A DNA stretch of 64,000 bases, from the NCBI GenBank assembly GCA_965240325.2, contig OZ251245.1:868001-932000 (forward strand). Reading direction: 5' to 3'. This document shows positions 1-64,000 of the stretch, piece by piece. The translations under genes and the position numbers were made by a program. This stretch comes from Rebecca billardiae RCC1528 (lineage: Eukaryota; Protista; Haptophyta). Each line of letters opens with the position of its first letter. The stretch's first letter is position 1. Under the pieces are notes generated by a model. It ran no database searches and was not told the DNA's origin. It was given only the letters and a program-made list of their open reading frames with translations.

Positions 1-2043
1 GCCCGACGGCGGCCGTCCGAGCGGCGAGTGACACGCCTGCTGCGCCTGCCACGCCCGGCACACCGCCTGCATCGAGATGGCCGGCACTGTGGTGTCGCCG
101 TCGTCGCTCGCGCCGACGGCGGCGTCCTCCTCCATGCTCAGAGGCCACGGCTGCGCGTGCCGCGCGCGCGCGCACCGCGCCGCGGCGGGGGCGTTCAGAG
201 CAGCGCTCGCAGCACCGCCCAGCACGCACGCAGCCAGCACACACCGCGCGCGCGCGCGCACCCGCCTATACACATACTGCGTGGCGGTCGGCTCGCCCAC
301 GCCGACGACGCAGTGCACCGGCACGGGCGGCGCGCGCCACACGCGGTCGACCGTGCGCGCGCCGCGCTCGTACAGCTCCGTCAGCCGCTCGCGCCTCCGG
401 CCCCACCGGCTCCCATCCTGCTCCATCGCGTCGAATAAAGAAAAATAAGACGAGAAATTCGCCGGGTAGAATGCGTACGCGCGCGCCGCGCCGTCGGCCG
501 TCGTGGCGGCGGCGGGCGGCGGCGCGGGCGCGTCGGCGCGCGGCGCGCCCGGCGGCCGGGCCCCGGGCTGCGCGCCCGCTGCACGGCCGGCGGATGCGTC
601 GCGAGCGCGAGGCGCAGCTGTCGAGAGCCCTGGCTCGGCAGTAGCAGCGGCGCGGCCGCCGGGCACGGCCGGCGCGCCGGTCGCGCGCGCGCCGGCGGCA
701 CTGCCGGCGGCAGCGCTCGGGCGCTGCCCTCCACTGATTGACGTTGGCCGCGGCGTCGGCGGCGGCGGCGGCGGCACGGCCGCCGCCGCCGCCGCCACCG
801 CAGGTGCGCGCGCGGCCGGCACGCTGGCGCCCGGCTGCGTCTCGCGCGCGCCGGCGGCGGCCGCGGACGCGCCCACGGGCGCTGCCGTGGACGAGGGCGC
901 GGGCCAGAGCGCGGACGCGGGCCGAGCTGGCTGCGCGAGGGCCATGGTGCCGTTCGGCGAGACGCCCACCGCCGTCGTCGTCGACGGCGCAAGCGCCTCC
1001 GCCGCGCTCCGCGCCGCGCCATGCGCCGGCTGCTGCGCCTGCTCGGCCGCGCCCGCGCCCGGCCGCCGGCCGGCGCCGGCCGGCGCCGGCGGCGGCGCCG
1101 CTGCCGCCGCCGCGCCCTTCTCCGGCATGACGAGGAGCGCGCGCTCGCGCCACACGCGCGGGTGCGGCAGGAGCATGAACGCCGAGTCGAGCTCGCGCGC
1201 CAGGTCGCGCGTCTCCGCGTCCGTCAGGATGTACCGCGAGAGCACCTCCGCCCCCGACACGAGCGTCTTGAGCGACTTGGGGGAGCCAGCTAGCGGGGAC
1301 GCGACCGCGATCACCGAGCGCACGCGCGCGAGGGTCTCGAGGTCGAAGCGCTCGAGGCAGTGGTGCAGCTGCAGCATGCCGAGCGAGTGCGCCACCAGGT
1401 GCGCCCCGCCGCCGCCGCCCGCGCCGCCCACGCCGAACGCGCCGCCGCCGCCCGCCGCGCGCTCGAGCGTGCGCCTCAGGTCGAGGCAGAAAGTGTTCTG
1501 CTGCGGCAGCCGGCGCCAGTCGTACGGCACGCCGAAGAGGTTGGCGCCCGGCGTGTACCCGAGGCGCTCGAGCTCCTTGATCAGGTCCCAGAACACCTTC
1601 GCCTCCATCATGCAGTCCGCCTTCCGCGTCTTGAGCACGCACGCGACGCCCTTGAGCCCGTGGTTGCCGCGGTCGGGCTCGACGCGCACGTCCGCGTCCT
1701 CGTACGACATGAGCTCGGAGATCCAGTGCGAGTGCACGGGCGTGTTGAACATCGCGCTCGCCATCGTGAGCCGCATGAACGGCGGCAGCCAGATCCGGTC
1801 GCGCAGCTCCGGCGCCTTGCCGCCGGCCAGCACGTCGGTGTTCGAGCTCGCGTTCACGCGGAACAGGCGGCTCGACATGAGGCCGGGCACGAGGACGATC
1901 GGCTCGCAGGGCGAGGGCTTGAGGCTGCACAGCTTGGGCGGCCCGGCGCCGACCGTCGCCGCGCCGAGCGCGAGGGCAGCCAGCGCGCACGCCGCCAGCC
2001 GACGAGCTGGTCGGCGCCGTCGGCGCGGCCGCGGCGGCCCCAT
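1..2043 (-). CDS. LCAT/PLA2G15/PDAT-family acyltransferase/phospholipase, 3' end outside the window
   Basis: Open frame from ATG 2043 through position 1, not listed in the ORF track. Hydrophobic N-terminus, then PIVLVPGLMSSRL, RIWL, LIKELERLGYTPGANLFGVPYDWR, nucleophile elbow LVAHSLG, VASPLAGS, PVPVHCVVGVGEPT and DDGDTTVPAISMQAVC..W. Ala/Gly/Pro-rich insert at about 500-1120. Probable in-frame GT-AG intron at 151-261. Confidence 0.88.
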   Translation of the reverse strand, partial: MGPPRPRRRRRPARRLAACALAALALGAATVGAGPPKLCSLKPSPCEPIVLVPGLMSSRLFRVNASSNTDVLAGGKAPELRDRIWLPPFMRLTMASAMFNTPVHSHWISELMSYEDADVRVEPDRGNHGLKGVACVLKTRKADCMMEAKVFWDLIKELERLGYTPGANLFGVPYDWRRLPQQNTFCLDLRRTLERAAGGGGAFGVGGAGGGGGAHLVAHSLGMLQLHHCLERFDLETLARVRSVIAVASPLAGSPKSLKTLVSGAEVLSRYILTDAETRDLARELDSAFMLLPHPRVWRERALLVMPEKGAAAAAAPPPAPAGAGRRPGAGAAEQAQQPAHGAARSAAEALAPSTTTAVGVSPNGTMALAQPARPASALWPAPSSTAAPVGASAAAAGARETQPGASVPAARAPAVAAAAAAVPPPPPPTPRPTSISGGQRPSAAAGSAAGARATGAPAVPGGRAAATAEPGLSTAAPRARDASAGRAAGAQPGARPPGAPRADAPAPPPAAATTADGAARAYAFYPANFSSYFSLFDAMEQDGSRWGRRRERLTELYERGARTVDRVWRAPPVPVHCVVGVGEPTATQYVYRRVRARARCVLAACVLGGAASAALNAPAAARCARARHAQPWPLSMEEDAAVGASDDGDTTVPAISMQAVCRAWQAQQACHSPLGRPPSG

Positions 2044-2847
2044 GCTGACCGAAGTCGTCATCAGCGCTCGCGAGTCGGGGGCCGGCCCGCGCTCCGGTTG
2101 GGCAGCGCGGCGCCGCCCAGCCGGACGCACGAACGGTTGGCCCCCGTAGGATACTCTCGACGACGGCACGCGGACGGTCGTGATGCACGCGGGACAGCAC
2201 ATCAGGGGCATTCGGTGCACTAGCGAGGGTGGCATACGATGTCATCCCGACGTATGCATCCGTAGTATGCTTGCCCGGCCCCAGGCGCCCTGTCATCCGG
2301 CACAATGTCACGTGCGTGGGCTTCACGCGGTCGTGATCGCGGGGTTCAACATGCTGTTCCGAACGAGCGCACGCACGCGCGCCGGCGCGAGGCGAGCGCG
2401 AGGAATGCACCCCTCGCGTGCTCGTGCGGGCAAACGCACTTCACGAGCACCCCACAGGCGCCAAGAACTTCCTCCGATGGCGATGCGCAGGCCGCTAGCC
2501 CCCACGAGCGCGGGGCGAACCACGCCGCAGAGGCGATGTCGCCGCTTCCCGCGCTGGGCCGGGGCTCTAGGTTTTCTTGCAACGTTCTTTTTTTATTTAA
2601 TAGCAGTCGTCAGGCTGATCTCGCCTGCAGACCAATTCTATGATTTAAAGACACAGGCACGAGGGCGCAGCTCTCCTGATTCGTCTGTAGTGGTACTGGT
2701 CGAAGCTTGCAGCAGTGGCAGTGGTGTGAGCGCGTTGATGTTGCTTACAATGTTGGTCCCCATGGCGGATGTCGTTGTTGAGACCTGAGCTGTGTGCGCC
2801 TAGCTCTTATTCTTAGCAGTAAACTGTTTGACGACAAATCACCTAAG

Positions 2848-5403
2848 CTACAGCAGTGGCAGCGCTACGACCGCATCCGCGTGCGGCACAGGCGCTGCCG
2901 GCAGCGCCCCCCCGGGGGGCGGGCGGCGAGGCTGCGCGCCCGCGTCCGCCGACTCCGCGGCGCGCGAGACGACGAGGGGCATGACGTGGGCGACCCAGAC
3001 GTCCACGAACGCGCCCGCCCGCCCGCCGCTTGCCGCCGCCGCGGCCGCGACGGCCTCCGGCTGCTGATCGCGGCGCAGGCTGGGCGTTCGGCTGTGCCCG
3101 TCGCGCGCGCTCGTCGTCACCACCGAGAACGCGCCGCCGCCGCCGCCGCCTCCGAGCCGAGTGCCAGCGATGCGTGAGCCAATCAACAGCAGGGTGACGG
3201 CGCGCGCGCGCGCGGCGGGAGGGAACAGGGCGTGCGCGGCGGCGCTCCAGGGTCCCGCGGCGCGCACGACGAGCTCGGCGACCGCGCGCGCGCTCGGGCT
3301 GCACGCGTCGCCCTGCGCCAGCACCGCCTCCGCGCGCGTGAGCGGCGTCGGCGAGCCCAGGGGCCCCGCTGCGTCGGCCACCGCTCTGAGCGCGCGCGTG
3401 CGCGCGGCCGGCGCGTGCGGATCGGCACCCGCGCTGAGGAGTGCGGCGGCGCGCGCGGGCGTGAGGTGCTCGACGTGGTGCAGCGGCGTGAAGCCGTCCG
3501 TCTCGTCGAGCCAGCGCAGCAGCGACTCGTCCGCCGCCGAGTGCCTCGCCAGCTCGCGCGTCGCCTCGCCGGACGCGGCGCCATGGGCCACCAGCACGCG
3601 TGCCAAATCAGCATGGCCGCCGATGAGCGCGCCCGCAAGTGGCAGGAGCCCTCCCACGGAGGGCCGGTTGGGGTCGGCGCCGTGCGCGAGCAGCAGCGTC
3701 GCGCAGCGCACGTACCCGCGCTGGCACGCGCCGAGCAGCGGCGTCGCGCCGCCCGCCGCCGCGCGCCGGTTCGGATCGGCGCGCGCGCCGATCAGCGCGC
3801 GCGCCGCGCCCGCGTGACCCTCTGCCGCGGCGAGCAGCAGCGGCGTCGCGCCAAAGGCGTTGAGCGGGTCCGGGCCTGCGCCGGCGGCGAGCAGCGCGCG
3901 CACGACCGCCGCGTGGCCGCGCTGGCTCGCCAGGTGCAGCGCGCTCGCGCCGCTCAGCCGGTTCGGCGCGCGCACCGCCGCGCCGGCCTGCAGCAGCGCG
4001 CGCAGGGCCAGCATGGAGCCTGTCTCCGCCGCCATGTGTAAAGGCAGGGCTCCGGTGCGGGTGGGCGCGGCCGGGTCCGCGCGCGCGGCGAGGAGCAGCC
4101 GGACGCACGCGTCGTGCGCGCCGAGGCACGCGACGTGCAGCGCGCCCTCGCCGCGCACGCCGCCGTCCGCGCGCGGGTCCGCCCTCGCCCGCACGAGCGC
4201 CGCCACCGCGCCAGCATGGCCGCCGCGCGTCGCAGCGATCAGCGCGGTGCTGCCGTCGCGCGCGCGGAGCTCGGTGGCGGCGCGCGCGCCGAGCAGCAGC
4301 TGCACCGCGTCGGCGTGGCCCCGCGCGCTCGCGGCGAAGAGCGCGCTCACGCCCGCGCCCGTCTGCACGTCCAGCCGCGCGCCGAGCCCGAGCAGCGCGC
4401 GGCACACGTCCCCGTGCCCAGCGGCCGCGGCGGCCATGAGCGCTGTGCCTCCGGTGGAGCGCGCGCGCGCGTCGATCACCGCGCCGTGCGCGCCGAGCAG
4501 CGTGACGCACTCGGCGTGGCCGCACGCGCTCGCGCACCAGATGAGCGGCGCGCGGTGCTCCGCGCTCTCCACGCCCGTCTCGAGCCTCGCCACCGCGCTG
4601 CCGGCCGTCGAAGCGCGAACGCCCGCCGCGGCGGCAGCCGCCTCCGCCGCTGACGGGTCGGACGGCGGCGTGGCCGCGCGCTCGCGCGCGGGCGGCGCGC
4701 GCGCGTGGTGCGTGGGGATCTTGCCGTCGGGCGAGGCGCCGGCGAGCAGCAGCGCGCGCGCGATGTGCACATGCCCGCGCACGCACGCCTCGCCCAGCGC
4801 CGTCAGTCCGGACGCGGCCGCAGAGTCCGGCTCCGCTCCGTGCTGCAGTAAGACCTGGCAAGGGCCCAGGTGGCCCGCGGCCGCGGCGCGCACGAGGGGC
4901 GGCACGCCCGACGCGTCGCGCAGCTCGGCGCGCGCGCCCCCGCGCAGCAGCGCCACCACGCACCGCGTGCGGCCCATCTGGCTCGCCTCGTGCAGCGCCA
5001 GGCCGCCGTCCGGGTCGGCCGCCTGCGCAAGAAGCAGCTGCACGCAACCGTCGTGCCCCCCGCGCGCGGCGGCTCCGAGCGCGCGCGCCGAGCCCGCGTC
5101 CGCGCCGTGCGCGAGGAGGAGCTCGACGGCTGGCGTCGAGCCCGCACTGCACGCCGCGACCAGCGGCGTCTCGCCCGTCGGCCCCGGCTCGTCCACGGGC
5201 GCGCCGAGCGCGAGCAGCTGCTTGCACACGTCGGTGAGCCCGCGGCGCGCGGCGGTGCGCAGGGCGGCCGAGGCGGCGACGGCGGCCTCCGACGACGGCT
5301 TGGGGTTGCTCGGCGCCGCGCGCAGCTCACGTAGCACGCGCGCGCTCGCCGCGAGCTCGCGCGACTCGGAGGACGCGCGCTGTCGCGCTATGGGCGGGAG
5401 CAT
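2848..5403 (-). CDS. Multi-ankyrin-repeat protein
   Basis: 851-aa ORF with many G.TPL/ALH.AA..GH...V..LL..GAD repeats. Confidence 0.9.
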   Translation of the reverse strand: MLPPIARQRASSESRELAASARVLRELRAAPSNPKPSSEAAVAASAALRTAARRGLTDVCKQLLALGAPVDEPGPTGETPLVAACSAGSTPAVELLLAHGADAGSARALGAAARGGHDGCVQLLLAQAADPDGGLALHEASQMGRTRCVVALLRGGARAELRDASGVPPLVRAAAAGHLGPCQVLLQHGAEPDSAAASGLTALGEACVRGHVHIARALLLAGASPDGKIPTHHARAPPARERAATPPSDPSAAEAAAAAAGVRASTAGSAVARLETGVESAEHRAPLIWCASACGHAECVTLLGAHGAVIDARARSTGGTALMAAAAAGHGDVCRALLGLGARLDVQTGAGVSALFAASARGHADAVQLLLGARAATELRARDGSTALIAATRGGHAGAVAALVRARADPRADGGVRGEGALHVACLGAHDACVRLLLAARADPAAPTRTGALPLHMAAETGSMLALRALLQAGAAVRAPNRLSGASALHLASQRGHAAVVRALLAAGAGPDPLNAFGATPLLLAAAEGHAGAARALIGARADPNRRAAAGGATPLLGACQRGYVRCATLLLAHGADPNRPSVGGLLPLAGALIGGHADLARVLVAHGAASGEATRELARHSAADESLLRWLDETDGFTPLHHVEHLTPARAAALLSAGADPHAPAARTRALRAVADAAGPLGSPTPLTRAEAVLAQGDACSPSARAVAELVVRAAGPWSAAAHALFPPAARARAVTLLLIGSRIAGTRLGGGGGGGAFSVVTTSARDGHSRTPSLRRDQQPEAVAAAAAASGGRAGAFVDVWVAHVMPLVVSRAAESADAGAQPRRPPPGGALPAAPVPHADAVVALPLL

Positions 5404-5643
5404 GGAAGTGCTGGGCGACGGACGTTACACGCGTTACACGCCCGCCATCACGCGTCCGAGAGGCCGGAGAGAGACAAGGGCGTCCGGTGCAGCCGTGTGG
5501 GCTGTGGCGGTGTGGGCAGCCGGACCTGGAAACACCGACGAACTTGCAGCGATCGTCGTCGAGGCGCGAGCCTCCATCCTGCCGAGAGGCGCGGCCGATA
5601 GCGGGAGTGCCTCTCGCGCTCAGCGTGGCCATCGACGCGCAGC

Positions 5644-5922
5644 ATGGGGACGGAGCTGCGCGCCAGCGACCGCTTCTCCATCAACAGCCAGCTCGAGCAC
5701 CTCCAGTCGAAGCACGTTGGCACGGGCCACGCGGACATGACGAAGCACGAGTGGGCGGTCAACCAGCACCGCGACTCGTACGCGTCCTACATCGGCCGCC
5801 AGAGCATGCTGCACTACTTTGCGGTGGCGGAGGGAGAAAGCTACGGGCGCACGCGCTATTCGTGCATGCAGAAAATGATCCAGCCGTGCGGCCCGCCACC
5901 AGTGCGCAAAGCTGACGAATAG
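5644..5922 (+). CDS. SF3B5: Splicing factor 3B subunit 5 (Ysf3/SF3b10)
   Basis: RFSINSQLEHLQSKHVGTGHADMTKHEWAVNQHRDSYASYIG...MQKMIQPCGPPP matches the conserved SF3B5 sequence. Confidence 0.95.
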   Translation: MGTELRASDRFSINSQLEHLQSKHVGTGHADMTKHEWAVNQHRDSYASYIGRQSMLHYFAVAEGESYGRTRYSCMQKMIQPCGPPPVRKADE

Positions 5923-6289
5923 AAGCTGGCAGACGCGCCGTGCTGACGATCGGGATAATGTCAGCCGCGACTCTCAGACGAAGCCTGTCACCGACGTATC
6001 TAGAAGTCAGCGTCAGATCGATTGACGCCGATCGCGGACTGAACACTGATAGCTCTGATCATCTGGATGAACAATTCCCACGTAATGCACGGCGCCCGCC
6101 ACGGGCACGAGCGGCCCTGACTGCGTCAGCATGGACGTGGTAGGCCGGCGAGTGACGAGGCCCGGAGGCTCACTCGGAGCTGAGGCCAGCACTGGCCGCC
6201 TGAATCAAGATTAGCCTGAAGACCGGCCACGCGCACAGGCACGGCCCCGGGCCGCCGCGGCCCGGACGGCGCACCGCGGCCGCGCGGCG

Positions 6290-7975
6290 TCACCGGAACG
6301 TCCAGAGCTGGCGCGGCACGTCGTACCTGCGCCAGAGCGCGGCGATCTCGGAGGCGGACACCTTGCCGTCGCGCTCCTCCGTGTCGAGCGCGCGCATGAT
6401 GATGCCGAGCTCAGACTGCGTGAGCGGCACGCCCGAGGCCTGCTCGAGCTCGCGGCGCAGCGCGTCGGCGGAGAGGGGCTGGCCGTCGGAGCCGAGCGGC
6501 TCCGCACTGAGCGCGCCGCCGCCCGAGAGCGGCATCGTCAGCTCCGGCGGCAGCTTCTTTGCAAGCACAAACTGCAGCGAGTCGAGCCGGCGGAAGACGC
6601 GGCGCACGGCGCTCGAGCTCTCGAGCTGGCGCGAGAGGATGCGCCGCCGGCTGGCGGCGCCGCGGAAGCCGTGGAGGTAGGCCCAGCAGCCACCGAGCAT
6701 GGCGACGCTCGCCACGGCCGAGCCCGCCGCGACGATCCCGAACACGCCCGGCGCCTCCTCGAATCCGGACGTGAGGTTCATCCCGAAAAGTCCGGAAGCG
6801 GTCATCGTGAGCGCGAGCGAGGTCGAGACCATGGCCAGGTGCACGTTCATCGCCACCATCCGGTTGCGCGAGATGTCGAGGTGGAGGCGCGCGAGCTCGG
6901 CGGCGGAGACGACGCGCTTCTTCAGCGCCTGCGCCTCCGCCACCACCATCGCCATCTGCCGGGCGTACTCCTCCAGGAGCAGCTCCACCGCCTCGTGATG
7001 CTGCACGGGCGGGCGCGCGCCGTCGAGCGTCGCCTTCTCGGACAGCAGCATGTCGAGCATGTCCTCGTCGGAGGAGAGGAGGTCCATCAGCACCTTGAGC
7101 AGGTCGCTCGCCTCGGACTCGAACGCGTGGAGCGAGTCGCGCAGCGGCATCAGCGTGCTCACGTCCGCCATCCGGTAGTTCTCATCCATCGAGTAAGGGC
7201 CGGTGTCCGCGACGATGGACGGCAGCAGCGCGTCCACAATCGGCGAGAGGAGGGCGGCGCGCCGCGTGTACGAGGAGGCGACCTCGGCGAGGACGTGGTC
7301 GAGGACGCGCATCTCGAAGGAGTCGCGCACGCTGGCCGGGTCGTCGCACCCCGCGCCCTCCTCCTGCCCGCCGCCGCCGCCGCCGCCGGCCGCGCCGGCC
7401 GCCACCTCGAACGCCGCCCACTCCGCGAGCTTTCCCTCGAGCCGATGCGCAAAGTCTGAGACGAGCGTGGAGTGCGCGTCGAAGAGGAAGATCTCCTCGC
7501 GGCGGAGCACGCAGCGGATGTGGCCGGCGGTGATCATGATCGCGTCCTGCCGCACGAGCACGCGCGGCGGGCGCGACGCCGACACGCGGTTCTCGGCCGG
7601 GTCGCTCGAGACGTCAAACGTGAGCATGTCGCGCGGGAAGAGCGACGCGCGCCCGAGCAGCTCGGTGTGCGTGATGGGCGCGCGGTTGCGCGAGCCGTCC
7701 GAGCCGATGCGCCACACGTCGTACCACCGCTCGCGCCGCGGGTGGCCGCGGCTCGACGCGCGGCGCGCGATCGCACCGGGCGGCCGCGTCTCAGTCGCGA
7801 GCGCGCGCCATCCGTAGCACGGCGCGGCGCCTCTTGGGCTGCCGCCGAGCGGGCTGCGCCGTGCGAGCGCGCATGGTGTGCATGCGCGAGACCACGCCGC
7901 GGCCTGCGCCACCGGCGCGCGCCACGCAGCGCGTGCCGCGCCACCGGCGCGCGCGCGCAGCAGGCTGGCCGACAT
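6290..7975 (-). CDS. MRS2: MRS2/CorA-family Mg2+ transporter with transit peptide and C-terminal EF-hand-like motif
   Basis: LFPRDM, SFEMRVLDHVL, DEDMLDM, VELLLEEY, LDISRNRM, GLFGMNL and two TM helices. Arg/Ala-rich N-terminus from ATG 7975. Tail contains LDTEERDGKVSASE. Confidence 0.9.
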   Translation of the reverse strand: MSASLLRARAGGAARAAWRAPVAQAAAWSRACTPCALARRSPLGGSPRGAAPCYGWRALATETRPPGAIARRASSRGHPRRERWYDVWRIGSDGSRNRAPITHTELLGRASLFPRDMLTFDVSSDPAENRVSASRPPRVLVRQDAIMITAGHIRCVLRREEIFLFDAHSTLVSDFAHRLEGKLAEWAAFEVAAGAAGGGGGGGQEEGAGCDDPASVRDSFEMRVLDHVLAEVASSYTRRAALLSPIVDALLPSIVADTGPYSMDENYRMADVSTLMPLRDSLHAFESEASDLLKVLMDLLSSDEDMLDMLLSEKATLDGARPPVQHHEAVELLLEEYARQMAMVVAEAQALKKRVVSAAELARLHLDISRNRMVAMNVHLAMVSTSLALTMTASGLFGMNLTSGFEEAPGVFGIVAAGSAVASVAMLGGCWAYLHGFRGAASRRRILSRQLESSSAVRRVFRRLDSLQFVLAKKLPPELTMPLSGGGALSAEPLGSDGQPLSADALRRELEQASGVPLTQSELGIIMRALDTEERDGKVSASEIAALWRRYDVPRQLWTFR

Positions 7976-8244
7976 GGATGCCGCTCGCGATGACCGCGGA
8001 AGGGGCGGAAAAAGAGTTCGTTCGCTGAGTTCTGACTTCTGAGTTCTGACTGTTGTGTGCCTGCGCCCGCGCGCTCGCGGGCGCGGGGGGCGCCCGGACA
8101 CCACCCGTTCCACGGGGTGTTGTTCCGCCGCTCGCCAGGGCAGCCAGGCGGCCCCGCACCACGGCTGCCCACCTGGTGGCGGCAGGATGGCGAACAAGTG
8201 GCGCGTGGCCGACGTGCGACCGAGAGAAGCGTGACTTGGGCGGC

Positions 8245-9221
8245 GCGCGCCGCGCGGGCGGGATGGCTCGGACCCACGCGCGCCTTTGAGCGCCCGGCGA
8301 CCGCGCGCGCATCGGCTTCCTCCGCCTGCAAGTCGCCCGCGACCGCGGCCGCCGCCCGCGCTTCAAGTGGGTTGACTGCGCCCGAGTCTGCTCGCCGCCG
8401 AGCGCGGGGATGAGTTGAGCGCGGCGCGAGGCGGCGATCGCGATCGGGCGATCGCATGTGCCCATCTGCGCCCCCTTCGCCACGGCGCGACCGCTTCAGC
8501 ATGCGTATGTGACCCCACTTGTCCGGGATGTCGGGAGCGGGCGAACATTGTCGGCCACCGTGTCCGCGCGCGCCGCGCGCGCGCAGGGCTCGTTCGGATC
8601 GGAAACACGTCACAAACGGCATCAGGGCATGCCGATGGTCATGTATTGCCCCGCATGGGCCACCTAGGTCATGCCATCCACTGCTCTGCCAGCTTGCAAC
8701 GTGCGTCAATGCTGACGACAACTTTCTGGTGAGAAGAACTTGCTTAGCGAGTTCTGTCACAATGGTGTACACGGCATCAGTAGACGTCACATGACGGCAG
8801 ATGCGGACCAACCGTGCCCATCAGCTTGCGCGGGGAAGACATCACGAGACGCCACGGAGTGACCTCCGATCCGAACGAGCCCTGCGCGCGCGCGGCGCGC
8901 GCGGACACGGTGGCCGACAATGTTCGCCCGCTCCCGACATCCCGGACAAGTGGGGTCACATACGCATGCTGAAGCGGTCGCGCCGTGGCGAAGGGGGCGC
9001 AGATGGGCACATGCGATCGCCCGATCGCGATCGCCGCCTCGCGCCGCGCTCAACTCATCCCCGCGCTCGGCGGCGAGCAGACTCGGGCGCAGTCAACCCA
9101 CTTGAAGCGGGCGGCGGCCGCGGTCGCGGGCGACTTGCAGGCGGAGGAAGCCGATGCGCGCGCGGTCGCCGGGCGCTCAAAGGCGCGCATGTGTCCGAGC
9201 CACCCCGCGAGCGCGGCGCGC
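8245..9221. repeat. Long inverted repeat (foldback); arms about 8245-8603 and 8865-9221, spacer about 260 bp
   Basis: Arms are near-perfect reverse complements. The ORF track shows identical peptides on opposite strands (8363..8608 - and 8920..9105 +). Confidence 0.93.
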
Positions 9222-9505
9222 AGCGCCAACAGCAACTCATCGACAGCTGAGCGTGGGGATCGCCGCGACGTCGACGTCGCCCGCCCGCCCCCGCCCCTTC
9301 TCAACGGCCGCGGCCCCGCGTGCGCCCACTGTGGTCCGGGAGCTGATTGGGTCGAATCTGGCTAGATTCGACCCAATCAGCTCCCGGACCGGTTTACACT
9401 AATCGCCCTTCGTGGAACGGGTGGAAGCTCCAGCTCCGGACTGTCATTGTGCAAAGCTTGTGGGGTTGGCTTCCCCAGCTTTTTGCCCTTCTCACGCACT
9501 TCCAC

Positions 9506-11427
9506 ATGGCGGCCCGTGGCCTCAACGCCATCCTGCCGGCGCCGGTGGGGGGCGGGGAGCAGGCGGACACGGGCGACGCCGCGCAAGCGCCGACGCCCGC
9601 CAAGAAGGCCATCCCCCCGTACGGCCAGCGCAAGGGATGGGTGCCGCGCTCGCAGGCCGACTTTGCCGGCGGCGGCGCTTTCCCGGAAGTGCACGTCGCG
9701 CAGTACCCGCTCGACATGGGCAAGAAGGGGAAGCAGGCGACGCAGCTCGTCTCCGTCACGACCGACGGGAACGGCAGCGTCAAATATGACGGCATCGCGC
9801 GCGTCGGGCATCGCGAGGGCCAGAAGGTGCGCGCGCGCGCGCGCCGCGCCCCTGCGCGCAAGATGGCTGCGCGGCGCTCACCGTCGCACTCGCCGCGCGC
9901 GCGCGCGCGCGCGCCGTCGCGCAGGTGTACACGTCGCTGAGCGACGCGACGGAGAAGCGCCCCGGCGACTCCGAGCTCGAGCGCCCCGACGAGGCCGCCA
10001 TCGCCGCGACCACGCAGGAGACCAAGGAGGCGCTCGAGAAGCTGGTCGAGGGGAAGATCAGCGCCGCACACAACCCGCGCGGGCTGCCCACGTCGGGCAA
10101 GGCGGCGGATCGCGCGGCGCCGACGTTCATCCGGTACACGCCCTCGGCGGGCGGCGCGGGCGCCGGCTCCGCCGGCGGCCAGCGCGTCATCCGCATGGTC
10201 GAGGCGCCCAAGGACCCGATGGAGCCGCCCAAGTTCAAGCACAAGCGCGTGCCAGGCGGCCCGCCGTCGCCGCCGGTGCCGGTGCTGCACTCGCCGCCGC
10301 GCAAGGTGACGGTGAAGGACAAGCAGGACTGGAAGATCCCGCCGGTGGTGTCCTCGTGGAAGAACGCGAAGGGGTACACCGTCCCGCTCGACAAGCGGCT
10401 CGCCGCCGACGGCCGAGGGCTGCAGGAGGTGCAGATCTCCGACAACTTTGCGAAGCTCTCCGAATCGCTGTACGTGGCCGAGCGCACGGCGCGGGAGGAG
10501 GTGGAGAAGCGAAACGCGCTGCAGAAGAAGCTGCTGATGAAGGAGAAGGCGGCGAAGGAGGAGGAGCTGCGCGCGCTGGCGCAGAAGGCGCGCACCGAGC
10601 GCGCAGCCGTCGTCGGCGCCGGGCTCGGCGCCGACGGCGGCAGCGCGCTCGGCGCCGGCGCCGGGCTCGCCGCAGTGTTCGGCGCGCCGCCGCCGCCGCC
10701 GCCCGGCGGCCCGCCGCTGCGCGCGGGCAGCCCGGGCGTGGACGGGCCGGGGCGCGAGGGGGAGGACGAGGAGGCGCGCGCGCTCGAGGCCGAGCGCGAG
10801 GAGATCCGGCGCGAGCGCAAGCGCGAGCGCGAGCGCGAGCGCAGGCTCGAGGCCTCGGGCGACGGCAAGCGCGGCAAGCTGACGCGCGAGCGCGAGCGCG
10901 ACGTGTCGGAGAAGGTGGCGCTGGGGCAGGCGGCGCCGACGACCGCCGACACGCTGTACGACCAGCGGCTGTTCAACCAGTCGCAGGGGCTCGCGTCCGG
11001 GCTGGGCGGGGACGACGACGGGTACAACATCTACGACAAGGCGCTCTTCGCCGGCGGCAGCGGCGCCAACGCCATCTACCGCCACAAGAAGGCGGACGAC
11101 GGCGGCTGGGGCGCGGACGAGGACGGAGTAGCAGCCGAGGTCGCCAAGCAGGCGCGCTTCCGGCCGGACAAGGGGTTCGCCGGCGCGGAGGGCGGCGGTG
11201 GCGGCGGCGCGGCGGGCGGCGGGCCCGTCCAGTTCGAGGCGGACAACGACCCGTTCGGTCTCAACCAGTTCCTCACAGAGGCGAGCTCCAAAGCGGCGGC
11301 GGGCGACGACGCGCGGCGCGGCGGCGGCGCGCTCGCGGCGGGCGGCGGTGGCAGCACCGGCCTCGCCGCGGAGGGCGGCAGCGGGCGCACGAGCATCGGC
11401 TTCCAGCGCGAGGGCAGCGGGCGGTGA
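9506..11427 (+). CDS. SNW1: SNW/SKIP (Prp45) splicing factor; join(9506..9826,9925..11427)
   Basis: PPYGQRKGWVPR..DF.GGGAFPEVHVAQYPLDMG, DPMEPPKFKHKRVP, HSPPRK, WKIPPVVSSWKNAKGYTVPLDKRLAADGRGL, YDQRLFNQ. Phase-0 GT-AG intron at 9827-9924. Confidence 0.96.
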
Positions 11428-13473
11428 CGCGCCGGGGCGCAGCCGTGCCGCGGCTCGGCGCGCGGCAGCCGCCGCGGGCGCCGCCGCCCAGCGCTCGGTG
11501 CAGCAGTCTCGAGACCTGCGCGGCGGATGCGGGCGCCAGCGCGGCCGAGGTCACCGCTGCCGCTGCGCTCGACCGAGCACGCGCGCCTGCTTCATGCTGC
11601 TTCAAGCGCATGCTGCGATGTTGCGTTCGGATGCTTTGCTCGCAGCGCACAGCGCTAGCGGCCCCCGATTACCTGCGCATGCTGCGCACCCATCTGCTCT
11701 GGCAGCGTCAGGACTCCATGCCGTGTCCGCGGTCGACTCGTCTCGGGCGGACCGCGGCCGGCCGGATGCGCAGACGCGAGACGTGCTGCCGCTGGCCTCC
11801 GTCTACGCGCAGCCTACGGTCTAGACTGACTAGTCACTCGCGCCGACTGGCGCTGATGGCGGTAGTATAACTAAACTGTGCGAGGCGGAGTCAGCGGACT
11901 ACGCGGTCATCGGCGCTGTCGGCGCTGTCGGCCCCGTGCCGGCCGATGGCGATGCCGAGCGTCCGCCGTCCGGTACCGAATCTATTTTAGTATTTACGTC
12001 ATCTAAATATACTACCGATCTATATATAAAAGTGATGCCGCATCATCAATAAACATCATTAACGACGATGATCATGATCATCGATCGTCATAAGATCAGA
12101 TATTATTATTCGTCATGATTTTATTATAAATAATAATAGTATCATATATATATATAGTATTATTCTGGTGAACACAGCTTTGAACAATTTTAATTCAGCC
12201 AGGGAGACCCAGCTCCGACCCCCTTTACTTGTTGTCACCTACTGCTGTCCAAAGTAATACCGGAGTAGGAATACGAACAATGGGGCCTCGAACGTTTTTT
12301 GATTAGGCACGCCTCGGGAATCGAGAACGCATGTCGTTACCTTTTTGAGCGCGCCTCATATGGACGTCGTTGCGATTCCCACCAATTTGTTGACGCTTTT
12401 CTACGACCATCCCCTCCTATTGAGAGTGCTTTCGCCGCCGCACCGCGTGCGCTACTGCGCTCGGCACACACAATTGATTGAGTATGACGAACGAGCTCAG
12501 CGCGCTGCTGCAGGAGGCGAAGGCCGCGCGCGACACGCAGAAAGAATGGCGCTCAGCCGGCGTGGCTCGACGACGCTGCCGGCACTCGCGCGCGCACACA
12601 CGTGCGCGACGAGGACGATCAGCTCCGCGGGCCTCCGCCGAACCCAGCGCCAGATGCCATCGTCGGCGTCGCGAGGTACTGCGCCGATCTGGCGGAGATC
12701 CAGCGGCACGTGGCGGCGATCAAGCAGCCGCAACCGCATCAGATGACGTGCACGAACGGCCTGATGGAGAACCTCGTACAACACGCCTACCATAAGCCAC
12801 CCGCTCGTCGACTTGCCCGACCACTACTCCGGCGCTGGCTCGTAATAATCAACGCGGGCCGCGGCCTTCGAGCCGTCACCCGCCGCCGCCCGCGGCGTGC
12901 GGTGCCATCACGGAGGTGCGTGCTCGTCGGCGCGAGCTGCAAAACACGGCATGCACACCGACGCGAGCCGCTCGTACCACGTCGTGCCCGACGGGCCGTG
13001 CTCAGCGACGGCTGCAAGTCTACTACGCTGTGCAGGTTGTGCCCTGCCTGCGCAGCTCGGCCCGCGCCTGCAGTCGCAGACCGGTGGGCCATCCGCGGTG
13101 CGTGCCGTTGCCGCGCCGTCGTGCCCGAGCGGTCGTGCGCAGCGACGACTGCATCGACGCACGCCTCGCCGTGCGCCTCGATGGGCCTAGTAGTAGCACT
13201 TGCAGAACCGCGGACGCGGTGGCGGTGCGGTGCCGCGCAGTGTCCGCGCCGCGCGCGCACGCGCCTGCGGCGCCTGCGGCGCGCCACTGGATTAGTCAAT
13301 ACCGTTAGTTAGTTAGTTAGTCAGCGCTGAACGGCCAACTCGTCCCATCGTCGTCGGGTCTGCCAGCCCTGGCAAGCTTCTCCGTCGCGTCCAAGACGCG
13401 CTGTGTTCGACCGCAGCCCCACCGCCGGGACACTAGGCCGCCAGGGCCCCCGCAGTTTTTATAATCATATTTC

Positions 13474-14983
13474 AAACTGTGCCCTGGCGGGCGGGGGTTC
13501 GGCGGGCCGTGCCAGTGCTGTCGCAATGTTTCCTCTGCGGGTTCGCGAGTTTTCACATTCGCTCGTGGCCGTGGGTGACGAACGGACAGTCCGAGGGCGA
13601 GGACCAGTGACACCTGAAGTTCTCCCAGGCGAGTGTACACGTCCGTGCGCATCGGCGAGGCCCACACCCACGAGGGAATGTGCAGCACGCGGGGCGGGTA
13701 GGGTAGCCCGTTGTTCCGCGCGAGCGCAGGTACGCGCTGTATGAGCCGCATCTCGCCCGCGATGGTGTAATCGAGCGCCTCAGTCGCCGCCGACAAAGCC
13801 GCCAGAGTATATCGTGTGCATGTCCTCCTTCCGCCAGCCGAGAGCGGTCGTCGCGAGGATGCTTGCCGACGTCCGCTCCGGGCATGATGGGCTCGGCGCA
13901 GGTCGCGCTGACGTCGTACAAGGCCGCCACGCTGAGTACGAGCGCGTTGACGTTCGCGCGCTCATCGCTCTTCGCCTCGTGCGACAGGTCTGGTGCCCGC
14001 GTGCTCGGCGGCACGAGGAGCTGTTGGTTGTGCGCGCGCGTTCACAGCGACAGCGTGTGCCACTCGCGATCGAGAGTGGGCACGAGCTGCTCGAGCAGGC
14101 ACACGAATCGCAGCGCATCCGTCACCGGCGTGACGACGTCTGCCTCGTCCCGCAGCGCCTGCGCCATGGACGAGGATGGTGCGTCGATGTTGCATGCTCG
14201 ACGTTTCATCTTTCTGCGGATGGCATCACGGGCTTGTCTGTGTCGCGCTGCGGCGAGGGTCGCCGACTCGCAAAGACGCAGTTGCTGCCACGGCGACAGA
14301 CCCGGGAGGTGCGTCCGCTGCGCGTCGTACGCCGTTGGCGCTGCGCTTCCGTCGCATTGGTCACCGTCGACGCCATGCACGCCGGACGTGGGCTTCGGCT
14401 GAGGGACCGCGAGCGACAGTCCGGTGCGCGGATTCCGGCGATCGAGTTCAGAAGGCGCGCCAATCTTGCGTCGCGTGCGATGGCGCTTCCCGCCCGCGAG
14501 ACACCTCGTGATGAGGGCCTTTCCGCACCGAGCCCGACGCGCGGCGGTGGATCGCGCGAGGCGGTTGTCGTGCGCAGCGCTCGATACTATGGCCCGTGCG
14601 AGCGCTCGACGTGCAAGTCGGGCGAGGACCGCCCCAGGCCGCACGATCTTGTCGACGCGCCGAGCGTACCTCCAAACGCGTCGACTTTGGCCCCCGTTCG
14701 ACCTGCACGCGAGACGACGAGGGCAGCAATCGCGAATCGGGCGAAACCCCCCCTCGGGAGTCCTCGCGCGATGTCCGCGCCGGCGTTGGATCTGGCGCGC
14801 GCAGCCCACGCGCTCCGCGCCATCGGGCACTTGTTTTCGGCCGAGCGTCCCCAGTGGGAGCTGCGAGGGCGCCCGGTGGTGAGCGAAGCGATTTTCTTTT
14901 CTTGGCGAGGCGGTTTTCTTTTTTCTTTTCTTTTTCTTATCTTTTCCCCGGGCACTACAAGGGGCGGACCTACGGCCCGCCAT
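13474..14983 (+). mobile_element. About 1.5-kb dispersed repeat, copy A (putative non-autonomous Helitron2/Helentron-like element)
   Basis: Reverse-complement homologue of 22965-24446. Short asymmetric IR (GTGCCCTGG at 13479, CCGGGCAC at 14948) followed by a terminal hairpin GGCGGACC-TAC-GGCCCGCC. Carries degenerate coding-like sequence. Confidence 0.7.
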
Positions 14984-15968
14984 ATCAGCAGATGATTCAG
15001 ATATGATTGTCGTGCTCATCATTGTCAGCGCGCCGCGCGGTCAGCGCCGAGAATCCATCACGCCTTCCCCATATTAACTTTCTTCATCATCATGACTCAT
15101 GGCCGCACCTCCTTCATCATGGCCTCCTGCGCACCCAACTCACAACTGCGCTCGCTCTATACGGCTTAAGCTACTCGGTCGTGTCTATTTGTTGGCGCGG
15201 CTCTTGATCACGTCATCAGCATCCCGAAACCTTCTCATTCGTCAAGCATGCAGCCAGCCCCGGCCAAGCTCATTATCGTCATACCCATAGTATGTTGGTC
15301 GCCAGGGTTGATGATGTGTGCACCGGTCGTAAACAATATCTTGAATTGATGTCGTATTATCTGGTCCTACGTATCACAACCAAAAAGTTTTCTGTATGAC
15401 GATACATAATTCACCTAGTTACCGCGTGCACAGCTCCAAGGATCCTTCTCAAGACCACCGAGCCGGGGGGTGGGCAAAGGCTAGGCGAAGGGGCGGTGCG
15501 TGGCCCGCATCGCGAGCGCCCCGGCGCGTGCGCGCGGTCAGCAGAGTTTGAGCGCACGGCCAGCGCCGCCCGCGCACGGCCAGCGCCGCCCGACGGCCCC
15601 TTAGCCAACGCTCATCGCTGGCACGCGCTGGCGCACGGGCGATGCAACAATGCTCAAGCCAGCACGCACCAGCGTGGTCTGGCGCCGGCACAAAAGGCAG
15701 TCGCGCGTGCAGCAAAACCGCAACCGCGGTGTGGACACCGCACGTCCGGTCGGGAGTGCAAGCGGGGAACCATCACCGCCTACGCTTCCAGGGGCGCACC
15801 CCACCGCGACGCGCACACGCCGCCGCCGATCCACGATGACGATGATTCATAACTCACCACTGCGCGTGACCCGGTGCGTGCCAATGCCTCGTGCCTCGAT
15901 CGACGCCGCCCCTGATCACTGATGCGCGGAGTGCGCAGGCCTTGCCCGTGCCCGTGCCAGCTCCTCCG

Positions 15969-18900
15969 ATGGCACCTCCCTCAAGTTCGCGCGTTGCCAC
16001 ACTCGTAGCAGTCGCTATTTTCTGGGCCTCCACCGCACCGTGCGCACAGGGCACGTTGCTCGCTGACGACCCTGTGTTCAGCGACTGCCTCGACAACAAG
16101 GCCACGTGCTCCTCACTGTGCGCGCGCGAGCTGATGCCGCACGCACCGCACTGGCAAGTGTGAGGCAGGCTCAGGCGGCACGGCGCGCGCAACCAGCTCC
16201 CACGAGTGCTCACTCACTCACCGCACGCTTGTCGTGCGTGGCCTCCATCACACCATGCAGGGACCTGCGCGAAAAGGCGCTCAGTGGCAGCATCCCGACG
16301 GAGGTGGGCGAACTGACGGCTCTTACAGACATGTGCGCGCGCTGCCGCGCACACTGCCGCTGCGTGCGATCGACACGGCTGCTGCTGCTGTGCATACGCG
16401 TGCGCGTGCGCGCAATCGCAACCTTCTCCTTGCACGTCGAGCCGCCGTGTGCCTGGCCGCCCAGGGTTGCGCGACGCATGCAGTGCGCTGAGTGAGCCCG
16501 CTCCCACACTGACGCCCGCCTGCGCGTGCGCATGTGGCCCTCCACGCCTCGCAGGTACCTCTACTCCAACTCGCTCGTTGGCACCATCCCGACAGAGGTG
16601 GGCGAGCTGACGGCTCTTACGGAAATGTGCGCGCGCTGCCGCGCACACACACTGCCGCTTTGTGTGATCGACACCGCCGCTGCTGTTGTGCAAACGCGTG
16701 TGCGTGCACGCCATCGCGAGCTGCGGCTTGCGCGTCAAGCTGCCGTGTGCCTGGCCACCCAGGGTTGCGCGACGCATGCAGAGCGCTGAGCCCGCCCCCG
16801 CACTGACTGACGCCCGCCTGCGCGTGCGGACGTGGCCCTCCACGCCTCGCAGGTACCTCTACTCCAACTCGCTCGTTGGTACCATCCCGACGGAGGTGGG
16901 CGAGCTGACTGCTCTTACGGAAATGTGCGCGCGCTGCCGCGCACACTGCCGCTGCGTGTGATGATGGACACCGCTGCTGCTGCTGTGCAAACGCGTGCGC
17001 GTGCACGCCATTGCTGCCTTCTGCTTGCATGTCGAGCTATCGTGTGCCTGGCCGCCCAGGGATGCTCGTTCATGCAGTGCGCTGAACCAGCTCCCATACT
17101 GACGCCAGCCTGCCCGTGCGCACCTGGCCTTCCACGCCGTGCAGGTACCTCACCGACAACTCGCTCATTGGCACCATCCCGACTGAGGCAGGCGAACTGA
17201 CGGCTCTTATGGACATGTGCGCGCACTGCCGCGCACACTGCCGCTGCGTGCGATCGACACCGCTGCTGCTGCTGTGCCAACGCGTGCGCGTGCGCGCCAT
17301 CGCGAGCTGCAGCTTGCGCGTCAAGCTAGAGTGTGCCGCGCCGCCCAGGGTTGCTCGACCATGCAGTGCGCGGAACCAGCTCCCATACTGACGCCCGCCT
17401 GCGCGTGCGCACGTGGCCCTCCACGCCTTGCAGGGCCCTCTTCTCCAACTCGCTCGTTGGCACCATCCCGACGGAGGTGGGCGGCATGACGGCTCTTACG
17501 ATCATGTGCGCGCGCTGCCGCGCACACTGCCGCTTTGCGTGCGATCGACACCGCTGCTGCTGCTGTGCAAACGCGTGTGCGTGCACGCCATCGCGAGCTG
17601 CGGCCTGCGCTTCAAGCTGCCGTGTGCCTGGCCACCCAGGGTTGCGCGACACATGCAGAGCGCTGAACCCGCTCCCACACTGACACCCGCCTGCGCGTGC
17701 GCAAGTGGCCCTCCACGCCGTGCAGGTACCTCAACGAAAACTCGCTCGTTGGCACCATCCCGACTGCGGTGGGCGACCTGACGGCTCTTACGAAAATGTG
17801 CGCGCGCTGCCGCGCACACACACTGCCGCTTTGTGTGATCGACACCGCCGCTGCTGTTGTGCAAACGCGTGTGCGTGCACGCCATCGCGAGCTGCGGCTT
17901 GCGCTTCAAGCTGCCGTGTGCCTGGCCACCCAGGGTTGCGCTGCACATGCAGAGCGCTGAGCCAGCTCCCACACTGACACCCGCCTGCGCGTGCGCAAGT
18001 GGCCCTCCACGCCGTGCAGGTACCTCAACGACAACTCGCTCGTTGGCACCATCCCGACGGCGGTGGGCGACCTGACCGCTCTTACGGAAATGTGCGCGCG
18101 CTGCCGCGCACACACACTGCCGCTTTGTGTGATCGACACCGCCGCTGCTGTGCAGACGCGTCGCACGCCATCGCGAGCTCTTGCTTGCGCGTCGAACTGC
18201 CGTTTACCGCGCCGCCCAGGGTTGCTCGACACATGCAGAGCGCTGAGCCAGTTCACACACTGACGCCCGCCTGCGCGTGCGGACTTGGCCCTCCACGCCT
18301 TGCAGGCGCCTCTTCACCACCACGCTCGGTGGCACCATCCCGACGGAGGTGGGCGACCTGACTGCTCTTGACGCAATGTGCGCGCGCTGCCGCGCAGGCG
18401 CGCACAGTTCCGCTGCATTCGATCGACACCGCCGCTGCTGTGCAGACGCGTCGCACGCAATCGCGAGCTGTGGCTTGCGCGTCAGACTGCCGTGTGCCGC
18501 GCCGCCCAGGGTTGCTCGGCGCATGCAGAGCGCCGAGCCAATTCCCACACTGACGCCCGCCTGCGCGTGCGCACGTGGCTCTCCACGCCGTGCAGGTACC
18601 TCTACGAAAACTCGCTCTCTGGCACCATCCCGACGGAGGTGGGCGGCATGACGGCTCTTGCGATCATGTGCGCGCGTTGCCGCGCACACTGCCGCTGCGT
18701 GCGATCGACACCGCTGCTGCTGCTGTGCAAGCGCGTGCGCGTGCGCGCAATCGCGAGCTGAGGCTTGCGCGTCAAGCTGCCGTGTGCCGCGCCGCCCAGG
18801 GTTGCTCGACGCATGCAGAGCGCTGAGCCCCCTCCCACACTGACGCCCGCCTGCGCGTGCGCACGTGGCCCTCCACGCTGTGCAGGTTCCTCTACGACAA

Positions 18901-20308
18901 CTCGCTTTCTGGCACAGTCCCGACGGATGTGGGCAGCATGACGGCTCTTGCAACCATGTGCGCGAGCTGCCGCGCACACTGCCGCTGCGTGCGATCGACA
19001 CCTCTGCTGCTGCTGTGCAAACGCGTGCGCGTGCGCGCAGGGTTGCTCGACGCATGCAGAGCGCTGAGCCCGCTCCCACGCTCCCGCCCGCCTGCGCGTG
19101 CGCACGTGGCCCTCCACGCCGTGCAGGTACCTCAACGACAACTCGCTCGTTGCTGGCACCATCCCGACGGAGGTGGGCGGCATGACGGCTCTTGCAACCA
19201 TGTGCGCGCGCTGCCGCGCACACTGCCGCTGATGAAATCGAGATACCTCTGCTACCGGCTGCTGTGCAACTGCGTGCGCGTGCGCGCGAGCGCAAGCTAC
19301 TGCTTGCTTCTCGCGCATGCACGAGGCCAGTCAGCAGCCACACGTGTGGAGTTGGTTGGGAGAGCAGATGCTACCAGGCCTGCCAGCGAGGATGGCCCCG
19401 CGCGAGGCAGAAGGCTCACTCGCCTGCAACGTATGTCTGCCCGACGTGTGTTGCGTGTGTCCTCCCTCTGATCTGTTGTGGCTGCAGGGGTGTTGCAGGC
19501 ACGAGCATGTGGGGCGGCATCCATGGCTACACAGCGGTAACTCCGGCTGAGCTCCCAGACTTCCCACCGCCCTCACCGCCTCCGTCGCCGCCGCCCTCGC
19601 CGCCGCCGTCGTCGCCGCCTCCCTCGCCGCCGCCCTCGCCGCCGCCCTCGCCGCCGCCCTCGCCGCCGCCCTCGCCGCCTCCTTCGCTGCCGCCCTCGCC
19701 GCCGCCGTCGCCGCCTCAGTCGCCGCCGCCCTCGCCGCCGCCGCCGCCGCCCTCACCGCCACCGCTGGCCATCTGTGGCGCCACTTGCTTCTTTGTGGTA
19801 TGCGCAGCTCTGCCAGCGTTGCTGCGTTGCCGGGCGTCCGCCTGGTACCGCCTGTGCACTCTCACCAGCACCGGGCGATAGCGACCATATGCTGTGGCGG
19901 GCGCGCATTGTGCGCTCTCAACACACCCGCGCCCATCATCCACTTTGACGCGCCCCGCTGACCACAATGCCACTGCCTGCCTGCCTTCGTGTGCCCTGCT
20001 GCTGCGGCGTGCGCCGGCGCCCGCCTCACCACCAGGCTGCCCTCTCGGGGCGCCGGCTGATCAAGTACGCGCTGTGCAGAATGCAAGGTGGCTGCGTGGA
20101 GCAGCCATTGTCGCTCCTCGGCAGCCGTCAGCTAGCAGCGTTGGTGATGGGCGACGAAGAGGACGGCGTTGAGGGCACGATGTCCACGGCTGCTGAAGCT
20201 GCTGCCGCGACGGCATGGATTGCGCTGACGGCGGCCGCTGTCGTGTCCGCCGTGGTCATTCGGAGCCGCCAGCGCAACCCAGGGCTGGGCTGGCGTTACA
20301 CTCCGTGA
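15969..20308 (+). CDS. LRR receptor-like type-I membrane protein, about 508 aa; exons 15969-16117, 16261-16332, 16555-16626, 16853-16924, 17145-17216, 17434-17505, 17726-17797, 18020-18091, 18306-18377, 18596-18667, 18886-18957, 19127-19201, 19488-19797, 20036-20308
   Basis: All introns are GT-AG and the spliced frame is open (1527 nt). Signal peptide, Cys cap (DCLDNKATCSSL), 11 plant-type LRRs (xLxxNSLxGTIPTEVGxLTALxxM), (SPPP)n stalk, Cys segment, TM helix and short tail. The last two exons are less certain. Confidence 0.85.
16230..19230 (+). repeat. Tandem array of 11 exon+intron units, period about 290 bp
   Basis: Recurrent ...CTGACGCCCGCCTGCGCGTGCGCACGTGGCCCTCCACGCCGTGCAG|exon|GTGCGCGCGCTGCCGCGCACAC... 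Confidence 0.95.
19564..19764 (+). repeat. 12-bp coding minisatellite encoding (SPPP)n extensin-like stalk
   Basis: (CCCTCGCCGCCG)n. Confidence 0.9.
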
Positions 20309-21276
20309 CGTCACATAACTACGGCATGGCCTCCGATTGCTTTCCCGCTCGCCGCGGCACTGCCAGGTCCCAGTGCGCCCTCCGACCATCAAGCGCCTGG
20401 TGGACTACCTTTGTGGTACCACCATGACCACGACGCTCACCCGGCTCAAGTATAGGTGGCGGTGTTGTCCGACTGTCCGAGACTGGGCACCAGTCCTCGG
20501 TGACACCGTCGTCCCATGCACGAGTCGCTGGTAAGTTTATACGCTTCTACCCGCACGCGTACCGGCGGGGGCGGCGGGGGCACGATCTGGCGCACTATCT
20601 TGGCCAGTCCAGAGCCCCAAACCCTGCGGGTTTGGTGGGGCTGCCGACTGCATCCATTCGTGACTTGTGACAGATCCGTCCGCTCGCCATCAGGGGCGGT
20701 CGACTTAGTTAGCCCCGCCTGGTCCGGGTCGCTTCCGGTGGACCCGTATCGCCCACACGCGCGGTAGGACGAAGCACCAGCGCTATGCTTCGTCTTCTGA
20801 GTCACGTCCCATGGCAGTCTGCTAACGACATTATAACTATATATATATATATATATATAAAGGACGACGACATATATTACTATAGCTCTGCCTGACCTTG
20901 CATGGGTTGGAAGGCGCGGACGCATTCTATGTCGGTCTGCTGCGCACTCTGCAACATTGACCGCTGACGCTTGCTGCCGTTGCACATACCACGTCGTTAA
21001 ATATATGACCGCGTTCCGCGGTCCTTCCGTAGAACCAACGCAGTTATTCGGGGCCCGCGGTGCACCCTCCGTCGGCTGCTGTCTCAGTCGGACATGTGCG
21101 TAACAGTTCGTTCGCCTGAGCTGCCGCCCACCGGGCCGGCTGGCCGAGCAGCGGACTGTCGTCGCCGGCGGGCCGCCGCGCGGGGAAGCGGCCGCCGCGG
21201 GGCGGCGCGCGCGCGCAGGGCAGGGCGAGAGGCGCCGCGCGGCGCGGGCCGGCGCGTGCGCGCGTGCGGGCGCACC

Positions 21277-21926
21277 TGCTTGAGGTGCTCGCGCGGCGCC
21301 ATTCGCTCGACGACGGGCCGCTGGTCGCTCACTCAGCCGGCGCGCCTCGTGCCGGCAGACGGAGCGAGAGCGCGCGCCACGCAGTGCTGCCCCGGCCTGC
21401 GCTGCCGGCAGCCGCGCACCGAGACCGAGCGGAGCTCGGGGTGGAACGAGGCGAGCGGCGCGTCGCGCCTGCCGTCGCGCGTGCGCGCCTGCTCCACCGC
21501 GCCGCCGTGCTCGCCCGCCGCCTCCTCCGCCGCGTCGGCCTCGAAGACGGCTGCGGCGGCCCGAGTCAGCGGCTGACGGGCTGAGCCCGTGCGCGCTGGC
21601 ACCCGGCGCCGATCGCCTCGACGGCCCTCTGCTCCACAGCTGGCTGCTCGAGCTGCTGCACGGGGCGTCGCGACGAGGGCGCCGCGCGCGCCCAGCGCGT
21701 CCGTCGCCGCGTCGCGCAGCGCGTCGAGCTCGGCGCCGCGCTTTGCCAGCTCGGCGCCCAACGCCTCCGCACTCGCAGTTGGCATGCGCGAGCGCCAGCG
21801 CGCGCGTTCCGACACGGTGCTGCTGCTGGACTGCTCCGTCGCGGCGGATGTGGCGAGCGAGACGATGGAAGGGCACGCGAGCAGCGCCGCCAGTAGGCAC
21901 TCAGTAGCGCGCCGAGGTAGTCTCAC
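21277..21926 (-). other. Possible spliced hypothetical gene or gene fragment
   Basis: Signal-like LLAALLACPSIVSLA and coding-like segments ending at GTGCGC donors (e.g. ...REHLKQ|GTGCGC at about 21276). No recognisable domain. Confidence 0.3.
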
Positions 21927-22028
21927 GTGGTGCCTAGGTTGCGCGTGCCCAGCAGGCTGAGCATGCCGGCCTGGCGCGCTGCTCGGCTGCTTGGAGGCCG
22001 AGCGAGTGCATCGGAGTGGAGGGCCGCT

Positions 22029-22143
22029 CCGAATCGCGCTGGCCCGCGCGCGGCACGCCTGCGCCTGCCGCCGAATCGCGCTGGTCGCCCGTGCGCGGCA
22101 CGCCTGCGCCTGCCGCCGAATCGCGCTGGCCCGCGCGCGGCGC
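22029..22143. repeat. About 43-bp tandem repeat, about 2.7 copies
   Basis: CCGAATCGCGCTGGCCCGCGCGCGGCACGCCTGCGCCTGCCG units. Confidence 0.8.
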
Positions 22144-22964
22144 GCAGGCGCCTGCAGCGCCCCCGCCTCGGCTTTCGTCGTCAGAGTTCAGACTGCTGCG
22201 ACGCATATGGGGGTACTCTTATTCTATGATTTGACTGTACTCGGCCAAGGTTGACGAATTTTCGCGCTCGCGCCACGCGAGCGCAAAGGTTCGTTCGCGT
22301 CGTTAGTATTCTTCGTCAACCCGATCCGATCTACACCTTTACCATATGTTTTGAAACGTGCACACTTGGTTAAGGCGTGATTACAGTTTACTAAGCATAA
22401 GAGACGCACACAGCTCAGGCATGATGCGAGATCCAGCAAATATCAGCGCGCTCGGTACGCCGACATATGCAGGTTGAAACTCAGTATATGACGACCCATG
22501 CACATGCACTTTGTCAAAACAATACGGCCGCCCTTGGACCGGCGACCAAGTTTTCGAGGCGTCGATGAGACGATGACTAAACTTTACTGACAATGTGACG
22601 CCCACCGGTTAGTTATTGACTCACGCCCGGGCGCGGCTATTTCGTCAATCGCGTCTTGCGGTAATAGACAGCAATGTACGGTGTACCCCTCGAAAATTAG
22701 CGAAAATTCACCCTCATCCAAAGCCCTCAAAATCGTCCCCCGCCCCCTTTTCTAGCAGCTTTAATTGATCAAAAGATCTTTTTGACAACGTAGTGAGGGC
22801 CCCCGGCGGGGCTCCACGCTACGCGCTCCGCCCTGCACCGCGGGCCATTATAATTCATTCACACACTGTATATATATTTTTAACCGCGGACGTGGCAGCA
22901 TCGCGGACAAGCGTCAGGCTCAGAGTGCAACAGACACATAGATAATATTTTCTTTTTCGGCGCA

Positions 22965-24446
22965 ATGGCGGGCCGTAGGTCCGCCCCTTGTAGTGCCCTG
23001 GAAAATATCTGGATGAACAATTCCCACGTCTATCCCACTTGCAATTCCCACTGGGGACGCTATATCAAGGGTTCCCGGATGGCGCGGAGCGCGTGGGCGG
23101 CGCGCGCCAGATCCAACGCCGGCGTGGACATCGCGCGGTGATTCCCGAGACGAGTTTTCGCCCGATTCGCGATTGCTGCCCTCGTCGTCTCGCGTGCAGG
23201 TCGAACGGGGGCCTACTAGTCGACTCGTTTGGAGGTACGCTCGGCGCGTCGACATGATCGTGCGACCTGTGACGGTCCTCGCCCGACTTGCACGTCGAGC
23301 GCTCGCACAGGCCATAATATCAAGTGCTGCGCACGACAACCACCTCGCGCGATCCACCGCCGCGCGTCGGGCTCGGTGCGGAAAGGCCCTCATCACGAGG
23401 TGTCTCGCGGGCGGGAAGCGCCATCGCACGCGACGCAAGATTGGCGCGCCTTCTGAACTCGATCGCCGGAATCCGCGCACCGGACTGTCGCTCGCGGTCC
23501 CTCAGCCGAAGCCCACGTCCGGCGTGCATGGCGTCCACGGTGACCAATGCGACGGAAGCGCAGCGCCAACGGCGTACGACGCGCAGCGGACGCACCTCCG
23601 GGGTCTGTCGCCGTGGCAGCAACCGTGTCTTTGCGAATTGGCGACCCTCGCCGCAGCGCGACACAGACAAGCCCGTGATGCCATCCGCAGAGAGATGAAA
23701 CGTCGAGCATGCAACATCGCCGCGCCATCCTCGTCCATGGCGCAGGCGCTGCGGGACGAGGCGGAAGTCGTCACGCCGGTGACGGATGCGCTGCGATTCG
23801 TGTGCCCGCGTGACCAGCTCGTGCCCACTCTCGATCGCGAGTGGCACACGCTGTCGCTGTGCGCGCGCGCGCGCACAACCAACAGCTCCTCGTGCCGCCG
23901 AGCACGCGGGCGCCAGACCTGTCGAAGATGCGAAGAGCGACGACTGCGTGAACGTCAACGCGCTCGTGCTCAGCGTGGCGGCCGTGTACGATGCCAACGC
24001 GACCTGCGCCGAGCCCATCATGCCCGGAGCGGACATCGGCAAGCGTCCTCGCGACGACCGCTCTCGGCTGGCGGCAGGAGGACATGCACACGATCTACTC
24101 TGGCGGCTTCGTCGGCGGCGAGGCGCTCGATTACGCCATCGCGGTCGAGATGCGGCACATACAGCGCGTACCTGCGTTCGCGCGGAGCATCCGGCTACCC
24201 GCCCCGCCCCGCGTGCTGCACATTCCCTCGTGGGTGTGGGCCTCGCTGATGATGCGCACGCCGCAGACGTGTACACGAGTGTGACGTGAGTGCGAGAACT
24301 TCACAGGTGTCACTGGTCCGAAGCCTGTCCGGCACCCACGGCCACGAGCGAATGCTGTGGAATAAAGACGCGAATAACCCGCAGAGGAAACATTGCGACA
24401 GCACTGGCACGGCCCGCCGACCCCCCCGCCCGCCAGGGCACAGTTT
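22965..24446 (-). mobile_element. About 1.5-kb dispersed repeat, copy B (inverted relative to 13474-14983)
   Basis: Same termini and hairpin as copy A. Perfect 9-bp IR GTGCCCTGG (22993) / CCAGGGCAC (24433). Matching peptides in the ORF track (14424..14882 + and 22920..23480 -). Confidence 0.75.
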
Positions 24447-25679
24447 TATTGATTTCCTGGGGCGGACTGACAGTTCCGCACGCATGCCGGCATGGTCAGC
24501 AAACACTAACTGAAAAGTCGGGACTCGGGTAGTCGGCACAGTGTTAGCGACAGCTGACACACTGTCAGCTGACGATGAGGCGCTGAAGGCCGGAGCGCTG
24601 GGCATGCAGCCCCACCGCGGAGCCACAATCCGCCTGATCATGATGAATTCCTGACGAGTCACCGCGGTGACGATAAGAACCGTGCCATATGCGCTGTTAG
24701 TTATAGTGAGTCGTCACACTCACTCAGTCGAAGTGTGCCGTTGACTGAGCAGTGTCTCTGCTGCAGTACAGTAGTACAGTGACACACGGTCACGAGTGTT
24801 AGACCCGTTGCACGCGTGAGCGCCGAAAAAACGACACTTTGGCAGTGATAGTCATCACCGTCGCCGCATCGTGGGCATGCCGCTGCCGCCGCCGGCGGCG
24901 GCAGCGGGAGCGTGGCAGCAGATCTACCACCTTCCGCGTTACGCGCTGCGTCGTGCGCGCCAGGTGGCAGGTTTCCCAGGTCCGCCGCGCGGAAGGCAGC
25001 GTGAGCGGTCGGCGAGCGCACGGAGGTGAGAAGTAAGCGCGCATCGTGAGAGCTTAAGCAGCTTGCCCACGCGCTTCACGAAGGCGGTGCGGTTGCGTGC
25101 GCACGCCTTCTGTACCCGTACACGCGATCAAAGCGTGAGCCACTCCCTAGGTCTTGCCTGCGCATCGCGGGCCGCGCCTCGTCTCCTGAATCCTCGTTCA
25201 CGAGGACAGCACGTGTATCCGTGTACGCGCTCGCGGCCGATGGCGGCTCCCCGCGTCGAGAGCCGTTTGGCTGGAGCCGCATCCAAGGGCATATATCGTC
25301 ACGGCCCCACCCGATGCTGACGCTGAGGTGGCGTGCTTGCCCAAGGTAGCCGCATTGGCTGATCTCTCTGCCTTTGGGCAACCCTTTGCAACCGCGCCGG
25401 CTCACGCTGCCAGCGCGCGCGCGGCGTGGCTTCGTGGTGGACACCTGCCCTGGGTTTTGTCGTTCGTTCTCAGCGACGGTTGGGTCGATTGACATGCGGA
25501 TTGGATTGGTGCATTGCGAATCGGCTTCGCAATGCACCATTGCGCTCGGATCGGCGCGGACGTCAGCCATGCGGCAGCGCGAGCGACAAAACCGCGAGAT
25601 TTCATACGCTTGTCGTTTTTTCATACGCTCACGGTTACTCACCCGTGCAACGGGTCGTTACCAGTACTCTATACTTATA

Positions 25680-27632
25680 TAGGTGGGTCCCTCCCAACTG
25701 GGGCGATATTCTGGCGCACTCAGAATGACGTCCTAGATTTTGTCTCTCACCCAGAATCGACGCTATAAATGCGTCCCATCGGGGCGGAGCAAAAGTTTCG
25801 ACCTCAAAACCTACTCCGCGTGCCGTCGCGCGGCCGAGCGCGCGCGCGCCGCGCCAGTAGTGTCACATAGAGATTTTGCGAAGCGTTACTTCATGGTTAT
25901 GGTGGCTAGATGGCGACATGCGATCGGAATTACTTATTGACAACCGTTGACACCCGACCGAACCATTTTATGGAGCAAAGAGTGGGGCTCTATGCTGTGC
26001 GCTGATACCTCCAACAAACTACAGCAAGATCGAGCATATTACCCACTTCATATATAGCCACTTACCCGTATATAGTATGAGTGTTACCCACTTTATATTG
26101 ACCGTGGATGCGGTTCACTATATATTCAAATTCGTTCCGATATGTGGGTACGTTTGTTGGGTCATCGAATAGGCGCCGAGCGACGCGGACACAGGCAACC
26201 CGGGCCGCAACCGGACTGCCTGCGAGTGGCAGTGTTTGTGGCGGGCTGCGTGCCGAGGCACACACCATCGCCCGCCACCGAGCATGCCACCGTCGTCACA
26301 CGGGAGCCCTCCGCCGTCGAGGCTGGACTATCAGCCAACGCCACCGCCGGAGCTTGCCGCGTTCGGCGGCTTCCGTGCTCGTACTCCGCGTGTCACCGGT
26401 CGTCGTATGTCCCACCCGCGTGAGGCCGCCACCAGTCCATGACTACCGCAGCTGCAGCCCGTGCCGCCGACGATGCCTCCTACCATCTTCTCGCCAGGCA
26501 GCAATACGATAGGTTCACCGACGCTGCTGCTAGGCTGAGAGCACTCAGCCAGTTGGCCGGCGAGACGTCAGATGGTTGAGCTGCTGGCCTAGCCATCACG
26601 TTGCGGCTTCCGCTCGCTCAAGTACACCCAACGCGACGACGAGAACGTGCCGGGCAATCATCAGGCATGCGTCTGAGGGGTCTACTACGCCTAGCCGTAG
26701 AGTTGCTGAGTACGAGTCTTCGCAGACCACAAGCGGAACGAGTGGGACCACCCAATGGCAGGAGCAACAGCGTGGGGTGGCACCCGCGCCTGTCAACGCG
26801 ACCGCGTTCTGTCAAGAATGGACCCATATCCTGCGACCACCCTCGAGCACCGCATACTATGCCCACACTCGGCATAGGGAAGGATCGCTGAGCGCCTGCT
26901 GCCGCTGTCAAAGGCCCTGCTGATCTTCCTGGCGCTGGATCGTGCACACGGATGGCAAGTCGGCGTGCTCGCCGCACATCGCGGCGGCTTCTCAGCATCC
27001 CAAGTCCTCAGTGCACCCATCCTAGGCCTGCTGGTCGATGATTGGTACCAACCCCCACCAAACACGCCCTCTCGGAAGTCGCCAATCGCTTACATGGCTC
27101 CCCGAGAGCCCGGGGCTGGCTGTCGTGCGTTCTCACGAGCAGCTTGCGCACAGCCCAAATGTCACCTTCACGGTGTGTAGAGCTGCTCAAGACGGCGGGG
27201 ACGTCAAGAGCATGCCCATGCCTGATGGTGGCCCATGCCTCCCGTCACCTGACCCGCCTGTAGCGAAAAGTGGCCCTGCTCGAAGGCACGGCTCGAACAC
27301 CCGCCGATCGATTCAAGTTGTCTGTACGCGTCTAGCCGGGCGAGAGTCAAACATGCGGGCACGTGCCAGGCGGGGGATGTGTGACCACGGATCCCATCCG
27401 TGAGCACGCGCAAAGCGCTGGAGCGCGCGATAGGTGTTGGCTGTGGTCTACCCGACACACGGCGGCTCGGTCGCGCTGGAGAGGCGCTCCGACATCGTCG
27501 GGAGCGTTCAGATCGGACCTCGGCCGGCGGCCCGGCGATTTTCCCGAGCCGCGCCCCGCGCGAAAAGAAATCAGGCCAGAAAACCCGGTAAATGTTTAAA
27601 AGACCGCTGGAAAATCGCCAGGGACCCACCTA
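25680..27632. mobile_element. Non-autonomous TIR DNA element (TAGGTGGGTCCCT...AGGGACCCACCTA)
   Basis: 13-bp TIR flanked by TATA. Internal 25803-26153 is homologous to 59070-59434 of a related element. Confidence 0.7.
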
Positions 27633-27787
27633 TATACTACTCACTCTCACTCACTGAGACTCTCAGTGACTGCAGCAGACTGCAGAGACACTGCTGCTCA
27701 GTCAACGTACGGCACAGCTGGCCTCATAGACCGTCGTCACGGTCGCCCCACTCGCAGGTGTCTCACGACGATACACAGCGTCATGCC

Positions 27788-28423
27788 TCACGCCGGTGGG
27801 AAGAGCGCGCGCAGCTCCTCGGCCTCGCGCGCCATCGCCTCGGCGGTGCGGTCCTTGCGGTCCTCATCCGCGGGCACCTCGAGCTTGGGTCGCGCGTCGT
27901 GGTGCTCCAGCGCGTCGTACACGTCGTCGTTGCGCGCGAAGTCCGCCGGCTTGCGCGGAAGGATGTGCACGTGCACGTGCGGCACGGTCTGCCCCGCGTC
28001 GCGCCCGTCCTGCACGGCAATATTGGCGGCGGTGGCGCCGTAGTGGCCCTCCAGACGCCTCGCGATCAGCCGGACCGAGCGCCAGAGGTCGCACAGCTCC
28101 TCGTCGGTGAGGTCGTCGAGGCGTGGGACGACGCGCTGTGGAACCACCAGCACGTGCCCGGGCACGATGGGCCTGAGGTTCACCAGCGCCAACGTGAGCT
28201 TTGACGGCGAGGCGAAGAAGATCTGCGACTGCGGGATCTCGAATCGACCAAACTGGCAGCCAGCCGGCAGCGGGCCCGCACCGTGCGCGGACATGAGCGC
28301 GAGCGGACGGCGGATAGATGTCGCACGGACGCTCTTGCACAGCGCCGTGGCGACGAGCATGCCCCCCGCGATGAGCGCGCTTGTCAACACCCTCACGTCC
28401 GGCCTGGCGAACATCCCGCGCAT
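27788..28423 (-). CDS. FHIT: FHIT-like HIT hydrolase (bis(5'-adenosyl)-triphosphatase)
   Basis: FGRFEI, ALVNLRPIVPGHVLVVP, QDGRDAGQTVPHVHVHILPRKPADF..NDDVY, RT.EAMA.EA..LR. Confidence 0.92.
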   Translation of the reverse strand: MRGMFARPDVRVLTSALIAGGMLVATALCKSVRATSIRRPLALMSAHGAGPLPAGCQFGRFEIPQSQIFFASPSKLTLALVNLRPIVPGHVLVVPQRVVPRLDDLTDEELCDLWRSVRLIARRLEGHYGATAANIAVQDGRDAGQTVPHVHVHILPRKPADFARNDDVYDALEHHDARPKLEVPADEDRKDRTAEAMAREAEELRALFPPA

Positions 28424-28584
28424 CGTGCGGTCCGATGGCGAGCGGTCGATGCAATTTGTAAGACCCCTTGATGCAGGGTTCCGGCGAGTCCGTGGAGCTC
28501 GAGCTGAAACAGGCATTGGTGGAGATCGCACGACGAGAGCCGACGGCCGGGCGGTCCTGGACTCCTGCTTGACCTTGCGCGACG

Positions 28585-29679
28585 ATGCCGACCGCGACCG
28601 CGAATGACGCCGCGCTGGGCGACGTGAAGAGCAAGATCTACGACAAGTGGATGGCCAAGCTCGGGCGTGCGCCCATCGAGGGCAAGGCCATCGCCATCAC
28701 CGGCTGCACCACGGGCATCGGCCGAGTCGTCGCGCTCGCGGCCGCCAAGCACGGCGCCGGCCACATCTTCCTGCTGAACCGACCATCGGAGCGCGCGCAG
28801 GAGGTGGAGGCGGCGATCCGTGCGGCTGCTTCGGGTGATGCGCACGTCGCCACCATCGCGTGCGATCTCCAGTCCTTCGCCTCGGTGCGCCGCGCGGCCA
28901 CGGAGCTGTGGCGCGCGTGCAAGCGCATCGACGGCGGGCTCGACGTGCTCTACTGCAACGCGGGCGTGATGTCGCTGCCCGAGAAGGCGACGGAGGACGG
29001 GTACGACGTGCAGATGCAGACGAACCACCTGTCCCACTTCATCCTCACCTCGGCGCTCATCCCGCAGCTCGAGCGCGCCGCCAACGGCCCGCGCGGAGAG
29101 GCGCGCGTCGTAGTGATCTCGTCGTCCGCGCGCCAGGGCGGCGGCTTCCTGGAGGCGAAGTTCCTGAACAAGTTTGAGGGCCCGGGGACGCTGGGCGGGG
29201 ACAAGAGCGATGGCGTGGCCGACGGCACGTGGCTGCGCTACCACCACTCGAAGCTCGCCAACGTCCTCTTCGTCCTCGCGCTGCACAAGTGGCTGCAGCA
29301 GCGCGGCTCAAAAGTCAAGGCGCTCGGCGGCGAGCCCGGCTTCGCAGCGACCGAGCTGCAGTCGACGAGCATCAAGGGCGGCGGCATGACGTCCGGCCAG
29401 GGCAGGCTGGTGCGCACGGTGTCGCAGTCCGCCGAGGACGGCGCGCTGTGCACGATCTGGCCGTGCTTTGCGCCCGACGCCGTCTCTGGCTCGTTCTACG
29501 CGCCGTTCTGGGTGCTGTACGGCGCGCCGAGCGCCACCATCGTGGCCGGCAAGGCGACGGGCTGGCTGACCAGGACGACGGAGAAGAACGCGCTGCACGA
29601 GCCCAGCCAGGGGCTGCTGTGGGAGCGGAGCGAGGCCGCGATGGGCCACGAGTTTGGCCATGTCTGGATCAAGGATTAA
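28585..29679 (+). CDS. Short-chain dehydrogenase/reductase (retinol dehydrogenase/WWOX-like)
   Basis: AITGCTTGIG, CDLQSFASV, LDVLYCNAGVM, QMQTNHLSHF, YHHSKLAN (YxxxK). Confidence 0.92.
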   Translation: MPTATANDAALGDVKSKIYDKWMAKLGRAPIEGKAIAITGCTTGIGRVVALAAAKHGAGHIFLLNRPSERAQEVEAAIRAAASGDAHVATIACDLQSFASVRRAATELWRACKRIDGGLDVLYCNAGVMSLPEKATEDGYDVQMQTNHLSHFILTSALIPQLERAANGPRGEARVVVISSSARQGGGFLEAKFLNKFEGPGTLGGDKSDGVADGTWLRYHHSKLANVLFVLALHKWLQQRGSKVKALGGEPGFAATELQSTSIKGGGMTSGQGRLVRTVSQSAEDGALCTIWPCFAPDAVSGSFYAPFWVLYGAPSATIVAGKATGWLTRTTEKNALHEPSQGLLWERSEAAMGHEFGHVWIKD

Positions 29680-30105
29680 GCCGGTGGCGCCCAACGCGGC
29701 GCCCCGCGCGGCGCAGTTACAGTATGAGTATAGTATTATTAGTATTACTATATTGTCTATTCGGTACGAATGTCGCGAATATAGTTACCGCCGTACCGAA
29801 TACCGTCACCATGCGGCATGCTGCTCAGAGTCAGACCCGAGTCGCCGACAACGACCGGACTGATGGCTGGCGGCTCAGCATCGGTCGCTGTCCGAAAACA
29901 GTCGATCACCACACTGACACTAGTGACAGTGTCAGCCCGCGTGACTGCCCGACCCCGTGTGGCGTGTCACAGCGGTGACGCAGGGATGAGGGAAGAGCAA
30001 CTATGGAGGTACGGAAAATGGAAAATTGATGGCGCGGGGCGCCACGAAAAAAATAGGTGTTTCAAATGACCGGGCCGGTGGACCGCCGCCGCCGCCGATC
30101 GGCCG

Positions 30106-31785
30106 ATGGCGGCGAGATCGCGAGCTGGCATGGCGAGCCATCGGCCGTACCTGCTGATCCTCGCGGCGCACACGGCGCTCAAGCTGCTGCTCGTGCCCGC
30201 ATACCACAGCACCGACTTCGAGGTACACCGCAACTGGCTCTCGCTCACGTACACGCAGCCGCTCTCCCGCTGGTACTCGGACACCGCCTCGCCGTGGACG
30301 CTCGATTACCCTCCGCTCTTCGCGTGGTTTGAGCGCGCACTCGCGCAGCTCGCGCCGCTCTTCGACGCGCGCATGCTCGAGCGCGACGCGCTCGGCTACG
30401 CCTCCGATGCGACCGTCCTGTTCCAGCGCCTCACCGTCGTCGCCTCCGACCTCGTCCTCTTCGTCGCGGTTCGCGAGCTGCTCGGGGGCGTGTGGCGGCC
30501 CGTGCCCGCTCGCGCGCGCGACGCGCTCGTGGACGTGCTGCCCTTCGCGCTGGTGTTCTGCGACGTGGGTCTGCTGCTCGTCGACCACGTGCACTTCCAG
30601 TACAACGGCCTTCTCCTCGGCGTGCTCCTGCTCGCGTGCGCCGCGGCCGAGCACTCGCAGCACGCGCTCGCGGCCCTCTGGTTCGCCCTGCTGCTGCAGC
30701 TCAAGCAGCTGTACCTGACGCTGGCGCCGCTCTTCTTCGTGTACCTGCTCCGCGTGCACTGCTTCGCACCCGCGCCCGCGCGCGAGTTCCTGCCGCGCCG
30801 CTTCGCCGAGCTGGGCGCGGTCGTCGCCGGCGTGACGGCGGCATCGATCGCGCCGCTCGCGGCGGCGGGCGGCGGCGCGGCCGTTCGCGCGCTGCTCGCC
30901 CGCCTCTTCCCCTTCGGCGAGCGCGGGCTGACGCACACGTACTGGGCGCCGAACGTGTGGGCGCTCTACCTCGCCGCCGACTGCGCCGCCGTGATGTGCG
31001 CGCGCGCGGGCGCGCGCGTCGGCGTGCGCCTTCCCGGCGCGCGCTGGGCGGCCGCGGCCGCGGCGGGCGCGCGCTGCGCCAACACCGCCGGCGCCGTGGC
31101 TGGTGAGGCGCCAGTGGTGCTTCCGGCGGTGCCGCCTGCGGCGACGGCGGCGCTGGTGCTCGCGCTGAGCGCGCCGGCGCTCCGCGGCGTGTGGTCCCAC
31201 CCGCGGCCGCACGTCTTCCGCCCCGCGCTCGCGAGCGTCGCGCTGGGCTCGTGCCTCGGCGGCTGGCACGTGCACGAGAAGGCCTTCCTGGCACCGGTGC
31301 TCCTGCTGGGGACGATGGCGCTGCGCTCCGGCGCGGACGCGCGCGCGTTCGGGATGCTCGCCGCGCCGGTGTACTACGCGGTGCTCCCGCTGCTCTTCGA
31401 GCCCGACGAGTACCCGCTGCGCACCCTCGCGCTGTGCACGTACGCCCTCGGCTTCGCGCTCGCGAGCACGCTCGTGTCCGCGCGCGCGCGCCCGCCGTTC
31501 AGCGGCGAGGGGGCGCTCCTGGCAAGCTTCACCCGAATGGACCGGGCTTACCTCCTCGGCTTCGCGCCGCTCGAGCTGTACACGAGCTTCGGCCACGCGG
31601 TGCTCGCGGGCACGGCGCTGCCGTTCCTCCCGCTCATGCTCACGTCGGTGTACTGCGCACTCGGCGTGCTGCGCGCAGCCGCGCTCGCGCACGGCCGGCT
31701 GGAGGACGCGCTGGACGGCGCGCGCGAGGCAGCGCACGCAGAGTCGGTGGACAGCGGCGCGGGCGGGCTGCGCCGCGGCGGCTGA
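30106..31785 (+). CDS. ALG8: Dolichyl-P-Glc alpha-1,3-glucosyltransferase ALG8
   Basis: YHSTDFEVHRNWL, WTLDYPPLFAWFE, DHVHFQYNG, RLFPF..RGLTHTYWAPNVWALY, GWHVHEKA. Confidence 0.94.
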   Translation: MAARSRAGMASHRPYLLILAAHTALKLLLVPAYHSTDFEVHRNWLSLTYTQPLSRWYSDTASPWTLDYPPLFAWFERALAQLAPLFDARMLERDALGYASDATVLFQRLTVVASDLVLFVAVRELLGGVWRPVPARARDALVDVLPFALVFCDVGLLLVDHVHFQYNGLLLGVLLLACAAAEHSQHALAALWFALLLQLKQLYLTLAPLFFVYLLRVHCFAPAPAREFLPRRFAELGAVVAGVTAASIAPLAAAGGGAAVRALLARLFPFGERGLTHTYWAPNVWALYLAADCAAVMCARAGARVGVRLPGARWAAAAAAGARCANTAGAVAGEAPVVLPAVPPAATAALVLALSAPALRGVWSHPRPHVFRPALASVALGSCLGGWHVHEKAFLAPVLLLGTMALRSGADARAFGMLAAPVYYAVLPLLFEPDEYPLRTLALCTYALGFALASTLVSARARPPFSGEGALLASFTRMDRAYLLGFAPLELYTSFGHAVLAGTALPFLPLMLTSVYCALGVLRAAALAHGRLEDALDGAREAAHAESVDSGAGGLRRGG

Positions 31786-32857
31786 GGCGTGCCCGAGGCA
31801 GGAGGGGCAGGGTGGGCGGCTGGAGGGAGGCCTACAGCGGGCCTTCGAGAGTTGGAGCTGCCGAGCTGTGATCACTCCGTGCAGTCGTGCACCCCGTGTG
31901 CCGGTGTGCCGGTGTGCGATACTGTCTGCAGTGGCCTGAGACTCGCGAGCAATCGCGCAACGAGTCGCCTCGGGCCGGAGAATGAGCGCAATGAGATAAT
32001 GATGACGACGATGATCATCGCGCTCGTGGTACGGTGCAGGCTACAGGGGGGTCCAGATGGTGGGCCCCACTTTGGCGGTGGCTGGCCAGGTAGTGCGGCA
32101 CGTCAGTGCCTCTGGACGGGCATTGAGCGGTGGCGAGGTCGCCAAATGGCGTGACGTGGTCCCAGACAAGGATGTTACTAGTCCTGATCAGCTTGCTAGC
32201 CATGCCGGTCGTTGATCACCCTGCCGTTGACAGGCGCGCACACGCCAAACGTATTCGCACGGCAGCCGTGTCGGACGGCGGTCGCACGACTACCGCGCAG
32301 CCAACCTTGCTCGTCAGATCCACGGCTTGTAGGGTCAGGTGGACCATTGCCAGGCATGCACCGTCGCAATGCATGCCCCAGAGGGCAGTATGACCGTCAG
32401 AACGGTGATCCTGGCCGCTACCTGCCCATCCTTCTCATGCGCAACCTCACCGGCGCGCCGGTCGTACGGGGTCGTGGACGTGGACGTGAGAGTGGTCGAA
32501 AAGTCGGAAGGGAAGCTGTCACTCACGCGCACGCGCTCGTACGGCGACGCCGACCTGCCTACGCCACGCCCCAGTGACCGGGCCGTGGCGCTGGGGCCTT
32601 AGATCGCGTTGGGACGGGCATTCACGCCCGCCATGGCTTCCCTTCCGAAGTGGGAAACTTCATCTGGCCCCCCCTGTATGCTCTGCCACCAACGCCGACT
32701 TCTCACTTCTTGTCGACGAGACTCGCGGGCACTGCCGCCGACGACGAATCAGCTTAGGGCCGAAAAGAAAAAGAAAAGCGGAGCCACCGTTCGCCGCCCG
32801 CCCGCACGGGCCGCGGCGGCCCCCACGGCGGGCGAGGTGCCGCGCGCGAGCGGGCGC

Positions 32858-35800
32858 ATGGCGACGCAGCGCGAGTCGATCAAGCGGCTCCCGCCGAGCG
32901 TGGCCCCCGGCTTCATCGTCGACGGCTTCAACTTCCAGCGCGCGGACGTGCAGCACTACTTCCTCACCCACTGGCACGGGGACCACTTCACCGGCCTCAG
33001 CGCCTCCTTCAGCGCAGGCACCATCTACTGCTCGGCGGTGACCGCGGCGTTTGTCGTGCACGTCGGGCTGGTCGACCCGAAGCGCGTGGTCGCGCTCGCG
33101 CTGGACGAGACCGCGCTGATCGACGGCATCGAGGTCACCGCCTTCGACGCGAACCACTGCCCTGGCGCGGTGTGCCTCCACTTCCGCAACCCGCGCACGG
33201 GCGCGAGCGCCCTGCACACGGGGGACCTGCGCGCGGCGCCGTGCGTGTGCGAGAGCCCGACGCTCGCGCGGCTGCTCGCGCAAGGGCCGGTGGACCACCT
33301 CTTCCTCGACACGACGTACTGCTCGCCGCGCTGGACCTTCCCGCCGCAGCCCGTCGTGCTCGACGCGCTGCGCGCGCTCGCCGCGGCCGAGATCGAGCGT
33401 GAGCCTGAGACCCTGTTTTTGATGGGCTCGTACGAAGTGGGGAAGGAGCGCGCGATCGTGGCGCTCGCCGAGGGCGCGCGCGCGCGCGTCGACGTGAGCG
33501 ACGTGCGCGCGCGCAAGCTGCAGCTCGCGGGCTGGTGGGACGACGCGCGCTTCGTGTGCGGCGCCGCGGCGGAGGCGGAGGCGGAGCGCCGGCGGCGGCT
33601 TGGCTCGGCGCACGGCGACGCCGCCGGCGATGCCGAGGGCTGGCCCGAGCCGCGCGTGCGCGTCGTGCCCATGTTCGGCGGTCAGGCGGACCACGACGCG
33701 ATGGCCCGCCTCCTCGCGCGGCCGGACGGCAGCCCCGCGCCGGGCGAGCGGCGCGCGTGGCGCGCGGTCGTCGCCATCCGGCCGACAGGCTGGGCGTGGT
33801 CGGCGCGGCGCGCGGAGGAGGGCAGAGTCCACGCGCCGCCGTGGACGGAGAACGAGGGCCGCACGCGCGCGTACGCGCTGCCCTACTCGGAGCACTCGTC
33901 GTACGACGAGCTGCGCGCGTTCGTGGCGCGCGTGCGCCCGCGCGCGCTCACGCCCACAGTGAACGCTGACGGAGACTCGGAGTCTGAGCAGCAGCGCGCG
34001 CTCCTCGCACCCCTGCTCGACCTCAGCGCCGACAGGCGGCGCATGCCGTACTATCTGATGGCGGCGCAGCAGCCGGCGCGCGCGCCGGCTGAGGCCGGCG
34101 GTGCGGAGGGCGGCGGTGCGGCGGCGGGCGCGGCGGCGGGCGCGGCGGCGCCTGCCGCCGCGGCGGGCGGCGGCGCGGGCAGCACTGGCCGCGCCGGCGG
34201 CAGCGGCAACGGCGCCTTCGCCTTCACCTTCCTCGCCTCCGCGCGCGACGGCGACGGCGAGGCCGTGCGCGCGGGCGGCGTGCGCGCGCCCGCGGCCGGG
34301 GGCGGCGCAGCCGCCGGCGCGCCGGAGGCTGCGCTGGTGACGCTGAGTGTGGACGTGGCCGAGCAGGCGCGGCTGCTTGCGCAGTGCGAGGCCGCGGCGC
34401 ACGCGCGCGCCGCCGACGCGCGGCGCAGCCCGAGGCTGGAGCCCTTCCCCCTGCGCTGCGTGGCTTACATACACTCGCACGACGGCGTGAGCTTCCGAGA
34501 GAAGGCGCGCCTGACGGCCGCGCTCGAGGGGCTCGGGGCCCGCGTGCTCAAGCGGCTGCCGGGCAGCCGCGCCGCGCCGCCCGCCGGTGTGCTCGACGAC
34601 GACGCAGAGCAGCCCGCCTCGCCGGGCGCGCCGCCGCCCGGCGCGCGCGCGACCCACGTCGTCGTGAGCTCCAAGCACGATGCGATGCGGCGGCTGGCCT
34701 CGGGCGCGATCGACGAGCGGCAGGCGGCGGTCGGGGTCGACCCGAGGCTTGGCGGCGCGCGCGCGGTGACGGAGGCGTGGGTCCTGCGCCACGTGCGCGC
34801 CGCGCACGCGGGCGTGGCGCCCGCGCACTCGGCGGCAGCGCTGCAGGCAGCCGAGGCGGCGGCGGCGGCGGAGGCGGCGGCGCGGCGGCAGGCGCGCAAG
34901 CGGCCGGCGGCGGCGGCGGCGGCGGCGGAGGGCGCCGAGGTCCGCGCCGCGCGCGAGCGCTCTCGCACGCGCGCGGTGGACGAGCGGATCGGTCGCGCGC
35001 TCACGCAGCGGCTGTACCTCCTCGCGCGGCGCGACGTGAGCCGCGGGCCCGACGCCGGCGCCACCGGCGTCACGCCCGAGCGCCGCGCCGCCGAGCTCGG
35101 CGGCGGCGGCGCCGCCGCCGCCGCCGAGTCGGAGCCGACGACTGCCGCGCCTGCGGCTGCAGCGGCTGGGTGGGTCTCTCAGTTCTGGGTACTGGGATCT
35201 ACTGGCCTTGTGTATGAGTGCGTGGTGGACCGGTACCCGCGCTGCAGCTGTCCGGACGGCGGCGGCGGCGAGGATGGGCGGTGCAGTGTCCGCGCACCGT
35301 CGCCATCATCACCCGCCGCCGCCGCCGCCGCCGGCAGCGCGCGCGCCCGCGCCGCCGGCCACACGTGCAAGCACCTGCTGTGGCTGTACTTGCGCGCGCT
35401 GGGGCTGCCGCGCTCGTCGCCGCTGCTGCAGCAGCGCGCGCTGCTGCAGAGCGAGCTCGCTGCGCTGCTCGGCCCGAGCTTTGGCTCCGCGGCGTGGCGC
35501 GGCGGCGCGCACACACAGCTGCGCGCGTACCCGCGAGCCGTCGCCGAGTTCGAGCGGCGCGCCGGCGCCGGCAGCGCGGCGGAGGTGGGCGGCGCGCCTG
35601 CCGCCGCCGCGGCCGCGCACGCCGAGGCCGAGCCGGTCGGCCGCGGCGCGCGCGCTCGGAGGCCACTCGGTGAGCAGCCCTGTCCGATCTGCCTGGAGCC
35701 CTTCACAACGGCTTTCCTCTTCGCGCCGCCCATGCCGCGCGCAGCGGCGGGCGCGGCGGGCGCGGGTGCGACGAGCGTCGTGACGCGCGCGGCAGCGCAT

Positions 35801-36580
35801 GGCAGCGCGCTCGCGCCCGCGCCGGCTGGAGCACCGGCCATCGAGGCCGCGCCGGCTGCAGACGCCAGGGCGGCGGCGGCGGAGGCGGCGAGTGGCGCTC
35901 GGCGCGGTGCATCGCTCTTCTGCCCGTCGCCCTCAGCAGCTGTGCAGACGTGTCCGCGCGCGGACGGCGGCGCGGATGGCGGCGCGGACGGCGGCGCGGA
36001 CGGCGGCGCGGACGGCGGCGCGGACGGCGGTGCGGACGGCGGCGCGGACGGCGGCGCGGACGGCGGCACGGACGGCGGCGCGGACGGCGGCGCCGACGGC
36101 GCGGTCGACAGGCTGGGCGCAGTGAGCCCCGCCGCCGCCGGCGCGCCCGGCGCCGCGGCCGAGCGCTCGGACGCGCCGCCGCGGACGCCGGTAGAGGGCC
36201 CGTGCACTGAGGCCACTGAGTGGTGCGCGTTTGGCTGCGGCGCCAACGTGCACCGTGACTGCATCCGCAGATGGCACGCGCACGGCGCGGCGCGCGGCGC
36301 GGGCGGTGCGCCGCACACGGCCGTGGCCGGCCTTGCAGAGGGCTGCCCGTTGTGCCGCGCGCCTTGGCCGAGCGCCGCCGACGCGGGCGCGCTCGGCGAG
36401 ACGGACGGCGTGCCCGCGGTGCGCGGCGCGGCCGCGGGCGCCGCCCGCGCTGACGCCCGCGCCGCGCGCACGACGGCTGCTGGCTACCTCGACCTCGGCG
36501 CGCTGCAGCCAGGGACGGCCGCCGTGCGCGACACGTCGACCTACTCGGAGTGGTATCATCGCCGGCGGCAGGCGTCGTGA
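32858..36580 (+). CDS. SNM1/PSO2 (DCLRE1A-like) MBL/beta-CASP nuclease fused to BRCT-like, SWIM and RING domains
   Basis: FIVDGF, YFLTHWHGDHFTGL, ANHCPGA, LHTGDLR, LFLDTTY, IRPTGW, LPYSEHSSYDEL. Then a BRCT-like segment, SWIM (CSCPD...CKHLLW) and a split RING (CPIC...C..GCG.NVH..C..W...CPLCR). Likely start is ATG 32858. Confidence 0.88.
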   Translation: MATQRESIKRLPPSVAPGFIVDGFNFQRADVQHYFLTHWHGDHFTGLSASFSAGTIYCSAVTAAFVVHVGLVDPKRVVALALDETALIDGIEVTAFDANHCPGAVCLHFRNPRTGASALHTGDLRAAPCVCESPTLARLLAQGPVDHLFLDTTYCSPRWTFPPQPVVLDALRALAAAEIEREPETLFLMGSYEVGKERAIVALAEGARARVDVSDVRARKLQLAGWWDDARFVCGAAAEAEAERRRRLGSAHGDAAGDAEGWPEPRVRVVPMFGGQADHDAMARLLARPDGSPAPGERRAWRAVVAIRPTGWAWSARRAEEGRVHAPPWTENEGRTRAYALPYSEHSSYDELRAFVARVRPRALTPTVNADGDSESEQQRALLAPLLDLSADRRRMPYYLMAAQQPARAPAEAGGAEGGGAAAGAAAGAAAPAAAAGGGAGSTGRAGGSGNGAFAFTFLASARDGDGEAVRAGGVRAPAAGGGAAAGAPEAALVTLSVDVAEQARLLAQCEAAAHARAADARRSPRLEPFPLRCVAYIHSHDGVSFREKARLTAALEGLGARVLKRLPGSRAAPPAGVLDDDAEQPASPGAPPPGARATHVVVSSKHDAMRRLASGAIDERQAAVGVDPRLGGARAVTEAWVLRHVRAAHAGVAPAHSAAALQAAEAAAAAEAAARRQARKRPAAAAAAAEGAEVRAARERSRTRAVDERIGRALTQRLYLLARRDVSRGPDAGATGVTPERRAAELGGGGAAAAAESEPTTAAPAAAAAGWVSQFWVLGSTGLVYECVVDRYPRCSCPDGGGGEDGRCSVRAPSPSSPAAAAAAGSARARAAGHTCKHLLWLYLRALGLPRSSPLLQQRALLQSELAALLGPSFGSAAWRGGAHTQLRAYPRAVAEFERRAGAGSAAEVGGAPAAAAAAHAEAEPVGRGARARRPLGEQPCPICLEPFTTAFLFAPPMPRAAAGAAGAGATSVVTRAAAHGSALAPAPAGAPAIEAAPAADARAAAAEAASGARRGASLFCPSPSAAVQTCPRADGGADGGADGGADGGADGGADGGADGGADGGADGGTDGGADGGADGAVDRLGAVSPAAAGAPGAAAERSDAPPRTPVEGPCTEATEWCAFGCGANVHRDCIRRWHAHGAARGAGGAPHTAVAGLAEGCPLCRAPWPSAADAGALGETDGVPAVRGAAAGAARADARAARTTAAGYLDLGALQPGTAAVRDTSTYSEWYHRRRQAS
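35958..36103 (+). repeat. 12-bp coding minisatellite (GADG)n
   Basis: About 12 copies of GCGGACGGCGGC inside the RING insert. Confidence 0.9.
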
Positions 36581-36705
36581 CGACCGCTGCGTCTGATCAT
36601 CTCATAATCATCTCTGCGCGTTGCTAGTATCATAGCTTACCATATGTCTGCATCTGCTGTAGTCGTCTGTAGCCGGGAGTCGAATTCCAGATTTATTGAG
36701 ACGCG

Positions 36706-38877
36706 ATGACGAAATCGGCCAGCCGCGGACGGACGGGCGCCATGCTCAGGCTCTCGCCGAAGAAGTCGGCCGCGCCGGCGGCGCGCGCGCACACGAACGC
36801 GCGCGTGGTGATGCTGGAGACGGTGACGAACGCGAACACGGTGCACGGCGACGTGATCGACATCGGCTTCCTCCTGCGCTACATGGACATCTGCACGTGC
36901 GCGTCGGCTGAGCTCTATGCGAGGCACAACTGCGTGACGGTCGCGATGAGCGACGTCGCGATCGACTACACGCCCAAGCTGCTCGACGTGATCGAGCTGG
37001 TGGCTGAGCCCGTGCTGATCGGGCACACCTCGCTCGAGATCGAGATCACCGTCACCGCCGAGCGCCAGCTGAAGGGCGGCCGCACGGAGCGCGCGGGCGT
37101 GTGCACGGCACACTTCACATATGTCACCGTCCGGCACGAGGGCGGCGAGAAGGTGGTGCTCCCGCCGTTCGAGCCGACGACGGAGGAGGCGCGCTGGGCG
37201 ATGGTGCTTGCCGAGTCCCGCCGCAAGCTCATCAAGCTCGAGCGCGAGCGCAACGCGAGCAAGCACGAGGCGGCCGTGCCGTCCGGCGCGCCGCGCGTTG
37301 ACAGCGCGCTGCGCAGCCGCAGCAGCCACCCGTCCGACTGGGGTGGGGGCACGCCGCGCCGCGTGAGCTCGGCGGCCCTCACCGCCGCGCGGGGGCAGCT
37401 CGCCCCCGTCCGCGGCGGCCGGCTCGCCGCCACCCTCCGCGTCGCCACCAGCGCGGGCCGGCGCGGGCGCGGCGCGCGCTCGGCGGCGCGCCCCGAGCCG
37501 CGCGAGACGGCGATCGAACTGACGGAGGTGGTGCTGCCTCCGCACCAGAACCACATGGGGCACACGTTCGGCGGGATCGTGATGCACTGGGCGCACAAGG
37601 CGGCGTACATCTGCGCCGCGCGGCACGCGGGGCACGCCTCCGCGCTGCGCACCGCGCTGATCAACCGGATCTCCTTCGCGGTCGGCTCGACGGTGAGTGA
37701 CCACCTCACGTTTCAGGCGATGGTGAATCGCGTGTTTGGCGGCCGGATGCTCGAGGTGGGCGTGCGCGTGGTCAAGCGGAACATCGGCTCGGAGGCGGAG
37801 GAGAAGTGCTCGGCGGGGTACTTCGTCTTCGAGCACGCCGACGCCGCGCGCACGCCGCCGATCCCGCCGCTCGCCGAGCCGCGCCACGACGACGAGGGCG
37901 CGCTCGGCCGCGCGGCGCGCGCGACTCGGCGGTATCACTACCTGACGGCGCGCAAGCAGCTGCTGACGAACGTGGGTGGCGTGCCGACGTGGGACGACTC
38001 GCTCGCGCGCGAGGCGGCGATGCTGACCCTCGAGTCGCTGCTGCGGCTGCACCAGTCGCAGGCGCTCACGTGGATGGCCGTGCGCGCGCACAGGCCGCCG
38101 GGCATCACTGCGGAGCACCGGCTGCGCGTGGCGGTTGCCGCGGGCTGCTGGGGCCGCGCCAGCTTCGTGCTGCGCGTGACGGGCCGGGCGCGCGGCGCGC
38201 GCGGCGCGGCGCCGAGCGTCGCGGAGGCGCTCGACGTGGCGCGCACCCGGCGGCCCGAGTGGGATCCCGCGTGCATCGCGCTGCGCCTGCTGCAGGACGA
38301 GCGCACCGGCGCGCCGCTGGCCGAGCTCGCTGCTGAGGGCGAGGAGGGTCGCCCGGCGCCCACCGCAGCGCTCGGCGAGGGCTGGGAGGTGGTGCGCTTC
38401 GAGCGGCGGCTGCCGACGGCGCTTGCGACGGCGGCGTGCACGGGGCATCGCACGCTGCTGCTCTCGCTGCTGCGCGCGTGGCGCGTGAGCGCGCTCGACG
38501 GCTCGGCCATGCTCGCGTCGCGCTCGGTGCGCCACCCGCGCCTGCCCCGTCCACACGGCGAGGTCCTGCCGTCCGGATTTCTGATGCGTCCGGTGCGGAT
38601 GGGGGACGCCGACGCCGCCGACGCCGACGCGGCTCGGAAGGCGGAGCCGACGAGCGCCGGCGCGCCCAGCGCCGATGCCGGCCTCGAGCTGACGTACGTC
38701 GTGGAGATCGAGCTCAAGACGGCGCGGCGCACGGCCCTGTACATGCCAGACCGCTTCATCGTCGTCGCGGCGGCGCGGAGCTGCGCCGAGACGCTCGCCG
38801 GCCTGATCCGCTGCCTCGAGGGGGGCTCGGCCGAGCGGCGGCCGCCGGGAGCTGCGGAGAGCCGGCCGGCATTATGA
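36706..38877 (+). CDS. Acyl-CoA thioesterase, double hotdog plus START-like domain (ACOT11/12-like)
   Basis: Hotdog 1: LLRYMDICTCASAE...CVTVAM, GHTSLEI. Hotdog 2: EVVLPPHQNHMGHTFGGIVMHW. C-terminal START-like region: RPEWD, LASRSVRHP, GEVLPSGFLM, LTYVVEI. Confidence 0.85.
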   Translation: MTKSASRGRTGAMLRLSPKKSAAPAARAHTNARVVMLETVTNANTVHGDVIDIGFLLRYMDICTCASAELYARHNCVTVAMSDVAIDYTPKLLDVIELVAEPVLIGHTSLEIEITVTAERQLKGGRTERAGVCTAHFTYVTVRHEGGEKVVLPPFEPTTEEARWAMVLAESRRKLIKLERERNASKHEAAVPSGAPRVDSALRSRSSHPSDWGGGTPRRVSSAALTAARGQLAPVRGGRLAATLRVATSAGRRGRGARSAARPEPRETAIELTEVVLPPHQNHMGHTFGGIVMHWAHKAAYICAARHAGHASALRTALINRISFAVGSTVSDHLTFQAMVNRVFGGRMLEVGVRVVKRNIGSEAEEKCSAGYFVFEHADAARTPPIPPLAEPRHDDEGALGRAARATRRYHYLTARKQLLTNVGGVPTWDDSLAREAAMLTLESLLRLHQSQALTWMAVRAHRPPGITAEHRLRVAVAAGCWGRASFVLRVTGRARGARGAAPSVAEALDVARTRRPEWDPACIALRLLQDERTGAPLAELAAEGEEGRPAPTAALGEGWEVVRFERRLPTALATAACTGHRTLLLSLLRAWRVSALDGSAMLASRSVRHPRLPRPHGEVLPSGFLMRPVRMGDADAADADAARKAEPTSAGAPSADAGLELTYVVEIELKTARRTALYMPDRFIVVAAARSCAETLAGLIRCLEGGSAERRPPGAAESRPAL

Positions 38878-39275
38878 GCGTGCGCGCGCAGTGCGTAGCC
38901 TGCATGGGTGGTATCACTACGAAATCTTGCTGCTTTCCTTGGGACTTGCAGCAGCGCTGACGACGGCACGGGCACGGCCGGTATAGATCGTAGTAGTTGA
39001 CCGTTGTCACTGAGTCTGAGGACTGAGGTGCCCTTGATGAGCTCGTTTAGCCCGGAAGCTTCGTCTGCAATGCCCAATTAACTCGGCATGATTCTGAGAA
39101 CCATTTGGAACCCGTGTCCAGATCACTTCTCGCCTGCCTGAGCTGTGCGCGTCTCTTATTCTTAGTAAACTGTAACTCATCGGCCGCCGCCATCCTGCGA
39201 CGAGCACCAAGGCGGCCAGTCGCGTGTCGGCGTGTGTTGCTTGGCACCCAGGCCAACGACTACGACGACGCTGGC

Positions 39276-40281
39276 ATGCGCGTGTGCATTTCCAAGGCCG
39301 CGGCCGTGGGCGCATGCGCATTGCTCTGCGCGATCTACGTGGGCGTGCTGTACGCCTTCGCACCCAACGCGCGCTTGCGCGACGACCCGATGGTCATGCG
39401 CCGCCGCATAGGCCGCACGCTCGGCGTGTGCGCACTCGCGCCTCTCGCGCTGGTGGCGTGCCACCTGCCCATGCATGTGCCTGAGCGTTGCGCTCATGAT
39501 ATTGACGTGTCCCTCCACGTGTGGCTGGGCTTGCGCCTGGGCGTGGGTTGCCTTCTGGCTACGCTCGCGGCGATCGCGCTCACGTGCACCCTCTACCTCG
39601 GCCCACTGGTCATGATGCGCCGCGCGGACTGGGAGGCCCTCCGCTCCGAGCGGCTCACGCTCGAGCTCGCCAACGTGCGCACACTCGTCGTGGTGCGTGC
39701 GCCAGCCATGCGCACGCGTCGCGCGACCCGGCCGCACGCCACCGGCGCACGGCATGCGTGACGCCCAATCCCTCGGCCCTGCCCACAGCTGCGCCATGCT
39801 CACTCTCCTCGCGGCTCGCTGCGCCGCCGCCCTACACCCGTGGCAGGGCCCGCTCGCGGAGGAGGTCGTGTTCCGCAGCGTGATGTGCCCGCTGCTGCAC
39901 GGCGCGGGCTTCTCTGACGCGGGCACCGTCTGGCTGGCGGCCCTCACCTTTGGCTGCGCGCACCTCCACCACAAGCTCGACCTGCATGCTGATTGGTCGG
40001 CCGTGGGCCTGATGTTTGGGTATACCACGCTGTTCGGCGCGTATTCTGCGTACCTCTTCGCGCGCACCGGGTATCTGCTGCCGCCGCTGTGCGCGCACGT
40101 GCTGTGCAACCTGCTCGGGCTGCCAGACTTTGGCGCGATCGAGTACCAGCCGAGGCCAAGACTAGTCGCGGGCTGCTTCGCGCTTGGGATCTTCGGCTTT
40201 GCTGCGCTCACGACCGGCGACGCGCTTCTGCGCCCGCCGCTCTTCGGGTCGGTGCTCTGGCACGAGTACCGCCGAGGCTAA
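39276..40281 (+). CDS. RCE1: CAAX prenyl protease 2 (Rce1/CPBP); join(39276..39692,39847..40281)
   Basis: YVGVLY, RDDP.VMRRR, LYLGPL, RTLVV|GPLAEEVVFR, FGCAHLHH, YTTLFG, HVLCNLLGLP. Phase-0 GT-AG intron at 39693-39846. Confidence 0.92.
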
Positions 40282-40423
40282 GCCCGCCAGGTGGTACGCG
40301 GCCGCCGATCTGGTCCACGTCCCGGCTTGAGGGCTTCCGCTCCGCGCTGCGCCGGACTAATACGTAGAATTTATAGTAATTTACCGTCGAGTCATACATG
40401 CAACTTCGGTGTCCTACTACTAC

Positions 40424-41653
40424 TAACGCGGCGGCGCGTGTAGTTGCTGCTTGATGAGTAAGTATATAGGCGGTGCTCGTCTCACTAAGCGGCGGCGGCC
40501 TTCGGTCAAGCGCCAAAGGTGGTTGGATGGCTCTCGAGCTCGCTTGGAACATGCTCGTCGGTAGTGGTCGGCGGAGTCGCATACTTTGTACTTCGAGAGT
40601 GCGACGCGGAGCGCCCGGTCCTTTCACGCCAGGCGCTCGAGCACCACGTCAGTCGTGCCGATGGGCGCCTCCTCGAGCAGGTCGAGCAGGTGAGGCAGCG
40701 CGCTCTCACGCACCAAGGCCGCCGCCAATCCCATGATGAAATACGGCACGCGGCGCATGTCCACGGAGCTGTTCCGCTGCCATGCGTCGGGGTCGGCGCG
40801 CATTCGGGCCAGGTCCGCGTCTGCGTACGGGGCGCGACTGGTCGCCTCACGCAGAGTGCGCACGGCTGACTTGCTGGCCTCGTCAACATCGACGATCGCA
40901 ATGTCCCATGTCTGCGCTGGAAAATCGCGTAGAAATTGGCAGAAGCGAACGCGCCACGACGGGAGCAACTCCGAATCGTCCTCCATGAGCAAAAAGTAGC
41001 GCTCGTCCTCGCGAGGTGCACGGCGTGTGCGGGGCGCTGGTCGCTGCGTCGCACTGCCGGTGCGCGCCAAGTTGACGCGAGCTTCGAGCATCTGCAGGGC
41101 GCACCGCATGCTCAGGAAGTTGGCCACGAATGCGCCGCAGACTGCCTTGCTGATTTTGAACGTATGCGCAACTGTCGAGAGCGGTCCGTACTGCGTGTAG
41201 TGCTGGCAGCCCAGCACGCCGCCCAGCACGCCGTTGAGCACGCCGCCGACGCCTCAGACCATCCTGTGCACGCACTTGACGAGTGGCAAGCGCAAGCCAC
41301 AGCTCGGCCCCGTCGGCTGCGTCCTGCGGCGGCAACGGCGCTGGCTGTACATCGCACGCGCGAAGTCGGCGCCCAAGCGCTCAGGTGTCTGGCTCATCAG
41401 CAGCTGCTGTATGTCGGCGACCGGCGGCTCGAACGCTCGCACGCGCACCGCCACCAGGCCTACCTCACCGAGTGTCCGCTCCATGAAGGCCGCGCGAGCC
41501 TTGTGGCGATCACGGTTCACATAGTACGCGGCCTCAATCGTGGGCGATGATGTGTTCCCAAGGACATCCCCGGCCACCGCCGCGGCATCGCATGCTCGGC
41601 GCCACTTGCGAGAGGGCCGATGCCACTACCGCCAGTCGTACCGCCGCCATCAT
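40424..41653 (-). pseudogene. Disrupted GT25-like glycosyltransferase paralogue
   Basis: YYVNRDRHKARAAFME..., YFLLMEDD, TWDIA, collinear with the neighbouring gene. In-frame TGA at 41254-41256 and at 40624-40626. The signal-peptide ATG lies in another frame. Confidence 0.6.
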
Positions 41654-41975
41654 GACACCATGATATGTGGCGTCAACGATGGCGGCGGTACGACTTCACG
41701 GCTTCACCACAATTGTACTTGTAGTCTGGTGGCACATACAGTATCGTCATTTCGAGAGCATGCAGATTGGTCATTGGATCTTGTCGTCAGATCCGCACCG
41801 CCAGCTGACCGCCGTCACCGCCTCCATCTCCAGGGGCGCACAGCTAAGCCTACGCGGCGCAGCATCATCAGCAGTGCATGCGCGCGGCCGCGGTTGCGCG
41901 GCCGCGCTGCGTGCCGCCAGTTCGGCAGTTGATTCCGCCGGTTCGCCCGGTACCTCTGTGAGTGGTGACGGGTTC

Positions 41976-43115
41976 CTAACTGGTCGTCGGGAGGACGAGC
42001 GTCGTCCTGCTCTGGTCAGGCGTGCCAGCATCGAAGACGGGCTCGTCGCTCATCGTGAAGCGTATCTGCTGCTTGCAGTGCGCGTGCACGATCACTGCGT
42101 CGTTGCTCTGCAGCGCCGCGCCCTCCAGCGCGGCCAGCAGCTTGGCCACCCCGCGCTCCTGGGCGAGCACGGCGCCCATGCCCATAGAGAAGCGCACGCG
42201 CACGTGCTCGGCGGGGGCGAGCTCCGCGCGCTGGGAGCGCAGCCGCACGAGCGCCTTCGCGCTCAGCAGGGACGCGTTCGTCGGCAGCGCCAGCCCCATC
42301 TTGGTATAGATGGGCATGCAGACGCCGCCCGGCTCGACATGCTGAGCCCACCGGTCAGTCTTTGCACGCGACGACTCCAGCTTGGCCGCGTCCCAGGTGG
42401 AGGGTGGGCTGCGCGCCATGAACGCGCAGTAGCGCCGCGTCCAGTCCTTGAACGGGCGAACATCATCCTCGAGCAGCAGCACGAAGCGGCCCGGGCACGT
42501 CCGTGCGCCGTCCGCGCACCGGCGCGCCGCCGCGCCCTGCGGCTGAGTGCGCTGCAGGTACTTCTGCATCGCGCGGAGTGCAGCCAGCTTGCTGAGGTGG
42601 TTGGCGACCAGCGCGGCGCACTTCACCGAGGTCGTCTTGTTAGCCATATGCGCCTGCTGTGCGAAGGGTACGTACGCGCTCAAGTGCAGGCACTTTGTCC
42701 TCGTCGCCAGATGCGCGGCTACGCAGCACGCCACGGGCCGCTGCGCCGAGCACCCCGGCTCCCTGCGCTGCGCCATGAGCTTTGCGCACCGCTTCTGCTT
42801 GAGCATCTGCTCCGTGAAGCGCTGCATGTCCTCGCCACCGGTGGACAGCCGCGAGTCATACGCTGTCACGGACTCGCCCTCTTCCAGCCTCGGCGTGTTG
42901 ATCGCTCTGATGCGCATGGCACGAATGCCCGCCGCTCGAAGTGCTTTGCGCATGTGCGACGCGCGCACCGCGTCCACGTCGCGGTTGATGAAGAAGGCGA
43001 CCTCCGGGAAGGTCACCTCGGGCGCTTGCGCGCACGGAGCTCGTTGGCTCGCGAGCGGCTGCTCAGCCGCGCTCAACAGCAACAGCACGAGGCCGCGCCA
43101 GAACACGGGCGCCAT
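41976..43115 (-). CDS. Secreted/Golgi glycosyltransferase family 25-like protein
   Basis: Signal peptide MAPVFWRGLVLLLLSA, FFINRDVDAVRASHM...AMRIRAI, FVLLLEDDV, TWDAAKL. Confidence 0.65.
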   Translation of the reverse strand: MAPVFWRGLVLLLLSAAEQPLASQRAPCAQAPEVTFPEVAFFINRDVDAVRASHMRKALRAAGIRAMRIRAINTPRLEEGESVTAYDSRLSTGGEDMQRFTEQMLKQKRCAKLMAQRREPGCSAQRPVACCVAAHLATRTKCLHLSAYVPFAQQAHMANKTTSVKCAALVANHLSKLAALRAMQKYLQRTQPQGAAARRCADGARTCPGRFVLLLEDDVRPFKDWTRRYCAFMARSPPSTWDAAKLESSRAKTDRWAQHVEPGGVCMPIYTKMGLALPTNASLLSAKALVRLRSQRAELAPAEHVRVRFSMGMGAVLAQERGVAKLLAALEGAALQSNDAVIVHAHCKQQIRFTMSDEPVFDAGTPDQSRTTLVLPTTS

Positions 43116-43215
43116 GAGGCGGGTCCAGGCAGCCAACGGGGTGTCCGCACGTCGACGCCCAGGATTCATATTGTCAACGGCAACGACCGTGTGAATTTGT
43201 ACAGTCCCCCCACTG

Positions 43216-44348
43216 CCAAGGGCGGTAAGGGCTGTCAACTCCTGACCAGTGGCGCCGAGTGGCGGAGGTTGGTTGCCCCTCAACTCGTGCGGCCTCGCGG
43301 CGCAGCGGCTAAGTCTCCTGGGGCGCCGCCCTGGAGGGCGCGTGGGGTGCGCACGCCGCGTGCTCCTGCGCCCGCGGCAGCGGCCGCGGACACGGCGCGC
43401 GTGGTTGGTCGCATGCTAGACAGCACGCAGTACCCTCCCACGCCGCGCGCCGCGCTCGCCGGCGCCCTCGCCGCGCCTCAGGCCAGCCGCGCACGCGCCG
43501 CACCAAGGGCCAGCCGTGGCCACGCGCCAGCCGGCGGCGCGCGCGCGGTGCGCGGTGCGGTCGGCGCGGGTCGGGCGCGCGCCCGGGGCGAGGCTCGCGT
43601 ATGGTGGGCGCGCGCCATGCCGCCTCGCGCCGCCGCGCTGACGCCCGCATGGGTCGGCGCGCACGCGTTTTCATGCTGTCGAGTGTGCATTGCCATGCTT
43701 GAAAATGCTCATGTTGAGACGATCATGGGAAGGCAGCGACGCGTGATAGACAAGCGCAGACCACTGATATGTGCACGGCTAGCCTCCTACTATGGCACGC
43801 GAGTCCCCAAGTGCCCGCGTTCGTCGCACTGATGCGCTCACAGCCGCTTGTCCAAGCTCATTTCTGATGGCCGAGGAATGCTCGACGAGCACCCTTCAGC
43901 AGCCGCGTGGAACGTGATCAAGCTCGTGTGCGGCGGCGCGAGGCGGCATGGCGCGCGCCCACCATACGCGAGCTTCGCCCCGGGCGCGCGCCCGACCCGC
44001 GCCGACCGCACCGCGCACCGCGCGCGCGCCGCCGGCTGGCGCGTGGCCACGGCTGGCCCTTGGTGCGGCGCCCGTGCGCGGCTGGCCTGAGGCGCGGCGA
44101 GGGCGCCGGCGAGCGCGGCGCGCGGCGTGGGAGGGTACTGCGTGCTGTCTAGCATGCGACCAACCACGCGCGCCGTGTCCGCGGCCGCTGCCGCGGGCGC
44201 AGGAGCACGCGGCGTGCGCACCCCACGCGCCCTCCAGGGCGGCGCCCCAGGAGACTGAGCCGCTGCGCCGCGAGGCCGCACGAGTTGAGGGGCAACCAAC
44301 CTCCGCCACTCGGCGCCACTGGGAGTTGACAGCCCTTACCGCCCTTGG
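43216..44348. repeat. Long inverted repeat (foldback); arms 43216-43636 and 43930-44348, spacer about 290 bp
   Basis: Arms of about 420 bp are near-perfect reverse complements (CCAAGGGCGGTAAGGGCTGTCAACTCC... / ...GGAGTTGACAGCCCTTACCGCCCTTGG). Confidence 0.93.
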
Positions 44349-44357
44349 TCCCCCATA

Positions 44358-46281
44358 CAGGTCGCTGCTTCAACTTTCGGACCCGATTGCTGTTCACTTT
44401 TTGTGCACGATGGCGGCGGCGCCCCCGGGGGTCTGCGGCGCTCGAGATCGCGTCTGGCGGCACCCCCAGGGTGTGCCTGAGGTACAACCCAGCGGGTATG
44501 TACCATTTAGACGACTTTGTTCCACTACCATGTGCCCCACGGACGCCACGAGGTCCACGACGGGGCCGCCGACGGCATGCTTCAACTTTCAGACCCGCGG
44601 GCTCTCAGCGCGCGCGCCGAGTCAGAGCCGCTGTCTGGTGAGCCGTGAGAGTCGGGCTAACGGCATCATGCACTCTAGATACCACATACATGCAGCAGAC
44701 CACCTCAGGGATTCACTAGGCTTCCGCGCCACCGCCAGCCGGCGCTGCGGCTGCGCGGCCAGCACGGTCGACGACGACAGCTCATACTGACGCGGCGGTG
44801 CCCGGCGCGGCCGGCGCCGGCGCCGATTGCTTGTGAGCTTCCGAGCACTCGGCCTTCTTGCACAGCCACCCTCGGAGATCGATCTTCTGGCACGTCGGGC
44901 AGCGTCTCGCCTTCGCCATCGGGCAGGGCGACACGCCGCACGAGCAGGTCTGGTGACAGCGGTCGAAGCTCGCCTCGAGCTCAGCAGCAGCTGCCTCCGC
45001 CTCCGCCTTCTTCCGCGCACGCTCGGATGCGGCCGCCGCCTTGCGCGCCGCCTCGGCCTCCTTCTGCGCGGTCTGCGCGGCCTTCTGCGTGCTGATCTCA
45101 CGCAACGACCACGAGCCGTTTTGGCTGTCGAGCCGCGTGTTGTCCGGCTTCGGCGCGGCGAGCTCCACGGCGGGCACTGGAAGGACACCGAGCTGGTCTG
45201 CGAGCTCACCCGGGTCGAACCTCACCGCCTTGCGCACCGCGGCGAGCTCGGCGTCGTGCTCATCACGCTCGCGCACGAGCTTGGCGGCCTGGCGGCCGGA
45301 GTACTCCTTGGCGAGCTCGAGCTTGGCGCGGAGGGCTGGAGCAGTGTTCGAGCGCATCCCCGCAGGCGTGGCTGTGAACGCACTAAACGTAGGTGATGCG
45401 TGCGCGCCAGAGGGCTCGCCGTCGTCGGCCGAGCGCGCAGCCCCGCGCTCCGGAGTGCTTGGCGCCGCTGCCGGCGCCGCCGCCGCGAGCGACGCGGCAT
45501 CGGCCTCCTCCTCTTGCCGCCTGCGCTCCGCCTTCGCCTGTGCGGCATCGAGACGATCCACGAAGTCCTTCCTGTTGATCTGGTCCGGGTCCAACACGTT
45601 GCCCGTGATGCCCACCTTGCGCCACGCGTTGATGATGTCAAAGGTGTCACACCACGAGAACCACGCACCCGGCGTGGACAGCTCCTCACAGCCGCCGAGG
45701 ATCTGGAGGAACTCGCGGAGGCCGATCGTGGGCTCCTTGCCGTAGCTCGCCGTGTACGCGTGCTTGAAAGACGCCAGGCCCTTCTGGTATTGCGAGTGGA
45801 ACTTGTGGTTGTACTGATCGAGAGCCTTCACGGTGCGTGCGGCCGCGCGAGGGCGGAGAGGTGATTGTGCGCGCGTCGCGCGCGCGCGCCGGGCCGATTG
45901 CACGCCAGGTACACCCGGGGCACGCGCGCGCGCCGGAGAGGCGCTGCAGCCGTCCGCGCGCACGGGCGCCTACCTGTAGGAAGTGCGACGTGTTCGGCTC
46001 CTCGGTGAAGATGCGGATGCCGAACTCGGACTCAGCAGTGCCGAGGGCTGCGAGCACGTCCTCCGTGTACCGCGACGAGTGGTTGTCGAGCAACAGCACG
46101 ATCGGGAAGGCGATGGGCTCCAGCCCCGCAGCCACCAGAGCTGCGTTGAGGTCACCAGACGCGCCGACAGGCCGCCTAGCCCTGCCGCGCGGCGCCCGCC
46201 ACACAGCAGCCGCTGCGCGAGGTGCGTCGCCATCGCCGGGTCTGAAAGACGAAGCAGTCCGAAAAACGAAGCAGCGACCTG
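44358..46281 (-). mobile_element. Internally deleted pogo/Fot1-like (Tc1/mariner superfamily) transposon
   Basis: 25-bp TIRs CAGGTCGCTGCTTC...TTTCGGAC. TA TSDs at 44356-57 and 46282-83. Subterminal repeat of the TIR core at about 44580. Confidence 0.9.
44782..46150 (-). pseudogene. 5'-truncated DDE_1 (pogo-type) transposase with intron 45826-45973
   Basis: VLLLDNHSSRY...FTEEPNTSHFLQ|ALDQYNHKF, IINAWRKVGI, and a C-terminal Cys cluster (CSCGVSPC...CPTC...LCKKAEC). The N-terminal HTH and first catalytic Asp are missing. Confidence 0.8.
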
Positions 46282-46294
46282 TAGTGACTTAGTA

Positions 46295-46500
46295 CAGTTT
46301 ATTTGTTTTAACGTGCGTAAGGCTCACGGTGGCAGGTTGGCCATCCTTCATCGCACGCTCTCCGAAGAGAGACCTGGAAACTGGGGGTTTGAACCCATGA
46401 CCTCAGACGCAAGAGCACTACGATCTCGCCTGCCTGAGCTGTGCCTGTGTGCGTCTCTTATTCTGAGTAAACTGAGTTTACTCAGAATAAGACTAAACTG
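46295..46500 (-). repeat. Short element with tRNA-like A/B boxes and CAGTTTA termini; family also at 2785-2826, 22385-22430 and 39100-39171
   Basis: Minus strand reads CAGTTTACTCAGAATAAGAGACGCACA...CAGCTCAGGCAGGCGAGA...GGTCATGGGTTCAAACCCC. TA on both flanks. Confidence 0.6.
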
Positions 46501-46833
46501 TATAGTTTGTTCACTGGTGCTGCCAGGCAGCGTCGGGCGGACACGCGGCGACACGCGGCACGCCGCAACGGCGGCCCGCCAACGGCGGCACGGGCTCGGA
46601 CTGGCAGACGACCGACCGGTCGCGTAAAGTCGAAAGACAACGTCCTCCGACGTCCTGGACCTGAGCCGGAGGCACCGGGCGGATCGTCGGCCAGCAGACC
46701 GGCCAGGGGCGAGGAGCGGAGAGGCGAAACAGATCAGGCGAGCGGCCGAGAAGCGGCCAGCGGCGACTGCAAGGTGCAGGTGGGCACACAGTAGATGTGA
46801 CGTAGATAGACTGGGCCTTGGCCCAGACGTCGT

Positions 46834-49800
46834 TCAGACGTGCATGGGCTCGGGAGGCCGGGCGTCCGAGCTCGTCCCGGCAGCAGCACGCACGAGGCGG
46901 CGAGCGGCGAGGATCACCACTGCCGCCGCGAGGGCGACGAGGGCACTGAGCGTGACGAGGACGGCTGCCGCCCGGTGCGCGCGCTCGGCGGCGGTCTTGG
47001 AGGAGGCGAGCTGGCGCCGGCGCTCGTCGTCGCAGCCGCCTTGGTGACCGATGTCGACGTCAAAGGCGTCGCACATGTAGCCGCCCGTCGAGCGCACGAT
47101 GCGCTTGCGCAGAACCTCGCGGCATTGGGGACTCACAAACCAGCGGAACCACGGGCCGCGCTTGCAGTACGTGGGCGAGGTGAAGTCCACGATGATGTCG
47201 AGCCCAGGGTCGTACCGCAGCACGTCCTGCTTCGAGTACTTGTAGATCTTGTCCACCTCGCCGTCGCGGGTGTCGATGTAGTTGTACTCGCGCCCGCCCT
47301 TGATGATGTCGTACCCAGCGCCGCCGATCAGCCTGTTCGAGCCAGCACCGCCGTAGATCTTCTCGTCGCCGGCGCCTCCGATGATGTAGTCGTCTCCGTC
47401 GCCGCCGTACAGCCGGCCGTCCGCCTTGCCACCTTCGATCCGGTCGTTGCCGGCGCCGCCGTCCAGGTCGTTGTACACCGCGCCGGCGAATTTGCCGAAC
47501 CCGTTGTTGCCGCCGATCAGGCGGTCGTCGCCGTCCCCGCCGACCAGCGTGTTCTTGACGTCGCCGCCGTAGGCACCAGCCGTGGCATTGCCGCCGTCAC
47601 CGCCGATCAGCAGATCGTCGCCAGCGCCGCCACCCAGGTAGTTGTCCACGGCGCCGCCGTACGAGTACGCAGAACCGTCGGCGTTGCCGCCGCTGCCGCC
47701 GATGAGCACGTCTGCACCTTCCATGCCGTAGAGGAGGTTGGACACGTCGCCGCCTTCGACATACTTGCCACTGGCACGGCCCCCGCTGCCTCCAGTCAGC
47801 ACGTCGTCGCCTCCGTATCCGCTGAAGGTGTGCGTGGCGCGACCACCGTACGCGTAAGTACCCGATGCGGCACCGCCCGCGCCGCCCGTGGCCGTGTCGC
47901 GGTCGGCGCCGCCGTAGAAGTAGGTCTCAGTCTCTCCGCCGTAGGCGCCGTGGGCGCCGGTCCCCTTCGCACTGGAGGAACGCGCGTCGCCGCCACCGCC
48001 GAAGGTCGCCTCATTCACGCCCTCGTACAGGTACGCGACCTGGTAGGCGCTGCCGCCGTAGGCGTAGCTATCAGTACTCGTCGCGTCACCACCGCCGCCA
48101 AAGTGAGCGACGTCGTCACCGGCGCCATACGAGGTGAACCAGACCTCGGCCCAGCCGCCGTACCCCGCGTCTTTCGCGGCGCCACCGCCACCGGCGATGA
48201 AGGTGTTGCTGCCGCCCTGCGAGTAGGCCTCCACCTCGAGATACCCACCGGTGCCGTCGCCGCCGAGGCCAGCGCCGCCACCGCCGACGGTGATGTGGTC
48301 GTCGCCCGTGCCGCCGTCCAGGTTGTAGATGAACATGTTGCCGCCAACGCCCTCATTCGTGCCGTTGCCCGCGCCGCCGAACTCGATGACGTCATTGCCA
48401 GCCTCGCCGTGCGCGTAGTACACGTAGGCGGTACCGCCGTACGCGTGATCGCCGTCCGCAGAGCCGGCGTGCACGTCGCCGAAGAGGAGCTTGTCGTCGC
48501 CGTCGCCGCCGTACGCGGTGATGTACGAACCGCCGCCATACGCTGCGTACCCCTCGGCGTCACCCGCGCCCTTCGTGCCGATGAGCACGTCGTTCCCGTC
48601 GTCGCCGTACAGGTAGGCCGCAAGATAGCCGCCGTATGCCTCGGTGCCGACGGCGTCGCCTGCGCCACCGACGGTGATGGTGTCCTCGCCGTCGCCGCCG
48701 TACGCGTAGACGTAGCGGTTCAGCCCGTACACATAGTCGCCGCGCCCGTCGCCAGCATCGCCGACGGTGATCGTGTCGTGGCCGCCCTCGCCATACAGAT
48801 GGTCAACCGTGGCCTCCTGGTCGAAGTAGGCATAGTAGCCGGTGGCGTCGCCACCATGACGCCCGTCTGCGCGCGCGCGCGCACGGAGGGGGGCCGGGCG
48901 AGGGGCGGATGAACTGGGGGGAGGGGCGAGCGAAAGCGCGCTGGCGATTGGGCGCCGCACAGGAACGTGCGGGGCTGTGCCACGCGACGCGCACCGTCGG
49001 TGATGATGTCGTCGCCGTCGCCGGCGTAGACATTGTTCGCCACGTACGTGCCCCAGACGGGCTCCTCCGTGTCCACATCCGTGCTCGTGCCGTGCGAGTT
49101 CCCAGCGATTCCGAGGTGAATGACGTCGTTGCCCGATCCACCCCACATGTAGTTGTAGACGAAGGCGCCGTACGCATACGAGCCAGTCGCGGCGCCCGAA
49201 TCGCCGCCTGCGCGCGAAAGAGGGCGGGCGGGCGGGGGAGACGCACGCTTAACACAGCACGTCGCAGGCTCACGGCGGGCGCGGCGCGGGCGCGCGCGGC
49301 GCGGCGCGGGCGCGCGCGGCGCGGCGCGCACCGACGATGACATCGTCGCCGTCGTCGCCGTACAGGTAGTTGTTCAACTCGCCACCGTACGCGTACGCCT
49401 TACTCGCCAGCCCGACCTCAGGGCCCGAGCCGCCCTTGATGACGTCGTTGCCGGCACCGCCGTGCAGGTAGTTTGTCGCGTCGCCGCCGACACCGCCGTC
49501 ACCTGTGGCGTGACCGGTGTTGCCGCCGATGAGCGTGTCCGCTCCGTCGCCGCCATAGAAGGTGTTGTACGCGTCGGCGCCATTCTTATGCGGGGCGTTA
49601 GACGAGTCGATCGAGCTGTTGCCGCCGTCTGAGCCGGTGAGCACGTCGTCGCCCGCGCCGCCGTAGACGTAGTTCTTCACATAGCCCGCTGGAATGATCT
49701 GCAGGGAGAGGCTGCCGCTGGCGGCGCCGACGGTGCCGCCGACGAAGACATCGTTGCCCGCCCCGAGCGATGCGTGATTGTTGGCGTCGGCTTGCGCGAA

Positions 49801-50566
49801 GGTCGGGTCGACGGCAGCGGCCGTCCCGCCGCCGAACACGGTGTCGTCGCCGCTGCCGCCGTAGAAGTAGTTGTCCACGTGCGCGTTCTCGGCGGCGTCC
49901 CCACCAATGAGCGTGTCTGCGCCCTCGCCACCGTCGAGCACGTTCAGTACCGGACCGCCCTTGACGCGCTTGTCGGCTTGGTCGGTGCCGCCTGCGTTCC
50001 CGCCCCGAATGGTGTCATCGCCCGCTTCGCCTGCGCACGCGATGGTGCGCGCGGGATGGCGCGCACGAGGCGCGGGCGGCGCACCGAGCGTCAGGCGTAC
50101 GCGGCGCGCGCTCGGCGCTCGGGTGGGGCTCGGGTGGAGGCCGGCGCGCGCGCGCGCGCGCACCGTAGAGGTAGTTGCCGGCACGCCCACCGTATGCGTC
50201 GAAGCTCGTGGAGTTGCCACCGTCGCCACCCACAAGCAAGTCTTGGCCATCGCCGCCCGTGATGTTGTTGATGACCGTTTGGCCGTACGCGCTATCGTAG
50301 GCGGAGCCACCGGCGTTGCCACCGTACAGCGCGTCGTCGCCCTCGAGACCGCTGATGCTGTTGAACACGTTGGTCGGCGAGGTGCTCGCGGGCGTCGCTG
50401 CAGGACCGTCCTCGCCGGTGAGCGTGTCCGCGCCGCTCGTGCCGGTGATCGAGGCGAGCGCACGCCCGACGGAGCGGGCAGGCAAGTGGCCCGGACCCGC
50501 GTCAGACGCGCTGAGCAACGCGAGGGCGACGAAAGTGCCGAGTGCCACCGCCACGAGGACGCGCAT
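46834..50566 (-). CDS. RTX/haemolysin-type Ca-binding repeat surface protein, about 1115 aa; join(50164..50566,49332..50030,48995..49207,46834..48866)
   Basis: Signal peptide MRVLVAVALGTFVALALL and many GGxGxDxLxGG nonapeptides. Three phase-1 GT-AG introns give an open 3348-nt frame. C-terminal Cys segment plus TM helix. Confidence 0.88.
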
Positions 50567-52031
50567 CGCAGACCGACACGAGGTGACGAGCCAAGGGCGC
50601 TCGAGCCAGAAGGTGGGTGACCACCGAGTTGGGGCAACCACCTCGGCCTTGCAGCGATGGGTACCGCGGCGGTGGGCGGAGGGGCTTCCCAAGGGAGTGA
50701 GTCCTCTCAGGGAAATCGACAAATCGTGCTCGGCATTCGGATCCGGAGTCGCGACTCCGCCGCTGGCGACTGAGCGCTGATAAACATCAACCGCTCCTCA
50801 GCGGAGCCGCGACTTCAGCCCGAGCACGATTTTCCCGAAGGGGTCTCCTGGTCGTCGGATACTACGAGGCGCGCGCCCCTTGCCACGCCAAGCGTCAAAG
50901 CTAACCGTTTCTCCTACACAACCCCAAACCGTTAGTAATTGACTTCAGACTTCACATATACATCAATAGGAGGCGACGAAAGTGATCCGTTAATTAACAC
51001 TTATTTCCTGCGTTGTCCGGTCCGTGCTCCGGGAGTCTGGGACAAACAAATTCGGTTTCAACGTACCAATAATGTGGCGGTACTGATGTAGCGTGTAAGA
51101 CGCACGGTATGGGGGTATTCAAATCTGCCTTTAGAATGAGCAGCCCGCGCCGGCCTCAGCCAGCCGTAAGTGAGTGCCCGCCTGGCGCGCGAGGGCGCGC
51201 GACGCGATCAACTCGTGGCAGGAGTCTGCGGCTGAGCGAGGAACATGTACCTGCGCGCAAGCCGCGCCGCCTTGAAACACCTGTCGTGCGCATGACATTG
51301 CGCGCAACTCACGTTTCTTCTTGCCCTTGCGAATGGACTGAGACCTTCCGAGACAGGCCCGTACGCCGACTCGGCAGACCGCAGAGCAACGACGCAGGCA
51401 TGACATGACAACGGCCATGCGCGCAGACGTTGCATACAGATGTGCATACGTCCGCCCGCCTACGATCAACCCGAAGACTCCCATTCATCGCTTCAGGGCG
51501 CTCACGGTCGGTTGGTTCACATCTCCACCGCATGCATGACTCGCGCAGGCTGCATGATCCGCACTCGTTATACTATCTGAACAGCCTGACTACTATAAGC
51601 TATTAGCTACTACTACTAAAGCTGCATCATCAACCGGCGCACGATCGATTGCTCGGCGCACAGTGCCAGCACGCGCGCTTGGTCCAATGGGTCCAGCTGT
51701 GCAGGCGCAAGCGAAAGCGGTGATGGATTGCTCGGCGCACCGAGTGTCTGCACGCGCGCTTGGCCTTTCAGGTCCGACGCCGAATGCCGGTCCAGCTGTG
51801 CTCAGTGCTGTGTGCAGGCGGCAAGCGAAAGCGCCGGCAGGAGCGGGTCGGCGGGTCGGCGGGGCGAACGGCTCCGGCCGCGCGGGCCGTCATCGGCCGC
51901 GGCCGACGTCAGCGCGCCGCGGCCGGGCAACAATTACACATGAACAATGATGGCAACATCGTCATCACCGGCCGGGCAACGGACAGATTAGGCGACCCGG
52001 CGCGACGATCGACTGTCGTATGAACATTACA

Positions 52032-52163
<132 letters not shown>

Positions 52164-52257
52164 CATTTGACGGCCGGCACCGGCTGACGCGGACCGTGTC
52201 ACTGTAGTTACTCACTGTGATCAATCCGGGATTCGCGTGTAGTATAGTAGCAGTAGA

Positions 52258-52671
52258 GGGGTCAGAGCCCCACTGTGGGGTGTGTGGCCCAAAATCCAAC
52301 TTTCTGCCGTCTTGAGATGAAACTTCGGGATGTCAATATTCGCCTGAAATGACCTGGGGTCACGCTGATAAGTTTTCGAAAAAATGTCACATACTGGAGA
52401 TATACGACCTCAATCTCGACGCGATCTCGGCAACATTAGTAGGGGAGATATACGATCTCCAAGGTGATCTCGCTATTTGCACCAGAATCGCACCGGCTAG
52501 ATCACATTTTGGCAGTCTGAAATTGGCACAGGCGGATCACCGTACACCCTGGAATTAGGCCTAAACGAACTTAAAAGGACTCAAACAGTTATAAATAGAG
52601 GAGATATTTCATATTTCGAGATTTCGGGAGATTTTGTCACTCGGGAGTGTAACGGTCGGAGCTCTGACCCC
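52258..52671. mobile_element. MITE-like element with 11-bp TIR GGGGTCAGAGC
   Basis: GGGGTCAGAGC...GCTCTGACCCC with an AT-richer interior. TATAGTAGCAGTAG lies on both flanks. Confidence 0.6.
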
Positions 52672-52714
52672 ACTATAGTAGCAGTAGTATGCGTATCTCT
52701 AGTAGTATATATAT

Positions 52715-54686
52715 GATTAAACTTTTCTGAGGATAGCGCACCAGCAATTTCCCTTGACCGCCATCCGGGCCGAAGTGGCGCAAAATGGCGGTTGCCCCGT
52801 TTGGGCGCCCTTCCGCGCCTTCGAGCGGCTCGTGCGCGTCGGAAAGTGCGCCGAAGCGTATCCGGAGCATGCTCCATCGACGCGTCGCACTGCCGGGCCC
52901 TCGCATGCGAGCCCATGCGGACGTCTGAGTGCGCCTCGCTGCGCACGGTACAGCTTGACGGTACACGGCACGATTGGGCCCGCGAGCAGCCTCGTGCGCG
53001 CGACCGAGCCAGAGGTGGTCGTCAAGAGTAGCACGAGCGGCGGCACACGAGCGGGGCTGGTCGTTGCCGAATATCTGACGCACCAATCGACCTCGCCCAG
53101 CGCTATCTGCTCGTTTGTGCACGTGTTGGAAAGGATGAGCAGCTGCGTGCAAACGCCGAGCGCGCAGATGAGGCGTGGGCGAGCGAAGGGGCGGCGAGGG
53201 CCGGCGCGTGCGCGCGCGTAAATTCGAGCCTCCCCATACGCATCGAAACACACCGCGCTCGCTCGTCGAGCTGCGCACGGGTATCGGTGCGCGCGCGCCA
53301 ACGCGGCGCGCCGTGAACGCGCCCGGCGAATGCACACCTGCTCGCGCGCGCACGCGCACGTGATGGACCGAGGAGGTCGCGCGAGCATGCGCGATGTGTC
53401 TGGATTGAGCGTGTAGGAGGTGTAGGCTGCGCTCCGCACGCGCTCCGCCACCGTGCACCGCGCTGCTCCTCGTCCACGCGATCGCCGCCGAGCCCAGATT
53501 CAAACGCGCGCGAGCCCGCGAGCGCGCCTCCGAGCAGCGCTTGCAGCAATCGTGTCGAAGGCTTGGCGAGAGGCAGATGTGCATGGCAAGTAGCGCAATG
53601 GGGGTGCCCATCACGCACACACACCCGCGCACGCTCGCCGCACCACCTCGTCGTGCCCACGTTCAGCGCGCGGGGCGCACTTTGCGCCTCGAGCAGCTGC
53701 CGAGCGGCTCCCGCGCGCGGCGCGCGCAGCGAGTAGAACTCAGCCAATGGTCCGAGGGCGAGCCGGCCGAGCGTCGTGCGTGACGCACATGGACCTGGTG
53801 CAACGCCGCGTACCACTCGCAGCCACCATCGCGCCCGTACCAGCGAGCTGTGGCCGCCGCCGACACCCCAAAGCAGCCCAGCCGTCAGCGCGCGACAGCC
53901 GACGAGCGCGCGACGCGCGCGTGCACCACCGTGATGAGCACGGATGAGCGCGCGCGCCCGTGTCGTAGCTCAGGTGGGGTCCCCCGATCGCACGCACCAC
54001 CGCGCTGCCACGCCTTCGACCATCTTGTGTCACCACGCGGGCACACGCCGGGCAGGCGGCGGGGGCAGCCCGCTCGGCAAACGGTCAGCGCGCAGCGAGG
54101 ATGGAGTCCGGCGAGGGGCGACCGGAGTGTCCGGCGCGACGGAGGTGGTCCATGCCGTGGTCGCCGACGCGTTCCTCACCACCTCCGAGGCCGTGGTGGC
54201 CGCCCGGGAGAAGGAATGCTCCCAGTCGCACCCTTTGCAGTGCTCCTTTGCGCGTGCACGCAACGGCGAGGAGCGGAAGCGTTAGAGGGCACTTTCTGTG
54301 CAGTTCAGGCGTTCTTTCCCCAAAATGTAGAATGCGCGGAGAAGTGCCCTCTAACGATTTTCGTGTGCAGCCGTGCCGCGCGCGCGAGGAAGGCCACATG
54401 CGGCTCCTTGCACATCTGCTGCAGATCGGCTTGTGCTCGGCGAGCGCGGCGAGGAGGAAGGTGCGCGCTCGCGAGCTGGCGCACCTGGGAGTCCTCGCGG
54501 CCTCCGAGCAGAAAGAGCGCGTCGAGCGCAACGCCGCAGGTCGCACGGTCGCGATCTCGCGAGAGCGGTGGTGCGAGGGCGGGCCTCGCCATCGCGCGTT
54601 TCTGCGTCCAAACGCGGCCTCCGTAAAATCCGGATGGCGGTCAAGGGATTTTGCTGGTGCGCTATCCGCCTCAGAAAAGTTTAATC
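52715..54686. mobile_element. Non-autonomous TIR element family X, copy 1
   Basis: About 55-bp TIR GATTAAACTTTTCTGAGGATAGCGCACCAGCAA...CCCTTGACCGCCATCCGG with ATAT on both flanks. Interior homologous to 57200-61002. Confidence 0.85.
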
Positions 54687-54697
54687 ATATAGTATAT

Positions 54698-54991
54698 CGC
54701 CCGCGCGCGCATGGCGCACGTGCGCCCGGGGGCACGCGCCCGCGGGGGCGCTGCATACGACGACTACTTCGAGACGACGGCTGACGACGCGTGGCACCGC
54801 GACCACCGCGGTGGCGCGTGCGCGTCGACGCCAGACGGTGCGTCGAGCTTCCGCTCGGCGATGGAGTGATGGGCGACTATGAGGGGGGGGACGACGGCGA
54901 GGAGCGCTGATCCTGGTGTTTGTCTCTGCTGCTCGATCTGCTGCTACAGCTTGCTGACTCTGACGCCTGCCCGTTGCATACCACGTCGTTA
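54698..54991 (-). repeat. Family Y repeat (TTAACGACGTGGTATGCAACGG... end)
   Basis: Reverse complement of 61055-61352. Shorter copies at 57104-57193 and about 20965-21000. Confidence 0.85.
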
Positions 54992-54997
54992 GTATAA

Positions 54998-57042
54998 CAC
55001 AGTAAAGAAATCGATTTTCGGCGTTACCGTAACCCGTCCGCACTTCCGCCCAGTGGGGATGCGCTGGAATTTTTTTCATGCCCCGTTCGCGGCACTTCGC
55101 GCCGCGCACAGTGGAGAAAGATCGGGCCGGAAGCCGTTTGAGCATGGTCGGTCGCGCGCACGCCCATTCGAATCGATGGCGCGCTCCGAGCGGCGGGCGT
55201 GCGCGCATGACTGCCGCGAGGGGGGCGGCGAGGCGTCGGCCGGCTTGCCAAGGCGGTTCCCTGGGGCGGCGTCACCCTCCCCCGCCCCTCCTCGCCCACC
55301 CTCGCTCCACGGGCGGCCACACGTGACCTGTTCAGATGACTTCACGGGGGCCGCGCGGCACGCGCGCGGAGAGGCGAGGAAGTGGTGTTTCGCGGAAAAA
55401 CGCAACGTCGCATTGTGCTCAACTCATGTGGGCACCCGCTCCACAAGTTTGTACGCCGCCAAACCGCACACAGCGGCCTGAGCAGCTCCCAGACTGACTT
55501 TCGCTCTTGAAGCCTGTTTTTGGGCCAGATCTTGGTGTGGATGTAGCGCGGCGAGGAGGCGCCGGGCGCGCGCCCGAGCTGCGTGCTGCCACTCGCCATG
55601 ACCCATAGACATCGTCCGTCGCGAACGACCCGGCTCGCCTCGACCTCTCCGACTCGCCGGGCAGCCACGACCGAGCGCGCAGCCAACGGTGTCCAAACAG
55701 AGGCTTCTCAGACCGCGTGGGATGGGCATAGGCGCGAGAGAGGGCGCCCAGCGCGCTCTTGAGATGCACAGGAGCACGCACTGATGCGTATGGAACCATC
55801 CCATCACGATCGCCCCGACCTGGCGCGCCCTATCTGGCCCGTCAGGCTGCCCGCGCCGCCGCCGCCGGGCCGCGCCGCCGCCACGCCGCCGCCGCACCGC
55901 GGGCACGCGGGTAAGTCTGTATTCAACAAATACAGAATTTCCGGTGCGGCCCTCTTTTGGGCGGCAAGGTCGGTCTGGTCGACACCTGCCGCGCGGCATG
56001 GGCCACGGCGCGGCGAGGTGGCGGCTGGCGCACCGCGGCGTGGGCGGGATGGCTCGAGGACACCACCGCCCCGCCTCCCACGCCGCGCCGTGCGCGTGCG
56101 CCGTGCTCTCGTCGCGTACCGATTTTCCTGCGGCGAGCGACGTCCAACAGCGCGACCATGCCATCGCGCGACGAGGTGCGTTCAGCTCGGCGATTTGTCG
56201 TATTTGTTGAATACATGCGGGTACGAATCGGCCGCAAGATGGCCTCGACGTACACGTCGAGAGCCACGCGCGCGGTGTGGAGTGGCACGCGACGCGGAGA
56301 GGGCGGGTGCGGTGCCGCGGGCGCGCGACTGGTCTAGAACATCCCAATGAAGCGCGGGACGGCGCTGCGCGCCTGTGCTCGCCGCCGTCTCCTCGCAGTC
56401 GAAAATATCTGTGCACCCTTCTGTCTGGCTAGTCGACCGGCCGGCACGCGGCACGCGAGCAGTGTGTGTGGGGAGGAGTGTGACATGGCAGGCTGTGGCG
56501 AGGTGGATGGCCGTGCAGGTCTACGCTAGGAAGGGCCGCTCCCGCGCTCGCGCGGTGCCTCGCGCACGCATCGTCGAGGACGAGCGTGTTTGAATGGCTC
56601 CGCGGAGAAGGCTTACGATCGCTCGTTGATGGGCAGCGCGCGACACGTGCACACGACGAAGGTGACGACCAGGCACTCCGGCGAGGGCGGCTGTGCTGGT
56701 AGCCGACTGCATTCGGAGTAAGATGCGCCATCTTACGCGCCGCTTCGCCTCGCTGCATCGCCGCACTGAGCAGCAGGGCTCCACGCTCACGAATGGCTCA
56801 CCACGAGCCGTACGTGACCGGCCAGCCGCGTGCAACCCGGCGAGGCAGAGCCAGAGAGGGGCGGAGGGATGGGGAGGCTGGGTGGGATGTTGCAGTCCCA
56901 TGCCCGGGGCACTCGCCAGGCGCCTGCGCGACCACCGTAGCGCCGTCTGTGCGCTCGTGCGGCCCGCGCGAGAAATTCCCCGAAAATCGGCTCGTGTCGG
57001 ACGGGTTACGGTAACGATAATCCCGTTTTTGTTGGCACTGTG
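54998..57042. mobile_element. Non-autonomous CMC/EnSpm-like element (CACAGT...ACTGTG, 2-bp AA TSD)
   Basis: Termini CACAGT/ACTGTG plus a subterminal inverted 19-mer CGTTACCGTAACCCGTCCG. AA on both sides. Confidence 0.75.
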
Positions 57043-57193
57043 AATGTCGTATGTACTATGTAGTACATGCTGCCGTATCGGGCATACTATCGCATAGTAT
57101 ATATTAACGACGTGGTATGCAACGGGCAGGCGTCAGAGTCAGCAAGCTGTAGCGGCAGATCGAGCAGCAGAGACAAACACCAGGATCAGCGCT

Positions 57194-60100
57194 GATTAAA
57201 CTTTCTTCAGGAATGCGCACCAGAAAAAGCCTTAAGAATCCGCGCGGCCCAAGATGGGGTCGGCGGCCACGACGGCGGTTATGCGCCCTCGCGCGCGGCT
57301 TCGAGCGGCTCGTGCGCGCCATGAAGTGCGCCAAACCATGCTCGCGACATGCTCGTTCGTCGACGCTGTTCGTTGGACGATCGCATGCCAGCCCACGCCA
57401 ACGTCTGAGTGCGCCTCGCCGCGCACGGTACAGCTTTACGGTACACGGCACAATTCGGCCGCGAGCAGCCTCGTGCGCGCGACCGAGCCAGAGGTGGTCG
57501 CCGAGAGTAGCACGAGTGGCGGCACACGCGCGGGCCTGATCGTTGCCGAATATCTGACGCACCAATCGACCTCGCCCAGCGCCATCTGCTCGTTTGCGCA
57601 CGTGTCGGAAAGAATTGAGCAGCTGCCTGCAAACGCCGAGCGCGCAGATGAGGCGTGGGCGAGCGAAGGGGCGGCGAGGGCCGGCGCGTGCGCGCGCGTA
57701 AATTCGAGCCTCCCCATACGCATCGAAACACACCACGCTCGCTCGTCGAGCTGCGCACGGGTATCGGTGCGCGCGCGCCAACGCGGCGCGCCGTGCTCGC
57801 GCCCGGCAGCTGCAAACCTGCTCGCGCGCGCACGCGTGCGTGATGGACCGAGGAGGTCGCGCGAGCATGCGCGATGTGTCTGGATGGAGCGTGTAGGAGG
57901 TGTAGGCTGCGCTCCGCACGCGCTCCGCCACCGTGCACCGCGCTGCCCCTCGCCCACGCGGTCGCCGCCGAGCCCAGATTCAAACGAGTGCGAGCGCTCG
58001 AGCACACCTCCGAGCAGCAGTCGCAGCTATCGTGTCGAAGGCGTGGCGAGAGGCAGATGTGCATGGCAATTAGCGCCATGGTGGTGCCCATCACGCGCAC
58101 ACACTCGCGCACGCTCGCTACACCATGCACCTCGTCGCGCCCACGTGCAGCGCGCGGGGCGCGCTTCGCGCCCGGAGCAGCTGCCGAGCGGCTGCTGCGC
58201 GCGGCGCGCGCGGCGAGTAGGGCTCAGCCAATGGTCCGAGGGCGAGCCTGCCGAGCGTCGTGCGTGGCGCGCGCGGACCTAGTACAACGCCGCGTACCAC
58301 TCGCTGCCACCATAGGGCCCGTACCGGCGAGCTGTGGCCGCCGCAGACACCAAAATGCAGCCCAACGGTCAGCGCGCGACAGCCGACGAGCGCGTGACGC
58401 GCGCGTCCACCACCGTGATGAGCACGGACGAGCGCGCGCGCCCGTGTCGTAGCTCAGATGAGGTCCCCCGATCGCACGCACCACCGCGCTGCCACGCCTT
58501 CGATGACCATCTTGTGTCACCATGTGGCCGCTCGCCGCTCGCGCCGAGCGGCTGGCGGCGCAGCTGCACGACCGGCAAACAGTCAGCGCACAGCAAGGGT
58601 GGAGTCCGGCGAGGGTCGGCCGGACTGTCCGGCGCCACCAAGGTGGGCCACGCGGTGGTCACCGGCGCGCTCGTCACCACGCTCGAGGCCATGGAGGCCG
58701 CCCACGAGCAGAAATGCTCACTGCATCTGCCTGTGCAGTGCCTTTGCAGTGCTCCTGTGCGCGCGCGCGCAGCGCCAACGAGCGAAAGCGTTTGCCGTGA
58801 CCTAGTCCGGGGCTCAAGGGTACCACCATCAAAGAATGGAATGCGCGCAAAGGTCACGGCAAACAAATTTTGTGTCGCCCGTGCCGCGCGCGCGCAAGCA
58901 CGGCCAATGCGGCGAGCTGCAACATCTGCTGCAGATCGTAGGGGGTCCAGGCCCTCAGCCTAGCGGTTGGGGATATTCGACAGGCCTGCCATGTAGGTGT
59001 CTGTCGAGGCTGTCGCCTGTTGAAGTGCCCTCTAGTATGCCCCCCAGCCCAGCCCAGCCGTCAGAAGCACTCAAAACCGACTCCGCGTGCCGTCGCGCCG
59101 TCGTGCGGGCGCGCTGCCGGCCACTTAGTGTCACATAGAGATTCAGCGAAGTGGTACCCACCCGTGATGGCGGCTAGATGACGGAATGCGGTCGGTAGTA
59201 CTTATTGACAACCGTTGCCACTCAGTCGAATGAATTTATGATGCAGCGACTGAATATTTGGCGCACCATGCTGGGCGCGTAGAAATTCAGGAGAAACAGC
59301 AGCAAGATCGAGCATGTTACCCATTTATATACAGGTAGGTACCCGTAACTATGAGCATGTGTGTACCCGTACATAATAACGGTCGATGCGAGTCCATATG
59401 TATTCAAATCAATGTCTATATATGTGGGTACGTTCGAATATACGGGCGCCGGAGATGAATATGCGGGCTCGGTCGCAACACTCGACTCAGCCGGCACCGG
59501 CGCCGCGTCGCCAGTCGTCCTACCCCAGCCCATGAGCCCATGCGAGGCCACCACCGGTCTACGATTACCGCGGCTGCAGCGCCCAGCCACCGAGGCGGCC
59601 TCCGGCTCCGGCTCGGCGAGCTGCTCGGCGGCGAGCTTCGCGCTCTCTGACTCTGCTGCCACGCCCGCCGTGCTACACGCCTTGACCATAGTGCGGTCCG
59701 CGCGCTGCTCCGCTGTGATCGCCGCCAGATCCTCACGCCGCGCCTTGGCCTCGGATGTGCCTGCGCGGCTGTTGGCGGCCGTGATGGCGCCGGCGGGCTC
59801 GGCGTCGCGCGCCTGCTCCGCGGTGAGCGTGACGTCCGTGCGCGTTCTTTGCTTCGCACATCCGTGCTGCAGCCCCACTATCCAGGCGTGCGCCTCGGCC
59901 GTGCACAGAGAACAGGCAGGGCCAAGGAAGCGGCCACTCGAGGCGGAACGCGAGAGATTCAAACCAGTAGTGCACCACCTTCTTGTTCAACAGGCCATCC
60001 TTGCCGAGCTGGGTCCATCCTGAGCGCCGTGGCGTTCTCGTGTGCCTTGAGTTGTTGCCAGAGCGCGCGGACATCGCCCAGCGAGAGGAGGTTGATGCGC

Positions 60101-61001
60101 TCGCGCAGCCGGCACCGGTAAGAAACTAGCGGCAGGCATCGTGATGATTACATTCAGCGTCTCGGCGTCGGAGAGAGGCGGCACACGCGACGGCGCGCGC
60201 TCGCCAACGCCTGCATGAGTGAATGCGGCAGTGGAAAGCATGCGTGCGGGAGTACCGCGGGGCCATCAGGGGGGCAGGTACGTGCGCAGGAACGCTACAC
60301 ATGGAAGGAGTATGTGTTGGGGACCGCGTATGCGCACCGTATGCGTGCGCGGCGCGCGCGCATCACCTGCAAGGGGAGCACCCTCCTCCATCTCGAGCGC
60401 ATGAGCCAGCTTGAACGCACTGGCACGCGTGCAACCTCGCGGTTTCAATGTCCGACGCCGGCGACCGATATGTCCGGGGACTTCATGGTGGTCACGTAGA
60501 CTCGCTCGATCGGGCGCTCTCGACGCTCGTACGCGCTCTGTCGCGCCGAGGCGACGGTGGTGGTGACCGTCCAGTCGTGCATCTCCGTCGCCGCCAGCCC
60601 ACTGAACAGCCCGACCCGGCAGCTCGCCGCGTACGCTCGCGGCGCTCGAATTTATATGGCGAAACTCGCGCTCACTCCACTTGAAAACCCGTCGAGGCAT
60701 TTTTTCGATTTTATTTTGGTGTGCTGGACCCCCTACAGATCGGCTCGTGCTCGACGAGGGCGGCGAGGAGACGGGTGCGCGCTCGCGAGCGAGCGTACCT
60801 GAGAGTGGTATCGGCATCCGATCAGGAAGAGCGGGTCGATCTGCCCGCAGCTCGTCGCACGATCGCGAGAGCGCACGTGCGGTCGACGAGGAAGAAGGCC
60901 CGCATCGTGGCGTTTCCGCCAGTGGCGGGCCGGCTCGAGATTTGACGGCGAAACTCCAGCGGATTCTTAAGGCTTTTTCTGGTGCGCATTCCTGAAGAAA
61001 G

Positions 61002-61007
<6 letters not shown>
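57194..61007. mobile_element. Non-autonomous TIR element family X, copy 2, interrupted by a nested element
   Basis: Perfect 48-bp TIR TTAAACTTTCTTCAGGAATGCGCACCAGAAAAAGCCTTAAGAATCCGC. Collinear with copy 1. Confidence 0.88.
58939..60735. mobile_element. Nested hAT-like TIR element (TAGGGGGTCCAG; TSD CAGATCG)
   Basis: TIRs at both ends. CAGATCG duplicated at 58932-38 and 60736-42. The empty site is present in copy 1 at about 54422. Confidence 0.88.

Positions 61008-61054
<47 letters not shown>
61007..61054. repeat. (TA)n microsatellite
   Basis: Pure TA tract. Confidence 0.97.
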
Positions 61055-61575
<521 letters not shown>

Positions 61576-62619
61576 GTTGGCGCTGCGCGTCAACTTGGGC
61601 TGGAAACCTGTTTCTGAAACGCATGATGGCACGCCGGGCCGGTAGCCCGAGCTCGGAATTCCGACGCTGCCAACGGCGCCACAGGGGCGCAGCGGCGGGG
61701 CTGACGACGCGCGCGCGTGTGCACGTCTGACCACGGAGTGCGCGCTGCAATGACTGGCCCGTCCGCAGCACCACGCCCCGCGCTGTGAGTGAGAGTGTGG
61801 CCCGCGCCCAAGCGAGAACGCGGGCCGGGCGGCACTCCGCCGACCTCGCCGGCCGCCGACCAGCCCGCGGCCGCCTGCTGCAGCTCGTGGAACACGCAGT
61901 CGCGCGCTCGCGCGTGGAGGGCGGACCTGCGCGTATGCGCCCGCCGGGCTTGCCGCTTCATCCGCTGGCACCGCAGTGCAGGTCGAGCCGTCCGCCGCCC
62001 ACCGAGCCGGCGCCACGCCTCGCGCTCGTGCTCGAGCTGAGGCGGCGGCGTGTCGCCCGAGCCGGCGGGGTCGCGCGCGTGCGCGTGGTGGGCAGCCTCG
62101 CGCGTGCGCCCGCCGCGCGCCCCGCGTCTCTCGCTTGGCGCCGCACGCGAGCCGCTCGTCGCGCGACCGAACGAGACGTCAATCGCAAGGGCGACCCTTG
62201 GAATGGCGTGGGCTCTCGGCCTTGTCGTCCTTCGCGGGACGTCGTCGACGCGAGGCCGCGCGAGGTTGCTCCGATGCTCGTAGTCCAATGCAAGATGATA
62301 CCCGCGTGCCAATATCAGCGCGCCCCTCTGCTCGTGAAATGTCCAGCGAGAAAGTGACGGATCGTGTGAATGTGAAGTGTGAACTCGCGACACGACGAAT
62401 GGGCCGATGCGATTCGCGCGAATGTGAGTACGCAAAACGCCGAACGACGAGCGGCTTTTGTCCTATCGAGCGCGTAAGTGGGTACGCGAATTCCGCTTAT
62501 GCGGCTTATGTGACCCGGCGACAAACAGACTGGGCCGGTGGGGAGGGGGGCGTCAAAAAAAGGGGTGCGACGGGCTGGTCCCCAGCGTGAAGTCGTGCCT
62601 TTGTTCTCGTGGGTTTCCA

Positions 62620-62621
<2 letters not shown>

Positions 62622-62685
<64 letters not shown>

Positions 62686-62689
62686 GATA

Positions 62690-62765
<76 letters not shown>
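62622..62765. repeat. Interrupted (TA)n microsatellite
   Basis: Two TA tracts separated by CTGATATCTG. Confidence 0.97.
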
Positions 62766-62768
<3 letters not shown>

Positions 62769-64000
62769 AGTGGCACCGGAAGGGACGATGTTGCGGATAA
62801 GCCTTTTCGTCGCCCCGGCGCTCCCCCAGTGGGAAAAAGGATTTTCCGTGGTTTTCACGATGGCTGCCGAACCACCTGGCCTCGGCCGGCGGACGCCTCT
62901 CGAACGGACTTCGCTGGCTCGCGCGAAGTCGCCGTCGACGGTGTGGTGCGAGTCGCGCGACGGCCCGTGCGCGATGAGGAGTGCGCCGCGCGCCGTGCGC
63001 GCTTACCACAAGCCCCGCCCCTGCACCTCGCCCAAATCGCCCGCGCAGAGTGCCACCTCTCTCGACTCGCTCAGGTCACATGCCCGCCTCGGGCACGGAC
63101 GGGCGTGCTCAAACACGGTGTACGACTTTGGGCAGGCGGGGCTCGTGAACCTAATAAGTCATTGTCGGGCGCCGCGCGGCGTGGTGGGCGGGATGGGCGT
63201 GGTATACACGGATCACGCCGGGCCGACACGGGTTGCGCTTTTCTCATTGTGTGAGCTGGCCACGATGCCCGGCGGCACGTCCTCGGTCGTGCCCGCTGGC
63301 AGCTGCTCCCGCGACCCGCGCGCACAGCTGCGTGTGATTCATCGCGCGGACACCTGCGCGATCGCGTGTCTGGCGCATGCCTACACCAGTGGGTCTCTCT
63401 GCAGGGCCGTTGCGTTCCGGTACGGTCACCCGCTGGCGCAGCAGGGCCGCTTTTCAGGTGTCGATGGCTCCGATCGGCACGGCGCGAGCGACTCTCCACG
63501 ACTTTGGGCAGCCCTTGCCGACGAAGCCAATACGAGTGTACCTGACCGCGCGCGCGCTGATGATAGCGGGTGTGATGCTGCACGGCGTCGCAGCGGGCTG
63601 CCACGCCTGGAGCATCCTGCGGCACGTTCCAACCGGATGCGCGCGCTGCGGCATGCGCTCACGTGTGCGCGAGCACGCCCACCACACCTGCCTGCGCGAC
63701 GCGCGCGCAGGCGATACCGATGCTTCCAGTGGGCAAGGGGGCGATCGTGTGGACGCGGCAAGATGTCTGTGCCTACGAGCCTCTCGTGGCGCCCACGATA
63801 CATCCGTTTGGCAGACCGTCGAGCAGCAGTGTGATCGCAGCAGGTGCTTTGCGTTTGCTCGGTGACGACGCAGTACGACCGCCAATCTGAGCTCAAGCAC
63901 TGCTGTGGTCGACGAGCTGCGCGGCGAAGCGTGCGCGCGAGCCACGCGTGTGCTTGCATTGGCCTGTGACTCAACGACTTCGAGCGGGTGGCTTGGAACG
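62766..64000. mobile_element. Probable left end of another CACAGTG-terminated element
   Basis: CACAGTG directly after (TA)n, and a subterminal CCCAGTGGG as in 54998-57042. The other end is not seen. Confidence 0.4.

Follow-up and report, generated by a model that had tools for sequence, protein, structure and literature searches.

Each of 11 tandem exons in a haptophyte gene encodes a single plant-type LRR, and the units of the array are recombination mosaics whose amino-acid variation is concentrated at the ligand face. Here, analysing a 64-kb window (the whole stretch of DNA under study), we establish the anatomy and periodicity of the array, the class of its LRRs, the mosaic structure of its units and the pattern of their variation, and from the sequence we infer how the gene would be expressed and spliced, the likely topology and ligand binding of its product, and the mechanism by which it may have evolved. 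The gene is apparently intact and complete in frame, its exon joins being predicted. Its best explanation, which we consider probable, is a germline-encoded, apparently intact type-I surface LRR protein with a tandem-duplicated array that would be constitutively spliced. The product looks like a fast-evolving recognition protein, because its exons are modular and symmetric, its units are mosaic and its ligand face carries an excess of amino-acid change.

The array carries the design of one LRR per exon, hitherto described for intracellular ROCO proteins of brown algae, over to a predicted stalk-mounted surface protein of a haptophyte. The brown-algal design is known already; what the array suggests as new is an extracellular haptophyte variant with another intron position and phase. 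Variation at the ligand face makes the gene a candidate for a role in encounters with viruses, bacteria, grazers or mates; to our knowledge, almost no receptors for such encounters are known in haptophyte algae. The gene escapes ORF-based calling, and its array offers a simple test case for isoform diversity from exon-cassette LRR genes.

Anatomy of the exon array

The 11 LRR exons, ten of 72 nt and one of 75 nt, span 16261-19201 on the + strand, where the initial annotation had placed them. Each is flanked by ..CAG upstream and GTGCGCG downstream, in the form CAG/G...AT/GTGCGCG (slashes mark exon boundaries). Phase is 2-2 in 11/11, the 5′ end supplying codon base 3 and the 3′ end two bases of the next codon; the junction codon is AT/G throughout, except for CT/G after exon 1, in agreement with the earlier description at every LRR exon. 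As all are phase 2-2, any LRR exon can be gained, lost or swapped without a frameshift, a property previously ascribed to the array that we find at all 11. The symmetry of the exons and the likeness of their splice sites follow from the array being a duplicated single exon+intron unit.

15969-16117 (+): exon 1, 149 nt; start codon, ends on two codon bases (CT/G)
16118-16260 (+): intron 0, 143 nt, GT..AG; array boundary
16261-16332 (+): LRR exon 1, 72 nt; degenerate first repeat (DLREKALSGSIPTEVGELTALTD)
16555-16626 (+): LRR exon 2, 72 nt; differs from exon 3 by just 3 synonymous bases
16853-16924 (+): LRR exon 3, 72 nt; peptide identical to that of LRR exon 2
17145-17216 (+): LRR exon 4, 72 nt
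17434-17505 (+): LRR exon 5, 72 nt
17726-17797 (+): LRR exon 6, 72 nt
18020-18091 (+): LRR exon 7, 72 nt
18306-18377 (+): LRR exon 8, 72 nt; most divergent unit, Asn to Thr
18596-18667 (+): LRR exon 9, 72 nt
18886-18957 (+): LRR exon 10, 72 nt
19127-19201 (+): LRR exon 11, 75 nt; one extra in-frame Ala codon, the sole exon indel
Within 16333-19126 (+): ten homologous repeat introns, 169-226 nt each; start GTGCGCG, end GCAG
19202-19487 (+): intron 11, 286 nt; first ~100 nt homologous to the repeat introns, remainder unique, marking the 3′ end of the array
19488-19797 (+): stalk exon; 25 unique residues, ~17 Ser-Pro3 repeats, hydrophobic start LAICGATCFFV
19798-20035 (+): putative last intron of model A, 238 nt, GT..AG
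20036-20308 (+): putative last exon of model A, 90 residues; membrane helix (AATAWIALTAAAVVSAVVI), short basic tail, stop

Every LRR exon belongs to a tandem exon+intron unit of ~290 bp (Tandem Repeats Finder: period 290 bp, 9.5 copies, 85% matches, score 3578), and a 24-nt core of the exon is present in 11 copies, compared with 0 in 100 shuffles. The LRR exons contain no stop codon, GT and AG are invariant at all introns, and the repeat introns share a conserved branch-point-like ACTGAC motif ~45 nt upstream of the acceptor. At the 5′ boundary, the ATG of exon 1 is the first in frame downstream of an upstream stop, and the 3′ part of intron 0 is homologous to that of the repeat introns (nhmmer E=2.5e-14, intron profile positions 68-218). 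The host haptophyte DNA is very GC-rich.

A search with the exon profile (nhmmer) across the 64-kb window returned nothing beyond the 11 exons, each of them on the + strand, and neither orphan nor inverted cassettes; the related cassettes for which a search had been suggested were thus absent from the window beyond the array itself. ORFs of up to 379 aa on the antisense strand of the array had no family match and were taken as chance ORFs of GC-rich DNA.

LRR class and predicted protein

When joined, the exons encode an LRR domain of the plant type with a perfect 24-residue period, and the 11/11 unit peptides translate exactly as first listed. In the register LxxLxxLxLxxNxLxGxIPxxLGx, the unit consensus is LTALTxMYLxxNSLVGTIPTEVGx, which places the units in the plant-specific 24-residue class. 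Matches of the unit profile in the PDB were confined to plant LRR receptor-kinase ectodomains (MIK2, RGFR, GSO1, FLS2, SERK and BRI1), down to E=9e-17. Single 23-residue exon peptides, too short for Pfam models, gave 0 matches at E<=10; relatives of the LRR domain carry Pfam LRR_14, LRR_1 and LRR_8. The predicted spliced protein was assembled in silico and aligned locally to retrieved relatives, giving alignments of the joined exons over 253-282 residues with 0-3 gaps and 41-50% identity. Among these relatives are P0340, an intronless bacterial LRR protein (50% identity, E=3e-82), P0126, which is receptor-like and derived from a protist transcript (49%), and P0339, a ROCO protein of Ectocarpus (41% over 282 residues). 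The junction codon always falls at the conserved hydrophobic position.

A profile search of the protein collection, seeded with the exon peptides and a 609-aa relative, contained neither the gene's own product nor a near-identical one (335-1066 aa). The in-frame exon+intron ORF had no match as a protein query, and exact-match look-up of the neighbouring ORFs and of those within the locus gave no record. Two mRNA-like metagenome contigs (L001, L002) sharing the 24-nt exon core encode an unrelated secreted LRR protein, ~30% identical, and were set aside as a chance match; the EukProt 'isoforms' of P0126 are N-terminal truncations and hence not cassette variants.

Exon 1 encodes a hydrophobic signal-peptide-like segment (residues 9-27, the hydropathy peak) followed by a short region with two Cys. 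The signal-peptide part of the initial annotation is consistent with this; its 'Cys-cap' label is generous, because the exon 1 product matches nothing in Pfam, LRRNT included. The linker GVAGTSMWGGIHGYTAVTPAELPDF contains no Cys. The proposed (SPPP)n stalk and membrane anchor are both borne out, the stalk from 19488 onwards and the anchor as a hydropathy-predicted helix whichever way the gene ends. That 3′ end is ambiguous. In model A, the earlier joins reproduce the annotated 508 aa exactly and place the predicted helix at residues 475-493. In the rival model B, 19798 onwards is read through up to a stop codon ending at 19881, yielding 445 aa with a predicted membrane helix (LAICGATCFFVVCAALPAL) at residues 408-426 (hydropathy) and then a basic tail. 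A single membrane helix and a tail of 15-19 residues are predicted by both. The last exon of model A is coding-like in GC by codon position (0.69/0.58/0.76), and its product has no family in Pfam and no relative in a protein atlas search. A juxtamembrane module apparently common to this exon and an RTX-like gene was rejected: the tblastn match (E=0.2) covers a low-complexity Ala-rich stretch and so does not back the exon.

We propose a protein that opens with a signal peptide and continues with a curved solenoid of 11 plant-type LRRs, a Ser-Pro3 stalk, an anchor helix and a very short tail. The stalk of ~70 residues, extensin-like and probably rod-shaped, would hold the LRR head off the cell surface for an external ligand, in recognition or adhesion. 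Lacking a signalling domain, the predicted protein would depend on a partner to signal, as plant receptor-like proteins do.

Variation among units and competing explanations

Variation within the array is sharply patterned. At the five ligand-face codons of the xxLxLxx motif, dN/dS is ~2.5 as against 0.75 at other codons, and this set ranks 11 of 42,504 five-position sets for amino-acid diversity, in tests that rest on few, non-independent sites and a small sample. The face residues span the exon junction (unit positions 23 and 24 on its 5′ side; 2, 4 and 5 on its 3′ side), and nine structural positions are invariant in 11/11 units. Mean pairwise divergence is greater in exons (0.176) than in introns (0.115, or 11.5%), with synonymous divergence at about the intron level. 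The introns record 11 indel events, nine of them frame-breaking in length; the exons record one, of 3 nt. Recombination among units was detected by a homoplasy (PHI-type) test (0/2000 permutations), and unit 3 is a mosaic, its 5′ intron third identical to that of unit 7 and its exon nearest to that of unit 2. The face-concentrated variation, the excess of exon over intron divergence and the mosaic units together support diversification in the germline through tandem duplication, gene conversion and positive selection. The array would have grown by serial tandem duplication of the ~290-bp one-exon, one-intron unit, and would go on being reshuffled as its units undergo unequal crossing-over and gene conversion with one another. 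Selection would favour change at the five solvent-exposed xxLxLxx positions while conserving the frame, the splice sites and the structural skeleton of Leu, Asn, Gly and Pro. The purifying signal is modest, as stop-free LRR exons have a probability of about 8% under random substitution and dN/dS outside the face is 0.75. The GC3 of the LRR exons (0.79, versus 0.94 in two housekeeping genes of the window) fits low expression, a young gene or relaxed constraint.

A minisatellite-like repeat recently expanded in a silent or barely expressed gene, its pattern reflecting relaxed constraint, would account for the low GC3 relative to the neighbouring housekeeping genes, the only mildly improbable absence of stops (P about 0.08), the dN/dS of 0.75 outside the face positions and the absence of the product from the protein collections searched. 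We nevertheless regard decay as improbable: nine positions are invariant in all 11 units, frame-breaking indels number 0 in exons and nine in introns, the GT/AG sites and branch-point-like motif are all intact, and variation is focused on exactly the five ligand-facing positions of solved LRR structures (rank 11/42,504), where relaxed constraint would not give sixfold the intron rate. Alternatively, the product might be a structural or adhesive protein of the wall or coat, with a glycosylated Ser-Pro3 rod in the cell covering and a head that binds an endogenous partner. The pairing of an LRR head with an extensin-like Ser-Pro repeat parallels LRX proteins, and the predicted protein lacks a signalling domain; the predicted membrane helix, which LRX proteins lack, and the excess of ligand-face change, more typical of proteins tracking changing external ligands, make this role unlikely, if less so than decay.

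The initial annotation went further and saw an operating combinatorial system, in which cells would skip various subsets of LRR exons and obtain many receptor variants, with hybrid β-strands, from one gene. Phase 2-2 at all 11 exons and near-identical donors and acceptors would keep such skips in frame, the variable residues straddling the junction would make each new join a new strand, and multiple LRR-exon splice variants have been reported for Ectocarpus ROCO genes (PMC11378527). However, symmetric phase and identical sites come automatically with tandem duplication, and short, uniform introns (169-226 nt) favour the pairing of splice sites across the intron, in other words the constitutive inclusion of every exon. 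Nor does any unique docking sequence complement each repeat intron: an inverted-repeat search of 15900-20400 found no docking/selector complementarity, just short palindromes (14-25-nt, GC-rich, imperfect pairs). With the germline gene complete and no orphan or inverted cassettes in the 64 kb, the combinatorial claim gains no support, and we hold exon skipping to be unlikely, its probability falling between those of a coat protein and of decay. Somatic change to the DNA itself, in which units are copied, deleted or converted in vegetative cells to give clonal receptors, is extremely improbable. A 290-bp tandem array of 85-95% identity lends itself well to unequal exchange, the units are mosaics, and the idea was raised for Ectocarpus by Zambounis et al. 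(PMC3341825); against this, the mosaics are equally explained by ordinary exchange, meiotic or mitotic, in the course of evolution, the germline gene is already whole and in frame, in contrast to a VLR locus before assembly, and orphan, partial or inverted cassettes are absent across the window. That haptophyte one-LRR-per-exon arrays, the surface receptor included, generate diversity at all, through regulated or stochastic exon skipping or mitotic exchange of units, we judge very unlikely. Were it so, cells or clones would bear different LRR heads, with hybrid β-strands at new junctions, and a unicellular counterpart of Dscam- or VLR-type diversification would have arisen separately from the arrays of brown algae.

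The gene is most likely expressed by constitutive splicing that includes all 11 exons, because its introns are uniformly short and its splice sites identical and equally strong. What stands of the variable recognition receptor first suggested is its basis in mosaic units and excess ligand-face change; antibody-like or Dscam-like diversification has no positive support.

Comparison with known systems

Lamprey and hagfish VLRs resemble the predicted protein in layout alone: signal peptide, cap, LRR modules, stalk and membrane attachment. The VLR stalk is Pro/Thr-rich, and the VLR germline gene is incomplete, being assembled somatically from flanking donor cassettes by cytidine-deaminase-dependent copy choice. 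The haptophyte germline gene, in contrast, is complete, with donor cassettes absent within 64 kb, and its plant-type 24-mers are of a different LRR class; the parallel drawn earlier thus holds for the protein and fails for an incomplete gene with donors. Dscam shares tandem same-phase duplicated exons that each encode one binding module. There, one exon per cluster is picked by docking/selector RNA pairing, whereas the haptophyte array shows no such complementarity and an LRR solenoid requires many repeats together.

Plant proteins also offer parallels in layout, as originally noted. SERK-type kinases and RLPs share the LRR class and the order of signal peptide, LRRs, Ser-Pro-rich hinge and single membrane helix, and the RLP layout of extracellular LRRs, one helix and a short kinase-less tail is matched by the protein as modelled. 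SERK genes tend toward one domain per separate exon (PMC3061892). The haptophyte protein differs in having no recognised LRRNT_2 cap or leucine zipper; its 11 repeats are very young copies, nearly identical to one another and separated by homologous introns, its Ser-Pro3 stalk is much longer and its tail very short. LRX proteins likewise combine an N-terminal LRR domain with an extensin-like Ser-Pro(n) repeat in a layout predicted to be secreted. The LRX comparison does not extend to their linker or lack of an anchor: the haptophyte repeat is Ser-Pro3 rather than Ser-Pro4, a Cys-rich linker is missing, and models A and B both include a membrane helix.

In gene structure the array matches those of brown algae, whose type I LRR exons, in ROCO and LRR-only genes of Ectocarpus and Saccharina, are symmetric, tandem 72-nt exons encoding one 24-residue plant-like LRR (GxIP) each, with evident exon shuffling or duplication and positive selection on concave-face residues (Zambounis et al. 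2012, PMC3341825; Teng et al. 2024, PMC11378527). One LRR per symmetric 72-nt exon in tandem is found here too, and amino-acid change is likewise in excess on the concave face (dN/dS ~2.5 versus 0.75). Beyond the difference of lineage, brown-algal ROCO proteins carry a ROC-COR GTPase, whereas the haptophyte protein has none and is predicted to be extracellular; dead or inverted intronic LRR cassettes, a brown-algal feature, were not found in the 64-kb haptophyte window; and introns are long in the Ectocarpus ROCO locus L005 but about 220 nt here. At L005 the exons are built as 2+69+1 nt, with the intron after the first base (phase 1) of the Gly codon in LxG/xIP; the haptophyte exons are built as 1+69+2 nt and split the Met/Leu codon of the β-strand after base two (phase 2). 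The ROCO parallel of the initial annotation therefore holds for the one-LRR-per-exon array and not for intron position or phase. The difference suggests that the two arrays are of independent origin and that the one-LRR-per-exon design arose more than once.

The exon array and its duplicated unit

Exactly 11 segments of the window fit the pattern CAG/G(N69–72)AT/GTGCGCG (slashes mark exon boundaries), and all lie within the gene for the predicted surface leucine-rich-repeat (LRR) protein (15969–20308, + strand).

LRR exons located by the regular-expression scan
16261–16332, +, LRR exon 1, 72 nt
16555–16626, +, LRR exon 2, 72 nt
16853–16924, +, LRR exon 3, 72 nt
17145–17216, +, LRR exon 4, 72 nt
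17434–17505, +, LRR exon 5, 72 nt
17726–17797, +, LRR exon 6, 72 nt
18020–18091, +, LRR exon 7, 72 nt
18306–18377, +, LRR exon 8, 72 nt
18596–18667, +, LRR exon 9, 72 nt
18886–18957, +, LRR exon 10, 72 nt
19127–19201, +, LRR exon 11, 75 nt

The stretch 16278–19038 forms a tandem repeat with a period of 290 bp (9.5 copies, 85% matches), and the 64-kb window contains 11 copies of a 24-nt exon core, versus none in 100 shuffles. Each LRR exon opens on the third base of a codon and closes on two bases of the next, so that all introns are in phase 2; the junction codon is ATG throughout, except for CTG after exon 1, the separate N-terminal exon (15969–16117), which begins at the first in-frame ATG. 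The 11 consecutive exons of the initial annotation (ten of 72 nt, one of 75 nt), with their 2-2 phase and AT/G joins, were all located as claimed; the translations agree exactly with its 11 unit peptides, and its downstream joins (19488–19797 and 20036–20308) yield the 508-aa product that it described.

Between the LRR exons lie ten mutually homologous introns of 169–226 nt, each with a GTGCGCG start, a GCAG end and a conserved ACTGAC about 45 nt upstream of the acceptor. The repeat intron is also matched by the 3′ part of intron 0, before the first LRR exon, and by the 5′ part of intron 11, after the last, which indicates that what was duplicated is a single exon together with one intron. Retention of 10 of the 12 introns introduces an in-frame stop, and the remaining two have lengths that are not multiples of three.

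Exchange and variation among the units

Among informative site pairs, 42% are incompatible, and permutation in a homoplasy test (PHI-type) gave 0/2000. In the intron upstream of unit 3, the 5′ third matches that of unit 7 base for base, while the 3′ third and the exon of unit 3 are closest to unit 2; between LRR exons 2 and 3 the only differences are three synonymous bases. The site incompatibility and the composite make-up of unit 3 together point to a mosaic array shaped by gene conversion or unequal exchange, whose breakpoints, judging from the sequence, fall inside introns.

Of the 24 unit positions, nine never vary across the 11 units and another three hardly do. The amino acids are most diverse at positions 23, 24, 2, 4 and 5 of the unit, the five x of xxLxLxx, which in solved LRR structures line the concave ligand-binding sheet. 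Two exons contribute to each binding strand, because the exon junction falls within this β-strand. The five-position face set ranks 11th of 42,504 possible sets for diversity, a result that, like the other tests of variation, draws on few, non-independent paralogous sites and is indicative only.

Substitution between paralogous units (indicative values)
Five face codons: dN 0.79, dS 0.32, dN/dS 2.5
Remaining codons: dN 0.10, dS 0.14, dN/dS 0.75

Divergence among units is higher in exons (0.176) than in introns (0.115), the excess being nonsynonymous change at the face codons. The indels tell the same story: of eleven events in intron columns, nine have lengths not divisible by three, and the exons carry a single event of exactly 3 nt. 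The absence of stops alone has a probability of about 8% under random substitution.

The predicted protein, its relatives and its genomic setting

Hydropathy places a signal-like hydrophobic segment at residues 9–27. The signal-peptide/Cys-cap exon of the initial annotation retains this segment and two Cys, and is without a recognised cap family. Downstream of LRR 11, 25 unique residues precede about 17 Ser-Pro3 repeats, beyond which two 3′ ends are possible. Model A, that of the initial annotation, splices 19797 to 20036 and ends in the helix AATAWIALTAAAVVSAVVI and a basic tail; without this splice, model B gives 445 aa, with the helix LAICGATCFFVVCAALPAL followed by RCR... and the last base of the stop at 19881. 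The last exon of model A has coding-like GC by codon position (0.69/0.58/0.76), which slightly favours it over the tail of model B; family and protein searches found no relatives of that exon, and a juxtamembrane module proposed as common to it and the RTX-like gene has no significant support (tblastn E=0.2). In either model, the predicted layout is a signal peptide, an LRR head, a Pro-rich stalk, one anchor helix and a very short tail.

The spliced protein, assembled computationally from the window sequence, aligns with the intronless LRR protein P0340 over 263 residues (50% identity, E=3e-82, a single one-residue gap), with the transcript-derived protist protein P0126 over 253 residues (49%, gap-free) and with the Ectocarpus ROCO protein P0339 over 282 residues (41%). 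In all three alignments the junction codon falls on a conserved hydrophobic position. These alignments, together with the profile matches described below, are good indirect evidence that the spliced product is probably meaningful. The protein collections searched yielded no product of the gene, and the long antisense ORFs that cover the array match no family.

In the usual register the unit reads LTALTxMYLxxNSLVGTIPTEVGx, the 24-residue plant-specific LRR type. Among solved structures its profile matched plant LRR receptor-kinase ectodomains only (MIK2, RGFR, GSO1, FLS2, SERK, HAESA, BRI1 and ERL). Against 1.84 billion representatives it matched 31,743 proteins, with giant bacterial LRR proteins (Pfam LRR_14, LRR_8 and LRR_1) at the top; such matches to an algal unit indicate that plant-type 24-residue LRRs (GxIPxE[IV]GxLTxL) are very common in uncultured bacteria. 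The best-scoring listed matches (P0001–P0150; loci including L003) are bacterial, 1,000–7,800 aa long with up to 71 repeats, and giant bacterial matches are frequently fused to PKD or fn3 domains.

P0126 (EukProt transcript c20209_g1, 609 aa) is itself receptor-like: it has 11 LRR units of this type (GSIPTEVGKLTSLTxW), with Trp at the place of the junction Met, and its LRRs lead into an uncharacterised ectodomain, a single membrane helix and some 170 aa of cytoplasmic domain. Its four Trinity 'isoforms', considered as cassette variants, proved to be N-terminal truncations only. Two environmental mRNA-like contigs, L001 (Ga0314696_10017309) and L002 (Ga0314693_10012351), encode an intronless secreted LRR protein at about 30% identity, and one opens with the complement of a poly-A run; the 24-nt exon core that they have in common with the gene was dismissed as a chance match.

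GC content across the window is 58–80%. The LRR gene sits in a lower-GC stretch, 12001–28000 (0.61–0.69, against 0.70–0.80 in the flanks), and its GC3 is 0.79 versus 0.94 for the nearby ALG8 and adh_short genes, which could point to weak expression or to a gene of recent origin. The ALG8 gene (30106–31785) is intronless; its best named relative is from Pavlovales sp. CCMP2436 (56% identity), with further matches at 56–58% in other sequences and 47% in Prymnesium parvum. These identities make a haptophyte within or close to Pavlovales the most likely source of the genome. Diacronema lutheri (Pavlovales) has 73% GC (PMC8379373). The adh_short–ALG8 segment also occurs, at 100% protein identity, in genomic DNA of Logan assembly ERR14847148 (L004, contig 5894), apparently from the same organism.

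Other features of the window
2848–5403, −, ankyrin-repeat ORF, 851 aa, ATG start, almost all repeats (Ank_2 E=2e-91)
20838–20860, (AT)n microsatellite a short way 3′ of the LRR gene, in otherwise very GC-rich surroundings
22029–22155, 45-bp tandem repeat, 3 copies, 87% matches
32609–36580, +, uninterrupted ORF, 1323 aa, DRMBL and metallo-beta-lactamase domains (SNM1/Artemis-type DNA repair nuclease family)
46834–49146, −, RTX calcium-binding nonapeptide-repeat ORF, 770 aa (Pfam HemolysinCabind E=2e-7), in a eukaryotic, GC-rich setting

The combinatorial reading and known systems

The initial annotation proposed a surface receptor diversified combinatorially. A fast-evolving, modular surface LRR protein stands; an operating diversity generator built from exon cassettes is unsupported. 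Symmetric phase and identical splice sites allow in-frame skipping, but they are the automatic result of duplicating one exon-plus-intron unit and give no sign that skipping occurs. The germline gene is complete, and its short, uniform introns would favour constitutive splicing, although skipping at a low level or under regulation may occur. A search for docking/selector-type complementarity returned short GC-rich imperfect pairs only, and the 64-kb window holds no orphan, partial or inverted cassettes.

The closest design is that of brown-algal ROCO and LRR-only genes, in which 72-nt symmetric exons encode one LRR each; these genes show shuffled exons, several splice variants and positive selection at four sites of the concave face (PMC3341825, PMC11378527). 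At an Ectocarpus ROCO locus (L005), however, exons are built as 2+69+1 nt, the Gly codon of LxG/xIP is split after its first base (phase 1) and introns are long, whereas here exons are 1+69+2 nt and the β-strand Met/Leu codon is split after its second base (phase 2). A shared design with unlike intron position and phase argues for an origin independent of the brown-algal arrays. Ectocarpus ROCO introns and VLR loci also contain extra cassettes, unlike the 64-kb window. Plant SERK genes, whose domains sit on separate exons (PMC3061892), have the same order of signal peptide, LRRs, Ser-Pro hinge and membrane helix as the gene described here; LRX proteins have the LRR-plus-extensin layout too but no membrane anchor, and VLR and Dscam are analogous in layout or gene structure alone.

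Follow-up and report, generated by a model that had tools for sequence, protein, structure and literature searches.

Within the 64-kb stretch of DNA that was analysed (the window), the forward strand carries a predicted gene that reads, in order, signal peptide, Cys cap, 11 LRR exons, SPPP stalk and hydrophobic anchor (Table 1). The LRR exons form a tandem array at 16261-19201, ten of them 72 nt and one 75 nt long, and Tandem Repeats Finder describes this array as 9.5 copies of a 290-nt period (score 3578), far above chance. A script using the pattern cag/G...AT/gtgcgcg (slashes mark splice sites) found the ten 72-nt exons, and the longer one ends the array. The exon layout and residues recovered in this way are as written in an earlier, first-pass annotation of this DNA.

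Table 1. Features of the predicted gene, in window coordinates
Feature	Position	Strand	Remarks
Exon 1	15969..16117	+	start codon, hydrophobic and putatively signal-peptide-like N-terminus, Cys-containing cap; from translation and donor phases
LRR exon 1 (72 nt) DLREKALSGSIPTEVGELTALTD	16261..16332	+	splice-context pattern and exon alignment
LRR exon 2 (72 nt) YLYSNSLVGTIPTEVGELTALTE	16555..16626	+	splice-context pattern and exon alignment
LRR exon 3 (72 nt)	16853..16924	+	protein identical to LRR exon 2; 3 synonymous differences
LRR exon 4 (72 nt) YLTDNSLIGTIPTEAGELTALMD	17145..17216	+	splice-context pattern
LRR exon 5 (72 nt) ALFSNSLVGTIPTEVGGMTALTI	17434..17505	+	splice-context pattern
LRR exon 6 (72 nt) YLNENSLVGTIPTAVGDLTALTK	17726..17797	+	splice-context pattern
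LRR exon 7 (72 nt) YLNDNSLVGTIPTAVGDLTALTE	18020..18091	+	splice-context pattern
LRR exon 8 (72 nt) RLFTTTLGGTIPTEVGDLTALDA	18306..18377	+	splice-context pattern
LRR exon 9 (72 nt) YLYENSLSGTIPTEVGGMTALAI	18596..18667	+	splice-context pattern
LRR exon 10 (72 nt) FLYDNSLSGTVPTDVGSMTALAT	18886..18957	+	intron 3' of this exon cut down to 169 nt
LRR exon 11 (75 nt, one additional Ala codon) YLNDNSLVAGTIPTEVGGMTALAT	19127..19201	+	
Ten repeat-type introns between LRR exons	span 16333..19126	+	169-226 nt, GT-AG, phase 2
Post-array exon	19488..19881	+	AT/G junction codon; short cap-like stretch, (SPPP)n stalk, hydrophobic stretch LAICGATCFFVVCAALPALL
Candidate alternative last exon	19967..20308	+	its open frame contains QGGC...RQLA...TAAE plus a second hydrophobic helix

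The reading frame is open in all 11 LRR exons, every GT-AG site is intact, and the phase stays at 2 throughout; intron lengths are mostly not divisible by three. Each exon supplies one base at its start and two at its end to the split codons. Because exon 1 ends in CT (phase 2), the series of junction codons opens with CT/G (Leu); AT/G accounts for the other 11, and every junction codon stands directly ahead of x-L-x-x-N. At the array junctions, the AT/G Met occupies the first hydrophobic position of xxLxLxxN. The exon alignment gives the consensus YLxxNSLVGTIPTEVGxLTALTx followed by the junction Met. From LRR exon 1 to LRR exon 11, codons 1-4 read DLRE, YLYS, YLYS, YLTD, ALFS, YLNE, YLND, RLFT, YLYE, FLYD and YLND, and the exon-terminal dipeptides are TD, TE, TE, MD, TI, TK, TE, DA, AI, AT and AT. 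Within the window, the exon core motif is confined to these 11 exons on the forward strand. No spare, inverted or dead cassettes were found, as matches to the core motif with three mismatches elsewhere in the window, on both strands, stay at shuffle level.

Downstream of the array, the (SPPP)n stalk is a tandem repeat at 19567-19760 (+), and the open frame stops soon after the hydrophobic segment. The stop lies at 19879-19881 provided there is no later splice, which makes this 3' end a candidate. The alternative last exon is possible: matching donor/acceptor pairs are present, none of them proven. A QGGC juxtamembrane module shared by this alternative exon and a gene at ~47 kb (46837-47073, reverse strand) was considered and dropped (BLASTP E = 20, not significant). 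Pfam returned no family for the single exons (too short), the N-terminal exon or both candidate tails. Likewise, no HRDxKxxN, DFG or GxGxxG kinase motif was found in any frame of the whole window, so the gene is receptor-like-protein-like. That is, the transmembrane-like segment is not followed by the cytoplasmic kinase domain of an LRR receptor-like kinase.

Divergence and selection along the repeat unit

The exon and intron copies diverge to very different degrees along their length. The first-pass annotation named codons 1, 3 and 4 and the last two codons (22 and 23) as strongly variable next to conserved intron ends, and this description holds. Nucleotide diversity is 0.457 at the five named codons, 0.115 in the remaining exon and 0.120 in the introns (3.8 times higher at the named codons than in introns). 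The maximum over intron windows of 15 columns is 0.248, and random sampling of 15 intron columns, repeated 100,000 times, never reached 0.457. Counting minimum changes without a tree gives 1.53 per nt for the named codons versus 0.40 per nt for the introns (Fisher p = 1e-4), the exon core (0.37-0.47) being similar to the introns. Within the introns, diversity rises from 0.03 in the opening 20 nt to 0.136 in the middle and is 0.09 in the closing 30 nt, with the 20-nt starts and the final ~12 nt almost invariant. At the donor site, diversity thus falls from ~0.53 (codons 22-23) to the value of the intron start.

The same annotation stated that the variation clusters at the splice junction, and this stands in part. 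The named codons are variable, but they are not alone: codon 8 (V/I/G/S, pN 0.56) and codon 17 (E/G/D/S, pN 0.43) vary as much and lie away from the junction, so the clustering amounts to a trend (pN versus distance to junction, Spearman rho -0.36, p = 0.09). Seven of the 11 copies have Tyr at codon 1.

Selection was gauged among the paralogous repeats of a single gene, where gene conversion can shrink the intron/synonymous yardstick and so may inflate the ratios; with that proviso, the five named codons show pN 0.50 versus pS 0.27 (pN/pS 1.84), a pN that is 3.3-fold the exon-wide pS and 4.2-fold the intron diversity. Pooling the seven variable codons gives pN/pS 2.19, against 0.51 for the 16 core codons. 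The pS within the variable codons is itself elevated (0.27 versus 0.13). Several codons show constraint at close quarters. All variation at Thr codons 13 and 19 is synonymous (pS 0.51, pN 0), the Met junction codon does not change in any of the 11 copies though set between hypervariable codons, and the Leu codon at position 2, with hypervariable codons on both sides, is identical except in LRR exon 1 (one synonymous change). In the young pair formed by LRR exons 6 and 7 (E6/E7), amino-acid changes occur solely at codons 4 and 23. The first-pass annotation had proposed comparing substitution density with introns and synonymous sites, and non-synonymous divergence at the named codons exceeds both. 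Its suggestion of diversifying selection is borne out in so far as this pattern fits selection for difference between repeats, which we take as the probable direction.

Repeat class, strand register and known relatives

Single exons being too short for Pfam, a profile of the single-exon peptides was searched against solved structures. It matches plant LRR receptor-kinase ectodomains, led by MIK2 (8yaa, 8.7e-17) and At4g26540/RGFR (5hyx, 1.3e-16), with further matches to the GSO1, FLS2, SERK and BRI1 ectodomains. Together with these matches, the exon consensus places the repeats in the plant-specific 24-residue class (LxxLxLxxNxLxGxIPxxLGxLxxL). The strand register was read from an AlphaFold model of moderate confidence (pLDDT 69.8, pTM 0.73) of an intron-less relative, L056:942-1946, serving as proxy; hhalign aligns the exon profile with it at 95.5% probability, and the top Foldseek match of the model is RGFR1 (5hz3_B, 6.7e-14). 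In this model, the beta-strand starts one residue ahead of the first L, takes in LxL and finishes two to four residues past that first L. It straddles the junction position, so each concave strand would be encoded by two exons, as the first-pass annotation had it. The five named codons sit at the x positions of xxLxLxx, also as claimed, and the junction codon is its first hydrophobic residue. Mapping the variable sites onto the proxy therefore agrees for these five, whereas codons 8 and 17 appear to fall off the concave strand. Selection on a binding face leaves some of the variation unexplained, because codon 17 is hypervariable yet at the end of the repeat's short helix in the model.

This exon design has precedents. 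Rice LRR-kinases have 72-nt exons with phase-2 introns within the first Leu codon of xxLxLxx (Sun & Wang 2011, PMC3050792), and the array agrees in both exon size and the codon that is split, as it does with the description in PMC3341825. Land-plant LRR-kinase genes also share the 24-residue repeat and an origin by exon duplication, and SERKs (of the SERK/NIK genes, PMC3061892) order LRR, Ser-Pro-rich stalk and TM in the same way. They differ in the kinase, in having Leu at the junction where the gene described here has Met in 11/11 repeats, and in their hosts, the present one being a very GC-rich alga-like eukaryote. The near-identical intron copies are a further difference and point to very recent amplification or homogenisation.

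Brown algae provide a further comparison in register. In Ectocarpus type II LRR exons (xLxxNxLx...LxxL), which have the register of the array, positive selection is described for sites 3 and 23 (Zambounis et al. 2012, PMC3341825). These exons also share 24 residues per exon, selected sites flanking the splice junction, and introns free of inverted or dead cassettes. However, the Ectocarpus examples are kinases, two codons stand out there rather than seven, and their intron copies are far less alike. In brown-algal ROCO type I exons (GxxPxxL...LxLxxNxLx), the whole strand lies in one exon (PMC3341825, PMC11378527), and alternative splicing of LRR exons is reported (PMC11378527). The array resembles them in having one LRR per 72-bp phase-2 exon, in tandem duplication and recombination, and in apparent diversifying selection at concave-face residues. 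Yet its register is offset, and its introns hold none of the inactivated/inverted LRR exons found in ROCO genes, which also carry ROC-COR domains.

Other likenesses are looser. Vertebrate NLR exon borders also fall within the beta-sheet, and exon skipping has been shown for NLRP3 (Hoss et al. 2019, PMC6642158); their exons are modular and of one phase, as here, so that skipping one preserves the fold. The NLR proteins are cytosolic and of the RI-like LRR class (28/29 residues, 84- or 171-nt exons), with no homology at gene level. Lamprey VLRs and Dscam share only the idea of new LRR or Ig surfaces through cassette joining. VLR joins fall within LRR modules too, but the present gene is colinear from start to stop, with no flanking donor or other additional cassettes in the window. 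The docking/selector RNA structures of Dscam were not seen in the one intron that was folded (z = +1.4, no better than shuffled sequence). In LRX cell-wall proteins, which are secreted without a membrane anchor, an extensin-type Ser-Pro(n) domain comes after the N-terminal LRR domain. In the gene described here, the LRRs are followed by (SPPP)n, and a hydrophobic helix comes after this stalk.

Origin of the array and competing readings

Nearest neighbours switch along the exon-intron unit in a mosaic pattern. For example, LRR exon 2 is closest to LRR exon 3, yet its intron is only one base from intron 6 over the initial 110 nt, and the exon halves adjoining introns 2 and 6 differ at 4/36 positions (Fisher p = 0.013). 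The reading that we favour, and consider probable, is an intact gene that encodes a receptor-like surface protein with no kinase and in which the LRR exons were tandemly duplicated, the exposed codons diversified and the split strand inherited with the architecture. If expressed and spliced as modelled, its product would presumably reach the cell surface and bind a ligand. The LRR domain would have arisen by recent tandem duplication of one unit (a 72-nt exon with its ~220-nt intron), followed by recombination or gene conversion among units. The intron would occupy the usual plant-type LRR site (phase 2, splitting the codon for the first hydrophobic residue in xxLxLxxN), so that two exposed strand residues close one exon and three open the next. 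Introns and structural codons would have been kept alike among copies, whereas selection would have driven or kept apart the exposed codons 1, 3, 4, 22 and 23, as well as 8 and 17, giving each repeat a different surface.

A rather unlikely alternative dispenses with positive selection: the exposed codons would be unconstrained and hold old differences, while concerted evolution wipes introns and structural codons clean. The shifting nearest neighbours do show recombination or conversion, the introns match the exon core in conservation, synonymous divergence is likewise raised in the variable codons, and codons 8 and 17 vary as much as the named ones while lying off the concave strand. On the other hand, variable and invariant codons alternate over 21 nt, for which conversion tracts are too coarse unless selection sorts the outcomes, and the donor site sees diversity fall at least sixteen-fold over a few bases. 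Moreover, the youngest pair with replacements (E6/E7) has changed only at exposed codons, and differences kept despite homogenisation amount in themselves to selection for diversity. Still further from probable, at the very bottom of our expectations, is a decaying or silent tandem repeat whose exons are open by chance. An empty Pfam search and a 3' end that could not be fixed would suit it; the 11/11 open exons with intact splice sites in one phase, the purifying selection on core codons (with only synonymous variation at the two Thr codons), and the profile matches to receptor ectodomains (1e-16) all speak against it. So do the upstream start codon with its signal-like peptide and the downstream stalk with its hydrophobic segment.

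The first-pass annotation also suggested junctional combinatorics, with each new exon pairing creating a new strand. At the level of splicing, this would mean that same-phase exons are skipped or re-paired to give fewer repeats, chimeric strands and a repertoire from one gene, which we judge improbable. With near-identical donor and acceptor sites, phase-2 introns throughout and Met restored at every junction, any donor-acceptor pair preserves frame and fold. The first 20 intron bases are also conserved well beyond what a donor signal needs, and Ectocarpus ROCO genes (PMC11378527) and human NLRP3 (PMC6642158) are published cases of alternative LRR-exon use. Yet the folded intron offers no selector-type structure, the array is short, its strands are already distinct in the constitutive order, and permissiveness to skipping follows from tandem duplication as a by-product. 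It is very improbable, in particular, that regulated or stochastic skipping of LRR exons yields a set of receptors differing in repeat number and chimeric strands. Were that reading true, a unicellular alga would have a splicing-based recognition repertoire; and should transcripts show exon re-pairing, the split strand would make every new pairing a new binding strand. What survives of the suggestion is its trivial evolutionary sense, in which the same half-strands meet new partners via duplication and recombination. The split as a special device finds no support, as its position is canonical for plant-type LRR genes, for Ectocarpus type II exons and, by analogy, for NLRs. Under the favoured reading, the split strand would be inherited architecture and no purpose-built diversity machine; its sole real consequence would be a chimeric strand from each duplication or unequal crossover in an intron.

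Since this exon design is known from land-plant kinases, brown algae and vertebrate NLRs, the locus is a clean example and involves no new mechanism. It is nonetheless a very clean natural example of LRR receptor diversification, in which near-identical units differ almost only at exposed residues. Scanning metagenome contigs with a degenerate DNA pattern turned up distant plant-type LRR genes but no close relatives of the gene described here. Four unrelated contigs (L046, L055, L021 and L102) share its 72-nt phase-2 design. The plant-type phase-2 intron position is thus found both in this GC-rich alga-like eukaryote and among several unrelated eukaryotes from metagenomes, and this occurrence of the site within the first Leu codon bears on its age.

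Anatomy of the predicted gene

An intron-rich eukaryotic gene is predicted to span 15969 to about 19881 on the forward strand of the window, which is very GC-rich (0.58–0.81 per 2 kb). A script scan for the pattern cag/G + 72 nt + gtgcg (the slash marking the splice boundary) recovered ten leucine-rich repeat (LRR) exons of 72 nt which, together with a longer eleventh, agree with the interval of the first-pass annotation. Tandem Repeats Finder describes this array as period 290, 9.5 copies, 85% matches and score 3578. Each LRR exon opens with one base (G) and closes with two (AT), so that all introns are in phase 2 and the junction codons AT/G encode Met; the upstream exon ends in CT, and the first junction codon is therefore Leu. 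The introns of the array measure 222, 226, 220, 217, 220, 222, 214, 218, 218 and 169 nt, with multiples of three in the minority; the last of these, after exon 10 (18958-19126), has lost about 49 nt. The core DNA motif is confined to the 11 exons on the forward strand, and no spare, dead or inverted cassettes were found. No kinase motif was found in any frame across the 64-kb window.

Predicted features of the gene (window positions) and metagenome loci of the same exon design
Feature	Position	Strand	Description
Upstream exon	15969-16117	+	ATG start; hydrophobic signal-like N-terminus, three Cys
LRR exon array	16261-19201	+	11 tandem LRR exons
LRR exon 11	19127-19201	+	75 nt; one codon (Ala) gained, giving a 25-residue repeat
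Exon after array	from 19488	+	frame entered through another AT/G junction; SPPP-type repeat, hydrophobic segment, stop 19879-19881
Candidate alternative last exon	19967-20308	+	open frame, second hydrophobic helix, end at 20308; compatible splice sites present
Plant-type LRR gene, L046	430-1100		72-nt phase-2 exons split in the strand's first hydrophobic codon
Plant-type LRR gene, L055	3238-4580	-	as L046
Plant-type LRR gene, L021		-	as L046
Plant-type LRR gene, L102	1560-2600	-	as L046

The eleven aligned exon peptides have the consensus YLxxNSLVGTIPTEVGxLTALTx. With the junction Met included, the unit reads x-x-M-x-L-x-x-N-x-L-x-G-x-I-P-x-x-V-G-x-L-x-x-L, which is the pattern of the 24-residue plant-type LRR. 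A profile built from the eleven peptides, when searched against all solved structures, matched best the ectodomains of plant LRR receptor kinases (MIK2, 8yaa, 8.7e-17; At4g26540/RGFR, 5hyx, 1.3e-16), with further matches to GSO1, FLS2, SERK2, HAESA-type, BRI1 and ERL1. Single exons are too short for Pfam, which assigned them no family.

Downstream, a 16-copy 12-nt repeat (19567-19760) encodes an (SPPP)n stalk that separates the LRRs from the hydrophobic segment; it resembles extensin or the SERK SPP, with Leu in one repeat and Gln in another replacing Pro or Ser. The predicted order of LRR, Ser-Pro stalk and transmembrane segment is shared with SERK genes, which have a domain-per-exon structure (PMC3061892). 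The 3′ end at 19775-20308 is ambiguous between two models: a stop after the hydrophobic stretch LAICGATCFFVVCAALPALL, or splicing to a further open frame, with candidate donors GTGCAC at 19854 and GTATGC at 19798. A juxtamembrane module (QGGC...RQLA...TAAE) proposed to be common to this gene (20081-20305, +) and the surface-protein gene near 47 kb (46837-47073, -) was discarded, since the BLASTP match (15/49 identical, 18 gap positions) is not significant (E = 20).

Position of the splice junction relative to the strand

The register of the strand was read from the fold of an intron-less protein of the same class (L056:942-1946), which was located by a degenerate DNA pattern in metagenome contigs and aligns with the exon profile at 95.5% probability and 59% identity (hhalign). 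Its model (mean pLDDT 69.8, pTM 0.73) has a strict 24-residue periodicity, and Foldseek matches it best to RGFR1, a plant peptide receptor (5hz3_B, 6.7e-14). When secondary structure is overlaid on the motif, the strand runs from the residue before the first L through L-x-L, often two residues more. The equivalent strand in the array gene would be made up of codon 23, the junction Met, codon 1, the Leu of codon 2, and codons 3-4 (numbered 1-23 per exon, junction codon apart). This proxy thus places the splice junction inside the strand and supports the earlier proposal that each strand is encoded by two exons. The full L056 protein (135-1949, 604 residues) begins with a charged region, followed by a single transmembrane helix and about 12 plant-type LRRs. 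Its predicted topology is that of a type II membrane protein, and the contig may represent a transcript.

This design is already published in detail. In rice LRR-kinase genes, phase-2 introns split the first Leu of xxLxLxx, the short LRR exons are mostly 72 nt with a single repeat in each, and exon duplication and shuffling have been proposed (Sun & Wang 2011, PMC3050792). In the better known type I LRR exons of Ectocarpus (PMC3341825) and in brown-algal ROCO genes, where 72-bp phase 2 exons yield alternative transcripts (PMC11378527), one exon holds the whole strand, whereas the array gene splits it between two. The Ectocarpus type II exons (xLxxNxLxxxxxGxxxxxxxLxxL; PMC3341825, Zambounis et al. 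2012) have a register identical to that of the array. A second script (AG, 72 nt, GT, phase 2, the exon ending in two bases of a Leu/Ile/Met/Phe codon) recovered the same architecture in L046 (GC 0.49), L055 (0.27), and L021 and L102 (0.26-0.28). These contigs derive from unrelated eukaryotes, and the design therefore occurs in widely differing eukaryotes. An intron that splits the strand is standard for plant-type LRR genes and is not a new device for diversity. L021 and L102 are near-duplicates of each other.

Distribution of variation among the repeats

The first-pass annotation had singled out codons 1, 3, 4, 22 and 23 as variable, and the residues it listed recur in our exon translations. 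Mean pairwise nucleotide diversity is 0.457 in these five codons, 0.115 in the rest of the exon and 0.120 in introns, and the tree-free minimum changes per nucleotide are 1.53, 0.47 and 0.40, respectively. No 15-column intron window exceeds a diversity of 0.248, a value of 0.457 was never reached when 15 intron columns were drawn at random 100,000 times, and variable columns make up 13/15 of the five codons against 77/218 in introns (Fisher p = 1.2e-4). By Nei-Gojobori counting, pN is 0.50 and pS 0.27 in the five codons (exon-wide pS 0.153). Their substitution density thus exceeds that of both introns and synonymous sites.

The proposed clustering at the junction holds in part. Most variable residues occupy exposed strand positions, the x residues of xxLxLxx being, as established for LRRs in general, solvent-facing on the concave side. 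However, two codons well inside the exon are as variable as the named ones: codon 8 (x of xLxGxIP; V/I/G/S, pN 0.56) and codon 17 (x of GxL; E/G/D/S, pN 0.43). Taking the 23 codons together, the correlation between pN and junction distance is weak (Spearman -0.36, p = 0.09), and codon 1 is Tyr in 7/11 copies. In the L056 register, codon 8 would follow the strand, in the segment that makes up a second, lateral sheet in plant LRRs of the PGIP type; codons 13-17 form the short helix, which would put codon 17 at the helix end, away from the concave strand. The pN/pS ratio is 2.19 for the seven variable codons and 0.51 for the sixteen core codons, with Thr codons 13 and 19 showing synonymous changes only. 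This excess of divergence is genuine, and selection for difference between repeats is its best reading, with the caveat that the repeats compared are paralogues within an array that undergoes conversion. In Ectocarpus type II exons, positive selection acts on sites 3 and 23, one on each side of the junction, and shuffled cassettes are absent (PMC3341825).

The flanking intron ends are conserved, as first noted, with diversity 0.03 in the first 20 nt and 0.09 in the last 30 nt versus 0.136 in the middle. The conserved start gtgcgcgcgctgccgcgcacactgccgc, about the first 28 nt of each intron (16333-19126; diversity 0.03), goes far beyond ordinary donor-signal conservation; a splicing element, conversion or recency are candidate causes. 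Folding of one intron as RNA was no better than that of its shuffles (z = +1.4).

History of the array and pairing of half-strands

Recombination or conversion has reshaped the array, the breakpoints falling in both introns and exons, because the nearest neighbours of units (an exon plus its following intron) shift along the unit. Exon 2 is nearest to exon 3 (3 differences, all synonymous). The intron after exon 2 differs from that after exon 6 by one base in the first 110 nt, and the adjoining exon halves of these units differ at 4/36 positions (Fisher p = 0.013). In its 3′ half, exon 5 is nearest to exon 9, yet the 3′ end of its intron matches that of unit 6 exactly.

Identical half-strands have different partners across the array: donor half TE precedes Y-L-YS, Y-L-TD and R-L-FT, while acceptor half Y-L-ND is preceded by TK and AT, and Y-L-YS by TD and TE. 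The junction strands combine eight donor-side halves with ten acceptor-side halves, yet all 11 strands are distinct. With the offset register, each new pairing automatically gives a new strand. The earlier idea of junctional combinatorics is therefore borne out in an evolutionary sense, but nothing supports re-pairing by means other than ordinary duplication and recombination. In vertebrate NLR genes, exon borders fall within the beta-sheet, and exon skipping has been demonstrated in NLRP3 (Hoss et al., PMC6642158).

Elsewhere in the window, a 12-nt unit (GCGCGGACGGCG, x12, 94% identity) at 35958-36101 lies in the most GC-rich part (0.80). Long pure (TA)n/(AT)n microsatellites of up to 85 copies (52034-52162, 61006-61055, 61404-61573 and 62622-62765) are embedded in DNA of otherwise 58-65% GC.
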